A stretch of 64,000 nt of DNA, from positions 31,636 to 95,635 of the forward strand of contig DATLSZ010000029.1 of NCBI GenBank assembly GCA_035533875.1, given 5' to 3'. This DNA is from Candidatus Acidiferrales bacterium (GTDB lineage Bacteria; Patescibacteriota; Microgenomatia; Levybacterales; UBA12049). Both the position numbers and the translations under genes were made by a program. Below the pieces are notes generated by a model. That model did no database searches and was not told the DNA's origin. It saw nothing but the letters and a program-made list of their open reading frames with translations. How positions within the stretch are numbered: position 1 is the first letter of the stretch; every line of letters begins with the position of its first letter. Shown here in pieces: positions 1-64,000 of this stretch.

Positions 1-834
1 CCGGTGTATTCCCAAAAGGATCCGACACAGCTTCCCTGGGGACAGCTCAATGTTGATGTCGTTATCGAATCAACAGGACATTTTACCGATGCCGAGAAGA
101 TAAAACAGCACATCACGGCGGGAGCAAAAGCTGCAGTTCTCTCTGCTCCGGCAAAAGGCGACGGAGTGTCGACATATGTTATTTCAGTCAACGATAATAA
201 TTATAATGGTGAAAATATCATCAGCAATGCTTCCTGTACGACCAATTGTATAACCCCGCCGGCAAAAGTCATCAGCGATCATTTCGGCATTGAGAAAGCA
301 ATGATGACTACCATTCATGGTTACACTTCCGATCAAAGGCTTCATGACGGGGGACACAAAGATTACCGACGTGCCCGCGCAGCTGGACTCAATATCATTC
401 CGACTTCAACGGGTGCGACTATTGCTGCTGGTCTTGCGCTGCCGGCATTGAAAGGAATTTTTGCTGGACTTTCTATACGAGTTCCTGTTCCGGTTGGATC
501 TCTCTCCGATTTTACTTTTTTGCTCAAGAAGGAAGTTACCAAAGATGAAGTCAACCAGACGTTCCGTCAGGAAGCGGAAAATCCTGTTTTTAAAGGGATA
601 CTCGCAGTAACCGATGAACCACTTGTCTCAAGTGACATTATTGGTAATTCTCATTCCAGTATTGTTGATCTGTCACTGACGCAGGTTGTGGGCGGTAATA
701 TGCTCAAAGTGATCGCGTGGTATGATAACGAATATGGCTATGCAAATAGGCTGGTGGAAGAAACGATCATGGTCGGAAAGAGGACTGCTCCGGCTCCGAC
801 AACGACACCCCCACCAACCCCGCAACAAGGTTAA
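1..834 (+). CDS. gap: glyceraldehyde-3-phosphate dehydrogenase, C-terminal part (5' end outside window)
   Basis: Contains the GAPDH active-site motif SCTTNC and the conserved C-terminal WYDNEYGY. The reading frame continues to base 1, so the CDS is 5'-truncated. Confidence 0.9.
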   Translation, partial: PVYSQKDPTQLPWGQLNVDVVIESTGHFTDAEKIKQHITAGAKAAVLSAPAKGDGVSTYVISVNDNNYNGENIISNASCTTNCITPPAKVISDHFGIEKAMMTTIHGYTSDQRLHDGGHKDYRRARAAGLNIIPTSTGATIAAGLALPALKGIFAGLSIRVPVPVGSLSDFTFLLKKEVTKDEVNQTFRQEAENPVFKGILAVTDEPLVSSDIIGNSHSSIVDLSLTQVVGGNMLKVIAWYDNEYGYANRLVEETIMVGKRTAPAPTTTPPPTPQQG

Positions 835-867
835 CGTTCAAAGTGATATTGAACGGCGAATTTATTT

Positions 868-1443
868 ATGGATAGGCCTGTAGAAATTTCCGGTGTTCGT
901 AATATTACCATTTCAGGCAGAATTGCTAGCGGAGCAACAACGCTTGCGCAACATCTGTCTTCTCATTTAGGATGGGAAATTCTTGACGGCGGTAAGTTAT
1001 TCCGCGCATTTACTCATGATCATGGATATGCTGATGAGCGTTCCGATCAATTTGATCTTGATTATGAAGAGAAGATTAAAAAAATTCTCAGGAATGAAGA
1101 GCATCACATTATCCAAAGCCATTTAGCAGGATTTGATGCACAAGGTATAGAAGGTGTCTTCAAAATTTTAGTCATCTGTGATGATGTGAATGGTGAAGAT
1201 AAAGCAGATATCCGTATTGACCGTTTGGCCAACCGTGATGCTTTTCCAGTCGAACAAGCCAAACAGGAAGTCATTGCAAGAGAAGAGCAGAATTTAAAAA
1301 AATGGCGTAGGCTTTATGCAGACGATAATCCGGAGTGGGTTTATTGGGATGAAAAATATTATGATCTTGTAGTGAATACGTTCACCCACAATCAGGAGGA
1401 AAGTATGAAGTTAGTTCTGGAAAAATTGGAGTTACATAAATAA
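868..1443 (+). CDS. cytidylate kinase-like P-loop NTPase family protein
   Basis: The N-terminal segment ITISGRIASGATTLAQHL resembles the Cmk-like fold (IAIDGPAGAGKST), but the Walker A lysine is missing. Confidence 0.45.
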   Translation: MDRPVEISGVRNITISGRIASGATTLAQHLSSHLGWEILDGGKLFRAFTHDHGYADERSDQFDLDYEEKIKKILRNEEHHIIQSHLAGFDAQGIEGVFKILVICDDVNGEDKADIRIDRLANRDAFPVEQAKQEVIAREEQNLKKWRRLYADDNPEWVYWDEKYYDLVVNTFTHNQEESMKLVLEKLELHK

Positions 1444-1462
1444 TAGTTTTTCGTCTATAGTA

Positions 1463-2032
1463 GTGCTTATGAATATAAAACAATTTGTATTATCGGCAAC
1501 AGTCCTTTTTATCGCAATCCAAATTACGTTAGTCACCGCATATGCGCAAGTCGTCACATCTTCATCATCATTATCTGATGCAAGTGCATCAGGTGCAGCA
1601 GATTATCAGCTTGCATATCCAGGTCTACTGCCGGATAATCCGTTTTATTTTTTGAAGGTCATACGGGATAATCTGGCAGCGTTTTTTATCAGTAAGCCGA
1701 TTGATAAAGCCAGTTTTGATTTACTGCAGGCGGATAAAGACGTGGAAGCGAGTTATTTACTGGTAACCAGCGAGCAAGGGAAAGGAGATTTGGCATTCAA
1801 GACCTTTTCCCAGTCACAGGATTATTTCGCGGACGCCATAAGCCAAACGGCAAATGCCAAAAAACAAGGTTATAGTATTACAGATATTAGTAGAAAACTT
1901 CAGATAGCAAGCAAAAAGCATGAACAAATATTGCAAGCAGTGGCACGGGAGACGCACCAGGAGAACACAACAGTCTATAAAAGTGAGCTTAGCAGGTCGG
2001 AAGAGTTGTCCAAAATGGCGTGGGCATTATAG
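1463..2032 (+). CDS. secreted hypothetical protein
   Basis: N-terminal signal peptide (hydrophobic stretch followed by AYAQ); no recognisable catalytic motif. Confidence 0.5.
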   Translation: MLMNIKQFVLSATVLFIAIQITLVTAYAQVVTSSSSLSDASASGAADYQLAYPGLLPDNPFYFLKVIRDNLAAFFISKPIDKASFDLLQADKDVEASYLLVTSEQGKGDLAFKTFSQSQDYFADAISQTANAKKQGYSITDISRKLQIASKKHEQILQAVARETHQENTTVYKSELSRSEELSKMAWAL

Positions 2033-2159
2033 CAGTAAATCTCAATAACTCTGCTATTTTGAATCATTTTTTGTAACAATTTTTTCCCAGTGTAAGAAAA
2101 TATAAATAGAAAATTATTCAATCGAAGCTGGCGACATATTTTGATATAATTAGCGTTAG

Positions 2160-2188
2160 TTGACACTATAGATGTAGTGGCATATGAT
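2160..2188 (+). promoter_or_regulatory. sigma70-type promoter (TTGACA-N17-TATGAT) upstream of nrdR
   Basis: Hexamers and spacing read directly: TTGACA at 2160-2165, a 17-nt spacer, TATGAT at 2183-2188. Confidence 0.45.
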
Positions 2189-2207
2189 TTTTATGGCACT
2201 AAATAAC

Positions 2208-2315
2208 AAGCGTCTAGAAGTTAGCGTCTAGCGTCTAGTTTGCTCTTCATTATAGAGAGAGAAGAATAAACTAAATGGTTTAACTAAACGCTAGGAGCTA
2301 AACGCTAAACGCTAG
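2208..2315. repeat. two inverted 30-nt arrays of heptamer/9-mer repeats (AGCGTCTAG and AAACGCTAG units) in the nrdR leader
   Basis: Array 1 is at 2208-2238 and array 2 at 2286-2315. Each is built as a 9-mer, a 5-nt spacer and a 16-mer. The two arrays are mutually inverted, and the second ends 3 nt before the nrdR ATG. Confidence 0.6.
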
Positions 2316-2318
2316 TAT

Positions 2319-2783
2319 ATGCATTGTCCGTACTGTGGAAGTAAAGAATCAGAAGTAGTCGAAACACGTGAGAGCTCCGATATGGATACAATTAGAAGAA
2401 GGAGAGCGTGTCTGGTCTGCACCAAACGGTTTACGACATATGAACGGGTCGAGCATGTCCAGCTGATCGTTATCAAAAAGGATGGCAAGCGGGAACAGTT
2501 TGCTCTTGAGAAACTTAAGAGCGGTATTCTCAAAGCATGTGAGAAGACAACTGTTCCGGCAGATACTATAGAGAAGATGGTGCATGAGATCGCACGGGAG
2601 CTGCGTACCATGGGGTCGCTTGAAGTGAAAAGCGAATTGATTGGCGATATGGTAGCCAAGCGTCTGAAGAAACTTGATAAAGTTGCCTATATCCGCTTTG
2701 CCAGTGTCTTCAAAAGGTTTGTCGATGTAGAAGATTTTGAGAAAGAAGTAAAACAATTAATAGTAAATAAGCAGACATTATGA
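2319..2783 (+). CDS. nrdR: transcriptional repressor NrdR (Zn ribbon plus ATP-cone)
   Basis: Starts MHCPYCG and carries a second CxxC (CLVC), as in NrdR. The following ATP-cone region matches the NrdR pattern (RRRxC, VIKKDGxRE). Confidence 0.9.
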   Translation: MHCPYCGSKESEVVETRESSDMDTIRRRRACLVCTKRFTTYERVEHVQLIVIKKDGKREQFALEKLKSGILKACEKTTVPADTIEKMVHEIARELRTMGSLEVKSELIGDMVAKRLKKLDKVAYIRFASVFKRFVDVEDFEKEVKQLIVNKQTL

Positions 2784-3190
2784 AGTTACACACAGAAATA
2801 ATTACTTTATGCGATTATGCACTGATATCGCGAGAAGGGAAATTAAGTATCAACGGAATTTTTGATGAGCTCCGGGTGCAGAAATTTCCCGGCGGCATCG
2901 CACGAGCTTTTTTTGTCGCGACACTGAGGGGGAAAGCGGATACATCATATAAATTGACGATCAAGACGGAGAACGGCAGTAAGGCGCTTAATACACTCAA
3001 TCTTGAAGTGCATACAAGTATGAACGGGAAGAACAATATTATTTTGGAGTTGGTGAATTTGGGGTTTGAGAAAGAGGGAGAGTACAAGTTTGTTATTTAT
3101 GATGGAAAAGATGAAGTCGGCTCGACACAGTTAAAAGTGATGGCAGCCGAACAGCCGAGTGAGGGAGTAAAATACAAGTTACCGAATTAA
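2780..3190 (+). CDS. hypothetical protein translationally coupled to nrdR (ATGA overlap)
   Basis: Its ATG overlaps the nrdR stop codon. It is a 136-aa ORF with no recognisable motif. Confidence 0.5.
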   Translation: MKLHTEIITLCDYALISREGKLSINGIFDELRVQKFPGGIARAFFVATLRGKADTSYKLTIKTENGSKALNTLNLEVHTSMNGKNNIILELVNLGFEKEGEYKFVIYDGKDEVGSTQLKVMAAEQPSEGVKYKLPN

Positions 3191-3195
3191 TAAAT

Positions 3196-3480
3196 ATGAA
3201 TAATATTGGCGGAACTACTATAATATATGATGCAAAAATGCATTTGTCGAATGAAGGAACTTCAGGAACTTTGTCACCTACGCATAAAGTGTTAGGGAGT
3301 ATTTCTTCTATGGGTAGTCAGTTGGGTACAGTTGCTGGTACAGCGACAGTTAATTTGCAAACTAAAGAAATATATGGAAAAAGAGAATTTCATGTCGAGG
3401 GAAACGCAAATCCTATGTTTGGAAACTTAGGATTTAGGTTTACTTATAAACAAGAACAAGGAACACTAATAAAAGGATAA
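3196..3480 (+). CDS. small hypothetical protein between orfX and nrdJ
   Basis: 94-aa ORF rich in G/T/S, separated by 5-nt gaps from both neighbours. It could alternatively be a non-coding leader of nrdJ. Confidence 0.3.
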   Translation: MNNIGGTTIIYDAKMHLSNEGTSGTLSPTHKVLGSISSMGSQLGTVAGTATVNLQTKEIYGKREFHVEGNANPMFGNLGFRFTYKQEQGTLIKG

Positions 3481-3485
3481 ATATT

Positions 3486-5921
3486 ATGAAAATTGATGGC
3501 GTAAGAGAAAAAGTATTTTTAGACAGATATGCACTCAAAGGTGCAGAAGGCGAGCTCTTGGAGAACACTCCGCAGGAGATGTGGCAGCGTGTCGCCAGTG
3601 GCATTGCCAAACAAGAGAAAAAAGTCAAACAAGCCAAGTGGGAAAAAGAATTCTACCGTGTCCTTGAAGACTTCAAATTTGTTCCTGGCGGACGTATCCT
3701 TTCCGGTGCCGGCACCGGCTATCAGGTGACATACTTTAATTGTTTTGTCATCCCAAATCCCAAAGATTCCCGGCATGGTATCCTTGAATCACTCGGGCAG
3801 CTGATCGAGATACAGTCTCGATCCGGCGGTGTGGGGTTGAACCTTTCATCCCTGCGACCTCGCGGAGCCCGGGTCAAGAAAGTTAACGGTACCTCATCAG
3901 GTCCGGTGAATTGGGCAACACTCTTCTCAGTCGCGACACATGATATCGTCCAGCAAGGTGGATCCAGACGCGGCGCGACGATGCTGATGCTGCATGATTG
4001 GCATCCTGATGTTGAGGAATTTATTACCGTCAAACAGGATCTGACCAAGATCAATGGTGCTAATTTATCGGTCTGTGTCTCAGATGGGTTCATGGAAGCG
4101 GTCAAAGCAGATAAAGATTGGGATTTGGTCTATCCTGAGCTGAGTGATCCGCATTATGATGCGGAGTGGGATGGCGATATCAACGAATGGAGAGAAAAAG
4201 GATACAAAATCAAAGTTTACAAAACAGTCAAAGCAAAAGACCTGTGGGAGCTCATCTGCACCGCTGCATGGCGCTCTGCCGAACCGGGTTTACACTTTTT
4301 GGAACGCAGCAACAAGAGAAGCAACACCTGGTATTTTGAGAAATTGCTTGCCACCAATCCATGCGGCGAGCAGCCGCTTGGCGGATGGGCTGTGTGTAAT
4401 TTGGGCGCGATGAATCTGGCTGCCTATGTCAAAGATGCGGACCTCAAGAATGACAAAGCAGGCTGGTTTGATTATGAGGCGTTCGGAAAAGATGTCCAAG
4501 TCGCGATGCGATTCCTGGATAACGTGATCGATGACACGTATTACTTCTTTAAAGAAAATGAGAAAGTTGCCAAAGATATCCGCCGGACAGGGCTGGGCAT
4601 CATGGGAATTGCCGATACCTTTATCCAGATGAAGATCCGATATGGATCGGAAGAGTCGGAGAAAGTATCCAAAAAGATTTTTAAAGCCCTCCGCGACAAT
4701 GCGTATATCGCGTCTTCCGATCTGGCAAAAGAAAAAGGTGCATTCCCGAAGTTCGATCGCGATAAATATCTGAAAGGCTATCATATCAAAGCCCTGCCGC
4801 CTGAAATCCGCAAGAAGATCGCTGATCAGGGGATCAGAAATGCTGTTCTTTTAACGATCGCGCCGACCGGTACCACCAGTCTTTTGGCAGGTGTTTCAAG
4901 TGGCGTTGAGCCGGTGTATGAATTTGAATATTCTCACAATGGGCGGCTTGGCAAACAAATGGTTTACCACGGTCTTTATGGTGAATGGAAAGAAGCACAT
5001 CCTGATGAAGAACGTCCCGATTACTTTGTCGGCGCCAATGATCTGACACCTGATGATCATGTAAAGATTCAGGCGATCGCGCAGGAATATATTGATTCCT
5101 CGATCTCAAAGACCGTCAATGCGCCCAACTCCCACACGGTTGAAGACGTCAAAAATCTCTATATGTCTGCATATGATAACGGACTCAAAGGGGTGACATA
5201 CTTCCGTGACGGATCACGGATGGGCGTACTGCAGCGTGAGGAAAAAAAGGAAGAGAAAGTGCAGGAACAAGTGCCTACCGTCATCGAAAAACCGGTTGTT
5301 CCGATAACACCTCGTATCGCACGTCCGATGGTACTTACCGGGGTGACCTACAAAGCAGAAAGTCCGACAGGAAAAGTGTATGTCACGATTAATAATGATG
5401 AAAAGGGTGATATGTTTGAGGTTTTTATCAATCATGGAAAGAGCGGATCTGATCTTATGGCACTTGCGGACGCGCTCGGCCGGATGGTTTCATTTGTCCT
5501 TCGAATCCACAGTCCGGTTCCTGCCCGGGAGCGGGTCCGCGAAATCGTGTCAGAACTCGCGGGTATCGGCGGCAGCCGCAGCAGCGGTTTTGGGGAGAAC
5601 AGAGTCCGGTCACTGCCTGATGCTATTTCAAAAGTCCTTGCCAGGCATTGCGAATTCCGCGTTAACGGTAAAGTCGAAGACAGCGTGCAATTTTTGCAGC
5701 GGATGAGCAACGGACATGGCAATAACCATGCACAGATCGCACAGTCAATTGAGGAGCCACATGAAGAGGTTGTCTCCAGCCAATTGGCACTGCCGCAAAC
5801 CGGTGTGCACAGCGGCGCCTCAACATCACTCTTTGATATCTGTCCTGAGTGTGGATCGGGGAGCTTTGCGTACGAAGAAGGCTGCAAAAAATGCTATGCA
5901 TGCGGATACTCTGAGTGTTAA
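3486..5921 (+). CDS. nrdJ: adenosylcobalamin-dependent ribonucleoside-triphosphate/diphosphate reductase (class II RNR) with C-terminal Zn-ribbon tail
   Basis: Class II RNR hallmarks are present: NCFVIP, the catalytic region NPCGEQPL, and a C-terminal CPECGSG...CKKCYACG. No intein is apparent. Confidence 0.9.
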   Translation: MKIDGVREKVFLDRYALKGAEGELLENTPQEMWQRVASGIAKQEKKVKQAKWEKEFYRVLEDFKFVPGGRILSGAGTGYQVTYFNCFVIPNPKDSRHGILESLGQLIEIQSRSGGVGLNLSSLRPRGARVKKVNGTSSGPVNWATLFSVATHDIVQQGGSRRGATMLMLHDWHPDVEEFITVKQDLTKINGANLSVCVSDGFMEAVKADKDWDLVYPELSDPHYDAEWDGDINEWREKGYKIKVYKTVKAKDLWELICTAAWRSAEPGLHFLERSNKRSNTWYFEKLLATNPCGEQPLGGWAVCNLGAMNLAAYVKDADLKNDKAGWFDYEAFGKDVQVAMRFLDNVIDDTYYFFKENEKVAKDIRRTGLGIMGIADTFIQMKIRYGSEESEKVSKKIFKALRDNAYIASSDLAKEKGAFPKFDRDKYLKGYHIKALPPEIRKKIADQGIRNAVLLTIAPTGTTSLLAGVSSGVEPVYEFEYSHNGRLGKQMVYHGLYGEWKEAHPDEERPDYFVGANDLTPDDHVKIQAIAQEYIDSSISKTVNAPNSHTVEDVKNLYMSAYDNGLKGVTYFRDGSRMGVLQREEKKEEKVQEQVPTVIEKPVVPITPRIARPMVLTGVTYKAESPTGKVYVTINNDEKGDMFEVFINHGKSGSDLMALADALGRMVSFVLRIHSPVPARERVREIVSELAGIGGSRSSGFGENRVRSLPDAISKVLARHCEFRVNGKVEDSVQFLQRMSNGHGNNHAQIAQSIEEPHEEVVSSQLALPQTGVHSGASTSLFDICPECGSGSFAYEEGCKKCYACGYSEC

Positions 5922-5924
5922 TTG

Positions 5925-5954
5925 AGCGTCTAGCTGCTAGCGTTTAGCGTCTAG
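5925..5954. repeat. third copy of the 30-nt AGCGTYTAG repeat array
   Basis: AGCGTCTAG-ctgct-AGCGTTTAGCGTCTAG, the same 9-mer/N5/16-mer architecture as the array at 2208-2238. Confidence 0.6.
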
Positions 5955-5961
5955 TTTTACA

Positions 5962-6105
5962 ATTTAAGAGGAAATCACGGTGGAAATCCGTGGCTGTGCC
6001 GCAACTGTTCCCGCAAGGGATCCCCGAGAGGGGAAAAGCCAGAAAACGTTTTATCCCGAGCAGGAAATTATGACATAATCCTTCTGTTCGTGGAAGGATT
6101 TTTTT
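5962..6105 (+). ncRNA. cobalamin (AdoCbl) riboswitch with intrinsic-terminator expression platform
   Basis: Contains GGTGGAAATCCGTGGCTGTGCCGCAACTGT, which is close to the B12-box consensus (GGTGnnAAnCC...GCTGnnCCCGCAACTGTAA), and a downstream AGCCAGA. A hairpin ATCCTTC-tgttcgtg-GAAGGAT followed by T7 ends immediately before the ATG at 6106. Confidence 0.8.
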
Positions 6106-6654
6106 ATGCCGATTTATACAAGAACTGGAGACAAAGGAAAAACCTCGCTTTTTGACGGCACTCGCGTTCTGAAATCTCATAAGCGAGTTGAAACATATGG
6201 TACCATTGATGAGCTCAACAGTACCATTGGGGTTGCCGTTGCTGAGATTAAGGATTTAGGATTAAAGATTAAAGATTTGCCAGAAGAGTTAGAGAACATA
6301 CAGCATGATTTGTTCGCAATTGGTTCGGCACTGGCGATGCCGCATCCGATTCCTGTTGCAGGCCTGGAGAAGCGTGCGAAAGAGTTTGAAAAACTTATTG
6401 ATAGTCTCACGGGAGAAATGCCTGAATTAAAACAATTTATCCTCCCCGGCGGTGGAAAAGCAGGATCCCTTCTACATGTCTGCAGGACAATTACCCGCAG
6501 AGCCGAGAGGCAATTGGTTGCTCTTATTCAGAAAGAAGAAGTTGATGAGTCAATTGTTGTGTACCTTAATAGGCTATCGGATTTGTTCTTCACGATGGCG
6601 AGATATGTTAATCAAATTGAAAAGAGAAAAGAAATTATTTGGAAAAAGAAATAA
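6106..6654 (+). CDS. pduO: PduO-type ATP:cob(I)alamin adenosyltransferase
   Basis: The N-terminus MPIYTRTGDKGKTSLFDG is the signature of the PduO/MMAB family. Confidence 0.88.
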   Translation: MPIYTRTGDKGKTSLFDGTRVLKSHKRVETYGTIDELNSTIGVAVAEIKDLGLKIKDLPEELENIQHDLFAIGSALAMPHPIPVAGLEKRAKEFEKLIDSLTGEMPELKQFILPGGGKAGSLLHVCRTITRRAERQLVALIQKEEVDESIVVYLNRLSDLFFTMARYVNQIEKRKEIIWKKK

Positions 6655-6674
6655 GATTTAAGATTAATGATTGA

Positions 6675-6719
6675 AGATTAAAGAATATTCTTAAATCCTA
6701 AATCTTATATCTTTAATCT
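6675..6719 (+). other. hairpin after pduO (AGATTAAAG ... CTTTAATCT stem with inner palindrome AAGAATATTCTT)
   Basis: A 9-bp inverted repeat at 6675-6683 and 6711-6719. No clear T-run follows it, so it may be a terminator or a structural element. Confidence 0.35.
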
Positions 6720-6720
6720 A

Positions 6721-6899
6721 ATTTGGGTGAATCTCGTGTAAATCGAGAGCTGTGCCGCAACTGTGAACTCCTCTAATGGAGTGAGCCAGATCCCCACATC
6801 CCGTTTGACGGGATAAAAAATCTTCCGAGCAGAAGTCCTTTTTTTGTGGACTCCTCGGATGGCCCTACGGCAAGCTCAGGGCAAGCGAGGAGTTTTTTT
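6721..6899 (+). ncRNA. second cobalamin riboswitch; expression platform sequesters the RBS GAGGAG in a 7-bp stem followed by T7
   Basis: Contains GGTGAATCTCGTGTAAATCGAGAGCTGTGCCGCAACTGTGA plus AGCCAGATCCCC. ACTCCTC (6851-6857) pairs with GAGGAGT (6887-6893), followed by TTTTTTT and the ATG at 6900. Confidence 0.75.
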
Positions 6900-8273
6900 A
6901 TGGCAGGAAAAGAAGGGTATACGCAACCTTTTACTGTAAACAATCTAAAACAGTTTATTCCTTCTCTGTATATTTCTCCTGAGAGTAGGATACCTTATGT
7001 GTGGGATGCGAGAGAGATAGAGAGACGAGGTTTTTCTGGAGGTTTGCTTGATCAGCATATCAGGCATTTTGATAGAAATTGGAAGGTCGAAGGACTACCA
7101 CCTGATTGGTTTCGGTTACAAAGTAAGACTGGCAGGCATATAGGATTTAGTATGAATTCTCAAATGGATCTTTTAGGTAATGTAACAAATTCAGAAGTAG
7201 CAACATGGATTCCAAAAACCGTACAGGATTTGCGCGGTTTTAAGCTGGAATATCTGACAGATCATATCGTATATCCCTGTAAGTATGAACGAAGCAGCAG
7301 TGATCCTACACGACTTGAAAATAGGCATTATGGGTACACCGATATCATTGATACGGTTTCAGCAGATGAGCGTGGTGGTTCGGTACGACGGAGTTTGCAA
7401 GAAATGAAAGCGTTTTTTTTGGACGATGATACTCCAGATGGCTCCATTGCTGTTATGGTAAGTCCGAGAGGAGAGACAGGGTTGAGAACCGACGATGGCA
7501 AACTCATACAGTACCCCGACTCTTATTTTTTCTTTATGGTTAAAGAGGGGGATACCGTTCATAATTTTACTTTGAAAACTGATTTTAGTATTGCTGAATG
7601 TCGAGACGTTATCGCGCGATTAACAGGTGTTACGCTGCCTGTTGATGCTCCACTTGAACAATATGTCCGGACAATTGCAAAAATTAAGCCCGGAGGTCAC
7701 GATGCAACTCCTGATGTAACGGAAATTGTTGGCGTCCTTGAACAGGTTCGACCGGAATATGCTTTTACATCTGAAGGCAGAAATGAAAAAATAACGTGGC
7801 GTGATGTCTATCAAGACATCCGTCAAAGAGATCAACTGTACGAGTTTAGTGAAAAAACAAACATGATTATTAATGAATTTGAAGCATATTGTCTTCAGGG
7901 CAATCATACAAAGTTGGAGTATCAAAAAGCCCTTGCGGCAACAATCCTACGAATGTCAAAGGTATTTTTTCTCGAAGAAAACTATCCGGAAGGGGCGGTT
8001 CCTTTAGTATCCAATCAATGGTCAACGGTGAGACCTCCGTTGGCTACGTATGGTGACGTTCTTACAGCTACAACAAAGCGTCCCGGCTGTTCGGGAGGAG
8101 GTTCCGGTGAATCTCTCTTTGTTAAGTCTCCTGACGGGGTAAGACGTGGTGAAACTGATTGGTTTACTTGTCCGAAGTGTCACTATAAAGCGGATGGTCC
8201 GATAGGCGATACGTGTCCAAAATGTAAAATAACAAAACAAGAATATGCCGAATCAGGAGGTAAGGCATGTTAA
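6900..8273 (+). CDS. hypothetical 458-aa protein with C-terminal double-CxxC zinc ribbon, under cobalamin-riboswitch control
   Basis: The six-frame ORF begins at 6846, inside the riboswitch. The ATG at 6900 follows the sequestered GAGGAG RBS. The C-terminus is CPKCHYKADGPIGDTCPKC. No recognisable catalytic motif. Confidence 0.6.
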   Translation: MAGKEGYTQPFTVNNLKQFIPSLYISPESRIPYVWDAREIERRGFSGGLLDQHIRHFDRNWKVEGLPPDWFRLQSKTGRHIGFSMNSQMDLLGNVTNSEVATWIPKTVQDLRGFKLEYLTDHIVYPCKYERSSSDPTRLENRHYGYTDIIDTVSADERGGSVRRSLQEMKAFFLDDDTPDGSIAVMVSPRGETGLRTDDGKLIQYPDSYFFFMVKEGDTVHNFTLKTDFSIAECRDVIARLTGVTLPVDAPLEQYVRTIAKIKPGGHDATPDVTEIVGVLEQVRPEYAFTSEGRNEKITWRDVYQDIRQRDQLYEFSEKTNMIINEFEAYCLQGNHTKLEYQKALAATILRMSKVFFLEENYPEGAVPLVSNQWSTVRPPLATYGDVLTATTKRPGCSGGGSGESLFVKSPDGVRRGETDWFTCPKCHYKADGPIGDTCPKCKITKQEYAESGGKAC

Positions 8274-8280
8274 TAACGTC

Positions 8281-8430
8281 ATGAAGAATACCAATGATTG
8301 TGATATCTGTTACAAAATTATTTGCCGGCAGTGCGGGTGGGAAGCTGATGACGGTGCTGTGTTACAGATACAAAAAGGAGAGATGACTGCTTGCCCTCTA
8401 TGTGGTTGGCAACCCGGAGAAGATAGGTAA
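8281..8430 (+). CDS. rubredoxin-like small metal-binding protein (three CxxC pairs)
   Basis: CRQCGWEADDG and CPLCGW resemble the rubredoxin CxxCGY...CPxCG knuckles. Spacing between them is shorter than in canonical rubredoxin and there is an extra CDIC. The start is ambiguous (8245 or 8281). Confidence 0.4.
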   Translation: MKNTNDCDICYKIICRQCGWEADDGAVLQIQKGEMTACPLCGWQPGEDR

Positions 8431-8526
8431 TAAAGAGAAGATCAAAAGCTGCATCAAAACTATAAGTTTATTTAATAATTAAAGGACATATTCTTCTCGT
8501 CTTAAAAAGACCTACTATAACCGCAT

Positions 8527-8555
8527 TTGACATCCCATAATATTTATACTATAAT
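8527..8555 (+). promoter_or_regulatory. consensus sigma70 promoter TTGACA-N17-TATAAT, 9 nt upstream of the ATG at 8565 (leaderless transcript predicted)
   Basis: Exact consensus hexamers with a 17-nt spacer read in the sequence. The -10 ends 9 nt before the start codon. Confidence 0.55.
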
Positions 8556-8564
8556 ACCTTCATT

Positions 8565-8906
8565 ATGTCAGCAGAATGGCGAGTTACTCGTCCAGAAAAT
8601 GTAGACCCTAGAATCAAAGAAGCAAGGGTAGAAGCGCAACTTAATGAATTTGCGTCTAATAGGCGTGCTTTAGCAACAAGTAGAGGTTTGAAGGCTTGGG
8701 GTTTTGGTACAGCACTTGCTGGAGGAGCAGTTGTTTTAGCTGCTACTGCATTACTACCTTTCGTCCCGGCCGCCGCAGTTACCTATGTTGCTGCATCCGC
8801 AGCAGTAGGTAGTTTTGCATGGCCATTGGGTCTTTTGGTCATGGGCTTTGGTAAAGCAAAAGAATCTGTTAACGGTTTCACAAGAAACAAGCTAGCTAAA
8901 GCCTAA
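8565..8906 (+). CDS. small membrane protein (two TM helices)
   Basis: Hydrophobic Ala/Gly/Leu-rich segments; no other motif recognised. Confidence 0.5.
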   Translation: MSAEWRVTRPENVDPRIKEARVEAQLNEFASNRRALATSRGLKAWGFGTALAGGAVVLAATALLPFVPAAAVTYVAASAAVGSFAWPLGLLVMGFGKAKESVNGFTRNKLAKA

Positions 8907-8917
8907 ACTTTACCACT

Positions 8918-9247
8918 ATGGAACCTTCATATAAAGATCTGCTTTTACAAGTTCTTACGGTAATGGGTTACCGAAACAAAGAGACCTATGCTACGGAATT
9001 TGAAGAGACGAATCATATAGAAGCAGTGACGAACTGTATGGAGATGCTTCCTGTTTCTCTACGAGAAAAAATAAAAACAAAAGAGATTGATGCTGCAGAG
9101 GCTATAAAGAATATCCCTCATGACCTCTATGAAAAGGAATTAACAACAGTATCCACAACCGCGCTTTTTTCATTACTTGATTATATGAGACCAGTGCTTA
9201 CCAATGACCAAAAGCAAGAAATAGTCGATATCATTACCGCTTATTAA
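8918..9247 (+). CDS. hypothetical protein
   Basis: 109-aa ORF lying in the operon between 8565 and 10013. Confidence 0.45.
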   Translation: MEPSYKDLLLQVLTVMGYRNKETYATEFEETNHIEAVTNCMEMLPVSLREKIKTKEIDAAEAIKNIPHDLYEKELTTVSTTALFSLLDYMRPVLTNDQKQEIVDIITAY

Positions 9248-9293
9248 TCTGCATTTCATTGTTTCGGGAGCCTTATCATGTTAATATAGGAGT

Positions 9294-10010
9294 ATGGATC
9301 CGAGTACACCTGCTGCCCAAGACGTGCAGAATCAAACGCCTGCTGATCAGCCTGTAAATCAAGCGCAACAGGCGACATCAGTGCCTCCTGATAATACGGC
9401 ACAACCTGCGTCGCAACCGCCACTACCGAAGCCGCAAGCGCCAAAGCATCAGATATCAGTGGGTAATATAGAAGCAGGATCTTCTGTCGTTGAGGATGGA
9501 GATGAGGATGACGATGACGAAGAATTGATGGTTTCTCCTCAGGAAACCAAGAATCGGATGGTTCTGGGACAGAATGAAGGAGAAGACGAAGATGAGACAG
9601 CCACAGTTGTCGCAGGTCAGCAAGGTGTCGCAGATATCCAGGAAAATGTGGAGTTACAACCTTCAGCGCCCGAATTGTCAGTAACAGGGAGTCCTGAGGT
9701 TGAGAAAGTTATTGAGCGTACTGCAGATCAGGAGAAGCCTGCGATACCGAAAGAAGTGATGGATGCGGGAGTTACCCATTCCGGTCCTGGTGTGATCATG
9801 GTTGAGCAGCAGAATAACTTTGGAGTTACGCAGATGCCGATATCCTATCAGCAGGCAGCTGTGCAGATAAAAAAAACAAAGTTTAAACAGTCCAAGCACT
9901 GGCTTTTGGGAAAGATCATGTATATCTGGAGGAAGCTGCAAACAAAAACAAGTAAGGAGAAAATGCCAGAAGAAGATACGCAAGAAGAAAACAGTATAGT
10001 ATTACCATAA
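9294..10010 (+). CDS. acidic, low-complexity (Q/P/D/E-rich) hypothetical protein
   Basis: Runs of DGDEDDDDEE and a Pro/Gln-rich N-terminus. It stops 3 nt before the next gene. Confidence 0.45.
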   Translation: MDPSTPAAQDVQNQTPADQPVNQAQQATSVPPDNTAQPASQPPLPKPQAPKHQISVGNIEAGSSVVEDGDEDDDDEELMVSPQETKNRMVLGQNEGEDEDETATVVAGQQGVADIQENVELQPSAPELSVTGSPEVEKVIERTADQEKPAIPKEVMDAGVTHSGPGVIMVEQQNNFGVTQMPISYQQAAVQIKKTKFKQSKHWLLGKIMYIWRKLQTKTSKEKMPEEDTQEENSIVLP

Positions 10011-10012
10011 TT

Positions 10013-12394
10013 ATGCAGTTACAATCAATAACATCACAAAATATAACAAGCGTTATTTTATCGGCATTTTTGATTCTCATAGGACTCGTTCTTTTGGCGG
10101 GGCTTTTGTGGGGGCTATTCTTCATTTTTGTTCTTTGGCTTCGCTACCGAAATCGTGAATCCGAATCGCTTAATTCTATTCTCTTGCAGGTAACCGTTCC
10201 AAAAGAAAATGAAATCAAAATCGATGCAGCCGAACAACTTTTTGCAAGTCTTTATGCGCTTTATGGAACGACAAGATTTGAATATTTCAGACATCAGCCG
10301 CACATTTCTTTTGAGATTGTCGGGTTGCCCGGAGACATACGATTTTACGTCAATGTCCCGGCAAAATACCGTGATTTTGTTGAAAAACAAATAAATGGTG
10401 CATATCCTGAAGCGGATATCCTGCCAGTAAATGATCCTGCCGCCAAGCAGCGTGATGGTACAGTGATCGGAACGGAATATAATATTTTTTCAGAGAATGG
10501 CAAAGTCGCCTTCATGTGGATGAATTTGAAAGGAGCAAATTATTTACCGATTAAAACATACAAAGATCTTCCTGTTGACCCGCTAGCACAAATTACTACT
10601 ATTTTGGGGAAGATGAGTGAAGGAGAGGGCGCTGCTATTCAGATACTTATCCAGCCCTCGGGTCCAGAATGGCAAAAAGTAGGTCGTGGGTATATCGGCA
10701 ATGTCAAAAAAAATGAATCAAATCCTGAGAAGGCAAGTTATAAAACCGATGCTAAGGAACTTGAAGCAGTTGAAAACAAACTCAGCAAGCCTGGATTTTA
10801 TACAACGATCAGGGTGGTCGTCTGCTCCAATACACAAGAACAGGCAAATGCACATCTTAATAACATCAGAGGAGCATTCAGTCAATTTAATTATGTAAAT
10901 TCCTTCAAAAAACGCTGGCAATTTTTCAGAGGCTTATTTATGACTGATTTCATTTATCGTTATTTCCCAATGTTCCGAGAGTCATCGGTATTAACTAGTG
11001 AAGAATTAGCTAGTATTTACCATTTTCCCAACAAAAGCATCGGCACACCAGGCATTCACTGGCTTTATTCTAAACGCTATGCTGCGCCATCCACTATTGC
11101 AACATCGGGATTATATCTGGGAAAAAGCACATTCAGAGGATCATCGCGTCCCATTTTTGTCGATCGTGAGGACAGGAGGCGGCATTTCTATATCATCGGA
11201 AAGACCGGTACCGGTAAAACTGAGTTTCTCAAGACGATGATCACACAGGATATTCTCAATGGTGAGGGCTGCGCTGTAATTGACCCGCATGGAGACTTGG
11301 TGGAAGACATTCTTAAGATTATTCCTCCAAAACGTGCTGAAGACGTCATTCTTTTTGATCCTTCAGATTATGATCGCCCGATGGGCTTTAATATGCTGGA
11401 AGCGGAGACTGAGCAGCAGAAGCATTTCGCCGTCAACTCTATCATAGGACTTATGTATAAGTTGTTTGATCCGAACAAAACCGGTATCGTTGGACCGCGG
11501 TTTGAGCATGCCGTCCGAAACGCTATGTTGACCGTCATGTATGAAAAGGGGAGTACCCTTATTGAGGTTATGCGTGTTCTGACTGATCCTACCTATGTAC
11601 AGGAAATGCTGCCGAAAGTTCAGGATCCGATTATTAGGAGATATTGGACGGATCAGATTGCGCAGACATCAGACTTTCATAAATCGGAAGTCTTGGATTA
11701 TATTACATCAAAATTTGGGCGGTTTGTTACGAACAAAATGATCCGTAATATCATCGGTCAGTCGGATAGTGCGTTTTCATTCCGCAAAGTCATGGATGAA
11801 CAAAAGATACTCCTTATCAATCTTTCCAAAGGAATCATCGGTGAAGAAAATTCCAACTTTTTGGGGCTTGTTCTTGTTCCGAAGATCTTGATTGCCGCTA
11901 TGTCACGGCAAGATATGCCAATGAGTGAAAGGAAAGATTTCTTCCTGTATGTCGACGAGTTCCAGAATTTTGCAACTCCTGATTTCGCGCAGATTCTTTC
12001 AGAGGCCCGAAAATACCGGCTTAACTTGATCGTTGCCAATCAGTTCATCGGTCAGATGGAAGAGGAGATCAAAAACGCTATCTTCGGTAACGTCGGTACC
12101 GTTGCCTCATTTCGTGTCGGTGTGACCGACGCAAGTTACCTGCAGCACGAGTTCCAACCAATATTCAGTGAACAGGATTTGATTAATGTTGATAAATTTA
12201 ACGCATATGTGCGGACCATTATCGGAGGAGAAACGGCAGAACCGTTCTCTCTTGACACAACCAAAGATCTCTCAAAAGAAAAATCGATGGAGAATCCGCG
12301 TGTTGCTCAGCTGGTGAAAGAATTATCGCGCTTGAAGTATGGGAAGACTGTGGCAACTGTCGAGGCTGAAATTGCTCAACGGTCACGACTTTAA
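10013..12394 (+). CDS. membrane-anchored FtsK/HerA/TraD-VirD4 superfamily P-loop ATPase (type IV secretion coupling-protein-like)
   Basis: Two N-terminal TM helices, Walker A GKTGTGKT near aa 395 and Walker B YVDEFQNF. The overall layout resembles TrwB/VirD4 with an extra roughly 300-aa N-terminal domain. Confidence 0.6.
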   Translation: MQLQSITSQNITSVILSAFLILIGLVLLAGLLWGLFFIFVLWLRYRNRESESLNSILLQVTVPKENEIKIDAAEQLFASLYALYGTTRFEYFRHQPHISFEIVGLPGDIRFYVNVPAKYRDFVEKQINGAYPEADILPVNDPAAKQRDGTVIGTEYNIFSENGKVAFMWMNLKGANYLPIKTYKDLPVDPLAQITTILGKMSEGEGAAIQILIQPSGPEWQKVGRGYIGNVKKNESNPEKASYKTDAKELEAVENKLSKPGFYTTIRVVVCSNTQEQANAHLNNIRGAFSQFNYVNSFKKRWQFFRGLFMTDFIYRYFPMFRESSVLTSEELASIYHFPNKSIGTPGIHWLYSKRYAAPSTIATSGLYLGKSTFRGSSRPIFVDREDRRRHFYIIGKTGTGKTEFLKTMITQDILNGEGCAVIDPHGDLVEDILKIIPPKRAEDVILFDPSDYDRPMGFNMLEAETEQQKHFAVNSIIGLMYKLFDPNKTGIVGPRFEHAVRNAMLTVMYEKGSTLIEVMRVLTDPTYVQEMLPKVQDPIIRRYWTDQIAQTSDFHKSEVLDYITSKFGRFVTNKMIRNIIGQSDSAFSFRKVMDEQKILLINLSKGIIGEENSNFLGLVLVPKILIAAMSRQDMPMSERKDFFLYVDEFQNFATPDFAQILSEARKYRLNLIVANQFIGQMEEEIKNAIFGNVGTVASFRVGVTDASYLQHEFQPIFSEQDLINVDKFNAYVRTIIGGETAEPFSLDTTKDLSKEKSMENPRVAQLVKELSRLKYGKTVATVEAEIAQRSRL

Positions 12395-12402
12395 ATTTAT
12401 TA

Positions 12403-12469
12403 GGGATAGAGACTAGTGATTTCTACAAGAAAATTAATTAATGCACTAACCACTAGTCTCCCTTTTTAA
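12403..12469 (+). terminator. intrinsic terminator (GAGACTAGTG ... CACTAGTCTC stem plus TTTTT) between convergent genes
   Basis: A 10-12 bp inverted repeat at 12403-12418 and 12451-12462, followed by a T-run at 12463-12467. Confidence 0.6.
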
Positions 12470-12636
12470 ATCCCAACATGCGGGAAAAAAGCCCACTTGA
12501 GAAGTACTACGATAAATACCAACGTTAAGAAAAAGATGCTCAGTCCAATAGGTGAGTCCCAACTGTACCACTTGCTCATATTTTCAAGAGATTTCATTTT
12601 TGCTAACTGTTCAAAATGTTTGTCGTCTATATTCAT
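12466..12636 (-). CDS. small (56-aa) single-TM protein with strong RBS
   Basis: TAAGGAGGTGATCTCT-ATG on the minus strand. The ATG at 12636 lies 8 nt after the GGAGGTGA Shine-Dalgarno, which overlaps the stop codon of the upstream gene. Confidence 0.45.
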   Translation of the reverse strand: MNIDDKHFEQLAKMKSLENMSKWYSWDSPIGLSIFFLTLVFIVVLLKWAFFPHVGI

Positions 12637-12649
12637 AGAGATCACCTCC

Positions 12650-13159
12650 TTAGATATCCAGATATTCGACTGGATTTTCAAAACGGGTTTCCAAATCTTC
12701 TAACGTAGAAAAGAGCGATTTCGGTAATTTCTTTTCAAGAGAGGAAAGATTTTCTCCGACAATAAGTTCTGTACCGTTTGTCTGCTCGAGGTAATCAGCG
12801 TTTTTGGACCATTCTTTAGGATTTGTTAACAATGTTGCTTTTGCAGATTGATGTAATAATATTGCCCAGTTCTCTTTTTGAGTACGATAGATTTTAGCAT
12901 CCATTAGCCACACTTTATCATCCGAAAAGCCTGACCATTTACCAACTTCCTGTCCGATAAAGCGTTGTTCCCTTTGAGAATTGCTCTGTCCAATTTTTAC
13001 TGAAATTTCTTTCATGCCCTTTTCTTTTTCTTCATGACGGGATACATATTCTCTGAGTGCTCTGGCAATCACCGAAGATAATGCCTCACCGGCAATTTCT
13101 TTTGCTCGGTTAAAGAGGGATTCGTCTTTGTCGCTTACATAGATTGTCTTATTTCCCAT
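12650..13159 (-). CDS. ribbon-helix-helix-like N-terminal domain protein ending in E-Y-L-D-I (EXLDI-family-like)
   Basis: N-terminus TIYVSDKDESLFNRAKEIAGEALSSVIARALREYV fits an RHH/antitoxin-like fold. The protein ends ...PVEYLDI. Confidence 0.45.
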   Translation of the reverse strand: MGNKTIYVSDKDESLFNRAKEIAGEALSSVIARALREYVSRHEEKEKGMKEISVKIGQSNSQREQRFIGQEVGKWSGFSDDKVWLMDAKIYRTQKENWAILLHQSAKATLLTNPKEWSKNADYLEQTNGTELIVGENLSSLEKKLPKSLFSTLEDLETRFENPVEYLDI

Positions 13160-13241
13160 ATACGTATATTATATATATATGCATATATTTGTCAAGTACT
13201 ATCCTGTTTTAAGGTTTCGTTGAAATTACGTTTGAATATAT

Positions 13242-13478
13242 TTAATAGATTTTCGTCAGGAGAAAGAAGGCGATGAGAAAAGCGGTAAAAATTGCATTTG
13301 CGATACTGACTCTAACCAAAACTTTGATATACTCCGGTGCGTGCAGACCGATTGCTTTTGTAACTCTGATAGTTCTTATAAGATAGAGCCACGTAAGAAG
13401 AATAACAACGATTACTACGAGAAAATAAAAAACAAGTATAAAAGCTTTTATATGAGTTAGTGTAAATAGCATAGTCAT
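13242..13478 (-). CDS. small membrane protein
   Basis: 78 aa with two hydrophobic helices. Confidence 0.4.
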   Translation of the reverse strand: MTMLFTLTHIKAFILVFYFLVVIVVILLTWLYLIRTIRVTKAIGLHAPEYIKVLVRVSIANAIFTAFLIAFFLLTKIY

Positions 13479-13504
13479 AATGGTATTAGTTAGAAAATAA
13501 CCGA

Positions 13505-14143
13505 TTAATAATTTGTTACATTATTTGTGCTATGTTGTTTGAACCATATAGTATTCTGAATCATTTGCGGTTGTTGAGCGCCTCCATCCATTAACTGTTG
13601 TGTTAAGTATGTTGTGAGTTCATGAGACCCTTGAATATCTTTCAGGATAAATTCTTCCTGGTGTGTTGGTCGATCAAAGGTAATAAGGATGTCTCCCATA
13701 TCGATGATTTCATTCATAAAACCACTGCTCACAAGATCAATTTCTGTGCAATTGACTCTGTCCAGCATGACATCATTTGCAATATATGAGGTGAGTGGCG
13801 TATATCGGAGTTCAAGAATTTTTCGGTTGGTTAAGATATACATATGGAAATACCACTCAATAATGACTTTTGTTATAAGGCTTATTGCGATGCTAATGAG
13901 AAGAAGTGTTGTGGTAAAGAAGAGTGAAGAGGAAACAAAGAAATTATTGAACAGTACAAAGGCACTTGAGACAAAAAAGACTGTCAAACAACAAATGACA
14001 ATAATTGGAGTAATAACAACAAAAGGATGTTTTCTTTTGACGAGAAGCAACTGTTCGTCTTTCAGCGTTAGGAAAATATTCCAGTTTCCTCTGGTTATCA
14101 TACCATTTTGCATAAGAAAATTTTTCCTTTCTGGGCTATCCAT
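13505..14143 (-). CDS. membrane-anchored bacterial PH-domain (YdbT/bPH_2-like) protein
   Basis: Two TM helices followed by a soluble domain. The architecture resembles YdbS/YdbT-family proteins. Confidence 0.45.
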   Translation of the reverse strand: MDSPERKNFLMQNGMITRGNWNIFLTLKDEQLLLVKRKHPFVVITPIIVICCLTVFFVSSAFVLFNNFFVSSSLFFTTTLLLISIAISLITKVIIEWYFHMYILTNRKILELRYTPLTSYIANDVMLDRVNCTEIDLVSSGFMNEIIDMGDILITFDRPTHQEEFILKDIQGSHELTTYLTQQLMDGGAQQPQMIQNTIWFKQHSTNNVTNY

Positions 14144-14295
14144 ACGTGACGTGAGAGTATGCTCTTGTTATAAGTTATAAAAGAATAAAATTAAGTGTTT
14201 GAGTATTTAAAGGAGATCTAGCGTAATCTATACGTAGCATATTGGTTAGGAGTGATAAATACATGATAAATCTATAAGAATACCGTAAGAGTAGC

Positions 14296-15237
14296 TTATT
14301 GAGGTAGGATATTACTGAGTGTTTGCTTCAAAGAATCGATCGCAAGAGAGATACTTTCACCAGCGAGTTCAAAGACGCTTCGTTTTTTGCAAACAACGGC
14401 GAGTGCATTTTCATCATCAGCAGATGGGGTAGTAGATAAATTGGTTTGAGGATACATGATCGACTGTGGATTACTATTATGCCCCAAACCAATGGCATGT
14501 CCCATTTCATGCGCGAGAGTATGAATAAGTTCCTGCTGCGAGTTATTAAAGTAGATATCTATTTTTCTATTTGATCCATCGACACTATACAAACCCTCTT
14601 CAGGTTTATATGAGAGTACATTATTATAGCTGTTGACTGTTTGGTTGAGCTGATCAATTTGCTGGTTGTACTGGTCGGTTGACTGATTCAGTTGATCTGC
14701 TTCCTGCTGCAGGTCGACAGACTCATTTTGCAGCGACTGCTGCTTTGCAGTCAGTTGTTTATAGATATCCGGCGGTGCGCCTCCTTTGCTGTTCCAGTAT
14801 TGAATCTCCGCGTTCAAATCGTTACTTTCTTTCTTAAAAGCAGCAACTTTTTGTTCATAATCAGCTATTTTGGGCTTCAGTGCATTTTTTTGCTGTGAAA
14901 CTTGATTGTCCATACTATTAATTTGGGAATCAAGTGATTGACGCTGGTCATATACCATATTGATCGGCATTGAAGCGTTTGGATCGTATTGCATTAGCGC
15001 TATGCCATGACTGTTTTTCCAGACATTGCCTGCTTGTTCGGCATCTTGGATTAATTCGGATTTGGATATATTAAATCTTGGATCGATGGTTCCGATACGG
15101 AACGTTTGCGGCTTATCACAGGGTAAGTAATAGAGAAGGGTATTTGCTTCTTTGGCAATTGCAGCTTCGTTAAAATAACCAAACACAAGTATTCCGATAA
15201 TAATAATTAGTCCTATCAGTTTCTTCATCAATCTCAT
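14296..15237 (-). CDS. secreted matrixin-like (M10) zinc metalloprotease with Q/N-rich coiled-coil insertion
   Basis: Signal peptide, the zinc-binding motif HEMGHAIGLGH, and the Met-turn SIMYP. A roughly 110-aa Q/N-rich heptad region lies between the N-terminal part and the catalytic motif. Confidence 0.7.
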   Translation of the reverse strand: MRLMKKLIGLIIIIGILVFGYFNEAAIAKEANTLLYYLPCDKPQTFRIGTIDPRFNISKSELIQDAEQAGNVWKNSHGIALMQYDPNASMPINMVYDQRQSLDSQINSMDNQVSQQKNALKPKIADYEQKVAAFKKESNDLNAEIQYWNSKGGAPPDIYKQLTAKQQSLQNESVDLQQEADQLNQSTDQYNQQIDQLNQTVNSYNNVLSYKPEEGLYSVDGSNRKIDIYFNNSQQELIHTLAHEMGHAIGLGHNSNPQSIMYPQTNLSTTPSADDENALAVVCKKRSVFELAGESISLAIDSLKQTLSNILPQ

Positions 15238-15347
15238 TCTAGCCTAAGTTTGTTCAAGCCGCAAGAAAGAGTGTAAGAATTAATAAGTATCCTTATAGTG
15301 TTAGTTTTAAGAGACAATAGATGTTTTATATCTGCTAGGATACATAT

Positions 15348-17084
15348 ATGGAGGAGTTTTCTTTTAAGAAATTTTTCTATCCGTTGACATCTGTTAAAGC
15401 AGTTCATTTTATTATCCTCACCGGGCTGATTGTTTATTTCAAGAGTTTATTTAACGGATTTGTGTGGGATGATGCAGATCAAATTGTCAATAATCCGTTG
15501 ATTCTTCATCTGGGTAACATCCCTTATTTTTTTACCCACAGTACGTTTTATACGGGCGGAGCACAGTCTGCGTTATCGGGACTTTATTATCGTCCAACAA
15601 TGATGGTTTTGTTTGCACTAACAGCTTCAATGTGGGGAGTCTCTTCATTTATGTTTCATCTCAATACTATTGTGCTGCATATTGCGAACAGTATCTTAAT
15701 TTATTTTTTTATCAAAAAGCTCCTCGGTGTCAATAAATTAAAATATGCAATTCCTGCATCTTTTTCTGCAGCAATGCTCTATCTTGTCCATCCGGCGAAT
15801 GTAGAAGCAGTGGCGTATGTGTCTGCAACATCGGAATTACTCTACACATTTTTTCTTTTAGTTGCATTGAATGCGACTCTTTCTTTTGGATTCAGTAGTA
15901 AATATTCATTTGCCAAGCTGCTGCTGATATTCATTAGTGTTACTTTGTCGCTTTTTTCAAAAGAATCAGCGCTTTTAACGGTACTTTTTGTCCTTTTCCT
16001 TTCTTTTTTCTTCTTCCGTGGTAAGATAAAGATCCTTCTTATACCCAGTTTGCTTGGTGTTGGTTTGTATAGTTTTTTCCGTTTTATTCTATCACATCTT
16101 TCGGCTCCTCAGAATAATATTGGTTTACCGATTGCAAAAGCACCATTAACACAACGGCTTTTTACGGTGCCGTACGAACTCTTTTCGTATATACGGATTA
16201 TCTTATTCCCCAAAGACCTGCATATATCACAAGCGTATATTGTCACAAATCCTTCATCGGTACAATTTTATCTGCCGTTTTTTGCTGATTTTATTATGCT
16301 GTTCATAGGATTGTATTATTTGATTAGAGCAAAATCCAGACTACTTTATTTTTTTACCCTATGGCTTTGTTTGTCTTTGGGACTCGTTCTCAATATCATT
16401 GTACCCTTAGATTTTACTATTGAGGAGCGGTGGCTCTATGTCCCGCTTATCGGCGTTTTTGGTATTGCTGCTGTTATCTTTTCTAACATTTTCGGCAGCA
16501 AATGGAAGTTTTTAAAACAAATATCAGTTGTAGTTGTGATAATAGCAATCATTTTGTTTTCTCTTCGGACAATGATAAGGATAGGTGACTGGGTTGATTC
16601 ATTGACATTATACCGGCATGATATTGTACTTTCACACGATTCATTTGAGCTATATACCAATTATGGATCGACACTATACAGTGTCGGAGAATTAGCACAG
16701 AGTGAAGATGCCTACCGAAAAGCAATCCAATTGGAGCCAAATGATTTATGGGCACTGAATGATCTCGGATCAATTTATGCCAATCAAGGAGACTATAAAA
16801 AAGCAATGCCGCTTTATCAGAAATCAATGCAAATTGCCCCAACATATGCCTCATATGAAAATCTTGCGGAAATATATTATTTGACCGAAAAACCGTTTCA
16901 AGTGATTCCTGTTCTCAAACAATATCTTCAAGTCTTTCCAAATAGCGCAAAACTTAACCAGCTGACAGCATTGGAATACAGTGCAGTAGGAGAGATAGAT
17001 CTCGCTAAAGCATATGCCCGTAAGTCGGCAGCACTTAATTCTACATCGGATAACGTGACACCCTTACTGCCGCTACTACAATAA
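15348..17084 (+). CDS. TMTC-like polytopic membrane protein with C-terminal TPR repeats (putative protein O-mannosyltransferase-like, DUF1736)
   Basis: Signature NGFVWDDADQIVNNP, 9 or more TM helices, and a C-terminal TPR region (YANQGDYKKAMPLYQKSMQIAP). Confidence 0.7.
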   Translation: MEEFSFKKFFYPLTSVKAVHFIILTGLIVYFKSLFNGFVWDDADQIVNNPLILHLGNIPYFFTHSTFYTGGAQSALSGLYYRPTMMVLFALTASMWGVSSFMFHLNTIVLHIANSILIYFFIKKLLGVNKLKYAIPASFSAAMLYLVHPANVEAVAYVSATSELLYTFFLLVALNATLSFGFSSKYSFAKLLLIFISVTLSLFSKESALLTVLFVLFLSFFFFRGKIKILLIPSLLGVGLYSFFRFILSHLSAPQNNIGLPIAKAPLTQRLFTVPYELFSYIRIILFPKDLHISQAYIVTNPSSVQFYLPFFADFIMLFIGLYYLIRAKSRLLYFFTLWLCLSLGLVLNIIVPLDFTIEERWLYVPLIGVFGIAAVIFSNIFGSKWKFLKQISVVVVIIAIILFSLRTMIRIGDWVDSLTLYRHDIVLSHDSFELYTNYGSTLYSVGELAQSEDAYRKAIQLEPNDLWALNDLGSIYANQGDYKKAMPLYQKSMQIAPTYASYENLAEIYYLTEKPFQVIPVLKQYLQVFPNSAKLNQLTALEYSAVGEIDLAKAYARKSAALNSTSDNVTPLLPLLQ

Positions 17085-17117
17085 TTATGTTGAGAAGATA
17101 TCTGCTAGGATAAAGAT

Positions 17118-18887
17118 ATGGACGAGTTCATAAAAGCAACAGAGAGAAAAGAAGTTGAAGAAGCGTTTTCTTTCAGGAACTTTTTTGTTCCTTTGACGAC
17201 AGTAAAGGCAATTCATTGGATTGTTATTATCGGGGTTATCGTTTTTGCGAACAGTTTATTTAATGGATTTGTGTGGGATGATAAGACTTATGTTCTCAGT
17301 ATTTCTCAGACGATTGGTTTACATATCATAAAACTCTTCGGACAAAATATCATTACCTTATCTGGCTATTACCGTCCGATTGGCTTATTCTATTTTAGCG
17401 TACTGTATAGTATTTTCGGACAAACACCCTTTTACTATCATCTTCCGCAAATCATCCTTCATATAGTTAATACAGTATTGGTATTTCTTTTATTTGCATC
17501 CTTTTTCAGAAAAAATATTGCTTTTTTTCTCTCCCTTATTTTTTTAGTTCATCCAATCCAGACAGAATCAGTCATCTATATTGCCCCCACTGATGGTATT
17601 CTTTTCTTCTTTTTCGGAATATTGACACTTGTTATCACTAATAATAAACAAACATATCGTTTATGGATTATCACAGGAATATTAATCTTCCTTGCGTTAT
17701 TGACGAAAGAATCGGCAATTGTGTTTATTCTCTTGCTGCTTATCTTCAGAATACTTTTTAATAAAGGTAAAGTTGTACTGTATGGTTTGATAAGCCTTTG
17801 TGCGATGAGCGTGTATTTTTTTATCAGGTTCTTTATATTTCATGTTTATTTTTATCACATTACGTTCATTCCGATGGCACGAGTATCATTTGTTGACAGG
17901 TTATTAAATATTCCTGCAATAACCTGGTATTATTTGAAAACATTTTTTTATCCCACGCACTTGATCATCGACCAGCAATGGGTGATTACGCAGTTCAATT
18001 TTCAAACGTTATATCTTCCGTTATTTATTGATTGTGCCTTCTTTTTTCTCGTTATTTTTTTTAGTATATATCTCTTAAAACATAAGAGCACATTGTTTCG
18101 CGTCTATTTGTTCTTTGTTTTGTGGTTTGGTATCGGACTTGGGATTTACGAACAGATTATACCGCTTGATATGACTGTTGCTAACAGGTGGTTTTATGTG
18201 CCGATTGTCGGTCTGATTGGTATGATCGGCATTGCCATCGAAACATTTTTATTAAAAACTAAAACCAGTAAAAAAACAGTCTATATAGTTTTAATACTTA
18301 TTATAGTTTTACTTTCCGCAAGAACTATGGTCCGAAATACGGATTGGCAAAATGCTCTTATTCTTTATGAACATGACAGCATGCTCACAAGCAGTTATGA
18401 TCTGGAAGGTAATCTTGGTGAAGAATTATACTTGGCTGGCTATAAAGATAAGGCACTGTATCATTATAAAAAATCAGTGAATCTTTTGCCGTTTGACAGG
18501 ACGCTGAATAATATCGGCGTTATCTACGAACGAGAAGGAAAGTATCAACTGGCAAAACAATATTATCTTAAAGCAATCAACGCAGTAGATCCCATGCCGC
18601 CGTATCACCATGATGTAACGCTTTATCAGAATGTGTCACGAATGCTAATATATTTTGGAAATCCTGAAGATGCGGTTACATATCTTAACCAGGGATTGAA
18701 AATATATCCACATGATTATGTATTACTTCTTTTGAAGGGAATGGATGAATATAAATTGCAAGAAACAGAAAAGGCAAAATTATCTTTGCAAAAATCATAT
18801 TCTCTTGCACCAAACGATGCAGCAAAGAAAGTTATTCTGCAGTTCATGAATGATCCCACTCAGCAAATACCGCTGCAAGATTTTTAA
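17118..18887 (+). CDS. TMTC-like polytopic membrane/TPR protein (tandem paralog)
   Basis: NGFVWDDKTYVL motif and the same architecture. The 5' region ATATCTGCTAGGATA upstream of the start is shared with the gene at 15348. Confidence 0.7.
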   Translation: MDEFIKATERKEVEEAFSFRNFFVPLTTVKAIHWIVIIGVIVFANSLFNGFVWDDKTYVLSISQTIGLHIIKLFGQNIITLSGYYRPIGLFYFSVLYSIFGQTPFYYHLPQIILHIVNTVLVFLLFASFFRKNIAFFLSLIFLVHPIQTESVIYIAPTDGILFFFFGILTLVITNNKQTYRLWIITGILIFLALLTKESAIVFILLLLIFRILFNKGKVVLYGLISLCAMSVYFFIRFFIFHVYFYHITFIPMARVSFVDRLLNIPAITWYYLKTFFYPTHLIIDQQWVITQFNFQTLYLPLFIDCAFFFLVIFFSIYLLKHKSTLFRVYLFFVLWFGIGLGIYEQIIPLDMTVANRWFYVPIVGLIGMIGIAIETFLLKTKTSKKTVYIVLILIIVLLSARTMVRNTDWQNALILYEHDSMLTSSYDLEGNLGEELYLAGYKDKALYHYKKSVNLLPFDRTLNNIGVIYEREGKYQLAKQYYLKAINAVDPMPPYHHDVTLYQNVSRMLIYFGNPEDAVTYLNQGLKIYPHDYVLLLLKGMDEYKLQETEKAKLSLQKSYSLAPNDAAKKVILQFMNDPTQQIPLQDF

Positions 18888-19984
18888 TGAATTCCAGAAA
18901 TTGTTGATGCTTTTTTGTGGATCTTGGCGATAAAAAATCCTTCCATTGTTTCACTTGGGAAAACTCTAGCGCAGTTTTGTGTATGCTTGAAATTTTTCTT
19001 TTTCCATGCTGTTAAACTGTTTTGCAATTGCACATTTGGCATTGTTATTTTTTCAACTGTTAGCGCGTCTGGTGTTTTATCAACGACCCATTCAATTACT
19101 TCTTCGTTTTCTTCTGGCGAAAGAGTACATGTTGAGTAAACAATGATTCCTCCTACTCTTGTCGCGGATATAGCTGAGCGAAGTAAATACTTTTGCAATT
19201 TTGATAATTGTTTTACTTTTTTCGGCGACCAATCCTGATACGTTTTTGGATCACCACAACGGACCCGTCCTTCCATAGAGCAGGGGACATCAACAAGTGT
19301 TTTATCAAAATATTCAGGATAAAATTGCCAGATTCGTTCACCATGTATGTTGGTGATCAGAAAACTCGGAATACCCTGGGAATCGGATGACCTGAGAGTC
19401 AGAAATTCAGAGATGCTGGCAATCTGATTGCTCTGAGTTTTCTGGAAAGGAATACCATAGTCGTTTAATATTCGCTCCATTTTATATAACCGTGGACGAC
19501 TGATATCGTTTGCAACTATAGTAGCTTTATTTTTTGTGATTGCTGCGATCATTGTTGCTTTGCTTCCAGGGGCAGCGGTAATATCAAGAATTTTTTCATT
19601 TGTTTGAGGATCAAGTGTCAAGACAGGTATCATACTTGAGAGATTTTGGATATATAACAACCCATTTTTATATTCATCCGTTCCTGTTAGCTCAGGGATG
19701 GATTTGTTTTTGAGAATGAATGCATCGGGATACCAGGATACCCTTTCAACATCAAATCCTTGTTTGATTAATGATTTATTTAACGATTCTGTAGTAGTTT
19801 TTATTGTATTGGTCCGAAAAGATGGAAGCGTATTGTTCGAAAGCGCCTCAAGTAAATTATTAAATTCTTTCTCGGAATATATTTTTTTCCATCTATCCAG
19901 CATTTGTTCAGGTAAATTTTGACAGAGATTCATAGTTCTTATTATACAATATTGATTGTACAGGAGTAAAATTACCTCTTGCAT
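18884..19984 (-). CDS. RsmB/NOP2/Sun-family RNA m5C methyltransferase
   Basis: SAM-binding and catalytic motifs IVANDISRPR and DVPCSMEG ... YSTCTLSPEENEEVI. An alternative start lies at 19933. Confidence 0.75.
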   Translation of the reverse strand: MQEVILLLYNQYCIIRTMNLCQNLPEQMLDRWKKIYSEKEFNNLLEALSNNTLPSFRTNTIKTTTESLNKSLIKQGFDVERVSWYPDAFILKNKSIPELTGTDEYKNGLLYIQNLSSMIPVLTLDPQTNEKILDITAAPGSKATMIAAITKNKATIVANDISRPRLYKMERILNDYGIPFQKTQSNQIASISEFLTLRSSDSQGIPSFLITNIHGERIWQFYPEYFDKTLVDVPCSMEGRVRCGDPKTYQDWSPKKVKQLSKLQKYLLRSAISATRVGGIIVYSTCTLSPEENEEVIEWVVDKTPDALTVEKITMPNVQLQNSLTAWKKKNFKHTQNCARVFPSETMEGFFIAKIHKKASTISGIH

Positions 19985-20014
19985 TAATTATTATATACTA
20001 GTATAATAGTACGT

Positions 20015-20299
20015 ATGAATAAGCCCAGTCTTACTCATTTAATTGAGTTATTGTTTTCAGTGCAGTCCAAGAAAGAAATGGAAGCGCTGCTTCGTGCTAT
20101 ACTGACTCCGCAGGAATTGGAGGAATTACCGAAACGGCTGATGATTTTTGAACAATTGAAAAAAGGTACTCCGCAGCATGAGATTGCCAAAAAAATTGGA
20201 GTGGGTGTCGCGACTGTTACCCGCGGATCTCTTGAAATACAGCGGGGACAAATTCAGAAAACTTCCTGGTGGCAAAACCTTTCTCAAATGAGAGGCTGA
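20015..20299 (+). CDS. Trp-repressor-like (TrpR/YerC/YecD family) DNA-binding protein
   Basis: LTPQELEELPKRLMIFEQLKKGTPQHEIAKKIGVGVATVTRGS matches the YerC/TrpR helix-turn-helix. A TTGCAT-N18-TATAAT promoter ends 6 nt before the ATG. Confidence 0.7.
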   Translation: MNKPSLTHLIELLFSVQSKKEMEALLRAILTPQELEELPKRLMIFEQLKKGTPQHEIAKKIGVGVATVTRGSLEIQRGQIQKTSWWQNLSQMRG

Positions 20300-20364
20300 T
20301 TGCCGCGTTTATTTAATCATAAATGTATCAATGAACCTCCCATCATGAGAGTTTTTTTATTTTT

Positions 20365-21717
20365 ATGAAAGTATTACCGAAAATAACAATTGGACAAAAA
20401 CCATCATATGTTACCTTTGCAAAAGATGTTGATATCTATTCATTGTTTCAAAAGATAGAACAGACATTTGACAGGTGTTTTATTTTTGAGTCACTTGGTG
20501 AGGAAGGGAAGTTTTCCCGCTATTCAATTATTGGTTTTGAACCGCAACATATAATATCGGCAAGAGAAAACGTTTTAAAGATCGATAAGACCGAATATCC
20601 TGTCGATAATCCGTATACTGTCCTCCGTCAAATTATGCCGGAAACGGTTATTGCCAGGGAGTATGCCGGAGGTCTTGTCGGATATCTTAGCTATGATGCA
20701 GTTAATTATTTTGAACCGTCTATACAAGTTAAGGTCCATGATGCGTTTGACCAATTTATGTTTGGTGTTTATACGGACGGGCTTATTTATGATAAAGTAA
20801 CCAATGAACTCCAATATTTTTACTATGATACAAACAGGCTGCCGATGATTAAAGCAATAATGCAGCAAAAGAAACCCTCGAAAAACAAATTGAAAGTAAC
20901 ATATCTGAGAGATACATCGACAAAAAAAGAACATGCGGTAACTGTTGAAGGAGTTAAAGAGCAGATTAGAGCCGGTAATACATTTCAATGTGAAGTCGGA
21001 TTCAAAACAGAATATCAGATAGAAGGCGATGCATTGGAAATTTATGAACGGTTGCGGGAGACAAATCCTTCTCCGTTTATGTATTATTTAAAGTTTGATT
21101 CCAAGAAAATTATCGGTTCGAGTCCCGAATTATTATTCTCTTTGCGTGACGGAGAGATGACAGCAAAGCCACTCGCTGGAACGATAGGTAGAGGGAAAAA
21201 TAAGCTAGAAGATCAGAAGTATGCTCGAGAATTGATTCATGACCCCAAAGAGATTGCAGAACATAATATGCTTGTCGATTTGCATCGTAACGATATCGGA
21301 CGGGTGGCACAATTCGGCACGGTGAAGATACGAGAATTATTGGGAATTAAAAAGTTCAGTCACGTACAGCATATTTCAAGTGAAATTGTCGGTATAATAA
21401 AAAACGGTGAAGATATGTTCTCCGGACTTGCTGCAAATTTTCCTGCAGGTACTTTGAGCGGTGCACCGAAAATTGAATCGATGAAAATCATAGATGGAAA
21501 TGAAAAAGAAGCAAGAGGTCCATACGGCGGGGGAGTAGGCCATTTCGGATTTAACGGAGATTGTACATTTGCTATTGCAATTCGGTCTTTGTTTGTTTCC
21601 GGCAAATACGCATATGCACAAACAAGCGGTGGGATTGTTGCAGATTCGATTCCTGAAAAAGAATATGAAGAAATACAGAATAAGCTAGCAGCGATGAGGA
21701 AGGTTTTGAAAATATGA
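20365..21717 (+). CDS. trpE: anthranilate synthase component I
   Basis: Chorismate-binding enzyme motifs are present: LVDLHRNDIGRV and GTLSGAPK. Confidence 0.9.
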   Translation: MKVLPKITIGQKPSYVTFAKDVDIYSLFQKIEQTFDRCFIFESLGEEGKFSRYSIIGFEPQHIISARENVLKIDKTEYPVDNPYTVLRQIMPETVIAREYAGGLVGYLSYDAVNYFEPSIQVKVHDAFDQFMFGVYTDGLIYDKVTNELQYFYYDTNRLPMIKAIMQQKKPSKNKLKVTYLRDTSTKKEHAVTVEGVKEQIRAGNTFQCEVGFKTEYQIEGDALEIYERLRETNPSPFMYYLKFDSKKIIGSSPELLFSLRDGEMTAKPLAGTIGRGKNKLEDQKYARELIHDPKEIAEHNMLVDLHRNDIGRVAQFGTVKIRELLGIKKFSHVQHISSEIVGIIKNGEDMFSGLAANFPAGTLSGAPKIESMKIIDGNEKEARGPYGGGVGHFGFNGDCTFAIAIRSLFVSGKYAYAQTSGGIVADSIPEKEYEEIQNKLAAMRKVLKI

Positions 21718-22310
21718 ATGTTTTAATTATCGATAATTACGATTCATTTACGTTTAATCTCTACCAGTATATTGGTGAAATTTTGATGAAAGAAAATAGT
21801 CAGTTTACGATAGACGTTGTGCGAAATGACGAACTAACTATAAACGAAATTAAGAAACGAAACTATGACCGGATTGTTATCTCACCCGGTCCGGGTGATC
21901 CGAGTGACAAGAAATATTTTGGTGTCTGCTCTGATGTTATTCCTAAGTTAGGAAAAGATGTTCCAATACTTGGGATTTGTCTTGGGATGCAAGGGATTGC
22001 GTCGTCATTCGGCGGGGATATAACCAAGGCAAAAAAACCGATGCATGGCAAGACAAGTATTATTGTTCATGATGGCAAGGGAATATTTACTTCATTACCA
22101 CAGGATTTGGAAGTGATGCGGTATCATTCGCTTATTGTTTCGAAAAATAACTTGCCTACTAGTCTGGAAATAACAGCAACCACAGGAGCTGAAATAATGG
22201 GATTGCGGCATAAAACGTGTCCAATCGAAGGCATCCAATTCCATCCCGAGTCTTTTGCGACAGAAGCAGGAAAGAAGATGCTTGAGAATTTTCTTTCTGG
22301 TGTAAAGTAA
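21714..22310 (+). CDS. trpG: anthranilate synthase component II (glutamine amidotransferase)
   Basis: IDNYDSFTFNL, the catalytic GICLGMQ, and the HPES histidine motif. Confidence 0.9.
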   Translation: MNVLIIDNYDSFTFNLYQYIGEILMKENSQFTIDVVRNDELTINEIKKRNYDRIVISPGPGDPSDKKYFGVCSDVIPKLGKDVPILGICLGMQGIASSFGGDITKAKKPMHGKTSIIVHDGKGIFTSLPQDLEVMRYHSLIVSKNNLPTSLEITATTGAEIMGLRHKTCPIEGIQFHPESFATEAGKKMLENFLSGVK

Positions 22311-22312
22311 CT

Positions 22313-23332
22313 ATGAACACGATTTATTATTTAAACAAACTGGTTGATAAACAAGATCTTACGGGAGATGAGATACGGTCATTATTTGCTGCTGTTTCAA
22401 AAGGTGAACTTGATCCAATACAGATTGCAGCGGTTCTTATTGCGTTACGGATGAAAGGAGAAACGGTTGAGGAAATTGGCAGTTTGATACAGGAGATGCG
22501 GTCACATATCGTTGACTTTCCTGCATATCCTGATGCAATAGATACGTGCGGGACAGGGGGAGACGGCACAGGGACATTTAATATCTCTACAACTGTTGCA
22601 TTTGTTGCCGCAGGTGCGGGGATTCAAATTATCAAACACGGCAATAAAGCAGCGAGCAGTAAGTGCGGCAGTGCTGATGTTTTGTCGGAACTCGGGGTCA
22701 ATATTATGCTTACTCCAGAGCAAGCGAATAATGTCTTTAAAAAGGTCGGGATGGTGTTTCTTTATGCATCGCTTTATCATCCAGCGATGAAATATATCGC
22801 ACCTGTCAGAAAATCTCTCGGGACGAGAACTGTCTTTAATTTCCTCGGACCATTTCTAAATCCTGCGCAGGTAAAGCGGCAACTGATCGGTGTCCCCAAT
22901 GCAGAATTGGCTGAGAAATTGGCAAAAGTTGCTGCAACATTGCAATATGAACATGCTGTTATAGTTTCAAGTAATAGCGGGATGGATGAGATGGATGTAT
23001 CCGGCGCAACAACAATATATGAAATACGAGGGAAGAGTGTTTTAAAGAAAAGCGTTAATCCGCAAACGCTAGGATTTAAAAAAACTAATTCTCAAGAAAT
23101 GCATGGAGGGAGTATGGCTGAAAACGCACAAATTATCCGAGACATTCTCTCAGGTAAAAAAGGGGCAAAGAGAGACGTTGTTGTCTTGAATAGTGCATAT
23201 GCATTGTATGTTGCAGGAAAAGTAAAAGATATTCGTGATGGTATGAGACTGGCAGAATTATCAATTGACAGTGGCGAAGCGAAAAATATTTTGGATAACC
23301 TAGTAAAGGAGACAAGGAAATATGAAAAGTAA
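22313..23332 (+). CDS. trpD: anthranilate phosphoribosyltransferase
   Basis: CGTGGDGTGTFNISTTVAFVAAGAG matches the TrpD phosphoribosyl-binding region. Confidence 0.9.
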   Translation: MNTIYYLNKLVDKQDLTGDEIRSLFAAVSKGELDPIQIAAVLIALRMKGETVEEIGSLIQEMRSHIVDFPAYPDAIDTCGTGGDGTGTFNISTTVAFVAAGAGIQIIKHGNKAASSKCGSADVLSELGVNIMLTPEQANNVFKKVGMVFLYASLYHPAMKYIAPVRKSLGTRTVFNFLGPFLNPAQVKRQLIGVPNAELAEKLAKVAATLQYEHAVIVSSNSGMDEMDVSGATTIYEIRGKSVLKKSVNPQTLGFKKTNSQEMHGGSMAENAQIIRDILSGKKGAKRDVVVLNSAYALYVAGKVKDIRDGMRLAELSIDSGEAKNILDNLVKETRKYEK

Positions 23333-24806
23333 ATCTCAAGAACCAAATAATAAATCACAAAAGTTTTTAGAAAAAATTATTGCGAAGAAAACTAAAGAGT
23401 TTGTTCGGACAACTCAGAAGACTCAGAAACCCAGCATGTCAGATTTTCAGATAGTCAGAATTTCAGATATTCCGAGTAATCAGAGTTTTCTGAAGATCTT
23501 TGATTTGGAAAACAAAAAGAAGATCGGGCTGATCGCCGAAGTGAAATTCGCGTCGCCGACGAATCCGCATCTTGGCTCTCCAGATGATTTATTACAACGA
23601 GTTGAACAATATGATCAAGCGGGTGCAGGTGCAATTTCTTTTATTACGGAAAAACATTATTTTAAAGGAGATACTCGTTTTATTCCGCAGATTAAAAAGG
23701 CGGTAGATCTACCAATTCTGCAGAAAGATTTTATCATCGATGAACAGCAGATTTATGAAGCAAAACAAATAGGGTCCGATGCGCTGCTTTTAATCGCGCG
23801 TCTCGTTGATAAAGAAACTCTTAAACAATTTGTCGATCTCTGTTTGGAATTGCATGTTGAGCCGGTGGTTGAAATTAATTCCGACGACGATTTGAAAAAA
23901 GCTGTTGCAACAAAGACAAATATTATCGCAGTTAATGCTCGGGACTTGGAAACATTTGAGATTGATGTAAAGAAAGCATGTCTTTTGATGAGAAAGATTC
24001 CGGACCGGTTTATTAAGCTTGGTTTCTCAGGCATTCAGTCTGTAAAAGAAGTTTTGCAATATAAAAATGCAGGAGCAAACGGGGTACTGGTAGGAACAAG
24101 TTTGATGCAGGCGAAAGATATTAAAATGTTTGTTAAGAGTTTGCAGGTTTTGCCAGAAGCTCCTTCCCGACGTACTCACCAAGACGGACAAGTACAAGTG
24201 AAAATTTGTGCGACAAGAAGTATTGAAGCGGCACAAATTGCAGTAGATAATGGTGCGGAATTTTTGGGATTGGTGTTCACACCACTGATTAAGACGCATA
24301 CTGTTGATCGGAAAGTAGCTGCGCAAATCGGAAAAGAAATGAAAGGGAAAATTCAGTTAGTCGGTGTATTTCAAAATATGCCGCTTGAAGAAGTCCAAGC
24401 GATAATAGCTGAATGTAATTTGGATTATGCGCAATTTCATGGAGATGAGACGCCGGAATATATTAATCAAATAAAGATAAAGATCATAAAAGCGTTCCGG
24501 TTCCCAGGTGTTGTTAATCTTAAGCAAGCAAGGAAGCAGATGAAACAGTATACTGTGGACTATTACTTAGTCGATCGTATTAAACAAAGTGAAGGGCCAA
24601 TACTTGATCTGAATATAGTCAGTATCCTTGCGAAAGAGTTTCCTTTAGTTTTCGCCGGTGGTTTGAACACCGAAAATGTAACTGATGTTATAAAAATAGT
24701 AAAACCAAAAATGGTCGATGTTGCATCTGGGGTGGAGACAAACGGACAGCAAGATATGAAAAAAATAAAACAGTTTATTAAAAATGCAAAAGGAGTAACT
24801 ATATGA
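23322..24806 (+). CDS. trpCF: bifunctional indole-3-glycerol-phosphate synthase / phosphoribosylanthranilate isomerase
   Basis: The N-terminal half has IGPS motifs (IAEVKFASP, SFITEKHYFKG). The C-terminal half has a PRAI motif (VKICATRS...). Confidence 0.85.
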   Translation: MKSKSQEPNNKSQKFLEKIIAKKTKEFVRTTQKTQKPSMSDFQIVRISDIPSNQSFLKIFDLENKKKIGLIAEVKFASPTNPHLGSPDDLLQRVEQYDQAGAGAISFITEKHYFKGDTRFIPQIKKAVDLPILQKDFIIDEQQIYEAKQIGSDALLLIARLVDKETLKQFVDLCLELHVEPVVEINSDDDLKKAVATKTNIIAVNARDLETFEIDVKKACLLMRKIPDRFIKLGFSGIQSVKEVLQYKNAGANGVLVGTSLMQAKDIKMFVKSLQVLPEAPSRRTHQDGQVQVKICATRSIEAAQIAVDNGAEFLGLVFTPLIKTHTVDRKVAAQIGKEMKGKIQLVGVFQNMPLEEVQAIIAECNLDYAQFHGDETPEYINQIKIKIIKAFRFPGVVNLKQARKQMKQYTVDYYLVDRIKQSEGPILDLNIVSILAKEFPLVFAGGLNTENVTDVIKIVKPKMVDVASGVETNGQQDMKKIKQFIKNAKGVTI

Positions 24807-24867
24807 AAAGTTCCTTCGGCTCACTGCGTTCGCTCAGGATGACTTTAGTTATTAGAAGGGAGAATCA

Positions 24868-26088
24868 ATGAGATCACATTTTGGGAAATTTGGAGGGAAA
24901 TATGTTCCGGAGATGCTGATTCCTGCTCTTGAAGAATTGGAGGCGGCTTATGAAAAGGCAAAAAAAGATAAAGAGTTCAGGAAAGAATTTCAGCATTTGT
25001 TAAAAAATTTTTCAGGGCGTCCGACGCCGCTGGTCTATGCTGAAAGTCTCACTAAGAAGCTTAATGGTGCAAAAATTTATTTGAAAAATGAGGGACTCAA
25101 TCACACAGGGGCACATAAAATAACCCATTGTATCGGGCAGGCATTGATTGCAAAGAGACTCGGGAAAACACGTCTTATTGCTGAAACTGGTGCCGGTATG
25201 CATGGTGTCGCGACAGCGACAATTGCTGCGAAATTTGGATTTTCCTGCACAGTCTATATGGGAGAAACAGATGTTGCCAGACAGCGGCCGAATGTCTTTT
25301 TGATGGAACAGTTGGGAGCAACGGTCGTGCCGGTTAGTTTTGGAAATAGAACACTCAAAGATGCGGTGAATGCTGCGATAAAAGATTGGATAGAACATAT
25401 CGAAGATACGCATTATTTGTTGGGTTCTGTTCTTGGTCCGCATCCGTATCCGACAATGAATCGTGATTTCCAGTCTATTGTCGGGAGAGAAATAAGAAAG
25501 CAATTGAAAGAGTTTGAAAATAAGATGCCCGATGTTGTTATAGCGTGCGTATCTGGAGGCAGCAACGCGATGGGAGCTTTTACCGATTTTATCAAGGAAG
25601 ATTCGGTTGAACTAATCGGTGTTGAAGCAGGAGGTACTGGAAAGAATATCGGAGAGCACGCAGCACGATTTGGCGGGAGTGGAACAGTCGGTGTTGCGCA
25701 GGGATACAAAACATATTTCTTGCAGGATGAAGACGGGCAATTACAAAAGACACATAGTATTTCGGCAGGACTTGATTATGCCGGAGTAGGACCGGAAATT
25801 TCGTATCTGCAGGGAAAAGGAAGGCTGCAGATGGTGTCAGCGACAGATAAAGAAACACTTAACGCTGTCCAGACACTGGCAAAGACAGAAGGGATTATCC
25901 CGGCGCTTGAGTCTGCACACGCAATTGCACATGCAATAAAACTTGCACCGACACTTCCGAAGGACAAAGTCATTGTTGTCAATGTTTCGGGAAGAGGAGA
26001 TAAGGATCTTTTTATTCTGACAAGAGCATTCAAGGATAAGAAATTTTATGAGTTTATGCAAGATGAGGTGGAGCATGGGTATGAATAA
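24868..26088 (+). CDS. trpB: tryptophan synthase beta chain
   Basis: GKFGGKYVPE and the PLP lysine motif HTGAHKI. Confidence 0.92.
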   Translation: MRSHFGKFGGKYVPEMLIPALEELEAAYEKAKKDKEFRKEFQHLLKNFSGRPTPLVYAESLTKKLNGAKIYLKNEGLNHTGAHKITHCIGQALIAKRLGKTRLIAETGAGMHGVATATIAAKFGFSCTVYMGETDVARQRPNVFLMEQLGATVVPVSFGNRTLKDAVNAAIKDWIEHIEDTHYLLGSVLGPHPYPTMNRDFQSIVGREIRKQLKEFENKMPDVVIACVSGGSNAMGAFTDFIKEDSVELIGVEAGGTGKNIGEHAARFGGSGTVGVAQGYKTYFLQDEDGQLQKTHSISAGLDYAGVGPEISYLQGKGRLQMVSATDKETLNAVQTLAKTEGIIPALESAHAIAHAIKLAPTLPKDKVIVVNVSGRGDKDLFILTRAFKDKKFYEFMQDEVEHGYE

Positions 26089-26872
26089 GATTGATCAACA
26101 GTTACAGGTAATAAAAAAAGAAAAGCGTATCGCTCTTATGACGCATGTCGTTGTCGGGTATCCGAGTGTGCAGGATACGGTTTCAATAGTCAGCGCTATG
26201 GGAGAGTCGGGTGTTGATTTTGTAGAACTGCAGATCCCGTTTTCTGATCCTTTGGCGGACGGGCCGACTATTATGAAGGCATGTGAAGAGTCGCTGGCAA
26301 ACGGAACAAAGGTTGCGGATGCGTTTCGTGTTATGCAGGAGCTTTCATCACAAGTTATGATCCCATTATTATTTATGGCATATTACAATACGGTTTTTAC
26401 GTATGGTGTTGAGAAGTTTTGTCGGGACGCAAAAGCAGCTGGGGTAAGCGGTTTGATCGTCCCTGATATGTCAATTGATGAGGAACAACATGAGCATTTC
26501 TATGCGCTTGCAAAAAAGTATGGTCTTCATGTTATTCATGTCATCTCACCGGTATCAACGCCGGAGCGTCTCAAGAAGAACGCAGCAATGGCCAGAGGGT
26601 TTGTTTATTGTACCGCTCGTCAGGGGATAACCGGTGCAAAGAGAGATCTTGATCCCACTCTCAGGAATTATCTTAAGAAGGTGAAGACTTATTTCTCTAT
26701 TCCTGTTGCTGTTGGATTTGGTATTTCAAAAAAAGAGCACATAGAAGCTTTGCAAAATGAAGCAGATATAGCGGTGATCGGAAGTGCGTTGATTGATGTT
26801 CTGAGAAACACAGAGAAGAGCAGTCGAGGAGCGGCAGTCAAGCAATTCCTCAATGACTTACGCATTGAATAA
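26081..26872 (+). CDS. trpA: tryptophan synthase alpha chain
   Basis: The TrpA fold is evident (YPS..DTV, ELQIPFSDPLADGPTI). The start overlaps the trpB stop (ATGAATAA). An alternative start is at 26075. Confidence 0.88.
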   Translation: MNKIDQQLQVIKKEKRIALMTHVVVGYPSVQDTVSIVSAMGESGVDFVELQIPFSDPLADGPTIMKACEESLANGTKVADAFRVMQELSSQVMIPLLFMAYYNTVFTYGVEKFCRDAKAAGVSGLIVPDMSIDEEQHEHFYALAKKYGLHVIHVISPVSTPERLKKNAAMARGFVYCTARQGITGAKRDLDPTLRNYLKKVKTYFSIPVAVGFGISKKEHIEALQNEADIAVIGSALIDVLRNTEKSSRGAAVKQFLNDLRIE

Positions 26873-26900
26873 GTTTTGCGGATGACTTACAATACAACGT

Positions 26901-27887
26901 ATGAAGCAAAAACGAGTATTATCAGGAATTAGAGCGACCGGGAGACTGCATCTCGGGAATTATTTGGGTGCGATAAAAGGGATGCTTGCATTGCAGAACG
27001 ATCCTGATTTTGAAACGCTCTATATGGTCGCTGACTTACATACGATTACAACGCCATATGCTGTTGAGGAGCTCAAAAAGAACAGACGAGAAGTAATTAT
27101 TGATTATCTTGCGGCAGGACTTGATCCGCAGAAGAGTATTCTTTTTCAGCAAGCTGCCAATCCGCATCATGCAGAGCTCGCATTTTATCTCTCAAGTGTT
27201 GTGACGATTGCCAAGATGCAGCATTTGCCGACCTTTAAAGATAAGGTCAAACAACATCCTCAGCATGCAACGATGGCACTTCTGAATTATCCGATTCTCA
27301 TGACAGCAGATATTCTTGCGTATAAAGCATCGGATGTCCCGGTCGGTATTGATCAGGAACCGCATCTGGAAGTCGCAAGAGAAATAGCACGACGGATGAA
27401 TCAGGATTACGGGACTGATTTTCCCGAACCAAAGAGTTTTAAATCGACAGGTGACTATGTGCCGTCTCTCACCGGAGAAGGGAAGATGAGCAAATCTGTC
27501 GAGGGAAGTTATGTTAATTTGGTTGATGATTTGGAGACGATTAAAGCAAAATTGGCAAAAGCACCGACTGACTCAGGTAAAGGTACGCTTACTGCTATGG
27601 TGGCAGGAGTTTCTTCGCTGCTTACGTTTGTGCAATTATTTGAAGGGAAAGAAAAAAGAAATGCTTATGAAGATGCATATCAAAAAGAGGGAATCCGGTA
27701 TGGAGATTTAAAGAACGAATTGGCAGAAGCAATATTTAAAGAATTACAGCCGATTCACGAGAAGAGAAAAGAACTTGAAGCGAATCCGAAAGAAGTTGAT
27801 CGGATTATAGAGGAGGGCAATGAAAAAGCACGTACAATTGCTGCAGAGACAGTAAATGAAGTTAGAGAAAAAATGGGGCTCTTGTAA
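26901..27887 (+). CDS. trpS: tryptophan--tRNA ligase
   Basis: A HIGH-class motif variant (TGRLHLGNY) and KMSKS; the length is typical of TrpRS. Confidence 0.9.
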   Translation: MKQKRVLSGIRATGRLHLGNYLGAIKGMLALQNDPDFETLYMVADLHTITTPYAVEELKKNRREVIIDYLAAGLDPQKSILFQQAANPHHAELAFYLSSVVTIAKMQHLPTFKDKVKQHPQHATMALLNYPILMTADILAYKASDVPVGIDQEPHLEVAREIARRMNQDYGTDFPEPKSFKSTGDYVPSLTGEGKMSKSVEGSYVNLVDDLETIKAKLAKAPTDSGKGTLTAMVAGVSSLLTFVQLFEGKEKRNAYEDAYQKEGIRYGDLKNELAEAIFKELQPIHEKRKELEANPKEVDRIIEEGNEKARTIAAETVNEVREKMGLL

Positions 27888-27926
27888 AAGTATCAAGAGT
27901 ATCAGGGGTATCAAAAGTATCAAGGG
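27887..27926. repeat. tandem 9-bp repeat (GTATCAAGA-like, about four units)
   Basis: AAGTATCAAGAGTATCAGGGGTATCAAAAGTATCAAGGG read directly, lying between convergent genes. Confidence 0.7.
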
Positions 27927-27952
27927 CTTACATTATTTTTAGAGAATAGAAT

Positions 27953-28723
27953 CTAGATTGTAATTTCTGCTGTTAATCCGAAATGATCGGAGAGATCTTC
28001 ATCAATTACTGCAAATTTTTTTACCTCCAAATCCTTACTGGTAAAGATATAATCGACTGCAAGCCCTTTGGGAAATAATTGTTTGGCTCGATGGTTTTTT
28101 GGATCCAAGGTATTTGTTATCTTATGTTCTGTAATAAGATTGCGGGTGAGTGTGTCGATTTTTTTGATAAGCGGCTGATCCGGGGTGATATTGAAATCAC
28201 CCGAAAGCACAAACGGTGGCGTCACCGTTTGCAAATAGTCAAAGAGCATTTCACCTTGTTTGGTCTGAAACGGTTTTTCAATATGATCTCCTCCCCAGGC
28301 AGCATGAGTATTGATGCATGAGATCTGTTTGTTCTCAATTTCAAAGGTAAGATGCAACACTGTCCGCCCAACATTCTCGTATGCTGTTGAATCTGAGGGA
28401 AACGGTGCAAATTTTGAAAGGATAAGTTCTTTTTTAGCTAGAAGTTTATAATGATTTTTATAAAATATTCCGTTGCCCATATATGCATCCGAGCTTGAGG
28501 TATAGCGCTGTGCGATTGAAAGTACGCCGTAATATTTGTCCTGCAGGATTTTTTGTAATTCTGCGAACGTGTTGCGACGTGAGTGGATATTTCCGACAAT
28601 TGTATCTTTTCCCGTTAATTCCTGCAGGTGTATGATGTCAAAATCATGAGAAGTTATATAATGAATTTGCTTGTCCCAATAGTTGTCTGCATTGATATTG
28701 AGCTGGAGCAGTTTTATTATCAT
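27953..28723 (-). CDS. endonuclease/exonuclease/phosphatase (EEP) family protein
   Basis: LQE...SGDFN...SDH motif distribution typical of the EEP fold. Confidence 0.7.
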   Translation of the reverse strand: MIIKLLQLNINADNYWDKQIHYITSHDFDIIHLQELTGKDTIVGNIHSRRNTFAELQKILQDKYYGVLSIAQRYTSSSDAYMGNGIFYKNHYKLLAKKELILSKFAPFPSDSTAYENVGRTVLHLTFEIENKQISCINTHAAWGGDHIEKPFQTKQGEMLFDYLQTVTPPFVLSGDFNITPDQPLIKKIDTLTRNLITEHKITNTLDPKNHRAKQLFPKGLAVDYIFTSKDLEVKKFAVIDEDLSDHFGLTAEITI

Positions 28724-28796
28724 TCTTTGAGTATAGCATGGAATTAGTAAAGAGTATTTAATAGAGGGTTAAGAAATATGTTATTACTCTTATTAT

Positions 28797-29639
28797 TTGT
28801 TAAAATACATGCAGATGATTTCGAGAAAGAAAATTACCTCTTTTCAAAAACACATTCTTGATTGGTATTCAGTGCATAAAAGAGATCTTCCGTGGCGGGA
28901 ATTGCCGTTTGACACAGTAAAAGGTGCACGTGATCCCTACAAAATACTTGTGTCGGAAATAATGTCACAGCAGACACAACTTTCGCGAGTGATCCCGAAA
29001 TATGAAGCATGGGTGAAAAAATTTCCGAGTACAGAGCATCTTGCACAAGCCAAGACAGCGGAGGTTTTACACTATTGGAATGGACTTGGGTATAACAGAA
29101 GGGCGCTGCATTTAAAAAAAACAGCAGAAATTATTGCTGCAAAATATCATGGTGAGTTTCCACGAAGTGAGAAAGAATTGATGATATTGCCGGGAATAGG
29201 GAAGTATACGGCACGAGCGATTTTGTGTTTTGCATTTGATCAGCAGGTTGCGGTTGTGGATACCAATGTAAGGAAAGTGATATTGACGCAGTTTGCTGTT
29301 CCAGAAAAAGAAATCGCTGAAATTGCGGATGCACTGCTGCCGCAGGGCAGTGCTTACAATTGGAATCAGGCGCTGATGGATTATGCTGCGTCTGTTTTGA
29401 AAAAAGAAAAGATATCGATTCCCAAACAGTCACAATTTATCGGTTCACACCGGTATTACCGCGGACAGGTACTCAAACTATTATTGCAGAAGAGAAAAGT
29501 TCCAGTTGATGATGTTGGGTTCTTGATCAAAAAAGATTATACAGATAAAGATAAAAAATGGCTGTTGAAACTTTTGGAAGAACTTGAAAAAGAGGGGTTT
29601 ATTATTGCTAATCATAATCTGATTGAGTTGGTTGCTTAA
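28797..29639 (+). CDS. HhH-GPD family DNA glycosylase (MutY/Nth-like, no evident 4Fe-4S cysteine cluster)
   Basis: Helix-hairpin-helix LPGIGKYTA followed by the catalytic Asp region VDTNVRKV. No C-x6-C-x2-C-x5-C cluster was found. Confidence 0.7.
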   Translation: MLKYMQMISRKKITSFQKHILDWYSVHKRDLPWRELPFDTVKGARDPYKILVSEIMSQQTQLSRVIPKYEAWVKKFPSTEHLAQAKTAEVLHYWNGLGYNRRALHLKKTAEIIAAKYHGEFPRSEKELMILPGIGKYTARAILCFAFDQQVAVVDTNVRKVILTQFAVPEKEIAEIADALLPQGSAYNWNQALMDYAASVLKKEKISIPKQSQFIGSHRYYRGQVLKLLLQKRKVPVDDVGFLIKKDYTDKDKKWLLKLLEELEKEGFIIANHNLIELVA

Positions 29640-29648
29640 TAGGAGAAT

Positions 29649-30119
29649 CTATTGTTTGGATAATTCATCAAACGACACGCGGATATATTCAGGATCTTTG
29701 ATGCCCAATCTTTCTGTAAAGAATTCTTCTGTTGGATTTGCACCGGTTAGGATCAAAAAGTCTCCCACGTCGTCGATGTGGTTGAAGGTAATTTTATACA
29801 TATCCAGCTGAAAGATTTTTCGGGTTCCCTTCAGGATTTTTTTGACACCAAATTCTTGTGTCAATTCTTTCCCTTTCTCTTCAACGATTTCTTTGTTGAT
29901 CCGCTGTTTTTCTCCAACATCAAATGTGCCATCTATTGCAAATAGCGCTTGAATAAAATAGGTATCATTTACTTTTGCTAGTTTCAGTACATGACCGGGC
30001 GGCTGATTGAAATACGTGTCAATAAATGATTGTTCTTCAATAAAATCGGCACCAAGAGGCTTGAGTTTTTCCTCAATTGTTTTAAAGTCCGAAAAGCGAA
30101 TTTTTAGTTCCCGCGCCAT
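29649..30119 (-). CDS. CYTH-domain protein (class IV adenylate cyclase / triphosphatase-like)
   Basis: LKIRF near the N-terminus and HIDDVGDFLILTG match CyaB/CYTH signatures. Confidence 0.55.
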   Translation of the reverse strand: MARELKIRFSDFKTIEEKLKPLGADFIEEQSFIDTYFNQPPGHVLKLAKVNDTYFIQALFAIDGTFDVGEKQRINKEIVEEKGKELTQEFGVKKILKGTRKIFQLDMYKITFNHIDDVGDFLILTGANPTEEFFTERLGIKDPEYIRVSFDELSKQ

Positions 30120-30676
30120 TATTTATATTCCTCTTTCACTTCATCTTTAAAATCCTTCATCAATTTCCGGAGTTTGGGATCGATGACGACTGTGCAGTAG
30201 TCCGGCCGTCTGCCACTTTCATAGAAATTCTGATGTTCTGCTTCTGCTTGATAAAAATTGGTAAACGGCACAATTTCCGTAACGATAGGATTTTCATATT
30301 TTCCTGATTTATCCAACTTTTTTTTTGATGCTTCTGCAAGTCTCTTTTGCTCGTCATTGTGATAAAAAATAATAGAGCGGTATTCGGGACCTATGTCGTA
30401 TCCTTGCTGATTACGTGTCGTAGGATCATGCGTTGCCCAAAAGATATCCAGAAGCTTTTCGAACGATATTATACGTGGATCATATTGTAGTTGTAGCGAC
30501 TCTGCATGTCCGGTCCTTTTCATAGCAACATCCCAGTATGTTGGATTTTCAAAATTACCGCCTGCATATCCTGAAACAACCGATTCAACCCCTTTGATTC
30601 GTTTGAAGACTGCTTCGGTGCACCAGAAGCATCCATTGGCAAATGTCGCGGTTTCTAATTTTTTTGCAGTAGCCAT
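30119..30676 (-). CDS. msrA: peptide-methionine (S)-S-oxide reductase
   Basis: Active-site GCFWC. The start is taken at the internal Met (MATAKK, 30676). Confidence 0.88.
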   Translation of the reverse strand: MATAKKLETATFANGCFWCTEAVFKRIKGVESVVSGYAGGNFENPTYWDVAMKRTGHAESLQLQYDPRIISFEKLLDIFWATHDPTTRNQQGYDIGPEYRSIIFYHNDEQKRLAEASKKKLDKSGKYENPIVTEIVPFTNFYQAEAEHQNFYESGRRPDYCTVVIDPKLRKLMKDFKDEVKEEYK

Positions 30677-30864
30677 ATTTATATTATACAGAGAAAAAGC
30701 TCGGAACGAAATTTTTTCTTGGACCAACCTTTTGAGTTTTAATAGTAGTAGCGCCTCCGCTTTCCGAGGGTCACAGAATTTTTATTGTAATAATAAAAGG
30801 CATTCGTCCTAGCGAAAAAAATTTGTTCCTCACTTATTTATGTTATTAGAAATAAAACGTTAGA

Positions 30865-31323
30865 TTACATTGATTGGAGATCGGTGATGGGTTTGATGTC
30901 TGAAAAGTAAATTTCTTTTCCATCGCTGTTAACAGCTGAAATTTGGTATTCATAGTTGACCCCTTTTTTCAGATCGGAAATAGTGTAGTTGTGTACACTC
31001 AACGGGATGTTTCGGACAGCATTGGTAAAGGTTTGTTCACCGGTTTGCCGATAATAAATGTTGTATGATGCGGCATTGGGAACTGGCGGTAGCGAAACTG
31101 TTGCTTGATTAAACAGTCCATTCATAATTTGAGCGCCTGCGACTGCTTGAGTAACGCTGTGTCTGTTGATTGATACAACTCCGATGACAAATAATACAAG
31201 GCACGCACTGATAATTACAATCCTACGGAAGAGGTATGTTTCGTTTCCGGATGATCGGGGAGTTGTACGCTTTACTGTTTTCCTCGCAGTTGCTTTTTTT
31301 GGTGCAGTTTTCTTTTTCATCAC
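30865..31323 (-). CDS. membrane-anchored protein with fibronectin-III-like domain
   Basis: Basic N-terminus, one TM helix, then a beta-rich domain. Confidence 0.45.
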   Translation of the reverse strand: MMKKKTAPKKATARKTVKRTTPRSSGNETYLFRRIVIISACLVLFVIGVVSINRHSVTQAVAGAQIMNGLFNQATVSLPPVPNAASYNIYYRQTGEQTFTNAVRNIPLSVHNYTISDLKKGVNYEYQISAVNSDGKEIYFSDIKPITDLQSM

Positions 31324-31374
31324 TATATTTAGTAGATCAAAAAACAGTACCTATTGTCAAGCCCTAGATGATTT

Positions 31375-32034
31375 TTAGAGCCCATTTGGCATGGTTCCTG
31401 TATGGGTATAGTAATCAACTTCACGGACTCCCTTTTTCTCCCTGGCTACTTCCACAATTTTTCTAATTTTTTCTCTTAAAAATCTGCCGTTGGTGATGCC
31501 GGGAATATACTCATTTGGCCAGCTCACATCCGAAGTGATAAGTTGGATATTGGAAAGCCCAAACCGTCCTAGAATAAAAGGCTGAATAAATGTTGTATCT
31601 TTGATTCTATAAAGCTCAACATCATCAATGCGTTTGACAAATATCCCTGAATATATCCGCAAACGCTGATCGGTGATGACATAGGTCGTATTTTTGGTTT
31701 GTAAATAAATATAGTAAGCAATCAGTAAAGGAAATAATAACCAGCAAAAAAGAAAACAAAAGAAGTATGCGGTAAGATGAATCAACTGGGAGGATTTGCC
31801 AATCCATATTATCGTTTCATCCGGATCAAGTTCTCGCAGCTCGTCATAGATATCTTGATATTCGTTCTGGGTAATAGGTTTGGGATGAATTTTTTTCTTG
31901 ACTTTTTCTTTCAGCGATGCGGGTTTGGGGTCAATTATTTGTGGAGTATGGAATTCGGTTTTGAGAGAATCAGAAGTAAAGACATCCAGAGGCTCTTGGT
32001 GTCGGGAGTTACGATTAGCTTTGATAGTATTCAC
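31375..32034 (-). CDS. membrane-anchored bacterial PH-domain (YdbT-like) protein
   Basis: Central 2-TM hairpin followed by a PH-like domain (YVITDQRLRIYSG). Confidence 0.45.
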   Translation of the reverse strand: MNTIKANRNSRHQEPLDVFTSDSLKTEFHTPQIIDPKPASLKEKVKKKIHPKPITQNEYQDIYDELRELDPDETIIWIGKSSQLIHLTAYFFCFLFCWLLFPLLIAYYIYLQTKNTTYVITDQRLRIYSGIFVKRIDDVELYRIKDTTFIQPFILGRFGLSNIQLITSDVSWPNEYIPGITNGRFLREKIRKIVEVAREKKGVREVDYYTHTGTMPNGL

Positions 32035-32077
32035 CCGCGATTCCTTTCTTTGGAGATAATTATAACATACTCATTTA

Positions 32078-34561
32078 TTATAAATTGTATTTCTTTAGGA
32101 AAGTACTTTTGATAACGGCAACCAAGAATAGATAAGTTGTGGTCAGTAGCGCTAAAATGACAAAATAGAGCGGGGGAGGGACAACCATTCCCAAGGAACC
32201 AGCAAGTGGAGTAAAGGGCAAAAGAATACCGATCGCAACAACTGCTAGTGATGTAATCGTAAGCCAGATGCTCGGACGGCTTTTATAGAACGGGTTTCTT
32301 GCTGTTCTGATCACAAATACGACGAGAATTTCTGTCGCCAGTGATTCCATAAACCAGCCTGTTTGGAAGAGCCCGCCCTTTGCGTGGAACAGAAAAATTA
32401 ATGCACTAAACGTCAGATAATCATAAATAGAACTAAGCGGACCGAAAAATAACATATAATCTTTGATAAAGGAGATATTCCAATGTCTTGGTTTTATCAG
32501 TGATTCGGGATCAACATTATCCGATGGGATTGTCAGCTGCGATACATCATATAAGGTGTTGGTGAGCAAGATCTGAACCGGTGTCATAGGAAGGAAGGTA
32601 AAGAAGAACGATGCGCCGGCAGCAGAAAACATATTGCCGAAATTCGAGCTTGTACTCATTAGGATATATTTGATAGTGTTGCTGAACGTTTTGCGTCCTT
32701 CCACAATACCGTCTGCTATCACATCAAGTCCTTTTCGAAGCAGTACGACGGAGGCGGCATTTTTGGCGACATCCACTGCTGAGTTGACTGATATCCCGAC
32801 TTCGGCATTGTGCAGCGAAGGGAGATCATTGATGCCGTCTCCGAGATAGCCGACAGTATGGCCGTTTGCCTGCAGGGCCTGAATGACTTGCAGTTTTTGC
32901 AACGGTGAAACTCGTGCAAAAATATCCAGATCGTTCACTTTTTCTTTGAGCTGAAGCGGTGTTAATTTTTCCATCTCATCTCCTGTGATAAGACGTGTTG
33001 TATCCATGCCGACTTCTGCACAGATTTTTTGTGTGACAATCTCATTATCACCCGTGATAACTTTGGTCAGGACATTAAGTGCATGTAATTTATCCAGTGC
33101 TTCTTTAGCCGTCTTTTTTGGTATATCAAGGAAGGTAATATACCCATGAAACTCAAGATGATTGACATCATCCCAGGAGTATTCCTTCTTCTCAGGTATC
33201 GATTTTTTCCCAAGACAAATAACCCGGTAGCCGTTTTTCCGTGCTGCAAGGAGTTCTTTTTGTAATTGAGCTTGATTAGTAAGGTTACAGAGCGGTAGTA
33301 TTGCTTCAGGTGCACCTTTAGCAAGAAGTGCTGTTTGGTTATCGTCTTTTACGACGGTATACATGGCTTTTTTGTTGTAATCAAATGGCTCTTCATGGAG
33401 TTTCTTGGTTTTTTGTATAGAGATCTTTTGTTTGAGTGCGTAGTTCCAAAGCGCGACATCGATACCATTGCCATGGGGCTTGGCATTGATAATTGCCGTA
33501 TTACAAACGAGCGCATCGATAAGGACATGCTGATCTTTTTTTCCATGTTTATCCAAGTAATCAACCACGGTTATTTCTCCTTCGGTAAGTGTCCCGGTTT
33601 TGTCGGTGCAGAGTACATCCATATTGCCGAGATTCTCAAGCGATAAAAGCCTTTTGACAACTACGTGTTTTTTTGCGAGTTTGCCAGCACCATGAGACAG
33701 ACTGACGGTTACGATTACAGGAAGCAGCTCTGGAGTTAGTCCAACAGCGATTGCCAGACTAAAGAGAACAGATTGAAGAATTGGGTGACCAACTGCGGCG
33801 TTGATCAAAAAAATGGCAATGGTGAGAAGCACAATAATTCTGAGAATAAAATTCCCAAAGCGCGACAATCCTTTTTGGAATTCGGTTGCGGGTTTGATAA
33901 ACGTCGCACTTTTTGCGATCTTGCCAAATTCCGTTTGTTTGCCTATCTGTAGAATGACCCCTTTGCCCGATCCATTTTCAACACTGGTCCCCATGTAACC
34001 GATATTGTCAGTCCCCGGTGCCGTTTGTTTGAGAATTGTTTTTGCCTCACCGGTCAGCGCAGATTCATTAATTTCAATGTTATTTGTTTCAAGGAATCTG
34101 ATATCCGCCGGGATAATACTTCCCTGTGCCAGAAGAATGATATCTCCCATTGTCAGATGTGATGCAGGCACTTCTATTTTTTCTCCGTTGCGGATGACAA
34201 GAGTTGTTGGCGTAATGCGTTTCATTAAGCCTTCAACAGTTTTTTCAGCACTATACTCATTCCAAAAACCAAGAAAGATGCTGACCACAATAATTCCTAG
34301 AATATAATACGAACTGACCTGTTCTCCCAAAAAAAGTGAAACCATTGCCGCTGCGGTGAGGATAATGATTAACGGATTCCCTGTCAGCTGGCGGAAAAAA
34401 AGGCTGAACATATTGGTACGCGTCATATGGATTGTATTTAATCCATATTGTCTGATCCGCTGTTGTGCTTCTTTGTCAGTAAGTCCGGTATCGGATGAAG
34501 TAATTTGTTTGAGAACTTCTTCAGCTGTCTGCAATTTAGCAGTATGCACATTGTAATTCAT
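32078..34561 (-). CDS. cation-transporting P-type ATPase (P2-type, Ca2+/Mg2+-like)
   Basis: Phosphorylation motif CTDKTGTLT, TGDN, the hinge GDGINDLPSL, and about 10 TM helices. Confidence 0.9.
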   Translation of the reverse strand: MNYNVHTAKLQTAEEVLKQITSSDTGLTDKEAQQRIRQYGLNTIHMTRTNMFSLFFRQLTGNPLIIILTAAAMVSLFLGEQVSSYYILGIIVVSIFLGFWNEYSAEKTVEGLMKRITPTTLVIRNGEKIEVPASHLTMGDIILLAQGSIIPADIRFLETNNIEINESALTGEAKTILKQTAPGTDNIGYMGTSVENGSGKGVILQIGKQTEFGKIAKSATFIKPATEFQKGLSRFGNFILRIIVLLTIAIFLINAAVGHPILQSVLFSLAIAVGLTPELLPVIVTVSLSHGAGKLAKKHVVVKRLLSLENLGNMDVLCTDKTGTLTEGEITVVDYLDKHGKKDQHVLIDALVCNTAIINAKPHGNGIDVALWNYALKQKISIQKTKKLHEEPFDYNKKAMYTVVKDDNQTALLAKGAPEAILPLCNLTNQAQLQKELLAARKNGYRVICLGKKSIPEKKEYSWDDVNHLEFHGYITFLDIPKKTAKEALDKLHALNVLTKVITGDNEIVTQKICAEVGMDTTRLITGDEMEKLTPLQLKEKVNDLDIFARVSPLQKLQVIQALQANGHTVGYLGDGINDLPSLHNAEVGISVNSAVDVAKNAASVVLLRKGLDVIADGIVEGRKTFSNTIKYILMSTSSNFGNMFSAAGASFFFTFLPMTPVQILLTNTLYDVSQLTIPSDNVDPESLIKPRHWNISFIKDYMLFFGPLSSIYDYLTFSALIFLFHAKGGLFQTGWFMESLATEILVVFVIRTARNPFYKSRPSIWLTITSLAVVAIGILLPFTPLAGSLGMVVPPPLYFVILALLTTTYLFLVAVIKSTFLKKYNL

Positions 34562-34593
34562 AATAGGGGAGGTAAGAATTTGTTCTAAGAATC

Positions 34594-35388
34594 CTACGCG
34601 AATGCTAATTTATGTTTCTCAAATTCTTTTTTGACAAAATACCGGTATCGTCTTGCAATTTCCTTACGGCGCACAGGATTGGTTGTTAGCGTAACACGGA
34701 ACGTCATGATCTCAGGATTACTAAAGCCATCGATCCCATTCACTATGGATCCAGGCAGCAATGAATCGGTAAATTCAGGATCTTTCTGTAATTGGGCCAT
34801 GGCTGTTTCTGCCGCTTTTATCACTTTATCGATATCCTGATTTGCTTTTATCGTCAAATCAATGAAATTGTTAAACCGATGTCTCGAGTAGTTAATGATT
34901 TTTTTTATTTGTCCATTAGGGATAACATGGGATGAGCCATTTTCGGCACGGATTGTCAATGTACGCGCGCCAATATGTTCAACAACTCCTTCTGACATGT
35001 CGCTTTGAATAAACGTTGTGCCGATCTGAATATAGTCACCTATAGCAATAGAATTCAGCGATAGTAAAAAAAGCCCATTTACAAAATCTTCAATGATTTC
35101 GCGTGCCCCGATACCGATAATGATACCGATGACACTGGCAGATGCCAAGAGGGGAGTAAGATTGATGCCAAAGAGTGTAAGAATAATATAAAGCGCAAAG
35201 ATATAGACAATAATCGTTATGATATTGCGGATTATCGCAGCGACCGTCTGGGTACGTTTGCTGTCAAAGTGCTTGGGTACTCTCACCAGAGCTCTGAGGA
35301 CAAAATCCAAAAGAACTGCGATCAAAAGCGTAACGCCGGCGTACAGGTATGTCTTGATCATTGCGGCAGAAAAGATATCAATATTCAT
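34594..35388 (-). CDS. mechanosensitive ion channel (MscS family)
   Basis: Three TM helices followed by the MscS beta-domain. A typical pore-helix glycine/alanine pattern is present. Confidence 0.8.
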   Translation of the reverse strand: MNIDIFSAAMIKTYLYAGVTLLIAVLLDFVLRALVRVPKHFDSKRTQTVAAIIRNIITIIVYIFALYIILTLFGINLTPLLASASVIGIIIGIGAREIIEDFVNGLFLLSLNSIAIGDYIQIGTTFIQSDMSEGVVEHIGARTLTIRAENGSSHVIPNGQIKKIINYSRHRFNNFIDLTIKANQDIDKVIKAAETAMAQLQKDPEFTDSLLPGSIVNGIDGFSNPEIMTFRVTLTTNPVRRKEIARRYRYFVKKEFEKHKLAFA

Positions 35389-35450
35389 GGCTTCTTAAAG
35401 CATAAAATGCTGAAGGAACAAAGTCAAGGAAAGAGTAGTACAAGGTTCAA

Positions 35451-36707
35451 TTATGAAATGCGTGCTGTCAAGGAATTGGTTCTGGGGAAGTTTTTCTTTG
35501 ACCGAAGTAGTTTTTGCGTAGTCATCAATCTAAAATCACTGACTTCATTGACAAATTCATTAAGCAGCATTTGTTCCTGATCTTTTTTTATCACAATTCT
35601 GAAGCCTTCCTGTTTTAGTCCATGTACTTTATAGGCATGTTGTAGCCATCCCTGCTCTTCCAAATACTTTGAGAGTTTAATAACATCATTTCCATAAACA
35701 AAAATTTGCGGTGCATACGGCGAACCGGGATAGGTTGAAAACCCGAGACCATTTAATATTTCCATGAGTTCTTTTTTAACTTTAAGATATCTCTTGGCAA
35801 AACTTTTATAGCCTTGATATTTATAAAGCATGATATTCGTGTATAAACTAAAGACCCCCAAGGATGATCCGGTAACTGTTAAGCTTGCCATTTTTTTATT
35901 ACCCGAACTAAGATATTCAATACTTCCGGTGTATTTCTGTGTTATTTCTTTATCACGCAGCAATAAGACACCGCCGCCGCATAACGAGAGACCAAACTTA
36001 TGACAGGAGATATTCATTGAGAATAGTCTGTCTAGCTGAGAAAATTTATATTTTAGATCGGTATCAAGATAGGGGATAATAAAACCGCCGATAGCACCAT
36101 CAATATGAAGATAGGTGTTATATTCACGAGCAATTGCGTTTAACTCCGTAAGATCATCAATAACGCCTAATTCTGTAGAGATCATTATGCCAGCAATAAG
36201 AATGGTGTTATTATCAACTTTTCGTTTGGCATCTTCAATATCGGCTGAATAATTTTCATTTTTGTCTATCTCGCGGACTTCAATGCCCAGCATCTTGGCG
36301 CATCGTTTCAGACTATAATGTGCATGTTTTGGGATAAGCATATTGGGTTTTGTGATGTTTTTTTCGTCACGCGCTTGCTCTCTGGCATAATGAAATGCGA
36401 GAAGGATACTTTCTGTCGAACCTGAAGTCAAGATGGTGGTCCCGCCTTGATTATCAAATATTTTTTTGAAATATCTATCGATTACTTCTTCAAAATACGT
36501 GAGTGATTTATATCCTTTTCTATCCACGACATTTTTATTTAAATAGTGAAAAAGATACTTATAGACAAATGGGTTTTTGTGGATGGCAGTAAATGTTCCG
36601 ACATTTTTTTTCTCGCTCGGATCTTCTAGTATTAATTTATCAAGCTTAAATTGCAGATTTTGCAGATCTTTCATCGTTTTGAGAGCAACCATGTATAAGC
36701 GTATCAT
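35451..36707 (-). CDS. group II pyridoxal-phosphate-dependent decarboxylase (MfnA / sphingosine-1-P-lyase-like)
   Basis: PLP-lysine motif SCHKFG (S-x-H-K) and the fold pattern of group II decarboxylases. Confidence 0.7.
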   Translation of the reverse strand: MIRLYMVALKTMKDLQNLQFKLDKLILEDPSEKKNVGTFTAIHKNPFVYKYLFHYLNKNVVDRKGYKSLTYFEEVIDRYFKKIFDNQGGTTILTSGSTESILLAFHYAREQARDEKNITKPNMLIPKHAHYSLKRCAKMLGIEVREIDKNENYSADIEDAKRKVDNNTILIAGIMISTELGVIDDLTELNAIAREYNTYLHIDGAIGGFIIPYLDTDLKYKFSQLDRLFSMNISCHKFGLSLCGGGVLLLRDKEITQKYTGSIEYLSSGNKKMASLTVTGSSLGVFSLYTNIMLYKYQGYKSFAKRYLKVKKELMEILNGLGFSTYPGSPYAPQIFVYGNDVIKLSKYLEEQGWLQHAYKVHGLKQEGFRIVIKKDQEQMLLNEFVNEVSDFRLMTTQKLLRSKKNFPRTNSLTARIS

Positions 36708-37072
36708 AAGTAGTTAAAGAATGTCAACGTGAAAACACTTTTTTCATTACGTAATCCTTACGTATTTTTTGCGTATTTCTTAGCACTGCAGTTTATACTA
36801 CTTATGATGTCTATGAAGCATCGTAAAGGGGGAGCGGTTATCACATAGTCACTCCGGAGCGACCCTTGCAAGAGAACAACGCCTGGCAATGACTGATAAC
36901 CAATCCTAAAGGAAGTTTTATTATGAAAAAGAGATACTACTATAGAGAGGAGGGGAGTATGGAGAAGTTGTTTAATTTTATAGAAAGAAGTTTCAGAAAT
37001 GTATTACTGTCTTTCTTTACCGTTTTTTCTGCCCCAATTCGGTAAAGAGAAATCCTACTATGAGCTGCCTTT

Positions 37073-37108
37073 TTAGCACTTGACAAGTAACACTGCTAAT
37101 TCTACAAT
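37073..37108 (+). promoter_or_regulatory. consensus promoter TTGACA-N17-TACAAT overlapping a CIRCE-like inverted repeat (TTAGCACT-N9-ACTGCTAA), 8 nt upstream of the clpB ATG
   Basis: Hexamers at 37080-37085 and 37103-37108. The inverted-repeat arms TTAGCACT and ACTGCTAA match 7 of 8, with the N9 spacing typical of CIRCE. Confidence 0.5.
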
Positions 37109-37116
37109 AGGGAAGT

Positions 37117-39258
37117 ATGGACGGTAACCAAGTACCAGATTTTCTCAAACCTGTTTCACCCGTTGAAGCGTTGAAGAAATTTACTGTTAATCTAACGGAT
37201 TCTGCAAGACAACACAAGATAGATCCTATCGTTGGTCGTGAGGTTGAAATCCGCCGCGTCATGGAGATTTTGTCACGGCGTACAAAGAACAATCCGGTTC
37301 TTATCGGCGATCCTGGTGTCGGAAAGACTGCAATTGTTGAAGGACTCGCGCAAAAAATTGTTGAAAACGCCGTTCCAACGCCGCTCCGCGATAAAGAAGT
37401 TATTGTCTTGGATTTTGCATTATTGCTTGCTGGTGCAAAGTTCCGTGGTGAATTTGAGGAGCGGCTCAAAGGCGTTATCAAAGCCGTTGAAGAAGCAAAC
37501 GGCAAATATATCATGTTTATTGATGAGCTTCATACATTGGTAGGAGGGGGAGCCGCAGAAGGGTCCAGTGACGCCGCCAATATCCTCAAACCGGCACTCG
37601 CTCGCGGAACGCTTCGGATGATCGGTGCCACAACAGTCAATGAATACCGCAAATATATTGAAAAAGATCCGGCACTCGCCCGCCGTTTTCAGCAAGTTCT
37701 TATTGATGAGCCGACAATTGAAGATACCATTTCAATTCTTCGCGGTATCAAAGAAAAATATGAGCTGCATCATGGGATTCGTATCACAGACAATGCTCTC
37801 ATTGCAGCTGCCAAATTATCCGCGCAGTATATCCCCCAGCGTTTTCTTCCGGACAAAGCGATTGATCTTATTGATGAGGCAGCTGCAGCGATAAAAATAG
37901 AAACCGAAAGTATGCCGGCAGAACTTGATGAATTAAAACGCAGGATCATGCAGCTTGAGATCGAATTGGCAGCGCTCAAACGAGAAAAGACTGAGATTGC
38001 CAAGTCACGTAAAAAACAGCAGGAAGAGCATCTGGAAAAGTTAAAAAAAGAAGCATCAGTAATTGAAGAACGCTGGAACAAACAAAAGGTTCTTATTCAG
38101 AAAATCCAGGAGATCCGGGCCAAGATCGATGGCTATCGAATTGAGCTTGAAAAGGCTGAAAGGAATGTCGATCTGCAAAGAGCTGCAGAGATCAAATACG
38201 GCAAGATCCCCGAGTTTGAGAAAAAGTTGCAGGAACAAGACGCCATCTGGAAAAAAATTCCTACGGAAGAACGGGTTCTCCGGGAAGAAGTTGATGAAGA
38301 TGATATTGCTCGTGTTGTCTCCCGCTGGACCGGCATTCCGGCAACCCGCATTCTGTCAACAGAATCAGAACGACTTCTCCGGCTTGAAGAAGAACTCAAG
38401 TCATATGTTGTTGGTCAGGATGAAGCTGTCAGTGTTGTTTCGCGTGCGATCAGGAGGTCTAGATCAGGTTTGGGCAGTAAAGACAAGCCAATCGGATCCT
38501 TTCTTTTCTTAGGTCCTACCGGTGTTGGTAAGACTGAAACTGCCAAGGCGCTCGCCCGTATTTTATTCAGTGATGATCACGCGATAACTAGGATCGATAT
38601 GAGTGAATATATGGAGTCCCATGCGGTTGCACGTCTGATCGGTGCGCCTCCGGGCTATGTCGGGTACGAAGAAGGCGGGCAGCTGACCGAAGCTGTAAAG
38701 CGTCGTCCCTACTCTGTTATCCTTTTTGATGAGATCGAGAAAGCTCATCCGCAGGTCTTTAATATCTTTCTGCAGATTTTTGATGAAGGACGGCTTACCG
38801 ACAGCAAAGGTGTGACAGTGGATTTTCGCAATACGATCATTATTATGACCAGCAATTTGGGTGGCGACGTGATTCGCGATGCGAAAAATAAGCAAACAGC
38901 TGAAAAAGAAGTTTGGGAACTGTTGCACGGACATTTCAAACCTGAATTTCTCAACCGGCTTGATTCGGTCGTGATTTACAATCCCCTCTCCCCTAAAGAA
39001 TTGGTCCGGATTGCGGAGCAGCAGCTTGAGAAGGTTCAGGAACGGATGGCAGAGAATGGTGTTTCATTAACGATTACCGATGATCTCTCAATGTATTTTG
39101 CAGAAGTCGGTTATGATCCGGTCTTTGGCGCACGGCCGCTCAGACGCGCGATTGAAGAGAAACTGGTGGATGAGATCGCAACGAGAATCATCGAAGGAAC
39201 CGTCAAGCCCGGCGACACCATCGAGCCGAAGGTGAAGGATGGGAAGATTGTGTTATAA
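37117..39258 (+). CDS. clpB: ClpB-type AAA+ disaggregase lacking the N-terminal Clp_N domain
   Basis: Two AAA+ modules (GDPGVGKT and GPTGVGKT) and a long coiled-coil M-domain between them. Only about 28 aa precede the conserved [13 protein letters not shown]. Confidence 0.88.
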
Positions 39259-39265
39259 TTTGTGT

Positions 39266-39841
39266 ATGAGTATAGACGACGGTGAAGGCTTACCAATTCC
39301 TATTGGAGATCCACATCATACAAAGGAAGAACCTCCTGTAACTGAAGATACAAAAAGGGATTTAGTAAAAGTTTTGGACGATTGGTGTACTATTGCCGGT
39401 AATCCACTTCCATCTTTAATTGCAGGTATAGATAATGGAAAAGATGTTCGATATGTACCTTTATCTGCTGTTGAAGACAGAATACCATTAGAAATAGAGG
39501 TATTCAATATGCCGGAAGGAACTTCTGATAACCCAAATCTCCGTTGGGCAGTTGTCCTTGATGATAATACAGGGCTTTTAAGACAATTTTTCGTAAATGA
39601 AATTCCTGACGGGCTTGATCTGGAATATCACGAGCGTAAACATGAAGAAGCAGATCAGCTGGATGTAGAATTAGCCGTAATGACAGAAGACGGAGCATTT
39701 TTTGATGAAAAATATACAGAAGGACAAGCAAAACAACAGCAAGATCGGGAGCAGGATAGAGCTCGTACATCCGATACGAAAGTAAAAAAACTAATCGGTG
39801 TTCTTAGATCTGCAGAAAAACGAGAAATGTCAGAGGAATAA
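39266..39841 (+). CDS. acidic hypothetical protein
   Basis: The ORF follows clpB and has no recognisable motif. The start is chosen at MSIDDGEG. Confidence 0.4.
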   Translation: MSIDDGEGLPIPIGDPHHTKEEPPVTEDTKRDLVKVLDDWCTIAGNPLPSLIAGIDNGKDVRYVPLSAVEDRIPLEIEVFNMPEGTSDNPNLRWAVVLDDNTGLLRQFFVNEIPDGLDLEYHERKHEEADQLDVELAVMTEDGAFFDEKYTEGQAKQQQDREQDRARTSDTKVKKLIGVLRSAEKREMSEE

Positions 39842-39873
39842 AAAAAAGAAAAGCAATAAAAATAATGGCGAAT

Positions 39874-40935
39874 TTACGTTATCGGATTGGGGTGTTCTTT
39901 GTGGATTGCTTCTATTTCTTGTAATACCTCATCAGAAAGCTTTATATCAATACTCCCGATATCTGCTTTCAGCTGCTCAACAGATGTTGCTCCAATGATG
40001 ACGCTTGTCACAAATTCACGGGACGCTGCAAATGAGATCGCCATTTGCGCGGGATCAAGTCCGTGCTTCTTGGCCAGCTCAACATATTTCTTTATGACAG
40101 GCTGTGCATGTGCTGGATTGTAACGTGCACCGTTTCTTTGATAATAATTTTTATAGGTATAACGGGATCCCGGAGGGAATTCCCCACTGAGATATTTGCC
40201 GCTGAGTACGCCCATAGATAATGGTGAATAGACGAGCAAACTAATTTTTTCTTTTATGCTTATTTCTGCAAGCGCGGTCTCAAATTCCCGCATAATCAAA
40301 CTATACGGATTTTGGATGCTTTGTATTTTTGGCAGTTTTTTTTCTCGGGATAATTGTAGATACTCCATAATCCCCCACGCTGTTTCATTGGATACTCCGA
40401 CATGTCGGATCTTCCCCTCTTGGATAAGCTCTTGCATCACAGATAATGTTTCTTCAATCGGAACCGATTTATTTTTGGGATCATGGACATATCCCCTTCT
40501 GCCAAAGTAATTGGTATTGCGATCCGGCCAATGGAGCTGGTAAAGATCGATATAGTCTGTTTGCAGGCGGCGGAGAGATCCCTCGATACCCTTTCGTATA
40601 TTTTTCTTATCAAAACAAGGTGTTTCCCCGTTTCTTATATAAGAAAGACCAGGATCACGCCCGACGACTTTGGAAGCAATAATCAGATCATCGCGCTTTT
40701 TCCGTTTTCGCAACCAGGTGCCGATGTATGTTTCCGTTCTTCCCTGTGAGTCTGCATTTGGCGGTATGGGATAAATTTCCGCGGTATCGATGAAGTTGAC
40801 GTTTTGACTGATAGAGTAATCCAGCTGTTGATGCGCATCTTTTTCGGTGTTCTGTTCTCCCCAATTCATGGATCCGAGACAAATGACTGAGACTTCAAGA
40901 TCAGTTGTTCCGAGTTTGCGGTATATCATGTGCAA
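39874..40935 (-). CDS. aldo/keto reductase (Tas-like NADP(H)-dependent oxidoreductase)
   Basis: AKR signature region (GTTDLEVSVICLGSMNWG, IDTAEIY) and a conserved C-terminus. Confidence 0.85.
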   Translation of the reverse strand: MHMIYRKLGTTDLEVSVICLGSMNWGEQNTEKDAHQQLDYSISQNVNFIDTAEIYPIPPNADSQGRTETYIGTWLRKRKKRDDLIIASKVVGRDPGLSYIRNGETPCFDKKNIRKGIEGSLRRLQTDYIDLYQLHWPDRNTNYFGRRGYVHDPKNKSVPIEETLSVMQELIQEGKIRHVGVSNETAWGIMEYLQLSREKKLPKIQSIQNPYSLIMREFETALAEISIKEKISLLVYSPLSMGVLSGKYLSGEFPPGSRYTYKNYYQRNGARYNPAHAQPVIKKYVELAKKHGLDPAQMAISFAASREFVTSVIIGATSVEQLKADIGSIDIKLSDEVLQEIEAIHKEHPNPIT

Positions 40936-40979
40936 CTCATTCTAGCAAATATGGTAGAATTAAAAAATATTATAACCGA

Positions 40980-41621
40980 ATGAAAGAAGAAATTTGTAAG
41001 AACTGCGGACACACATTGGAAAAACGAGCGACCAAACGCACTGTCGCACAGCTTCAAAAGCCTTATTATTATACGGCATATTACTATTGCCCCAGCTGCA
41101 GCAAACTCTATCATGATGAGAAGTTTAAGGTAGTAAATGAAGGAGTATCAAGAGTAGCAAAAGTATCAAGAGTATCAGAGGCTTTGCATATGTTTGATTC
41201 ACGTGAAGGTTCTTCTTATGATGCGGAAATCTGGACAGATGGAGCGTGTGTCTCTAACGGTACACCTCGTGCGAAAGCAGCTTGGGCGTTTGTTTCAGGG
41301 AAAACAGAACAGGCGGGCAGAGTTGAAGGCAAACAGACCAATAATGTTGCCGAAGGGTTGGCAATCTATCATGCTCTTTTGTGGGCTGCGGAAAAAGGAT
41401 ATAAAAAAATAGCATTGCATACCGATAGTCAGATCTCACTGCATAATCTAAATAAGCCTGCCAGTAAAGTGAAGGTGAACCGGGAGATTTTTGAAGATAT
41501 TGAAAAGATAATCGCGGCGAATCAATTGGAAGTTGATTATAAAAAAGTCCTCGGTCATTCAGGTGATCCAAACAATGAGCGGGCGGATGCGTTGGCAAAT
41601 AGGCTTGCTTCTACTGATTAA
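40980..41621 (+). CDS. rnhA: ribonuclease HI with N-terminal Zn-ribbon (CxxC...CxxC) and an in-frame 9-bp-repeat linker
   Basis: RNase H catalytic residues in IWTDGAC, the region NNVAEGLAIYHAL, and HSGDPNNERADALA. An N-terminal CKNCGH...CPSC is present. The start is taken at MKEEICK. Confidence 0.7.
   Translation: MKEEICKNCGHTLEKRATKRTVAQLQKPYYYTAYYYCPSCSKLYHDEKFKVVNEGVSRVAKVSRVSEALHMFDSREGSSYDAEIWTDGACVSNGTPRAKAAWAFVSGKTEQAGRVEGKQTNNVAEGLAIYHALLWAAEKGYKKIALHTDSQISLHNLNKPASKVKVNREIFEDIEKIIAANQLEVDYKKVLGHSGDPNNERADALANRLASTD
41142..41180. repeat. tandem 9-bp repeat (GTATCAAGA-like) inside the rnhA-fusion CDS, same family as 27887-27926
   Basis: GTATCAAGAGTAGCAAAAGTATCAAGAGTATCAGAGG, which encodes the linker VSRVAKVSRVSE. 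Confidence 0.65.
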
Positions 41622-43328
41622 TTACTGCCCGAGATTAATATTCACTGGAAGATTTTGCTGCAGACGGCTATAAAAGATGGCATATTGTTGATCGGGATAG
41701 ATACGATATGCTTGTGCTGCCGCATCAATCGCTTTCTGATGATCGTTTGCTTTGTAATATGCGTAGGCCAAAAGAATAGAGAGCGTATGGCTTGTCGGAA
41801 GCTTCTTCAGCGCTTGATCGGCCAATATTGTTACAGCAGCGTGAGGATGGCCTGTCCGCAATTGTATTGCCGCTAGATTGATATAATATTGTTGCAGGTC
41901 TCCAGCGTATTGTTCTGTCTCATCCGGTCCGATGAGAGTTATAGCCTTTTGATATTCATTCGTTGCAGGACCAAATTGTTTCTGTGCATAGTAAATGTTG
42001 GCAAGATGCCCAATGGTTACAATTTGCGGTGAAAGAGCTATTGATTGTTTATCATAGCGAAGTGCATCAGTGGTATCCCCCTCTCGAAAAAGTGCCATTG
42101 CCAGATCGTCCATGATTATATAATTATCTTTCTGGTCAGCAAGATCATGCATATTTATCATGACGTCATCATGCCAATCAAATGTCCGCACAAAAGTCCG
42201 AAGCGATAATACGATTATTATTATAATTGCCCCAATGGAGAGATAGCGTTTGTTTATTTTTACTGTTACTGCAAGGACTCCCAACATCCCGAGCACACCG
42301 ATCAGTGGTACATAAAACCACCTGTCAGCAACAGTCATCTCCAAAGGAATAATTTGCAGGATCGGCAGCAAATTAATAAGATACCATACGAAAAAGAAAA
42401 CAAATGCTGTGTAATAAGCTGAATGCTGCTTTTTCATTTTGAATAGCACAATGAGGACACCTGCGCCAAGTAAGAGACAAATGAAAAACGGGACAAGAAA
42501 ATTTATTGATGCGACAGATGTAACAACCCATATCTGGTAGATAGAAAGCTTGAGTGGGAAGATAACTGTTTGTAGATAATATATGATAATTGCGGGAATG
42601 TTCAGGATACGTAGTGGAAGTGAGACATTCGCGATTGGCACCCAGCTGTAGATGTTATTAAACGAGAGACTGTTAATCACTCTCAACAAAGAATATATCA
42701 GGATGACTCCTCCTCCGATAACAATAAACGTTTTCAGTTTGTTTACTTTATAAAGATATCGGTAGGTGAGGATAAGAAGAAAAACCAATGCTCCCGTCTC
42801 TTTTGTCATTATGCCTAGCATGAGTAATAATGCGATCCCAAATAATCGTTTGCTTGAAAGATGCTTGGCAGTCGAGAGCAAGAACGCAGTGAGCGCAAAA
42901 AAGAGGGAAAGTTCACTTGCAATGGATGAGATAAAAGCGACCGATTCGACGTTGATCGGATGGGCAAGAAACAGTAATGATAAGATAAAAGACGTTCTTT
43001 TTCCAAAGAATAACCTGAACAGCACAAAGACAAGATATGCATCAATACAATGCAGCAGCAGTTGGAGAAAATGATAGAAAAATGCGTTTTGTCCAAAGAT
43101 TGCATAGAGAAGTGCAAAATATGTTGCCGGTATCGGTCGGTAAAAAGGGATGGTGTTAAAAATATTAGGACCAAATGCGGTGACCAGATTGAACGTGTGC
43201 ACTTGGGGATTGAGCAGAATGAATGCAATATCATCCCAGACAAATCCATTGAAAAAAATTGGGAAGTAGACGATGATGCCAATCAGGAGGATGAGAAAGA
43301 AGTAGTTTCGGTTTTTTGCACTGAACAT
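41622..43328 (-). CDS. TMTC-like polytopic membrane/TPR protein (third paralog)
   Basis: NGFVWDDIAFILLNPQV motif, multi-TM N-terminus and C-terminal TPRs. Confidence 0.7.
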   Translation of the reverse strand: MFSAKNRNYFFLILLIGIIVYFPIFFNGFVWDDIAFILLNPQVHTFNLVTAFGPNIFNTIPFYRPIPATYFALLYAIFGQNAFFYHFLQLLLHCIDAYLVFVLFRLFFGKRTSFILSLLFLAHPINVESVAFISSIASELSLFFALTAFLLSTAKHLSSKRLFGIALLLMLGIMTKETGALVFLLILTYRYLYKVNKLKTFIVIGGGVILIYSLLRVINSLSFNNIYSWVPIANVSLPLRILNIPAIIIYYLQTVIFPLKLSIYQIWVVTSVASINFLVPFFICLLLGAGVLIVLFKMKKQHSAYYTAFVFFFVWYLINLLPILQIIPLEMTVADRWFYVPLIGVLGMLGVLAVTVKINKRYLSIGAIIIIIVLSLRTFVRTFDWHDDVMINMHDLADQKDNYIIMDDLAMALFREGDTTDALRYDKQSIALSPQIVTIGHLANIYYAQKQFGPATNEYQKAITLIGPDETEQYAGDLQQYYINLAAIQLRTGHPHAAVTILADQALKKLPTSHTLSILLAYAYYKANDHQKAIDAAAQAYRIYPDQQYAIFYSRLQQNLPVNINLGQ

Positions 43329-43330
43329 GA

Positions 43331-44065
43331 TTATGAATGATTGTCTTCAAGGATTTTTTTTGCGGTTTTTTTCAGTGACTCCTCTGTTTCTTTTTGGTAC
43401 TCTTGATACAAATACCAGATGCAAAAGATAGTAATAAAAAGAAGTGTGTAGGAGAAAAGAAAAACAATTGTTGCTGACAAACTTTTGATAATCCCCTCCC
43501 CTGTCGTTGTCAGCGAATAGAGAAAAAATCCGATGAGCGCAAAGGGGAGTAAGAGCAGATATCCATGGACCCAATCATTCTTGCTGTGATGCCGATAACG
43601 TCTGGGGACGTGTCTGAAGATATGGGTAAATTCTTTGGGTACATAGAGTGTATAGATAATAAATCCGGTAAAGAAGATGAGACCAAGCAGGGTATTGATA
43701 ACTGCAGTAACTAATCCTTCGACAAAAAAACTCCAAAGGAAAATAAAACTCATCAGTATGGCACCGCTGGCCAGGATGATAGTCCGGAGTTCTTTTTTTG
43801 CCAATTTGCGTGTTTTGGGTACAAAGGATTTGTGCAGCCAATGCTTTGCTTCTTGTTCTTCCTGCATGTAGCGAACTGCGCGTTTGAGACTTTCGTCATT
43901 CTCTTTTTGTATCTCTTTATACAGGTACCAGCTGACAATGAGCATCAAAAGCAGCATGGGGAAGAGGAACACAAATGACGTGCTATTTTGCATTGTTAAC
44001 AGGAGAAGCGCAATGATGATAAAGGCGATTGCAGTGAGACGGGCTTTATGCAATTGATCCAGCAT
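43331..44065 (-). CDS. membrane protein with internal tandem duplication
   Basis: Two similar halves, each with a 2-TM hairpin followed by a LYKEIQKENDESLKR / LYQEYQKETEESLKK-type helix. Confidence 0.45.
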   Translation of the reverse strand: MLDQLHKARLTAIAFIIIALLLLTMQNSTSFVFLFPMLLLMLIVSWYLYKEIQKENDESLKRAVRYMQEEQEAKHWLHKSFVPKTRKLAKKELRTIILASGAILMSFIFLWSFFVEGLVTAVINTLLGLIFFTGFIIYTLYVPKEFTHIFRHVPRRYRHHSKNDWVHGYLLLLPFALIGFFLYSLTTTGEGIIKSLSATIVFLFSYTLLFITIFCIWYLYQEYQKETEESLKKTAKKILEDNHS

Positions 44066-44274
44066 ATTTTTATTATACCTCTCTCATCGTATTATGTCTT
44101 GCAATCAGTTTGGGAAATAACTTGTTTTATAATGTGCGGGTCCTGTCCCGGGCTCCTCCCGTCAGTGCACCCGCATTAATCTATAGCGAAAAAAGTTATT
44201 CCTCGTTCACTTTTTTCTGTTTTATTTTTTATGAACAGCTTGCATTTCTTTTGATAAAGCGTTATATTATTTTT

Positions 44275-44688
44275 ATGTTTGTTGTTTCCTCGTTATTCCT
44301 AAAATTGCTTCCTACCCAGACCGCCTATGCTCATTGTGATCTTCCTTGCGGTGTCTATGATCCGGCACAAGCGAGAATTGAGGCGGAAAGCGTAATGAAG
44401 ATCATGGAGAAGTATTCGGGTTTTCATGAAGATGAACAGAAATGGCGTGCTATCTTTATTAAGGAAGAGCGTGCAGAACTAGTAAAGCATCATCTGTGGG
44501 TATTGTGGACTGATTATTTCAAGCCCGAGCATCTGGAAAAGTTTCCTAATCTGCATGACCTTTTTTGGCGAGCAACCAAAGCTGCAGGCCAAGCAAAAAA
44601 GTCGGTTGACCCTGCAGATGGACAAAAGCTCTTGGATCTCATCGCCGAGATTACAGAGATTTTTAATAAGACAAAACAAGTTAAATAA
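44275..44688 (+). CDS. sodN: nickel superoxide dismutase precursor (Ni-hook HCDLPCGVYDP)
   Basis: Exact Ni-hook motif His-Cys-Asp-Leu-Pro-Cys-Gly-Val-Tyr preceded by a 20-aa pro-peptide. The precursor is about 137 aa, as in Streptomyces SodN. Confidence 0.85.
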   Translation: MFVVSSLFLKLLPTQTAYAHCDLPCGVYDPAQARIEAESVMKIMEKYSGFHEDEQKWRAIFIKEERAELVKHHLWVLWTDYFKPEHLEKFPNLHDLFWRATKAAGQAKKSVDPADGQKLLDLIAEITEIFNKTKQVK

Positions 44689-44767
44689 TTACGTCATTGC
44701 ATGGTCTCGCAATGGCGAAGCAGTCCCCAACGTTATGAGATTGCCGCGCTCCTTTCAGTCGCTCGCA

Positions 44768-45103
44768 ATGACGAATGTTATACAAAAGAAAATTTTAAAA
44801 GTACTACTTTATTTCTCTCCTCTTTATAAATATAAAATTTCCGGTGACAGTATGTCTCCTACCCTTCATAATGGACAAATTGTTTTGGTTAACAGGTTCA
44901 TCTATCTGTTTGCAGCTCCAAAAAAAAATGACATTATTGCAGTTCGGGATCCTCGAGATGGCAAAGTCTTGATCAAGCGGATTAAAAAGATTGAAGACAA
45001 GCGATATTTTGTGTTGGGAGATAACAAAAAAGCCAGTACGGACAGCAGAGTTTTTGGTATGATAGAAAGACAAGATATTGTGGGAAAAGTATGGTTGTCT
45101 TAA
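44768..45103 (+). CDS. sodX: S26 signal-peptidase-like NiSOD maturation protease
   Basis: Catalytic Ser motif GDSMSPTL and a lysine region. It is short (111 aa) and lies immediately downstream of sodN. Confidence 0.65.
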   Translation: MTNVIQKKILKVLLYFSPLYKYKISGDSMSPTLHNGQIVLVNRFIYLFAAPKKNDIIAVRDPRDGKVLIKRIKKIEDKRYFVLGDNKKASTDSRVFGMIERQDIVGKVWLS

Positions 45104-45630
45104 TTCTCTGTTTGCTTGTTATTGTTATTCTACTGTTTCTTCTTTCCATGCTCTGGCCGCCGGATAGTCCGTGGTCGCCTTGGTGGCGGACTACGCCAAA
45201 GCTCGCACGGGTTGAATGTGATCTTGCCAAAGTAAAGAAAGGAGATGTCATTTATGATCTCGGGTCGGGTGAAGGAATTGCGCTTATTACCGCAGCAAAG
45301 GAATACGGAGCGCGGGGAGTAGGGATTGAGATTGACCCGCTCAGAGTGTTTATTGCAAAAATCAGGATTAAACTTGCGGGAGTTGCGGACAAAATTGAAA
45401 TCAGACGGGATAATTTTTGGAATCAGGATATTTCGGAGGCGACTGTTATTTTTATGTATCTAATCCCCAGAACGCTAATCAAGCTTCGTCCAAAGTTTCT
45501 TAAGGAATTAAAACCAGGTACCCGAGTCGTGACCTTTGTCTACAAGATGGATCTGCCCATGATCGCAAAGGATGATGCAGCAGAGCTGTATGTGTACGAA
45601 ATACCGAAGAAGAATAAGATTGGAGATTAA
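45091..45630 (+). CDS. membrane-anchored class I SAM-dependent methyltransferase
   Basis: N-terminal TM helix followed by the SAM-binding motif VIYDLGSGEG. Confidence 0.55.
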   Translation: MVVLILCLLVIVILLFLLSMLWPPDSPWSPWWRTTPKLARVECDLAKVKKGDVIYDLGSGEGIALITAAKEYGARGVGIEIDPLRVFIAKIRIKLAGVADKIEIRRDNFWNQDISEATVIFMYLIPRTLIKLRPKFLKELKPGTRVVTFVYKMDLPMIAKDDAAELYVYEIPKKNKIGD

Positions 45631-45649
45631 GGATTTAAGATTAAAGAGG

Positions 45650-46660
45650 TTATTTTTTCATCCTCAAATACAGCCACCTCAGTTTGTCTGCAACTTTGAA
45701 CCCTTGATACAGGACAGGATTGATAACCAGGTCATAGCTGCCGATAAATTCAGTATGCTCCGGTCCGAATTTTCGTTTGAAATCATGGAATCCATACCAC
45801 GGGTCTTTAGTATCAGGTTCTCCACCAAGTGCGCCCCACATATCAAATTTTTTTAGACCCAATTTTTTCCCAAACCGGATTCCTTCCCACATCGCGAGAT
45901 TGGAGTGCATCACATTGCGGTGCTGATTGCTTGAAGCACCATAGGGATAATAGAGTGTGTCATGGAAGACAAAAAAGAGAAGAGCTGTCAGTACTTTGCC
46001 CTCATACGTTGCAGTGAAAAGGTGAGAACTAAGCTTGTTCGTATCAGTATCATGTGCAAACGTTTGAAATTGCAATTCGTGATAGTGTTTGGTGTGTGCG
46101 TAAAAGCCTTGCCTTAGGGTTGTTTCCTTAGTGAGTCTCCAATAGTCTTCAAACACTTTGTCGGAATTATCCTCGGCTACTTGCACTTTATGTCTCATTG
46201 CGACTTTGATATTGTATCGCCCTTTCGGATGCATATCTTTTAATAATTCGTCTTCGGATTTGGTAAGATCCAGGACAAAGGTGTATTTGGTGAATAAGGG
46301 ATGAGCAGCAGGTTGGAGTTTTAAGCTCTTGATTTTTGTTTCTTCGTGCTTCGTCACATTTGGCTCCAGCTGGATAAATATGCAGTTTTCTTCTTTGCCA
46401 ATTTTTCGCAGCTCTTGGATAAGTTCTGTATCCGGCATGTCCCCTTTCGGGAGGTAGCCTATCGTAAAATTAGTTTTTGGTATGTTATGGATAGTTAACT
46501 GAAAGCCGGATACAAGTTTGCCATTATTGAAAAAACCGCGGCGGATGACTTTGATCCCTTCTTTCTCTCGGAATTCTCCCCACTCATAACTCTGCAGCGG
46601 GTGAGTGACGGTGGTATTATACGCATCTTTTTGGTCCTGTGTAATTGGCAAGACGTTCAT
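45650..46660 (-). CDS. FemAB-family peptidoglycan interpeptide-bridge aminoacyltransferase
   Basis: [12 protein letters not shown]-terminal motif and length typical of FemX/FemAB. Confidence 0.75.
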
Positions 46661-46723
46661 GGTTCTAGTTCTATATTAACAGATGCACTTGTTTTTATAC
46701 AGAAAGTGCGGTATAAAGGTACA

Positions 46724-47632
46724 GTGAAAAACGGAGAAAGTAAAGCTACCAAACAAACCTCCACGTGGGAAGTAAAAAAAGGACTCGCCCAGATGCTTAA
46801 AGGCGGCGTCATCATGGATGTTGTTAATGTTGAGCATGCCAAGATTGCCGAAGATGCCGGTGCGTGTGCTGTCATGGCGCTTGAACGGGTTCCCGCAGAT
46901 ATAAGGCAAGCAGGCGGCGTTGCGCGGATGTCAGATCCTGAGATGATCGAGAAGATTATGAAAGCGGTATCTATTCCGGTTATGGCAAAATGCCGGATCG
47001 GTCATTTTGTTGAAGCACAGGTTCTGCAAGCGATGGGAATTGATTATATTGATGAATCAGAAGTGCTGACTCCAGCAGATGAGGAAGCACATGTTGACAA
47101 GCATCCATTCAAAGTTCCTTTCGTCTGTGGCTGCCGCAACTTGGGTGAAGCGCTCCGCCGGATTCATGAGGGAGTGGCAATGATCCGCACCAAAGGAGAA
47201 GCTGGAACTGGCAATATCGTTGAGGCGGTACGTCATCAAAAAGCAATCACCGGCGAGATCGCGCTGCTTCGAAAAATGAGTAAAAAAGAACGGGAGAAAA
47301 AAGCTGAAGAATACCGTGCTCCGGTGGAACTTGTTGAAGAAGTAGCGTCACTCGGACGGCTGCCTGTTGTGAATTTTGCGGCCGGTGGTATCGCAACACC
47401 TGCCGATGCGGCACTGATGATGCAGCTTGGCAGTGATGGCGTCTTTGTCGGATCAGGCATTTTTAAATCTAGTGATCCGCTGAAGCGGGCAAAAGCAATT
47501 GTTATTGCGACGACACAATATAATGATCCTGAGATTATTGCCAAGGTATCAAAAGGTCTTGGTGAACCAATGCAAAGTCTTGACGTCAGGACACTTCCCG
47601 AAGAACAACTGCTCGCAAAAAGAGGATGGTAA
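46724..47632 (+). CDS. pdxS: pyridoxal 5'-phosphate synthase lyase subunit
   Basis: Near-collinear with Bacillus PdxS (GGVIMDV...[12 protein letters not shown]...[11 protein letters not shown]...[12 protein letters not shown]). A GTG start is proposed. The annotated ATG at 46601 would overlap the divergent femAB gene. Confidence 0.85.
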
Positions 47633-48222
47633 AGAATATTTCAATCGGTGTACTCGCTCTTCAAGGTGATTTTTGGGAACACGTACAAATTTTATCCCAA
47701 CTTGGAATATCTGCAAAAGAGATCAGACTTCCTAAAGATCTCGAAAACATTGATGGTATTATTTTCCCCGGCGGTGAGAGTACGACCATCGCCCAGTTGA
47801 TGGATGTTTTTCATTTGCGAAAACCACTTATAGAGCAGATTCAAAAAGGCATGCCAGTATGGGGAACATGCGCAGGAATGATTCTTCTCGCAAAAAAATT
47901 AGTACAAGCCCGTCCGACACCGCTTGGTGTAATGGATATTATTGTAGACCGTAATGCGTTCGGTAGACAAATTGACAGTTTTACCGTGCCACTATCAATA
48001 AAACCGTTGGGTCAAAAAACAATGGAGGCGACATTTATCAGAGCACCGATAATAAATGAAGTTGGATCGGGAGTTTCAATACTTTCTCAGCTTGATGACG
48101 GAACGATTGTTGCCGCTCAGCAAAACAATATGCTCGCGACGTCGTTCCATCCTGAGCTGACACAAGAAACACGAGTTCATGAATATTTTCTCTCTTTGGT
48201 GGAAAAGAGAAAAACCTTGTAG
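47626..48222 (+). CDS. pdxT: pyridoxal 5'-phosphate synthase glutaminase subunit
   Basis: [10 protein letters not shown] and the catalytic GTCAGM, as in PdxT/YaaE. Confidence 0.88.
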
Positions 48223-48231
48223 AAGTTTATA

Positions 48232-48948
48232 TCAAACTATCCTGCTGCTTTGTCCAAATTTTTGCAGCACCTCAACGACTTCTTCTGGCGGAAGTTTGGC
48301 AATGTCAATATCTTCAGCTTTTGCAACAAGCACCCCTTTGAGAATATTTTTTGCCTGGAGAGCATCGGTCCGAGTCAAGTTGGGAATTTTTACCACAATC
48401 GGGTTATTCATTCCCGGACTTGCTGACTGCGGCATATAGCGTATCGTAATGGTTGCGAGGAAAAGAAACGTCTGTACATTGACGTCTGATAAATCTTTGA
48501 GCGGAATGGTTGTGATATATTCTGTGGCAAAAAGCTGCTTTTTGGCAATACTCACTTTTGTTGTATCAATACTGAGCGTATCAGTGAATATGGTAAACGG
48601 GAAAACAGACTGGACGTGCAGCATTTCAATATCATGACGGGCGGTGATCGTTTGGACACGCTGCCTGTTCTCTTCTGTTTCTTTTGCATGGATCTGTATC
48701 GCTTCTTCTTTTCCTTTTTGCCGAATTCCTTTATCTCTATTTTTATTTACTTTTTTTTCTAGCTCTCTCCGCTCATCTTTTCGTCCCTCTCGATAAGCTG
48801 CCTCGATGATTTTTCTGTATTCAATACGCGATAAAGTAAGGACATTTTTATTTACTGTTCTATATGCTGTTTCTTTTCTTTGCTCTTCAGAAAATATTAC
48901 TGCATTTTTTATCATGCACATGAGCATAGCAAGGTTATGAAAGAACAA
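48232..48948 (-). CDS. hypothetical protein
   Basis: 238-aa ORF with a charged K/E/R-rich N-terminal half; no motif recognised. Confidence 0.4.
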   Translation of the reverse strand: MFFHNLAMLMCMIKNAVIFSEEQRKETAYRTVNKNVLTLSRIEYRKIIEAAYREGRKDERRELEKKVNKNRDKGIRQKGKEEAIQIHAKETEENRQRVQTITARHDIEMLHVQSVFPFTIFTDTLSIDTTKVSIAKKQLFATEYITTIPLKDLSDVNVQTFLFLATITIRYMPQSASPGMNNPIVVKIPNLTRTDALQAKNILKGVLVAKAEDIDIAKLPPEEVVEVLQKFGQSSRIV

Positions 48949-49007
48949 AAGCGTAATGCGGTAAGAGATCGTTAAGAATGACTACTCAGAACTGATATAA
49001 TTGAAAA

Positions 49008-49904
49008 ATGAAATTTTCAGTGAAACAGAAAGCAATTGCCGCAGTATGTATTGTTGCTTTGAGTTATGTTTTGCTTAATGTGGCAACCCGTTTTATGAAT
49101 GCTGGTTTTGGACCGTTTACACAGGTCTATCTCCGGATCGGATTGGGACTCATGTTGACAGCTCTCTTTTTCATGAAAGAAATTCATCCAGCTAAATTTT
49201 TGAAAACCGGCACGAGAGACTGGTTATTACTTCTCTTGATGGGAACAGCGGGATATGGACTTGCTGTTGATTTCATAACACTTGGGATATTGCATACCAA
49301 GCTTCTTAATGTCTCCGTTATTACTGCAACAACGCCTCTTTTTGTTTTTCTTTTTACTATTTTCATGCTGCGAAAAAAAATCCGGTATTCTTTGCTGTTC
49401 TATTTAATTTTGTCGTTTTATGGCGTATATGTTATCGCGACGAAATCATTCCTCGCTGCTATTTCTAACTTCGGCATAGGTGATCTGTATGTACTGTTCT
49501 TTGCGATGGGATTGGGTGCGTATATTCTGGGAAGAAAATTTCTTTCCAAGCATCTTAATAATTCGGAAATAACGCTCATAGTTCTTGTTATTGCATTTGT
49601 GTGTTCACTCATTACTGCTTTGATTTTTGGAGAACAGTTATCTGCTTCAGGTTTTTTCAATTCGGCTGCTCTTTTTGGACTGATCTTGGCTGGAATGTTG
49701 ATTCTTGTTGCGACAAAGCTGCAGAATTTTGGTTTTGACAAACTTGACTCTGTTGTTGGATCACAGATCATGCTCCTTCAGATTGTTGTAGCGCCTGTGT
49801 TGGGGTTTGTTTTATACAAAGAAACGATACTTCCGGTGGAATTTGCGGGAGCAGCGCTTGTCGTTATCGGTGTCTGGGCGTATATCAGGCAGGCGAAAGA
49901 TTAG
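49008..49904 (+). CDS. DMT-superfamily (EamA-like) transporter
   Basis: Ten predicted TM helices arranged as two EamA-like halves. Confidence 0.7.
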   Translation: MKFSVKQKAIAAVCIVALSYVLLNVATRFMNAGFGPFTQVYLRIGLGLMLTALFFMKEIHPAKFLKTGTRDWLLLLLMGTAGYGLAVDFITLGILHTKLLNVSVITATTPLFVFLFTIFMLRKKIRYSLLFYLILSFYGVYVIATKSFLAAISNFGIGDLYVLFFAMGLGAYILGRKFLSKHLNNSEITLIVLVIAFVCSLITALIFGEQLSASGFFNSAALFGLILAGMLILVATKLQNFGFDKLDSVVGSQIMLLQIVVAPVLGFVLYKETILPVEFAGAALVVIGVWAYIRQAKD

Positions 49905-49973
49905 TGGTTTAGCATCTCGTGTTTAAACAGTTTGGTATATTCATTTTTTGTGACCCACTTCATTTGGTTAAAT

Positions 49974-50033
49974 TTCGGGGTATTGCACTAGCACCACAAG
50001 TGTCTATTATCATGGCAAGGTGGCATTCGTCAC
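49974..50033. repeat. dispersed roughly 65-bp element, copy A (TTCGGGGTATTGCA...GGCATTCGTC)
   Basis: About 85% identical to copy B at 54053-54118. Lies between convergent genes. Confidence 0.6.
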
Positions 50034-50072
50034 TGCAAAATGCACACACAAAACTGGTTCTTTATTAAAAGA

Positions 50073-51959
50073 TTAAAAGAGATCTTCTGTGGCTATTCGT
50101 TGTGTGATGACGTGTTCGGGAAGTTCTGTAATAAATCGAGAGACCGTATTGGCTGTCCGCTGTCCGAAAAAGAGCCGGCGTCTTGCATACGTCAGAAAAA
50201 GTTTTTCTTTTGCCCGGGTCATGCCAACATAACACAGTCTCCGTTCTTCTTCGAGCTCAGATTTATCCATAAGAGATCGTGAATGCGGGAAGAGTCCCTC
50301 TTCCATGCCGATGATAAAAACGATCGGGAATTCAAGCCCTTTTGCTGCGTGGAGAGTCATCAGCGTGATTGCGTTTTTCTTCTCACCGTCAGGTTGTTTA
50401 TCCGAATGATATTCTTGTTCAACAAGTGCCACATTTTCCAGAAAATCCGTCAGATCGGGAAATTCGATCGCAACGGATCTTAATTCTTTAATATTTTCCA
50501 GACGTGCACGATCTTCTTCACTCTTTTCATCATAGAGGTCGAGATAGCCGGTTGCCTTGATAACTCCATCTAGGACATCTATGGTTTTGGGAAAACTCGG
50601 AGAATTCAGAGTTTCAGATAGCTCGGAATCTTCGATTTTCTGATCTTCAGATTTTTCTGGAGGCTGAGTATTCTGAGTTTTTAGGATTGTTTCCTGAAAT
50701 TCCAGAAACCGCTGGAGTCTCCCCTTTCCGAGTTTTTCAATCCTTCTATATGACACCATGTCTTTGGGATTATTAATAACGCGGAGATAGGCGAGGATAT
50801 CTTTGATTTCTTTCCGTTCGTAAAATCTCGTACCCCCTATCAAAAGATACGGCAATCCATGATGCAGTAATGCTTCTTCGAGGACGCGGGATTGGGCGTT
50901 GGTTCTGTACAAAACAGCTACGTGGTTGAGCCGTTTTAATCCAAGATTGGCGACAGTGCGTATGATGAAATCCGCTTCATCTTGTTCGTTCTCCGCTTCA
51001 TACAGTTCAATTTCTTCTCCCAGTGGATTCTGGGTCCACAGTTTCAAAACAGGATGACTGGTGTTTCTTGCAATGACCGTTGACGCACCGTCAAGGATTT
51101 TTTGTGTCGAGCGATAGTTTTGTGAAAGTGAAAACGTTTTTGTTCCCGGGAAATCATCCTTGAACCGGCTGAGATTACGGTAATCAGCACCACGCCAGCT
51201 ATAAATACTTTGTGAGAAATCACCGACGACACAGATATTGTTCCACTTTGCTGCTAAGAGTTTGGTCAGCACATATTGTGCGCGGTTGGTATCCTGGTAT
51301 TCGTCAACCAGAATATATTGAAAATTATGTTGATAACGCTTGAGAATCTGATCATGCTCACGGAAAAGCCGGATTGTATGTAAAATCAGATCATCAAAAT
51401 CCAGTGCGTCATTTTCTTTGAGGATTGCCTGATAGACAGGATAAATTTTTGCAACAGTATCCTGAAAATACCCGCGCGCAAAGTTTTTATAATCAGCTGC
51501 AGTTATGATCTCGTTTTTTGCCTGTGAGATAGTTGCATGGATTGAATGGGGTTTGAAATCTCTTGTTGAGATATCAAGTCGCTGCATTGCTTCTTTCACT
51601 GCATCCAGCTGGTCCTGTGAATCATAAATGATAAAATTGTGGGAAAATCCCAGATGATGGCTTTCCCGGCGGAGGATTTTTGCACACATAGCATGGAATG
51701 TTGCAATCCAGGGAAGCGGCTGGTCAGGCAAGAATTTCCTCATGCGCTCTTTCATTTCTGCGGCAGCTTTGTTGGTAAACGTGATCATGAGGATTGCTTC
51801 CGGCGCAATTTTTTTCTCAAGCATCAGATACATGACTTTATACGTGAGTACGCGAGTTTTGCCTGATCCCGCTCCTGCAAGAATGATCATCGGGCCGTCT
51901 GTTGTCAGGACTGCTTTTTGCTGCTCGGCATTTAAATCCTTGAGTAATATGTCTTTCAT
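50073..51959 (-). CDS. pcrA: UvrD/PcrA-type ATP-dependent DNA helicase
   Basis: Walker A AGAGSGKT and helicase motifs (TFTNKAA, VDEYQDTN). The start is taken at MKDILLKDLNAEQQ (51959). Confidence 0.85.
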   Translation of the reverse strand: MKDILLKDLNAEQQKAVLTTDGPMIILAGAGSGKTRVLTYKVMYLMLEKKIAPEAILMITFTNKAAAEMKERMRKFLPDQPLPWIATFHAMCAKILRRESHHLGFSHNFIIYDSQDQLDAVKEAMQRLDISTRDFKPHSIHATISQAKNEIITAADYKNFARGYFQDTVAKIYPVYQAILKENDALDFDDLILHTIRLFREHDQILKRYQHNFQYILVDEYQDTNRAQYVLTKLLAAKWNNICVVGDFSQSIYSWRGADYRNLSRFKDDFPGTKTFSLSQNYRSTQKILDGASTVIARNTSHPVLKLWTQNPLGEEIELYEAENEQDEADFIIRTVANLGLKRLNHVAVLYRTNAQSRVLEEALLHHGLPYLLIGGTRFYERKEIKDILAYLRVINNPKDMVSYRRIEKLGKGRLQRFLEFQETILKTQNTQPPEKSEDQKIEDSELSETLNSPSFPKTIDVLDGVIKATGYLDLYDEKSEEDRARLENIKELRSVAIEFPDLTDFLENVALVEQEYHSDKQPDGEKKNAITLMTLHAAKGLEFPIVFIIGMEEGLFPHSRSLMDKSELEEERRLCYVGMTRAKEKLFLTYARRRLFFGQRTANTVSRFITELPEHVITQRIATEDLF

Positions 51960-52037
51960 AGAGTATAATGAAACAATTATAGACTGTTCGGGGTGTCTCC
52001 CCTTGCACAAGAAAAAGGGTACATTTGATTGTAACAC

Positions 52038-52748
52038 ATGAAAAAAATTTATATTGTTGGTAATTGGAAATCCTATAAAACAGTTCAAGAAGCAAAAGCA
52101 TGGCTTGAGAAATTCCAACAGTTACAGCTTCAGTTATCTCCGGATGAGAAGGAAGTAGTTATTTGTCCGTCATTCACCCTACTGCCGTTTATGAGATCTT
52201 TTATTGATGAGAATAAGCTTCTCTTAAAACTTGGCACACAGGATATCTCTCCATTTGATGAAGGAGCGTATACCGGTGCGATCTTTGCAAGAGAGGTGAA
52301 AGAATTCGTGACACATGCAATCGTCGGACATTCCGAACGAAGAAAGTATTTTCACGAAACAGACGCGGATGTCCTTGCAAAAATCAAACAGCTTTTGGCA
52401 AACGATATTACTCCGGTCCTCTGCATCAGTGACATGAAACAGCTTGAATTTTATCTGAAAGAAGATGATGTGCTGATTACCAATGCGGAAAAGATAATTT
52501 TTGTTTATGAGCCGCCGAGTGCTATCAGCGGCGGCGGAGCTTTCCACGCGGCATCTGCTCAAGATATCGATATAAACACTGCAAAGATAGGAAAGATGAT
52601 TGGCAAGACAGTTATTACCCTTTACGGAGGGAGTGTCAATCCCGATAACGCGCATGAGATATTTGCTTTAGAACATGTATCAGGCGGACTTCCTGGACAG
52701 GCGAGTTTGGATCCAGAAAAATTCGCCGCGATCATTAAGGCAATCTAA
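52038..52748 (+). CDS. tpiA: triosephosphate isomerase
   Basis: GNWK, AIVGHSERR and YGGSV motifs. Confidence 0.9.
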   Translation: MKKIYIVGNWKSYKTVQEAKAWLEKFQQLQLQLSPDEKEVVICPSFTLLPFMRSFIDENKLLLKLGTQDISPFDEGAYTGAIFAREVKEFVTHAIVGHSERRKYFHETDADVLAKIKQLLANDITPVLCISDMKQLEFYLKEDDVLITNAEKIIFVYEPPSAISGGGAFHAASAQDIDINTAKIGKMIGKTVITLYGGSVNPDNAHEIFALEHVSGGLPGQASLDPEKFAAIIKAI

Positions 52749-52777
52749 AGATTAATTATTCTACTATTTGCTAACTC

Positions 52778-53977
52778 ATGGATAATGATTATAGACCACA
52801 AACAAGGCGTCGGAGACCAGCCCGCAAGCGGGTGTTTTTTGCTTTATTGGTAGCATTTATTCTTATCTTCGGCGTTTTGATCTGGAAGAGCAGTACTATC
52901 ATTGCGCTTCTCTGGAATACGGGGGTCAGTCAGGTAGCACACTTAGCTCCACATGCTCCTCCTCAGCCAATTAATTTACTCCTTCTGGGTGTTGGCGGAG
53001 CCAAGCATGATGGCCCTGATCTGACCGATACGATAATTTTTATGCATATCGATCCGGTACATAAAAAAGTAATGCTCGTGTCACTCCCGAGAGATCTCTG
53101 GATCCCCGACCTGCATGCCAAAGTCAACGCAGCATATACGTTTGCAAATGAAAAAAGTCCTGGAAGTGGCTTGCTTTATACCAAAACACAGATTGGCAAT
53201 ATACTCGGACAACATATTGATTATGCAATAAAGCTTGATTTCGGGGGGTTTGTGAAAGCGGTCGATATTATGGGCGGACTCGATATCGATGTTGCCCGGA
53301 CGTTTGATGATTATGCATACCCAATCACCGGGAACGAAGATGCAACCTGCGGATTAACAGAAGAGCAAATCGCAAGTGATTCGGCTGCCATTGCTTCGGG
53401 AAGCGCGACAGAGCTTGAATCATTTCCCTGCCGGTATAAGCATATTCATTTTGATAAAGGGATATCGCATATGGACGGTGAGACAGCGCTTGAGTATGTA
53501 CGGTCGCGTCATGCACTTGGTCCCGAGGGATCAGATTTCGCACGGTCCAAACGCCAAGAAAAAGTGATCAGTGCATTTAAAGCAAAACTGTTTTCATTAG
53601 GTACTCTTTCAAATCCGGTGAAAGTAATCGATCTGGTTAATACCCTTCAGGGAAGTTTTGAAACAGATATTCCTCAGAGCAAATATAGTGATTGGATTAC
53701 GATAGCCCAGGATATGAAGGGTGCAAAGATATCCAGTGCAGTTATTGATACAGGTGACACGGAAAATGACCAATATGGGCTTCTTACCAATCCGCCAATA
53801 AGTGATGATTACGGCGGCGCATGGGTGCTCGTCCCTCGGGCTGGCCCGACAGATTATTCGGAGATTCAACAGTATGTGTCATGTCAGGTAGCGGGAAAGA
53901 ATTGTATTGTGGGGCAGTACGGCATCGTTACACCGACGCTCGCTCCAAAGCCCACAAAGGCAGTTACGAAGCAATAG
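52778..53977 (+). CDS. LytR-CpsA-Psr (LCP) family cell-envelope polymer transferase
   Basis: N-terminal TM helix followed by the LCP domain (INLLLLGVGG...DTIIFMHIDP...VSLPRD). Confidence 0.8.
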   Translation: MDNDYRPQTRRRRPARKRVFFALLVAFILIFGVLIWKSSTIIALLWNTGVSQVAHLAPHAPPQPINLLLLGVGGAKHDGPDLTDTIIFMHIDPVHKKVMLVSLPRDLWIPDLHAKVNAAYTFANEKSPGSGLLYTKTQIGNILGQHIDYAIKLDFGGFVKAVDIMGGLDIDVARTFDDYAYPITGNEDATCGLTEEQIASDSAAIASGSATELESFPCRYKHIHFDKGISHMDGETALEYVRSRHALGPEGSDFARSKRQEKVISAFKAKLFSLGTLSNPVKVIDLVNTLQGSFETDIPQSKYSDWITIAQDMKGAKISSAVIDTGDTENDQYGLLTNPPISDDYGGAWVLVPRAGPTDYSEIQQYVSCQVAGKNCIVGQYGIVTPTLAPKPTKAVTKQ

Positions 53978-54052
53978 TAAGTTTTATTTAGAATTTCTTT
54001 TTTCGCTCGGTATACAAATTTTCTTGGACCCTCCTCTATTTGAAGCCGTACA

Positions 54053-54118
54053 TTCGGGGTATTGCATTAGCATCACATTTGTTTATGATCATAGCAAGGT
54101 GGCATTCGTCCTAGCGAA
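54053..54118. repeat. dispersed roughly 65-bp element, copy B
   Basis: Matches copy A at 49974-50033 and a partial copy at 30799-30817. Lies between convergent genes. Confidence 0.6.
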
Positions 54119-54163
54119 ATTTATATACCTCGCTTTTAAATATTGGTAAGAAAAAAACTAGTT

Positions 54164-56431
54164 CTAGTTTATCTTATAGATCCTCGTATTTCCATGTTCG
54201 TAGACAATGTGTCCGAGCGTCAGGAATTTTTGTTCACTCAAGTTGGGATATTTTTGGACTTCAAGTGTTCCGATATAGACATACTGGATATGATATTTGC
54301 TGATAAGCAGTTTGGCAGTTTGCAGGTCGGTTGTATTATAGAGCGTTTTGACTTCTTCGATTCTTGGTGCGGGTATATCATAGGTTCCCCTCCAAAGCCA
54401 CTCATGGACAGTCCATCCAAGCACTGTCGGAAGTCCTGTATTTGCAGAAATTCTTGCATAGTCTGTATAAGAATCACCCTGCGCCTCAAGTATCACCGGC
54501 TGGCCTTTGATGTTTTTATTCAGCCATTGAATAGCGTCATAGTCATCCGGATATAATGTCTTTAAATAATTAATACCATCAAGCCCTTGATAATTTTTAA
54601 AATTACCATAATATGCATTGACTGCCAGGTACGGATAAGTCATCACGAGACATACAAGAACCGTCGATACAGCCAAGAAAAAGATAGTAATGATCCGCTG
54701 TTTTATTTGTTGATACATCAGGTTGGTTGCCATTCTGACAATAATATACGCGCTGCTAAGGGCGAGCATCATAAATGCCTGGAAGACGAGTTTGAACATT
54801 GTGTTGGCACGATAATAAGTCGGGTAAATATCCTTCAAATAGAAAAATTCCGGAATGAGGATAAGAAACGTTGAAAGGATGATCAGAAGAATAACAAATA
54901 CATCGGTCTGGGTCTGACGCTTGGAACGAAAGATAAATATTGCAAAAGAGATGACAAAGAAATAAAAGAATCCATAAAGGGTGAGTAGTTCCCACCAATA
55001 CGACCGCTCACAGTGACTTGGCTCAAAAAGAAATGGTCCGATTTTGCCGATATGCGTGAGAAAGTCCGGCGCACAGATAACGCCAATCCCTGACGCAAAT
55101 GGTTTAAAAAAGATATTGTACGGCGTTGAGAAAAGGAAGACCGCCGCAGTCATGAGGATAATTAAGAGGAAATAATCACGTCCCCAGGCAATATGCCATT
55201 CATTCGGCAGCTTTAAAATACCGCTCTTTTTTTTGTTCTTCGTGATGATTTTATAAGCCGCTTCTTCTTTTCCGAATGCTTTTTTGTAGAGCGGCGTTCT
55301 CCGGGCCTGCACATACATGATTGTCATTGCTGCAAGCATCCAGTAGATAGCGCCGTCCCACGCGTTGGTCATATACATACAGGCAAGCAGAAGTCCGATA
55401 AAAAGGAGATACAGTGGATGTATTTTGAATGTCTGATCAACGGTAACTTTCTTTTCAAATTCTTGGTCGGTTTGCTTGATAAGTAGTGAGAAAAGAAATG
55501 CTATCGTCAATAGAACAAAAGGGATATCCAGCACGTGCCCGTGGAGATCAGCAACCGTCCATGAATAGATCGGGAACTCATGGATCGTATGATAGATAAA
55601 GCGAGTGGCATTAGGATACCAATAACTATTGGGGAATGAAAACGGTTTGAATGCCAGCTGCCACATCGGCACAACATTGTTCGTATCATATGGTTTGAAA
55701 AACGCATAAAGAATATGCAGATTGCCTCCCATTGTAACAAGACACGCGGTAAGAATACCCGAAAGGACGAGTTTTAATTTTAGCACTTTGTCGGTTTTGA
55801 CAAGGTGATAATATAAATTTGCGCCGAGTGAAAAAGTCTGCGTAAAACAAAATGCGACAATCGATGAAAGCATAAGATTGAATGTAATATATGAAGGAAG
55901 GCCTGAGAGTTTGGTAAGCATCGCGGTTGCCAAATGACCAAAGTAATAATAATTTATGGTATATGGCGTGAACCACATGTCTTTAGGCGGAAAGTAATCG
56001 GAGCGGAGCAGTGAATTGACAAACCCAAAATCCATGAATTTTTCAAGACCATGGATATCAGGAGCAAACGAGTGGATATATGCCCAAACAAAAAGTACCG
56101 CGAGGAACAATGCTTCTTCAAAAGCAAATGTCAGCCATGAATGCTTCACTATATTCCAGAATTTCCACTTTTGCGGAAAAAGAAAGTACGATCCGAGAGC
56201 AAGGATAACTGCTATTGCGATAATTGTAGGATAAGTGAACGGCGCGATATGAAAGGTTCCGAGAACTAAAACTCCATAACCGACAAGAATGACACCGATT
56301 ATTTTTGAAAATAGATAGCCTTTATCAAAAAAAAGTGAAAAAAGCCTGAATGTTACCGGCGTGAAAGCAATGCCCAAGATAACGAGCACCAGCCACCATT
56401 GTAATACCGCATAGATGTCGGAATGAAGCAT
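54164..56431 (-). CDS. large polytopic membrane protein, possible GT-C-fold glycosyltransferase/polymerase (YfhO/DUF2298-like)
   Basis: 755 aa with more than 15 TM helices and aromatic-rich loops. No exact family motif was identified. Confidence 0.45.
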   Translation of the reverse strand: MLHSDIYAVLQWWLVLVILGIAFTPVTFRLFSLFFDKGYLFSKIIGVILVGYGVLVLGTFHIAPFTYPTIIAIAVILALGSYFLFPQKWKFWNIVKHSWLTFAFEEALFLAVLFVWAYIHSFAPDIHGLEKFMDFGFVNSLLRSDYFPPKDMWFTPYTINYYYFGHLATAMLTKLSGLPSYITFNLMLSSIVAFCFTQTFSLGANLYYHLVKTDKVLKLKLVLSGILTACLVTMGGNLHILYAFFKPYDTNNVVPMWQLAFKPFSFPNSYWYPNATRFIYHTIHEFPIYSWTVADLHGHVLDIPFVLLTIAFLFSLLIKQTDQEFEKKVTVDQTFKIHPLYLLFIGLLLACMYMTNAWDGAIYWMLAAMTIMYVQARRTPLYKKAFGKEEAAYKIITKNKKKSGILKLPNEWHIAWGRDYFLLIILMTAAVFLFSTPYNIFFKPFASGIGVICAPDFLTHIGKIGPFLFEPSHCERSYWWELLTLYGFFYFFVISFAIFIFRSKRQTQTDVFVILLIILSTFLILIPEFFYLKDIYPTYYRANTMFKLVFQAFMMLALSSAYIIVRMATNLMYQQIKQRIITIFFLAVSTVLVCLVMTYPYLAVNAYYGNFKNYQGLDGINYLKTLYPDDYDAIQWLNKNIKGQPVILEAQGDSYTDYARISANTGLPTVLGWTVHEWLWRGTYDIPAPRIEEVKTLYNTTDLQTAKLLISKYHIQYVYIGTLEVQKYPNLSEQKFLTLGHIVYEHGNTRIYKIN

Positions 56432-56517
56432 AATAATAAGTTCTAATTCCTAGGTTCTAATTCCTAAAGTGTTATTATATTTTGATTATCAATAATTAAA
56501 TTTTGGGTCTTGTTTAG

Positions 56518-57093
56518 CTATTTGGAATTAGGTATTAGGTTTTTTGTATTTGCAAAGATATCTGCCAAGTTTGAAATAGCACTGATATTATCCCCGATTT
56601 TGTCCGGTCGAGTATGTTCATCAAGCCAAAAAAATTTGGTCTGTGGATTATCTTTGGCAACATACCGAACAAGGGACAAGTCATCATCCACAAAAATATC
56701 AAGATTGAGCTTTTTCAAGATGTCATTTTTAAATTCATGCGGCTGCTTATTGTCATAGTTAAAATAGAGTTTATCAAAAATTTTATCCAAATGATATTTA
56801 TTTATGAGCCGTTGTGTTTCTGGTTCTAGAAATTTAAATCTGCTTGAAATAAGAAAAAGTTGGTTGTTTTTATCTTTTGCAAGCTCTTTTAAGAAAGATA
56901 GGTTTTGTTTCATCGGCGGTCGAAGAAATGGGTGATGTGATGGCTTTCTCAGTATCAGTTGTTCTGCACGTGAAGGAATTCTGTACAAGAGTATGCCATT
57001 GTCCCGCTGCTTATAAAATTTGTTAATGATGGAAATGGGTACAAATGGCGGCGTGTTGATGAAAATTTTGTCCAGATCAAAACCTATTTTCAT
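56518..57093 (-). CDS. HAD-superfamily hydrolase-like protein
   Basis: Motif I FDLDK near the proposed start MKIGFDLD, and motif IV FVDDD. Confidence 0.45.
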   Translation of the reverse strand: MKIGFDLDKIFINTPPFVPISIINKFYKQRDNGILLYRIPSRAEQLILRKPSHHPFLRPPMKQNLSFLKELAKDKNNQLFLISSRFKFLEPETQRLINKYHLDKIFDKLYFNYDNKQPHEFKNDILKKLNLDIFVDDDLSLVRYVAKDNPQTKFFWLDEHTRPDKIGDNISAISNLADIFANTKNLIPNSK

Positions 57094-57159
57094 ATGTGAA
57101 CTTAAAATACAACTGTCCTTTATTATATACAAAATATGACTGTTAATGCCAGAGAAGTT

Positions 57160-58983
57160 TTAATAATAAATACGTATCGTACCGGAATAATTGAGCGGGC
57201 AGGTAAAATTATTACCTGTTGCGCATGAAATAGTATAGGTATGGTGTGTTGTTGTATAGGTATTTCCGTTGGAACATTGGCCTGACACTATGTATACTTC
57301 ATTATTATGTATGGCTCTGTTTTTCATGTAATCGATCGTTGCGTTCGGCAAGAGGAATTGCTGCTGCTGAGAATACGCTTCATAATTGCTCATGTAATTT
57401 TGATAATTATCTGGTGATACAGCAAGACAGATATGAGAAAGGGAATTAGGAGACTGGAGAGACTGCTGCATATAGCGTAGGGACATTGTCGGTGAGAGCT
57501 GATATTGTTTTTCTTGCTGAAGAAAATAAAACATATGCATATCCAAATACCCTGGCATACCGACATTTTTATTTGCAGGCTGTTTGGTATAAAACGTAAG
57601 TAGTTGAATTAACAGATAACAGATCATAACAGTGATAAAGAGATAGCGTAGGTTTTTATGTCTAATTGCTGAGATACAATAAGTAATGCCGATGGCGACA
57701 AAAATTGAAGCAATAGCAAACAGCGGGCTTACTCTGTGGGAGGCATTTATCCAGTCAGTTATCGCACTGGTGAAGAACGGGAGAACAATAAGTAAAAACA
57801 ACAGGATATTTAAGAAAGAATTTTTAAGAACAAAAAAAGCATACCCTATTCCCAATAGAAAGAATATTGCCAAAAACGGAGTGAAAATAGGTTTGACATC
57901 AGGATAGAAAAAGGTTGTGGGTTCATAAATATATACCATTATTGATCGTATATAGTTATTTTTTAATGTTGATATATTTTGTGCAGTAATAGGTGAGCTT
58001 TCTTGCATTTGATTCTCAAATACAAATCTGCTGCTGTGAAAGAAATCCTGCGTGCCGGTAAAAAGCAACCTTGGCCCAAATCCTACAAAGAAGAATATCA
58101 GCAAAACAGCAAGCTTGCCAAAACGGAGAGCACGTTTTTCTTCAAGCGCAAATTTTTTTACAATCATCTCCCGGAACTCAAGAAAGAAAAGGATAAGGAG
58201 GATGAGACAGGCAAATACTCTAATTGCTGCATGAAACCCGGAAGCAAACCCGAGCACAGTGCCAAAGAATGCATAATCAACAAAACGATGCCGTTTTAAC
58301 AGGATAAATAATACGAGAAGAATTACTGGTACCCAAAAGAGGTTAAATGCAACAACGACCTGGGTATGCGCAAAATACATATGCAATGGGAGTGTGGCAA
58401 GAACCAAGGCACTCCAAAATGCAGTCGATCTATTGAGAACAAGCCGTATTAAGAAGTACAACAAGATAACATCTGCGGTTGATAACAGTGCGGCGGGAAA
58501 TCTGTACGCTAAGGTGCTATTGCCAAAAAGATAATAGAAGGGTATCGTAAGTGTTGGAATGATCAGCCCATGGGCATCATAGCTGCCGTATCCGAAAATG
58601 TTCCCCAGGACACCGGAGGCAATTTTCATAGCATAAAGCCCCCCGTCCCGTAACTCATCAGCGATACTAACATATGGATAAATTGAGAGAAACAGAAAAT
58701 TTGCCAGGACCGAGATCAGTACGATAATGATGAGAGGGTTAATTTCTTTCTCTGTAACTATTTTTTTTAAAGGTATTTTTGATACATTCTGTAAGATATA
58801 GAGAAAGAGTACGGCTAACAGTGAAATAATATGCAGTCCAAAAGAGAGCCAGCGGAAGTAAAAGTATGGATCGCTGCTGACTATTCTGAGTGAATATAAA
58901 TAGGTTATAATGCTAACAATAACAACAATCCATGGGAAGTTTTTTGATTGTATTAGTTTGGTAAAGTTCATGGTAAAGAACAC
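57160..58983 (-). CDS. GT-C glycosyltransferase (ArnT/PMT, GT39/GT83-like)
   Basis: Polytopic membrane protein with an acidic loop motif ADELRDGG near the first periplasmic loop. Confidence 0.65.
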   Translation of the reverse strand: MFFTMNFTKLIQSKNFPWIVVIVSIITYLYSLRIVSSDPYFYFRWLSFGLHIISLLAVLFLYILQNVSKIPLKKIVTEKEINPLIIIVLISVLANFLFLSIYPYVSIADELRDGGLYAMKIASGVLGNIFGYGSYDAHGLIIPTLTIPFYYLFGNSTLAYRFPAALLSTADVILLYFLIRLVLNRSTAFWSALVLATLPLHMYFAHTQVVVAFNLFWVPVILLVLFILLKRHRFVDYAFFGTVLGFASGFHAAIRVFACLILLILFFLEFREMIVKKFALEEKRALRFGKLAVLLIFFFVGFGPRLLFTGTQDFFHSSRFVFENQMQESSPITAQNISTLKNNYIRSIMVYIYEPTTFFYPDVKPIFTPFLAIFFLLGIGYAFFVLKNSFLNILLFLLIVLPFFTSAITDWINASHRVSPLFAIASIFVAIGITYCISAIRHKNLRYLFITVMICYLLIQLLTFYTKQPANKNVGMPGYLDMHMFYFLQQEKQYQLSPTMSLRYMQQSLQSPNSLSHICLAVSPDNYQNYMSNYEAYSQQQQFLLPNATIDYMKNRAIHNNEVYIVSGQCSNGNTYTTTHHTYTISCATGNNFTCPLNYSGTIRIYY

Positions 58984-59012
58984 TTAGTATAATAATAACA
59001 TTATCAGTTGAT

Positions 59013-60155
59013 ATGAATACATATAGAAAAAAACAGCGGGTTCTTTTGGTGACTGACTTTTTTTATCCACATTGGACAGGGATCGCAAAATCGGTTTTCT
59101 CCTTAACCAAAGCATTGCAGGATGTATTTGCTATCACGGTTCTTACCGTCCGTTTTGATAAAAATTTGAAACAAAAAGAAAAAGTTGACGATATTTCGAT
59201 AATACGGAGTGATTATCTTTTGACGGTCAGCCGGTCCAAATATTCATTTATGATTATTGTGGATTTTCTCCGACTTGTCGGGAAGACTGATTGTGTTCTG
59301 ATTAATTCACCATCAGCAAATATTGTTGTCTTTTCGATTTTAACAAAAATCTTTGGCAAACGGCTTATTATATTTCATCAGGGAGACTTGATCCTCCCTC
59401 ATGGATTTCACAACAGGATCATTGAAAAGATATTTGATTTCTCTTGTTATGTTTCTTTTTCTCTTGCCGACAAAGTAGCTACGTATACATCCGATTATGC
59501 CAAACACTCCCGTGTGATCAAGCCGTTTCTTACTAAATTTACACCAGTACTTTTGCCTATCAGTATTGAGAAAAAAGAACAACGAATCCTGCCGGTGATT
59601 GAAAAATTTACGCGGCAAAATAAAATTGTTTTCGGATTCGCCGGAAGATTTGTCGAGGAAAAAGGATTTGATATCTTATTCCGTGCGATTCCTCTTGTGA
59701 TGGAACAACTGCCAAATGCGCATTTTGTTATTGCAGGACAGGAAATGCAATACGAAGATTTTTTCGGAAAGAATAAAGCACTGTTTGAAAGTGTAAAAAA
59801 TCATCTCACATTTCTTGGCCTCTTAAACGGAAAGGAGCTGCAGCAGTTTTATTCTGGTATTGATTGTATTGTTGTTCCTTCAAGATCTGATTGTTTCAAT
59901 CTTGTCCAGGCAGAAGCAATGCTGTGCGGAACGCCGGCAATAGTTTCGGACATCCCGGGACTCCGGTATCTGGTGAAAGAATCAGGCTTTGGCATGACAT
60001 TCAAATCCGAATCTTCTGAATCTCTGGCAGAAGCGATAGTGGCATGCAGCAACAAGAAGCAATCGATCATGAAAAATGAAAAGAAATTGCGAGAATTGTT
60101 GGATAACGAACAAATTATTTTGCACGCTAAAAAGTTTATTGCTTTCCCGAAATAA
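59013..60155 (+). CDS. glycosyltransferase family 4 (GT-B fold)
   Basis: C-terminal GT4 signature FGFAGRFVEEKGFD ... PSRSDCFNLVQAEAMLCGTPAI. Confidence 0.8.
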   Translation: MNTYRKKQRVLLVTDFFYPHWTGIAKSVFSLTKALQDVFAITVLTVRFDKNLKQKEKVDDISIIRSDYLLTVSRSKYSFMIIVDFLRLVGKTDCVLINSPSANIVVFSILTKIFGKRLIIFHQGDLILPHGFHNRIIEKIFDFSCYVSFSLADKVATYTSDYAKHSRVIKPFLTKFTPVLLPISIEKKEQRILPVIEKFTRQNKIVFGFAGRFVEEKGFDILFRAIPLVMEQLPNAHFVIAGQEMQYEDFFGKNKALFESVKNHLTFLGLLNGKELQQFYSGIDCIVVPSRSDCFNLVQAEAMLCGTPAIVSDIPGLRYLVKESGFGMTFKSESSESLAEAIVACSNKKQSIMKNEKKLRELLDNEQIILHAKKFIAFPK

Positions 60156-61677
60156 TATATGCGATATTCCAGCCGTTATTGATGAGCATATGCGATTTTT
60201 GCTTTTTCATACACAGGTTTGTAGAATGTAATTGCTGCTGGTCATTTGGATCACTGATAAGCAAGATTTGTTTTCCATGCTCGGGAGTTTGACAAAGCAA
60301 TTGCTGTGCTTGCCCGACTGTTTGGAAAAAGAATTCAAACGGATGATCTTTTTGTTGAAGGATTGGAATTCCTGCGACTTCGGGCTGCGCATACTGTCCC
60401 CATCCTGCGCCGACGATAAGGACTTTTGTACTTGCAGGATACGTGTCAATTGTCCGGGCAATGTTTTTTGCAAACGGTGTGTTGCCATTGGGAAGTGTTT
60501 TAGGATAGATAATAAAATAATTGTAGAAATTGAGCAGCAAAATAATAGAAAGAATTCCGCCATAAAGACAATAACGTATTATTTTTTTTACTCCCTGTTT
60601 TTGTATTTTTGATGCAGTTTTTTCTCCGAGGAGAAAGATACTATATGCAATACTCATATATATAAAAGGAATAACCCCAATCATCCGGCTGATATTTGGC
60701 TGTACGAAATAATTATGAATATCCAAAAAAGAAGGAACTTGGACAAAAAAGAACGGTAGAATAAAATACAGAAGAAATATTTTTTGTTTCTTTTTTATAC
60801 TACGGTAGAGAATGAGTAAAAATCCGATATCAAAAAGAATGCCGCTGAGGGTATCAAGGTGGGGATGGCCGGGGATATTCATCCTGAATGTTTCATCACC
60901 TTTTATATTAAAGGAAAGAATATTGGCAACGATGTTGTGGACAATCGCCATGATTGCCTGAAGAAGCGGTGTATGGACTGCGAGTTTTTCTCCGAAGTAT
61001 GACCCGTGTGAAAAGAAACTGACCGGATTATAGATAAATGAATAGACAAGCGGTATTGTGAGGACAAGCCCGATAAGAAGCGTGCGTATATTTCGCCAAT
61101 AAGTAAAGATCATTCCCCAAATACTTGCCTGCGTATACATGCCAATCCCCAACAAAATACCTGCGATCGTATTTCTTTTTTTCAGCGTATAAATAAGCGT
61201 AAGACTGATAAAGAGCGGCACCAGTATCCTCGCGTGCGGTTGCCTTGCAAAGTCGATTGTCCAGAACGATATGGCACTGATTGTCGTTGCCAAAAGCGCG
61301 ATCGTTTTGTTATGGAAAAATTCCTTAGTGAGAAAATACATTGACAGGACAAAAAAGAATCCGATGAATACGGCAGTGAGTTTTAAGCTATAGAAAGATA
61401 AGGGAACAAAATTGGTCAGAAAGACTGCTAAATAGGTGAAGACAGGACCGTCGCCACCGTATTCATAATCAAAGAACAGATGTCCGTGAAGCACTTTTTG
61501 CACGAGTCCATAATGAAAGATCGCGTCTCCCCAAATCGCACCGGGAATGGTGTCAAGCTGATAGAGCGCCAAAAAAAGATATATAAGAAGGATTGCGATG
61601 AGACTTAGATATGTACGGTTTTTCAATGTGCCGCTCAAACGGTTGACGTTACTCATTTTGTGGAGTGAGTGTTTCAT
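60136..61677 (-). CDS. GT-C glycosyltransferase (ArnT/PMT-like)
   Basis: Polytopic membrane protein with a first-loop aspartate-rich region (IWGDAIFHYG). Confidence 0.65.
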   Translation of the reverse strand: MKHSLHKMSNVNRLSGTLKNRTYLSLIAILLIYLFLALYQLDTIPGAIWGDAIFHYGLVQKVLHGHLFFDYEYGGDGPVFTYLAVFLTNFVPLSFYSLKLTAVFIGFFFVLSMYFLTKEFFHNKTIALLATTISAISFWTIDFARQPHARILVPLFISLTLIYTLKKRNTIAGILLGIGMYTQASIWGMIFTYWRNIRTLLIGLVLTIPLVYSFIYNPVSFFSHGSYFGEKLAVHTPLLQAIMAIVHNIVANILSFNIKGDETFRMNIPGHPHLDTLSGILFDIGFLLILYRSIKKKQKIFLLYFILPFFFVQVPSFLDIHNYFVQPNISRMIGVIPFIYMSIAYSIFLLGEKTASKIQKQGVKKIIRYCLYGGILSIILLLNFYNYFIIYPKTLPNGNTPFAKNIARTIDTYPASTKVLIVGAGWGQYAQPEVAGIPILQQKDHPFEFFFQTVGQAQQLLCQTPEHGKQILLISDPNDQQQLHSTNLCMKKQKSHMLINNGWNIAYIISGKQ

Positions 61678-63360
61678 TTATTTGCTTTCATTTTTGAATA
61701 TGATGACTTTTGGATGGTCATAGACAGTGAATGCTTCCTCAGCGGCGTCATCTGAAGTAGTAAGCGGAATTCCCATATAGGTAAGTGACGGATAGGAAGT
61801 AAATACTGCGACTTCTTTATACTGTGTTTTTCCTGCCAATAAATCATGATAGAACTTCATCATTTTCGGATAGCGTTCAGGAACGGTTGGGATACTGCCA
61901 TACCCGCGATTGGACGAAAGGATGAGATAGTTTCCTTTTTTCAACAGTGCATTCATGGTATTCCATTTTTGAGTAGTATCCGGATCAAAAACAGGAAGCT
62001 GTTTGGGGATATAGTTTCTGCTGGACATATCGAAGATCGGAAGCGGGAGGCCGTCATCCCAGCTTTCAGTCAGCAGAATACTATTTGCCGGGATGTGCTG
62101 ATAGATCCATTCTGATGCGCTGACGCGGGTGACAGGTTTGGTATACAATGAAAAAAATAGCATCGGCCAGATGATGGTAAACAAAAGAAGCAGAGCTTGT
62201 ATGAATGTTGGGATCCGTTTGGGAAAATAAGCAAAGCCGATGCCGGCAAAAAGAGCGAGGAACGGGTAAATGAAAATAAAGTACCGCATTGTTTGGACAG
62301 TCTGCATGCCCTGATAGATAAAAAATAATACCACCCAGGCCAATATGATGTACAGATCGGCATTTCGGATTTTTTTGAAAATAATGGAGATTCCTAGAAG
62401 TATGCAGAGCATATAGCCGATACCGACACCGAACAGTGTAAGATTTTTCCAAGCAAAAAGGATTGGTGTCTTATGGATCCACTGGACGCTAGGCGGGTAC
62501 CAGGCCTGCGGACTACTCCAATATGAGAGCTCTTTGAGATTTTGTAAAAATAACTTGCTCGGGCTAGGGTCAAGAAAATTGTTTGATTGGAAGAGGTATG
62601 GATCGGCAATCCGTCCGACAATATAGGTGACGATGCCGAAAAGCAGCATATTACCAAAAAGCGGCACGAGGTCACTTCTTGCGATTTTCTTTTTTTCCGT
62701 ATATGCGTTGACGAAAAAATATAAAAGAAGTGGCGCAAGAAAGATAGCTGTTGCTTTTGATGCAATACCGAGCCCCAAAAAAATCCCGCCGAAAATGATC
62801 CATTTGCTTTGTCTTGTAAAGGAAAAACGGAGCGAGAAATAAAAAGTAAGATAAACGAAGGCACTCATGAAGGTATCAACAGTAAAAAAATGTGAAAGCT
62901 GGATAGGTAAGACGGAAATTGCATAAAAAAATGCTGCCCAGTATTTGACCTTTTTGTTGAGTTTGTATCGCCTCTCAAAAAGCTCGCATGTTTTGAATAC
63001 AATTGCTACTATCAGAAGATCCACAAAACCTGAGAGCATTCTTCCAAGCAGTGTGAAGTTGTTATACGTGTCATTGCCGGTTGCGATTGCAAGAAGCTTG
63101 TTCGCGATAACCGGAAATGTTCCGTAGACATAAAAGGAATGGCCGATATTTGCCGGATTCATCGGTGAGTTTTGCGGAGAAAGATAATTGATAATGGAAT
63201 GAGGAATTTTCATATCTGTCCCGACCATGGTGAGGAACCGTTCATCAGGATGCAGATGTTGGTTTGCGTCCCAGTTAAGGTCATAAAATCTGAGGAATGC
63301 ACCGAGGAGGATTATCGCAAGCAGCAACAATTTTTTCTTCATTCCTCTATTGTATAACAC
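61678..63360 (-). CDS. GT-C glycosyltransferase (PMT/ArnT, GT39-like)
   Basis: HPDERF loop motif, as in the DE motif of the PMT/ArnT family, plus 10 or more TM helices. Confidence 0.7.
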   Translation of the reverse strand: MLYNRGMKKKLLLLAIILLGAFLRFYDLNWDANQHLHPDERFLTMVGTDMKIPHSIINYLSPQNSPMNPANIGHSFYVYGTFPVIANKLLAIATGNDTYNNFTLLGRMLSGFVDLLIVAIVFKTCELFERRYKLNKKVKYWAAFFYAISVLPIQLSHFFTVDTFMSAFVYLTFYFSLRFSFTRQSKWIIFGGIFLGLGIASKATAIFLAPLLLYFFVNAYTEKKKIARSDLVPLFGNMLLFGIVTYIVGRIADPYLFQSNNFLDPSPSKLFLQNLKELSYWSSPQAWYPPSVQWIHKTPILFAWKNLTLFGVGIGYMLCILLGISIIFKKIRNADLYIILAWVVLFFIYQGMQTVQTMRYFIFIYPFLALFAGIGFAYFPKRIPTFIQALLLLFTIIWPMLFFSLYTKPVTRVSASEWIYQHIPANSILLTESWDDGLPLPIFDMSSRNYIPKQLPVFDPDTTQKWNTMNALLKKGNYLILSSNRGYGSIPTVPERYPKMMKFYHDLLAGKTQYKEVAVFTSYPSLTYMGIPLTTSDDAAEEAFTVYDHPKVIIFKNESK

Positions 63361-63442
63361 ATTTCTATGATTTTGTTATTAAAATGATCAGTTGTGTTTA
63401 TTAAGCATACGTATGAGTTCTGAAAGATTTGCGTAAATTTCA

Positions 63443-63769
63443 TTGATTTATGAATCGGTAAATATTAGTATCCAAGATATGGAAAGTGGACAAATTTTTG
63501 GGCGGCTTGTACCAAACGGAGATCGACCTTTATCTGCAATTGCACGGAGAATTGAAGAGTCACATGGTATCCGTGACAAAAAGGAAAGGAGACCGCCAAC
63601 TACAAAGGTTCATGTGAGAGGAATCCCGGCGAGATCAAGTGAAACACTAAGATTACCGGTCATGAGAGAAGTCAGAGAAGGGTATGCAATAGTTGAAGGA
63701 GGTCTCTCTCAACTGCTTTCAGTAGTGCAATCAGTAGTTGAATCGAAAAGAGGAGCAAATCCTAAATAA
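63443..63769 (+). CDS. small hypothetical protein
   Basis: 108-aa ORF with no motifs; weak support. Confidence 0.3.
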   Translation: MIYESVNISIQDMESGQIFGRLVPNGDRPLSAIARRIEESHGIRDKKERRPPTTKVHVRGIPARSSETLRLPVMREVREGYAIVEGGLSQLLSVVQSVVESKRGANPK

Positions 63770-64000
63770 ATCTCTGTTTTTCTCATGCTGCATTTGTAAA
63801 TTTGTAACGTACATACGCAAAAAGACTAAATCGAAGATTTTTCAGTATCTACACCAAAGCTTTGCGATTCAGATAATAGTATTAAATAATTGTTATTTAA
63901 AAATAAATAACTAATAAATTATATTTAATATCTTGACATTTATATTAAATATGATTATATTAAATTATACATGCATCAGGCAATTAATTCAGGAGATACT

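Follow-up and report, generated by a model that had tools for sequence, protein, structure and literature searches.

Rickettsia palindromic elements (RPEs) are small hairpin-capable repeats of ~100-150 bp that are present in many dispersed copies in reduced genomes and occur in frame in unrelated housekeeping genes (Ogata et al. 2000 Science 290:347, as cited in PMC10969869). As a functional class, and not as a sequence family, they would appear to be the closest analogue of a repeat found in the 64,000-nt stretch of DNA that was analyzed here (the window). Both are small, non-coding and multi-copy families of reduced genomes with about half of their copies inside genes, the paired forms of the repeat can fold as hairpins as RPEs do, and both insert in frame into unrelated housekeeping genes, where a peptide is added and the protein is not destroyed. 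In contrast to RPEs, which belong to the Alphaproteobacteria, the repeat resides in bacteria of the candidate phyla radiation (CPR), shows no evident sequence relationship to them, is shorter (~42 nt for an arm, ~75-125 nt for a pair) and has arms made of four phased 9-nt units with a hexamer core, VNTR-like copy number and many single arms. Since phylum and length differ, membership of RPE-1 to -10 is not claimed.

Similarly, MITEs and REP/BIME sequences share with the repeat that they are short, non-autonomous inverted-repeat or hairpin elements forming genome-specific families that are enriched near the 3' ends of genes and between convergently oriented ones, and that occasionally lie within genes (PMC3184786, PMC3733652, PMC10969869). 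Unlike those of a MITE, however, the arms are internally tandem-repetitive, and even though eight convergent pairs were found, many copies, among them both arrays of the window, are single arms. A mobilising gene, be it a transposase or a RAYT, was not identified, and the trpS insert yielded no clear target-site duplication. Membership of REP/BIME was rejected, as the unit is not an imperfect palindrome of 20-40 nt, one copy in two lies within a gene and the core reads GTAYCA, GTAG being a minority variant; the GC-rich REP stem and a consistent GTAG/CGTC tag are also lacking. Borg tandem repeats and aaTRs, which likewise occur between genes and in ORFs and in some cases begin at gene ends, consist of perfect copies of local, independent origin at each site, the units in ORFs having lengths divisible by three and encoding disordered segments (PMC9879509), whereas the present repeat shows one imperfect unit at many sites across many genomes, as a dispersed family. 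PARCELs are also translated repeat DNA with dyad symmetry that has spread in variable number within and between genomes, but they are 25-residue (75-nt) coding repeats that build whole surface proteins, while the present unit spans three codons and lies in unrelated conserved enzymes and in intergenic DNA. Cyanobacterial STRR (short tandemly repeated repetitive) sequences are arrays of near-identical heptamer units at mostly intergenic sites and of unknown function. They resemble the repeat in being short tandem arrays of a lineage-typical unit at many scattered sites, but have a period of 7 with near-identical units instead of a period of 9 with core and variable spacer, four units and in-frame copies, and are found in another phylum. 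STRR-style heptamer arrays are also carried by the window.

The preliminary description had placed 9-bp arrays near 27887-27926 and 41142-41180, and at both sites four phased GTA(T/G)CA-NNN units were present (27890-27925 and 41145-41180; Table 1). TRF reported a period of 9 in each case, with 4.0 copies at 27889-27924 and 3.9 copies at 41143-41177, and a stretch of 20 nt is identical between the two. GTATCARRR occurred 16 times in the window compared to 4.2 +/- 2.2 times in shuffled sequences, seven of the 16 occurrences falling into the two arrays, and window matches to the 3-unit pattern GTANCANNNGTANCANNNGTANCA were confined to these arrays, with no match in 100 shuffles. A third copy, absent from the preliminary description, brings the window total to three. 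This remnant differs by one mismatch from the 2-unit pattern and is in frame within the ORF that contains it, where it is read as ..YQEYQK... Against a profile built from the arms of other genomes alone, with the window copies left out, the trpS-side arm matched at full length (model positions 2-43 of 43, E=3.3e-12), the rnhA arm at positions 3-42 (E=3.3e-10) and the remnant with E=0.011.

Table 1. Coordinates of the repeat copies in the window and of the genes and segments around them.
Feature	Position	Strand	Description
trpS	26901..27887	+	Pfam tRNA-synt_1b 3e-59; stop codon abuts the intergenic arm
Solo arm, intergenic	27887..27928	+	A-rich lead, GTATCAAGA GTATCAGGG GTATCAAAA GTATCAAGG, then GCT; first base coincides with the final base of the trpS stop
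65-nt spacer between trpS stop and EEP-gene stop	27888..27952	.	Arm plus GCTTACATTATTTTTAGAGAATAGAAT; lineage-specific insertion
Endonuclease/exonuclease/phosphatase (EEP)-family gene	27953..28723	-	Pfam Exo_endo_phos 9.6e-11; convergent, bounds the insertion; synteny kept in L205-L208
rnhA host gene	40980..41621	+	N-terminal CxxC...CxxC Zn-ribbon domain, predicted disordered linker, RNase HI domain
Solo arm in rnhA linker, in frame	41143..41182	+	GTATCAAGA GTAGCAAAA GTATCAAGA GTATCAGAG, then GC; codes V56-E67 (VSRVAKVSRVSE)
Rest of rnhA linker	41183..41228	+	..TTTGCATATG TTTGATTCA CGTGAAGGT TCT..
2-unit remnant	43394..43409	-	GTATCAAGAGTACCAA; GTATCAAGA GTACCAA; close to the 3' end of a membrane-protein ORF (43331-44065, -)

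Across genomes the arms followed the layout A-rich lead, (GTAYCA-M-R-R)x4 and GC(T), and were present either alone or as convergent inverted pairs. About 35 arms or more in about 22 loci of several Microgenomates lineages were found among the matches listed. In arms from about 20 loci the second spacer position was a purine in all 120 of 120 units; the array was followed by G in 29 of 30 arms, then by C in 22 and by T in 19 of the 30, and many arms were preceded by TAA or TTAA. Neither the purine rule nor the GC(T) end, the A-rich lead or the four units per arm had been part of the search pattern. Because the arms share these features outside the pattern, and because the profile without the window copies recovered both arrays at full length, the window arrays evidently belong to one repeat family and do not represent a chance similarity. 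Its GTAYCA core was invariant between genomes whose proteins are just 57-77% identical.

The genome scan with GTANCANNN x4 was loose, and the 120 matches listed were for the most part perfect 9-mers of a coding type that came from unrelated taxa. Among these matches, arrays combining the core with a variable spacer were found in Patescibacteria/Microgenomates bins (Curtiss-, Levyi- and Gottesmanbacteria, SMAG_U6018 and others), while other taxa and viral contigs contained perfect 9-mers only. A tighter pattern gave no indication of a viral vehicle, since its 11 loci on viral contigs, several of them in giant-virus bins, were essentially all perfect 9-mers; a partial inverted arm was present in a single viral-contig locus (L216). 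A limited search of the full-text literature found no description of a GTAYCA nonamer repeat in CPR bacteria, which does not prove that none exists.

About half of the copies were located 2-26 nt from gene 3' ends, some arms sat just upstream of the following start codon, and direct as well as inverted arrangements were present. Other copies lay in frame within ArgRS, GuaA (GMP synthase), TsaD, an RluA-type synthase, L1, two glycosyltransferases and rnhA, in agreement with the earlier claim that the repeat can sit in reading frames without breaking them. TsaD carried the element in two genomes, in the same loop but in opposite orientation, and Pfam domains flank or surround the insert in rnhA, ArgRS, GuaA, TsaD (x2), the RluA-type synthase, L1 and GT1. 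In other proteins the element is translated in other frames and orientations, giving IKG/IKS, YQE/YHE or RDT/LDT.

The intergenic array was correctly described as following trpS between convergent genes, trpS (+) being opposed by the EEP-family gene (-). The trpS stop codon TAA occupies 27885-27887, and the array begins 2 nt later. Four syntenic relatives (TrpS 82-86% identical) align with both C-termini of this gene pair codon for codon, and their convergent stops overlap (gap 0) or are 8 nt apart, while the window has 65 nt extra. By this comparison the trpS copy is a lineage-specific insertion between previously compact convergent genes. The insert is bordered by a TTGTAA direct repeat, which, in this single filled/empty comparison, overlaps conserved codons of the EEP gene. 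Closer inspection of strain differences revealed that L209, with flanks that are 100% identical, contains exactly 18 nt fewer, namely two units instead of four, the missing units corresponding to 27890-27907. Copy number at this site thus changes by whole units in a VNTR-like manner; for the rnhA copy no strain variation was observed in L210 or L222. L209, L210 and L222 come from soil metagenomes (SRR5487326, SRR5487761, PRJNA384362). Because it is missing in close relatives and down to two units in an otherwise unchanged strain, the trpS copy would seem to be dispensable there. Read-through of TrpS into the array was considered and rejected, as the C-terminus ..KMGLL* is conserved among the homologs listed, all of which end in ..KMGLx, and length differences are N-terminal.

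The preliminary description had referred to a "mobile microsatellite". The first part of this term stood, in that the repeat is dispersed and apparently mobile, with a trpS copy that is missing in the four syntenic relatives and a copy number that changes between strains. The second part stood only in so far as copy number varies, since the units are not identical slippage copies but combine a conserved 6-nt core with a varying 3-nt spacer, almost always number four and end in a fixed GC(T) terminus.

The eight convergent arm pairs behaved as long inverted repeats, and paired forms folded strongly (z=-5.7 and -5.3 for L002, z=-5.9 for L001). Both window arrays are solo arms, and their folds were not significant (z=-2.0 for trpS, z=0.1 for the rnhA linker). 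In the orthologous rnhA linkers of L001 and L002 the forward arm pairs with the segment equivalent to 41183..41228 (z=-5.9 and -5.3, respectively), and in the window this segment may be what remains, after decay, of the loop and reverse arm of a hairpin element that was formerly complete. Between paired arms the spacers did not covary (45 of 96 matched, against a null of 45.9); this match at chance level argues against a selected perfect stem.

We consider it probable that the arrays are solo arms of a family of small, non-coding, dispersed elements of Microgenomates-type CPR bacteria that resemble RPEs and are tolerated in genes. A full element would consist of two arms facing each other across a loop of 2-53 nt, with a length of about 75-125 nt and the capacity to form a hairpin. 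New sites may be entered through a trans-acting or recombinational mechanism, after which whole units would be gained or lost via slippage or unequal exchange, a change that was seen for the trpS copy. Since the unit equals three codons and five of its six frames are free of stops, insertion into coding sequence would not truncate the protein. An interpretation of these frames as "design" was set aside, since five open frames of six are nothing unusual in a 9-mer of this GC content; in the GTAGCA variant one of the forward frames contains TAG. Selection would spare copies at the 3' ends of genes and copies that fall into a surface loop or disordered linker of a protein that is otherwise conserved. 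The rnhA linker between the Zn-ribbon and RNase HI domains would be one such permissive site, and its window copy may now merely code for 12 residues of flexible linker, while the trpS copy would represent a recent insertion separating two convergent genes with formerly overlapping stop codons. Functionally, the element would then be RPE-like, that is, selfish or neutral DNA tolerated inside genes. We infer that it spread through copying of a transposition-like or recombinational kind, that a solo arm is a half element or a decayed one and that the element is without function for the host. Since the hexamer is invariant, whereas neutral selfish DNA is expected to decay uniformly, the core may be under selection as a binding site or be gene-converted.

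Genomes of CPR/Patescibacteria are small and streamlined, and the general view is that they contain few repeats and little mobile DNA. The family described here resides in essential genes (tRNA synthetase, TsaD, GMP synthase, ribosomal protein L1 and RNase H) as well as at gene ends, is variable between strains and extends over several Microgenomates lineages. Because the element parallels the RPEs of another reduced-genome lineage, in-frame selfish DNA may be recurrent in reduced genomes. In CPR proteins its arrays give rise to hypervariable linkers and unusual peptides of low complexity, which could be misread as lineage-specific domains, and the arrays could be used as markers for strain typing. 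The conserved hexamer with its unconstrained spacer hints at a putative protein that recognises it.

Recognition by a protein is the basis of a different explanation, which we regard as possible but unlikely: the arrays would be functional cis-elements, namely phased multi-site arrays for a sequence-specific DNA- or RNA-binding protein (possibly an RNA-binding oligomer), with roles at gene ends in termination, 3'-end stability or nucleoid organisation and with the intragenic copies as by-products. A fixed hexamer core next to a spacer that varies without covariation is the signature of motif recognition and not of a selected stem, and the fixed number of four sites per arm, the direct plus inverted arrangements and the many copies 2-26 nt from stop codons or just before the next start codon point in the same direction, as do many other ~4-copy heptamer arrays at gene ends in the same genomes, some of which are common between genomes. 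Tandem 7-8-bp repeats are bound by ribbon-helix-helix (RHH) proteins, for example MetJ and the omega repressor (heptads WATCACW), and TATCAC in the 9-nt unit presumably resembles the omega heptad. On the other hand, about half of the copies are located deep within housekeeping ORFs, the trpS copy is missing in close relatives and reduced to two units in an otherwise unchanged strain, the 9-bp spacing is off the helical repeat and no candidate binding protein was identified. Rfam 15 gave no matches at the gathering threshold in the whole window, and a scan for consensus terminators and promoters around trpS found nothing terminator-like at 27888-27952. An intrinsic (Rho-independent) terminator at trpS was rejected, as a signal of GC-rich stem-loop plus T-run is lacking and the fold is weak (z=-2.0). 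We are more doubtful of a broader proposal in which the GTAYCA nonamer and the ~4-copy heptamer arrays are CPR-wide phased recognition arrays read by a dedicated oligomeric DNA-/RNA-binding protein or recombinase. The four-site arm would be the module, the hexamer would be kept by selection and the 3-codon period would allow function inside essential genes; if true, ultra-small bacteria would have a genome-wide cis-element of a new class.

The array in ORF 40980-41621 had been described as an in-frame linker joining a Zn ribbon to RNase HI, and this was confirmed: residues V56-E67 (VSR VAK VSR VSE) lie between the CxxC...CxxC domain and the RNase_H domain (Pfam PF00075, 1.4e-18, residues 82-209). 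C6, C9, C37 and C40 as well as D87, E125, D149 and D203 (DEDD) were invariant in 42 aligned homologs, and with its RNase_H domain and conserved DEDD tetrad the ORF is predicted to encode an RNase HI. The AlphaFold model, calculated for rnhA alone, contained two domains (mean pLDDT 89.7, both domains >90), while pLDDT was <50 at linker residues 60-67, 69-71 and 73-76; the array-encoded segment is accordingly modelled as a disordered linker and would be a structurally permissive site.

Most rnhA orthologs had short, repeat-free linkers (about 19 aa) or quite different inserts. The linker insert of L130 has a second copy on its own contig with 98% identity over 55 nt, the linker palindrome of L147 is also present at two other loci, and L149 differs from L152/L156 by a clean 36-nt in-frame linker insert. 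The rnhA linker thus appears to be a hypervariable landing pad that both the GTAYCA element and palindromic repeats unrelated to it have colonised in different genomes. In the rnhA-ortholog loci (249 kb), where shuffles gave none, arrays of at least three units were all situated within rnhA linkers, which could reflect a specific link with rnhA and not just tolerance.

We find it improbable that the linker repeat has long been inherited vertically as a coding feature, a flexible (V-S/P/A-x)n linker under protein selection from which the trpS copy arose secondarily via ectopic gene conversion or duplication. This would account for the matching linker position of the tripeptide repeats in orthologs with 57-77% identity, for a reverse arm that is found in L002, L133 and L137 in the same place relative to the YD.EIWTDG motif, and for the 20-nt stretch shared by the window arrays. 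However, Val is always encoded by GTA and Ser, Pro or Ala always by xCA, and selection at the protein level would not yield fixed codons. The tripeptide repeats in the linkers of relatives all used the same GTA-(T/C/G)CA-NNN unit, and not the unrelated nucleotides that would have spoken against the preliminary description. Moreover, the DNA is read in other frames and orientations elsewhere, arrays are present at many loci unrelated to rnhA, and comparison of orthologous rnhA loci, also proposed there, found the array in some orthologs scattered on the domain tree and its absence from most.

Ordinary local microsatellites, in which independent slippage of local seeds produced the arrays and the shared unit reflects coincidence or compositional bias, would be compatible with the whole-unit copy change between strains and with the general abundance of short tandem arrays in such genomes, but this very improbable reading is effectively refuted by the sequence comparisons, since slippage yields perfect 9-mers, as in other taxa, whereas here almost every unit has a different spacer next to a fixed core, since about 20 loci of many genomes agree in core, spacer rule, unit number and GC(T) terminus, and since shuffles yield no such arrays. 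Least credible is the earlier suggestion that the fusion protein was created when the repeat inserted and linked a Zn-ribbon gene with an RNase H gene: the repeat is located exactly at the domain junction, but the two-domain layout, with Cys ligands and DEDD invariant in the 42 aligned homologs, was conserved with or without the repeat in the best ~120 of 4274 matches of the homolog search, all of which cover at least 86% of the query, and together with the repeat-free linkers of most orthologs and the scattered, derived position of the array-bearing genes on the domain tree this indicates that the fusion predates the repeat and is independent of it, so that its creation by the repeat is refuted.

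A 143-aa protein (P0121) was rejected as an rnhA variant, as the DNA is identical and only the gene call differs. Here at least one pipeline placed the start inside the gene, directly behind the array, although the array may not be the cause.

Two tandem arrays of a 9-nt unit were found in the window where the preliminary description had placed them, one intergenic and the other in frame within rnhA (ORF 40980-41621), which encodes a Zn ribbon, a linker and an RNase HI domain. Their presence was evident from reading the window, from TRF (period 9, approximately four copies each) and from the excess over shuffled sequence. The motif GTATCARRR occurred 16 times compared with 4.2 +/- 2.2 in shuffles, and window matches to a phased three-unit pattern were confined to these two arrays, with none in shuffles. 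The intergenic array starts two bases past the stop codon of trpS, between this gene and a convergent endonuclease/exonuclease/phosphatase (EEP) family gene, while the peptide encoded by the rnhA array (VSRVAKVSRVSE) sits between the CxxC...CxxC domain and the Pfam RNase_H domain. A profile HMM built without the window copies matched both arrays end to end (E=3e-12, 3e-10) as well as a short remnant elsewhere in the window (E=0.011).

Table. Positions of repeats and related features (L-numbers, loci from other genomes or contigs; P-number, protein record)
Feature	Locus	Position	Strand	Units or remarks
Intergenic array	window	27890-27925		GTATCAAGA GTATCAGGG GTATCAAAA GTATCAAGG
rnhA array	window	41145-41180		GTATCAAGA GTAGCAAAA GTATCAAGA GTATCAGAG
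2-unit remnant	window	43394-43409	minus	near 3' end of membrane-protein ORF
RNase H domain called alone (P0121)	window	41190-41621		143 aa from M71, directly after array
Overlapping trpS/EEP stops	L205; L206; L208	4005-4008; 3757-3760; 1255-1258		TTAA or CTAA
rnhA linker insert; its recurrence	L130	10157-10321; 1167-1221		98% identity over 55 nt
rnhA linker palindrome	L147	5373-5480		recurs in two other loci
Palindromic repeats like those in rnhA linkers	L130; L139	15936-15962; 797-824
rnhA linkers compared	L149; L152; L156	1023-1130; 210-353; 10154-10297
TsaD arms	L074; L091	4629-4661; 2244-2276		SIKGIKSTRGTKS; FDTSDTFDTFAT
Reverse arm, centre, forward array	L216	7127-7200		TTGATACCCTTGATAT-AGCT-(GTATCAAGA)x5-GTATCAAAA
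AAGATTA-type arrays, ~4.5 copies	window	6653-6684 / 6689-6719		first starts on TAA stop of ORF 6106-6654; inverted TCTTAAA array directly after
AAGATTA-type array, ~4.5 copies	window	45616-45647		spans stop of ORF 45091-45630; flanking genes convergent
AAGATTA-type array, ~4.5 copies	window	6245-6277		inside ORF 6106-6654; encodes ..EIKDLGLKIKDL..
(AGCGTCT)x4; (CTAAACG)x4	window	2209-2238; 2284-2314		imperfect inverted arrays, ~45 nt apart
AGCGTCT	window; L091 (Levyibacteriota)	5925-5954; 2041-2071
TRF array	window	23423-23484		period 8/16/24, TCAGATAT-type, ~5.6 copies

The window has a GC content of ~41%, and its proteins best matched those of Patescibacteria (CPR) bins, the named ones being Roizman-, Levyi-, Curtiss- or Gottesmanbacteria. 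When species-representative genomes were scanned with a loose four-unit pattern, the matches listed from unrelated taxa were perfect 9-mers, invariant at every position, and those from Patescibacteria bins combined a constant GTA(T/C/G)CA core with a variable spacer. Gap-free alignment of thirty such arms yielded the consensus AAAA-(GTAYCA-M-R-R)x4-GCT, with a purine at spacer position 2 in 120/120, exactly four units in nearly all arms, G directly after the array in 29/30 followed by C (22/30) and T (19/30), and an A-rich 5' flank in which TAA or TTAA was common. The purine spacer, GC(T) terminus, A-rich flank and unit number all lay outside the search pattern. Facing arm pairs with loops of 2-53 nt were present at at least eight loci and were always convergent, GC ends inward. 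The arrays form one defined family that, among the matches listed, is restricted to Microgenomates-type CPR genomes; viral contigs carried essentially the perfect-repeat class alone. One 'viral' contig (L216, IMG/VR 3300002220_005645, GC 0.49) joins a reverse arm through an AGCT centre to a perfect forward array, the opposite order to CPR pairs, and could come from a CPR phage or be wrongly classified. In their source records, several repeat-bearing MAG contigs with clear CPR genes carry the labels Acidoferrales, Saccharimonadales, Sulfotelmatobacter, Lysobacterales or Gammaproteobacteria (P0001/P0123, L009, L040, L060, L074), for which errors of binning or labelling are the probable cause.

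The order trpB-trpA-trpS, convergent EEP gene and HhH-GPD gene is kept in four relatives (TrpS 82-86% identical), and both the TrpS and EEP C-termini align codon for codon with those of the window. In the relatives the two genes end in overlapping stop codons or in stops separated by 8 nt, compared with 65 nt in the window, where this extreme compaction is broken by the repeat insertion. The insertion at trpS is recent, and it is also unstable. In a strain-level relative whose flanks are 100% identical (L209), the array is shorter by exactly 18 nt, with two units where the window has four. Repeat collapse is an unlikely cause, since the L209 contig was assembled at k=127, which exceeds the array length. 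Given this difference in unit number, and since the rnhA array did not vary in two strain-level contigs (one of which came from the same sample), the intergenic copy acts as a VNTR and the genic one is stable.

The (V-S/P/A-x)n linkers of four rnhA orthologs (L001-L004, 57-77% identical proteins) were all encoded by GTA-(T/C/G)CA-NNN, the opposite of the refuting outcome set in the preliminary description (a linker kept at the protein level by unrelated nucleotides), and the repeat is conserved at the DNA rather than the protein level. The L002 linker contains both arms, forward and then reverse, with a loop between them (hairpin fold z=-5.7), and those of L133 and L137 contain a reverse arm alone, translated RDT RDT RAT RDT. 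Downstream of the window arm the linker (TTTGATTCA CGTGAAGGT) looks like a degraded reverse arm; its orthologs in L001 and L002 still fold. Among ~36 further orthologs, short linkers (57-60 nt) were without repeats or structure, and long ones (90-165 nt) contained inserts that form hairpins but are unrelated in kind (fold z as low as -5.3); two of these inserts recur elsewhere (Table). The L149 linker is identical to those of L152 and L156 except for a 36-nt (12-codon) insert, a GC-rich hairpin from a different repeat family and a clean in-frame indel polymorphism. GC-rich palindromes of other rnhA linkers, also found elsewhere on the same or other CPR contigs, translate as ..DSRLRGND.., ..SEAKNL.. 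or ..PLLxGEG.., and where such peptides occur in CPR proteins, their source is probably repeat DNA that is translated. In a rough neighbour-joining tree built from the conserved domains, rnhA genes with arrays were scattered among those with other linker types, which favours recurrent gain and loss. Arrays of at least three units occurred only in linkers within 249 kb of rnhA-ortholog loci, and none were found in 350 kb of control loci or in shuffles. The rnhA linker is a general landing pad for repeats, and we read the association as tolerance and not as a specific functional tie because no rnhA copy was among the arrays listed from the pattern-only genome scan.

It had also been proposed that the repeat created the Zn-ribbon–RNase H fusion, which is refuted by the homologs. 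The best ~120 of 4274 database matches to this protein were essentially full-length, and cysteines C6, C9, C37 and C40 as well as catalytic D87, E125, D149 and D203 were invariant in an alignment of 42 homologs. In the same alignment the segment from FKVxN to YDxEIWTDG was hypervariable in length (~18 to 55 residues) and sequence. AlphaFold predicted two confident domains and pLDDT <50 over most of residues 60-76, overlapping the array-encoded V56-E67. Since the two-domain architecture is conserved and the linker is hypervariable and disordered in the model, the fusion is old and independent of the repeat. Some pipelines call the RNase H domain alone (P0121, on DNA identical to the window in L222), leaving the Zn ribbon unannotated.

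Closer examination of ~39 arms placed about half of them 2-26 nt from a gene 3' end or in short intergenic gaps, and the remainder in frame within long ORFs. Hosts identified by Pfam were arginyl-tRNA synthetase, GMP synthase, an RluA-type pseudouridine synthase, TsaD (two genomes), ribosomal protein L1 and a GT1 glycosyltransferase, while an arm pair resides in a 1336-aa ORF (L044) judged by eye to be family-2 glycosyltransferase-like. Both TsaD arms, in opposite orientations, occupy the same surface loop directly before the ..IDAI..GPG motif, which is a second recurrent hot spot beside the rnhA linker. A second copy in L003 spans the stop of a signal-peptidase gene, its forward arm read as IKG IKS IKA IKS and its inverted arm past the stop. 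Forward arms use all three frames (VS[KR], IK[GS], YQ/YH), and reverse arms in the seven host proteins examined translate as [RLF][DG]T. Two reverse frames are open and this is the more hydrophilic one, consistent with selection for peptides that can be tolerated.

With the fusion origin set aside, the mobile in-frame repeat proposed in the preliminary description is supported and extended by the family, the trpS insertion and the in-frame hosts. Transposition-like events or recombination may account for the spread of copies, and solo arms would be half or decayed elements. Spacers of paired arms matched at chance level (45/96, null 45.9) and the hexamer core was invariant across distant genomes, a combination at odds with a selfish element that is purely neutral. 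The core is either recognised by a protein (transposase or host factor) or homogenised by gene conversion or unit turnover, and for the same reason the alternative that these are functional binding arrays keeps substantial weight. The importance of the family would rise if the hexamer array were a recognition module for an undescribed protein. We found no Rfam family, no terminator signature and, in the viral contigs scanned, no viral vehicle.

We classify the element as an RPE/MITE-like in-frame repeat of phased-hexamer architecture in CPR bacteria, a family for which a limited full-text literature search returned no description. Its closest analogue, by behaviour and not by sequence, is the Rickettsia palindromic elements, small repeats that sit in frame in various unrelated housekeeping genes within a reduced genome (PMC10969869). 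In-frame insertion into such genes is common to both, but the CPR family differs in phylum, size, tandem 9-nt structure, VNTR behaviour and frequent single arms. Its size, inverted arms and location at 3' ends recall MITEs and REPs, but with neither target duplications nor a cognate enzyme established. It differs from the perfect, locally arising Borg tandem repeats (PMC9879509) and from the 75-nt coding repeats known as PARCELs (PMC2996958).

Abundant short tandem arrays are a general feature of Microgenomates-type genomes. TRF detected 153 arrays of period 6-12 and at least 2.8 copies (~1 per 3.2 kb) in 493 kb of such loci (window, L001-L004, L009-L091 subset, L125-L160, L205-L208), dominated by period-7 arrays of ~4.3-4.6 copies, many as inverted pairs. 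This landscape of ~4-copy heptamers resembles cyanobacterial STRRs. The AAGATTA/TCTTAAA pair of the window forms a weak hairpin (z=-1.9), and AAGATTA-type units also have three occurrences in another genome (L158). The AGCGTCT/CTAAACG arrays lie just upstream of an ORF (ATG at 2320) that is NrdR-like by eye; these arrays could be operator-like sites.

Follow-up and report, generated by a model that had tools for sequence, protein, structure and literature searches.

The locus around sodN in the 64-kb stretch of DNA analysed here (the window) is a standard nickel superoxide dismutase (NiSOD) system in a Levybacteria-like genome (Patescibacteria, candidate phyla radiation, CPR). It represents a new member of a known system, and its non-coding curiosities are minor. 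A GC-rich hairpin upstream of sodN is, as judged by sequence alignment, an internally deleted derivative of a ~122 nt rod-like hairpin, and most likely survives as a functionally neutral relic that is decaying in non-transcribed DNA between two promoters. A striking GC-rich hairpin beside a metal enzyme gene would be the remnant of an intergenic element and not a metal sensor. We consider it probable that this account holds as a whole, including a leaderless sodN, a relic hairpin and a decayed palindrome in the spacer between sodN and sodX. The features of the locus are collected in Table 1.

Table 1. Features of the sodN locus, in window coordinates.
Feature	Positions	Strand	Basis
6-TM membrane protein gene, divergent from sodN	43331..44065	-	ORF; conserved columns; synteny
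Predicted membrane protein gene promoter, AAGACA-17-TATAAT	44072..44100	-	consensus scan
Left direct-repeat copy CTTGCAAT	44098..44105	.	ancestral shared -35 region; relatives have one copy
Lineage-specific 133-nt insertion between divergent promoters	44106..44238	.	spacer comparison, 20 syntenic loci
GC-rich hairpin, GTGCGGGT...ACCCGCA	44134..44175	+	blastn, covariance model, local alignment, fold
Right direct-repeat copy CTTGCATT	44239..44246	.	supplies present sodN -35
Predicted sodN promoter, TTGCAT-17-TATATT	44240..44268	+	architecture shared by syntenic loci
sodN, nickel superoxide dismutase precursor	44275..44688	+	ORF from ATG to stop, 137 aa; Pfam Sod_Ni 9e-45; TIGR02753 160 bits; PDB alignment to 1t6i/1t6u
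sodN pro-peptide segment (predicted)	44275-44331	+	MFVVSSLFLKLLPTQTAYA, 19 aa
Ni-hook HCDLPCGVYDP	44332-44364	+	SodN residues 20-30
Palindromic element, predicted decayed member of the CGTCATTGCGAG...CTCGCAATGACG family	44692..44773	+	intact orthologous copies in L082, L088
sodX, S26-family NiSOD maturation protease (predicted)	44768..45103	+	Pfam Peptidase_S26 3e-24; TIGR02754; dyad alignment
SAM-dependent methyltransferase	45091..45630	+	ORF and family search; 13-nt overlap with sodX

Family models and alignment identify SodN as a bona fide NiSOD, with nickel binding and superoxide dismutation as its predicted activities. The protein scores 152.7 bits against PF09055 (cutoff 25) and 160.4 bits against TIGR02753 (cutoff 90). 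In alignments with solved structures, SodN His20 falls opposite the first residue of the mature Streptomyces enzyme (chains 1t6q and 1q0d), and the 21 N-terminal residues of the mature protein match the solved Streptomyces NiSOD at 100%. The HCxxPCGxY hook (His-Cys-x-x-Pro-Cys-Gly-x-Tyr) is present at the predicted mature N terminus. An earlier note on this DNA had reported the exact Ni-hook in sodN, and its His and Cys residues align in place with those of the Streptomyces enzyme. The N-terminal extension is a predicted cleavable pro-peptide that ends directly before His1, and the SodN proteins of relatives carry a pro-peptide of equal length with an identical ...TAYA/HCD junction. The same note was right that a pro-peptide is present, although the length it gave, 20 aa, is one residue too many. 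The public gene call for this sodN comprises 188 aa; it extends through the hairpin and is too long.

The short S26-type peptidase that had been noticed after sodN is borne out by the family models. SodX (111 aa) carries the GDSMSPTL motif and reaches 77.5 bits against TIGR02754 (cutoff 63.25); it also passes the signal peptidase I model TIGR02227 (88.4 bits, cutoff 47). Alignment with the signal peptidases 4me8 and 4wvh reveals that the Ser/Lys dyad is retained, with Ser28 (GDSMSPTL) and Lys70 (LIKRI) matching the SM-PTL and KR motifs of these solved enzymes, and that Box E (GDN..S.DSR) is found in SodX as well. The two genes lie on the same strand, separated by 79 nt, and their adjacency is kept in syntenic loci. 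SodX is the predicted maturation protease of SodN. The methyltransferase gene is kept 3′ of sodX in related loci and probably belongs to the operon as its third member, after sodN and sodX.

In the mechanism that we propose, SodN would be made with its pro-peptide, which the Ser/Lys S26 peptidase encoded by the neighbouring gene would trim. Removal of this segment would expose His1 and thereby permit the hook to take nickel. Transcription of sodN would proceed from the conserved promoter, whose 3′ end lies 6 nt short of the ATG, with sodX and the small methyltransferase gene in the same operon.

This arrangement is like that of the sodN-sodX systems of Streptomyces coelicolor and S. seoulensis in its mature N terminus (HCDLPCGVYDPAQARIEAESV, identical over 21 residues), in the predicted removal of a pro-peptide to expose His1 and in the presence of an adjacent S26-type Ser/Lys peptidase. 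The Streptomyces NiSOD pro-peptide is 14 aa in length, whereas the one predicted here has 19 aa. Also unlike the Streptomyces systems, sodX in the window lies 3′ of sodN on the same strand within one operon, and no Nur box is detected above chance in the promoter region. The sodN 5′ UTR of Streptomyces faces the sodN-sodX intergenic region (PMC3919588). Streptomyces s-SodF RNA targets a 5′ UTR and would find no such target here, since sodN appears to be leaderless. Operons with sodN followed by sodX on one strand are likewise found in cyanobacteria and marine bacteria with small streamlined genomes (sodN with sodX is mentioned in PMC8346466 and PMC4284471). In contrast to these, the Levybacteria operon adds the conserved methyltransferase gene, is paired with a conserved divergent membrane protein gene and, in one Levybacteria sub-clade, has a palindrome between sodN and sodX.

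The occurrence of NiSOD in a CPR genome is no oddity, but a widespread, vertically inherited trait that marks routine oxygen exposure. The earlier note had regarded the enzyme as unusual for such genomes, a view that the distribution of the protein contradicts. A SodN search produced at least 8000 scored candidates, of which the top 120 show 77-100% identity; where these 120 carry a name, it is mostly that of Patescibacteria or Levybacteria. Moreover, a published survey of oxic groundwater reports that 83% of the Patescibacteria MAGs carried SOD genes, of whatever type. The gene order RNase H - membrane protein - sodN - sodX - methyltransferase is kept in Levybacteria loci, and the GC content around sodN (0.40) equals that of the rest of the window. 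A phylogeny of sodN had been proposed as a check for horizontal transfer. In a quick neighbour-joining tree the window sequence groups with those of loci L081 and L082 inside the Levybacteria clade, apart from Actinomycetota; the relationship of CPR to Actinomycetota SodN is suggested by the same quick tree. Since sodN lies inside this clade with conserved synteny, there is no sign of recent transfer, and vertical inheritance is favoured by tree, synteny and GC content.

The promoter predictions place the hairpin outside the genes on either side. A promoter of the form TTGCAA/T - 17 nt - TAnnnT - 6-8 nt - start codon precedes sodN in 15 of 16 syntenic loci, and in the window it ends 6 nt before the ATG. 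The mRNA therefore appears to be leaderless, with no 5′ UTR, and the hairpin would lie outside it. The predicted promoter of the membrane protein gene also has its 3′ end 6 nt before the ATG, and this gene appears to be leaderless too. The assignment of both promoters, of the leaderless start and of the hairpin to non-transcribed DNA derives from consensus matches. In 15 syntenic relatives the spacer measures only 64-88 nt, the same two promoters are kept and the hairpin is absent; these relatives include L081, whose sodN is 93% identical. A single, palindromic -35 element, TTGCAA, appears to be common to the membrane protein gene and sodN.

The 133-nt insertion is bracketed by CTTGCAAT and CTTGCATT, which are identical at 7/8 positions and correspond to a single copy in relatives. 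The insertion would have split the compact ancestral spacer, in which back-to-back promoters shared the palindromic -35, and the right repeat copy would now act as the -35 of sodN. L081 does not carry the insertion despite being closest in the sodN tree, a pattern that calls for either recombination or a clean loss on the way to L081. A glycosyltransferase gene adjoining the locus is common to the window, L081 and L082. Outside the hairpin, the insertion has no significant match anywhere; comparison with the 'family C' hairpin (L102, L082) gives a borderline score of 25 (shuffle maximum 24).

The GC-rich stem with an internal CCCGGG (44148-44153) is present as the earlier note described it, and its composition is indeed out of character: local GC content rises to 75% vs ~40% for the window. 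Just one 40-nt stretch within the 64 kb is richer in GC, and that stretch is coding. The outer stem consists of seven Watson-Crick pairs and a terminal G-U in place of eight perfect pairs, and is followed on the 3′ side by TTAATCTATAGCG. The predicted RNA fold has a free energy of -21.4 kcal/mol (z = -4.0), and 0 of 200 shuffled sequences folded as well. A scan of the window for further copies, which the earlier note had called for, returned this single occurrence. No family of Rfam 15 reaches its gathering score in the window, and at E <= 10 the region 43900-45200 yields two chance-level matches, neither of them on the hairpin. Rfam and tRNA scans also gave nothing, whether run on the window, on the spacers or on the related elements.

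The origin of the hairpin is indicated by two related genomes (L091, L096), in which a ~122-nt rod-like hairpin is intact in another spacer, the one separating the RNase H gene from the membrane protein gene. Searching with blastn aligned the window hairpin to the 5′ end of the L091 element with 29/32 identity. After these 32 nt the window sequence passes directly to the 3′ end of the long element, CACCCGC, so that it keeps the 5′ 32 nt and 3′ 7 nt. A covariance model of the long element matches the window hairpin with both ends spanned (E = 2.6e-5), and the local alignment score is 49, compared with 15.8 +/- 2.3 for shuffled sequences (maximum 25 in 500). Because the 5′ strand pairs in the long element with a 3′ strand that is missing from the window, deletion is a simpler explanation than insertion. 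The full L091 element folds with -47.8 kcal/mol (z = -6.0; opposite strand, z = -2.8).

The long element was found in two species-level variants only, and may be a terminator, an RNA gene or a mobile element. With the covariance model, no further copies came to light in the window, 20 kb of the L091 genome or another 50 CPR loci. Rfam returned no match to the copies in L091 and L096, and scans of viral contigs with both ends of the element yielded nothing beyond matches of 15-21 nt, a length expected by chance. A degenerate 3′ half in the same spacer of L082 was considered as a second relic and rejected (alignment score 19; shuffles 17 +/- 2.5); its residual likeness to the element is a 12-nt match, CGTGCYACCCGC.

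An explanation that we hold possible, though doubtful, is that the hairpin or the whole insertion is a MITE-like mobile element whose transposition into the shared -35 duplicated the target site. The direct repeat around the insertion, single in relatives, agrees with this idea, as do the related long element in a different spacer of L091 and L096 and the other hairpin families in the same two spacers of L090, L093, L098, L102 and L082. The insertion is like promoter MITEs such as the Neisseria Correia elements in that it is short, forms a hairpin, is bracketed by a putatively duplicated target that would give a new -35 and lies between promoters; by analogy with Correia or ERIC elements, it may still affect both promoters. 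However, other marks of MITEs, namely multiple copies, conserved terminal inverted repeats and a partner transposase, are not in evidence. The 64 kb here contain one copy, 20 kb of the L091 genome contain one, and 50 further CPR loci contain none. A transposase is not encoded nearby, the L091 and L096 copies show no target duplication around them, and the hairpin accounts for only 42 of the 133 inserted bases. It is unlikely that the hairpin itself is a functional RNA, either a short sRNA expressed from an adjacent TATAAT or a terminator or insulator between the divergent genes, even though its fold is stable and the TATAAT (44128-44133) lies immediately 5′ of it. A weak AT-rich stem and T-run downstream (44188-44229) could end a ~90-nt transcript, the better folding of the L091 element on this strand hints at G-U pairs and selection at the RNA level, and L091 and L096 differ by one compensatory change (C-G to U-A) in the basal helix. 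Yet no usable -35 is located 16-18 nt from the TATAAT, and the TG that precedes the hexamer stands at a distance of 3 nt, where an extended -10 would need 1 nt. A scan for terminator-like sites in 43900-45300 found none, and no U-run follows the GC stem. Furthermore, no gene on either strand is transcribed towards the hairpin, leaving nothing to terminate, and the hairpin is missing from the same spacer in relatives and matches no Rfam family.

The suggestion of the earlier note that the hairpin could be a metal-responsive operator or an RNA element, here acting on sodN, is not supported. Fifteen syntenic relatives lack the hairpin in the same spacer, and in the window it lies upstream of the conserved promoter and has no Rfam match. 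A DNA operator for Nur, NikR or another metal-responsive regulator, serving sodN and the divergent membrane protein gene, is very improbable. The hairpin does place palindromic DNA between two divergent promoters, and TTGCAATCAGTTTGGGA at 44099-44115 resembles the Streptomyces Nur box with two mismatches, but this match straddles the insertion junction and is thus not ancestral. Counts of box-like matches in the window are at chance level, with 52 for the Nur box (tTGCaa-N5-ttGCAA; 67 +/- 10 expected) and 26 for the NikR box (GTATGA-N16-TCATAC; 29 +/- 5 expected). The hairpin arms are 7-8 bp long and 26 bp apart, which differs from the known Fur-family and NikR sites, and the relatives without the hairpin keep both promoters. 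The 64 kb of the window also hold no regulator gene and no known nickel transporter gene: a Pfam search of its ~55 ORFs found no NikABCDE, NiCoT, HupE/UreJ, CbiMNQO, NikR or Fur-family gene. We give least credence to the GC-rich stretch encoding a 15-aa Cys/His peptide, MCGSCPGLLPSVHPH (44133-44180), as a metal-binding leader or micro-protein. The ATG at 44133 opens a 15-codon frame with CxxC and HPH motifs, but this ATG arises where TATAAT abuts a G, a ribosome-binding site is not apparent and the L091 frame continues directly from the RNase H stop codon. The peptide was rejected on the grounds that the homologous 5′ segments in L091 and L096 have no start codon in that frame.

The inverted repeat that had been reported after sodN was also confirmed. 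Its arms, CGTCATTGC (44692-44700) and GCAATGACG (44765-44773), are complementary at 9/9 positions, and the sodX ATG falls inside the 3′ arm in the copies read through (window, L081-L083, L088). Members of the family share conserved 12-nt inverted termini, inner arms of the AATCCAG / CTGGATT type and a variable loop. The spacer between sodN and sodX holds orthologous copies in L081, L082 and L088 and a remaining 27-nt stub in L083-L085. The window copy keeps 9+9 nt of the termini and the inner arm GAGATTGC, and its 5′ inner half is scrambled. Since the L082 orthologue is intact, the window palindrome is, by this comparison, a decayed member of the family. Its fold is only marginally better than those of shuffled sequences (z = -1.7 to -1.8). 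The surviving basal stem would bury the sodX AUG, and could stabilise the sodN message or damp sodX translation, giving less protease than substrate.

Similar roles are familiar from enterobacterial REP elements, which stabilise the mRNA 5′ of them and reduce expression of the gene that follows. The spacer palindrome is like REP and BIME sequences in being ~62-84 nt, imperfect, intergenic and multicopy in some genomes, and in lying inside an operon between a highly needed and a less needed gene. In contrast to RAYT-associated REPs, it constitutes its own sequence family without a GTAG head, and unlike REP and BIME it spans phyla and occurs once in the window. A very widespread palindrome bearing the sodX start codon has no Rfam entry, and a literature search with its sequence found only unrelated primer matches and no description. 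The family ranges over Patescibacteria, Alphaproteobacteria and IMG/VR contigs; 61 of these contigs contain both exact 12-nt termini, and at least 40 matches lie on one Novosphingobium replicon.

We think it improbable, but conceivable, that Levybacteria have a dedicated, co-regulated NiSOD module larger than sodN-sodX. In such a module the divergent membrane protein could act as the missing nickel importer of these reduced genomes or as a factor that delivers nickel, the palindrome burying the sodX start could set the ratio of protease to substrate, and the rod-like hairpins, instead of being junk, would form a new family of structured RNA specific to Levybacteria. The membrane protein exceeds the cutoff of no Pfam or NCBIfam family. 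Its AlphaFold2 model is of modest quality (pLDDT 70.6, pTM 0.41), and a Foldseek search of the PDB with this model gave no match below E = 5. Only ~54 homologues were found among 5.8 billion proteins, and their alignment reveals a near-invariant His-rich cytoplasmic loop, RYRHHSKNDWVH. In every locus with both flanks readable, the membrane protein gene adjoins sodN divergently.

The coding part of the earlier note is correct and ordinary: the two genes add one more example of the established sodN-sodX system. By direct reading, SodN begins with MFVVSSLFLKLLPTQTAYA followed immediately by HCDLPCGVYDP, and thus carries the reported nickel hook behind a pro-peptide of 19 residues rather than 20. 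The protein reaches 152.7 bits against Pfam Sod_Ni; against the NCBIfam equivalog TIGR02753, whose cutoff is 90, it reaches 160.4 bits. In alignments to solved structures, His20 falls on residue 1 of Streptomyces NiSOD in its mature form, and the two proteins are identical over their first 21 mature residues. The short S26-type peptidase described after sodN was also borne out, as its product (SodX) matches Pfam Peptidase_S26 and exceeds the cutoff of TIGR02754, the nickel-type superoxide dismutase maturation protease equivalog (77.5 versus 63.25 bits). SodX also has box E (GDN..S.DSR), and its Ser28 (GDSM) and Lys70 (IKRI) align with the motifs that hold the catalytic dyad in solved signal peptidases; loss of the hook or of the dyad, which the note had named as evidence against its reading, was seen in neither protein. 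In this family, SodX cuts off the pro-peptide and so frees His1 and the Cys residues for nickel binding, and the same exposure of His1 and Cys is predicted for SodN. The public sodN call (protein record P0001; 44122-44688, 188 aa) places the start about 51 codons too far upstream and passes through the GC-rich hairpin, because the upstream insertion has no in-frame stop. SodN proteins in relatives are 135-139 aa long.

Features of the window and of related loci
Feature	Coordinates	Strand	Remarks
B12-dependent ribonucleotide reductase with NrdR	2319-5921		Redox-related
GC-rich GGACTCCTCGGATGGCCCTACGGCAAGCTCAGGGCAAGCGAGGAG	6846-6892		At start of 475-aa ORF lacking a Pfam match
TrwB/VirD4-like type IV secretion coupling protein homologue	10013-12394	+	Preceding ORFs lack a family match
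PMT_2-type (glycosyl)transferase-like membrane proteins	15348-17084, 17118-18887, 41622-43328, 57160-58983, 61678-63360		Some with TPR
Methionine sulfoxide reductase MsrA	30119-30727	-	Second oxidative-stress gene in window
P-type (type II-like) cation ATPase	32078-34561	-	Near MsrA
Membrane protein, family of unknown function	43331-44065	-	Six predicted TM helices, internal repeat
Membrane protein promoter-like site	Upstream spacer	-	AAGACA-17-TATAAT, ending 6 nt before ATG
Insertion	44106-44238		133 nt, placed exactly at shared -35
GC-rich hairpin	44134-44175		42 nt, GTGCGGGT...ACCCGCA, contains CCCGGG
sodN	44275 (ATG) to 44688 (stop)	+	137 aa (ORF listing)
Inverted repeat arms	CGTCATTGC 44692-44700; GCAATGACG 44765-44773		9 nt each, perfectly complementary
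sodX	44768-45103	+	111 aa, same direction as sodN, GDSMSPTL
Small SAM-dependent methyltransferase	45091-45630	+	13-nt overlap with sodX; N-terminal hydrophobic segment
Further hairpin families	L093 630-810; L098 990-1165; L090 (mem-sodN spacer); L102 370-530; L082 1197-1330		Related loci; mem, membrane protein gene

NiSOD had been regarded as unusual for genomes of this type, a view that finds no support here. A scan of GTDB species representatives yielded at least 574 confirmed loci, and those listed include Levybacteria, Saccharibacteria, Parcubacteria and many Actinomycetota. The best 120 of at least 8000 candidates scored in a protein search are 77-100% identical to SodN, and the named proteins among these 120 are from Patescibacteria or Levybacteria. 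The order RNase H, membrane protein, sodN, sodX, methyltransferase is repeated across Levybacteria loci, and GC content around sodN is unremarkable. Horizontal transfer, for which a sodN phylogeny had been proposed as a check, is not indicated by a quick neighbour-joining tree, wherein the window groups with related loci L081 and L082 within a Levybacteria clade, apart from Actinomycetota. This wide occurrence, shared gene order, tree placement and ordinary GC content therefore indicate that NiSOD is common and vertically inherited in this lineage. Protein record P0123, identical to the window membrane protein, carries the NCBI source name 'Candidatus Acidoferrales bacterium', and locus L006 is labelled Gammaproteobacteria. 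Both bins are probably mislabelled, since Levybacteria gene order and sodN affinity are found in each.

The spacer between the start codons of sodN and the divergent membrane protein gene was compared in 20 syntenic metagenome loci retrieved with the membrane protein as query, plus three from close sodN relatives. Fifteen of these loci have a spacer of just 64-88 nt. In 15 of 16 loci tested, a single palindromic TTGCAA at mid-spacer is followed by 17 nt, TAnnnT, 6-8 nt and the sodN start. One such -35 is common to both divergent genes in the window (44066-44274), L081 and the L086-L103 spacers. The sodN promoter-like site in the window likewise stops 6 nt short of its start codon. Because the predicted promoters end so close to the start codons (6 nt, or 6-8 nt for sodN), both mRNAs look leaderless, judged from consensus matches and conservation. 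The window spacer is 209 nt long, and with the insertion the shared -35 now stands in two copies, CTTGCAAT and CTTGCATT. The GC-rich hairpin within the inserted block lies upstream of both, separated from the sodN -35 by about 65 nt and from the other -35 by about 35 nt, and is therefore outside both predicted transcripts.

As had been described, this CCCGGG-containing stem is out of character in AT-rich DNA, with 75% GC over 40 nt against a window mean of about 40%; only one stretch in the window, within a coding region, is richer in GC. Its predicted RNA fold has an energy of -21.4 kcal/mol (z = -4.0). The suggested scan for further copies found the hairpin only once in the 64-kb window, and a longer related element was recovered elsewhere. 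A sensitive blastn comparison of the insertion with all fetched loci gave one significant match (29/32 nt, L091) and a shorter one (L096), both at the 5′ end of an element that is 122 nt in L091 and, with an extra internal segment, 180 nt in L096. In these two loci the element separates the 3′ ends of the RNase H and membrane protein genes.

The window hairpin corresponds to the first 32 nt of this long element, with the last 7 nt (CACCCGC) of the element following on without a gap. Local alignment of the two scores 49, compared with 15.8 +/- 2.3 (maximum 25) for 500 shuffles, and a covariance model derived from the L091 and L096 sequences matches the hairpin end to end (E = 2.6e-5). The L091 element folds as a long rod (-47.8 kcal/mol; z = -6.0 on the strand matching the window plus strand, -2.8 on the opposite strand), and its basal helix shows one compensatory change (GCGGGT/ACCCGC in L091, GTGGGT/ACCCAC in L096). 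The 5′ strand retained in the window pairs, in the long form, with a 3′ strand that is missing from the window, and internal deletion of the long element is therefore the simpler history suggested by these sequences. Run on the window, 50 other CPR loci and 20 kb of the L091 genome, the covariance model detected no additional copy; the long element is a rare sequence rather than a high-copy repeat. Neither Rfam nor ARAGORN recognised any feature in it. The full-length element may be an elaborate RNase H gene terminator, a small RNA or an old mobile element.

The truncated hairpin, stranded between divergent promoters, is most simply a lineage-specific relic and not a regulator. The earlier note had proposed a metal-responsive operator or an RNA element, and the absence of the hairpin from the same spacer in relatives, including L081 with its 93% identical SodN, speaks against both. 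Moreover, Nur-box and NikR-box patterns occur in the window at chance frequency or below, the only Nur-like match with two mismatches spans the insertion junction, and the hairpin is outside the predicted sodN transcript. A terminator is not supported, as the stem is not followed by a U-run and a scan of 43900-45300 gave zero terminator-like sites. Less probably, the hairpin belongs to a small RNA, since TATAAT abuts it and a weak stem rich in A and T, with a T-run, lies downstream, but such a transcript has no usable -35 and no conservation. The insertion may also be a mobile element: its target is duplicated around it, and the same two spacers hold other hairpin families (B and C) in other relatives, although no additional copies of the hairpin were found. 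A 15-codon peptide, MCGSCPGLLPSVHPH, was discarded as a candidate, its homologous copies having no start codon in frame. Two rod-like hairpin families of about 100-140 nt, with a conserved base (AUUUUCUUGG...CAG.GAAAAU), fill the RNase H-membrane protein and membrane protein-sodN spacers of other Levybacteria; their outer stems vary in sequence while complementarity is kept.

The second inverted repeat, between sodN and sodX, does have fully complementary arms as reported, and appears to form the base of a far more widespread palindrome, present here as a decayed copy. At the same place, L082 has an intact 77-nt version (CGTCATTGCGAG...GCAATCTC-loop-GAGATTGC...CTCGCAATGACG), the versions in L088 and L081 are intermediate, and only a 27-nt stub is left in L083-L085; the palindrome is missing altogether in more distant relatives of the same synteny group. 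Both exact 12-nt termini occur in 61 IMG/VR contigs, some with tandem arrays. Matches are also present at 40 or more places on a 1.76-Mb replicon of Novosphingobium resinovorum (NZ_CP017076.1) and on Methylosinus and Methylobacterium plasmids, all unannotated. Rfam has no model for the palindrome and a literature search found no published description of this widespread family, to which the repeat seems to belong. The CGTCATTGCGAG...CTCGCAATGACG arrays have a period of about 156 nt in contigs L204 (3051-3441) and L229 (4414-4804), and in L209 and L215 the palindrome recurs at a spacing of about 5 kb.

In the window, L081, L082, L083 and L088, the sodX ATG falls within the 3′ arm GCAATGACG, and the predicted minimum-energy fold pairs this ATG in all five. 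The folds of intact copies are far stronger than those of shuffles (z = -4.5 and -4.3), and that of the window copy is only marginally so (z = -1.8). REP elements within operons are known to stabilise the mRNA upstream of them and to reduce expression downstream; by this analogy, the stem may shield the sodN message and lower the translation of sodX.

The earlier note had also called for a search for nickel transporters and Nur/NikR-type regulators; among about 55 ORFs annotated with Pfam in the 64-kb window, none was a known nickel transporter or nickel regulator. Neither MsrA nor the P-type ATPase is a known nickel system. The divergent membrane protein has a near-invariant cytoplasmic loop, RYRHHSKNDWVH, and just about 54 homologues in a 5.8-billion-protein database, and its gene adjoins sodN in all loci with both flanks readable. 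Its predicted structure, of modest confidence, has no match among solved structures. We speculate that this protein is a candidate nickel-handling partner.

The methyltransferase gene is kept after sodX in most Levybacteria loci; the best NCBIfam match of its product, under cutoff, is an archaeal protein-lysine methyltransferase. The GC-rich sequence at 6846-6892 looks like another repeat-type sequence. The PMT_2-type gene next to the membrane protein gene is inserted between it and RNase H solely in the window/L081/L082 lineage, and its product is 31-35% identical to those of 15348-17084 and 17118-18887.
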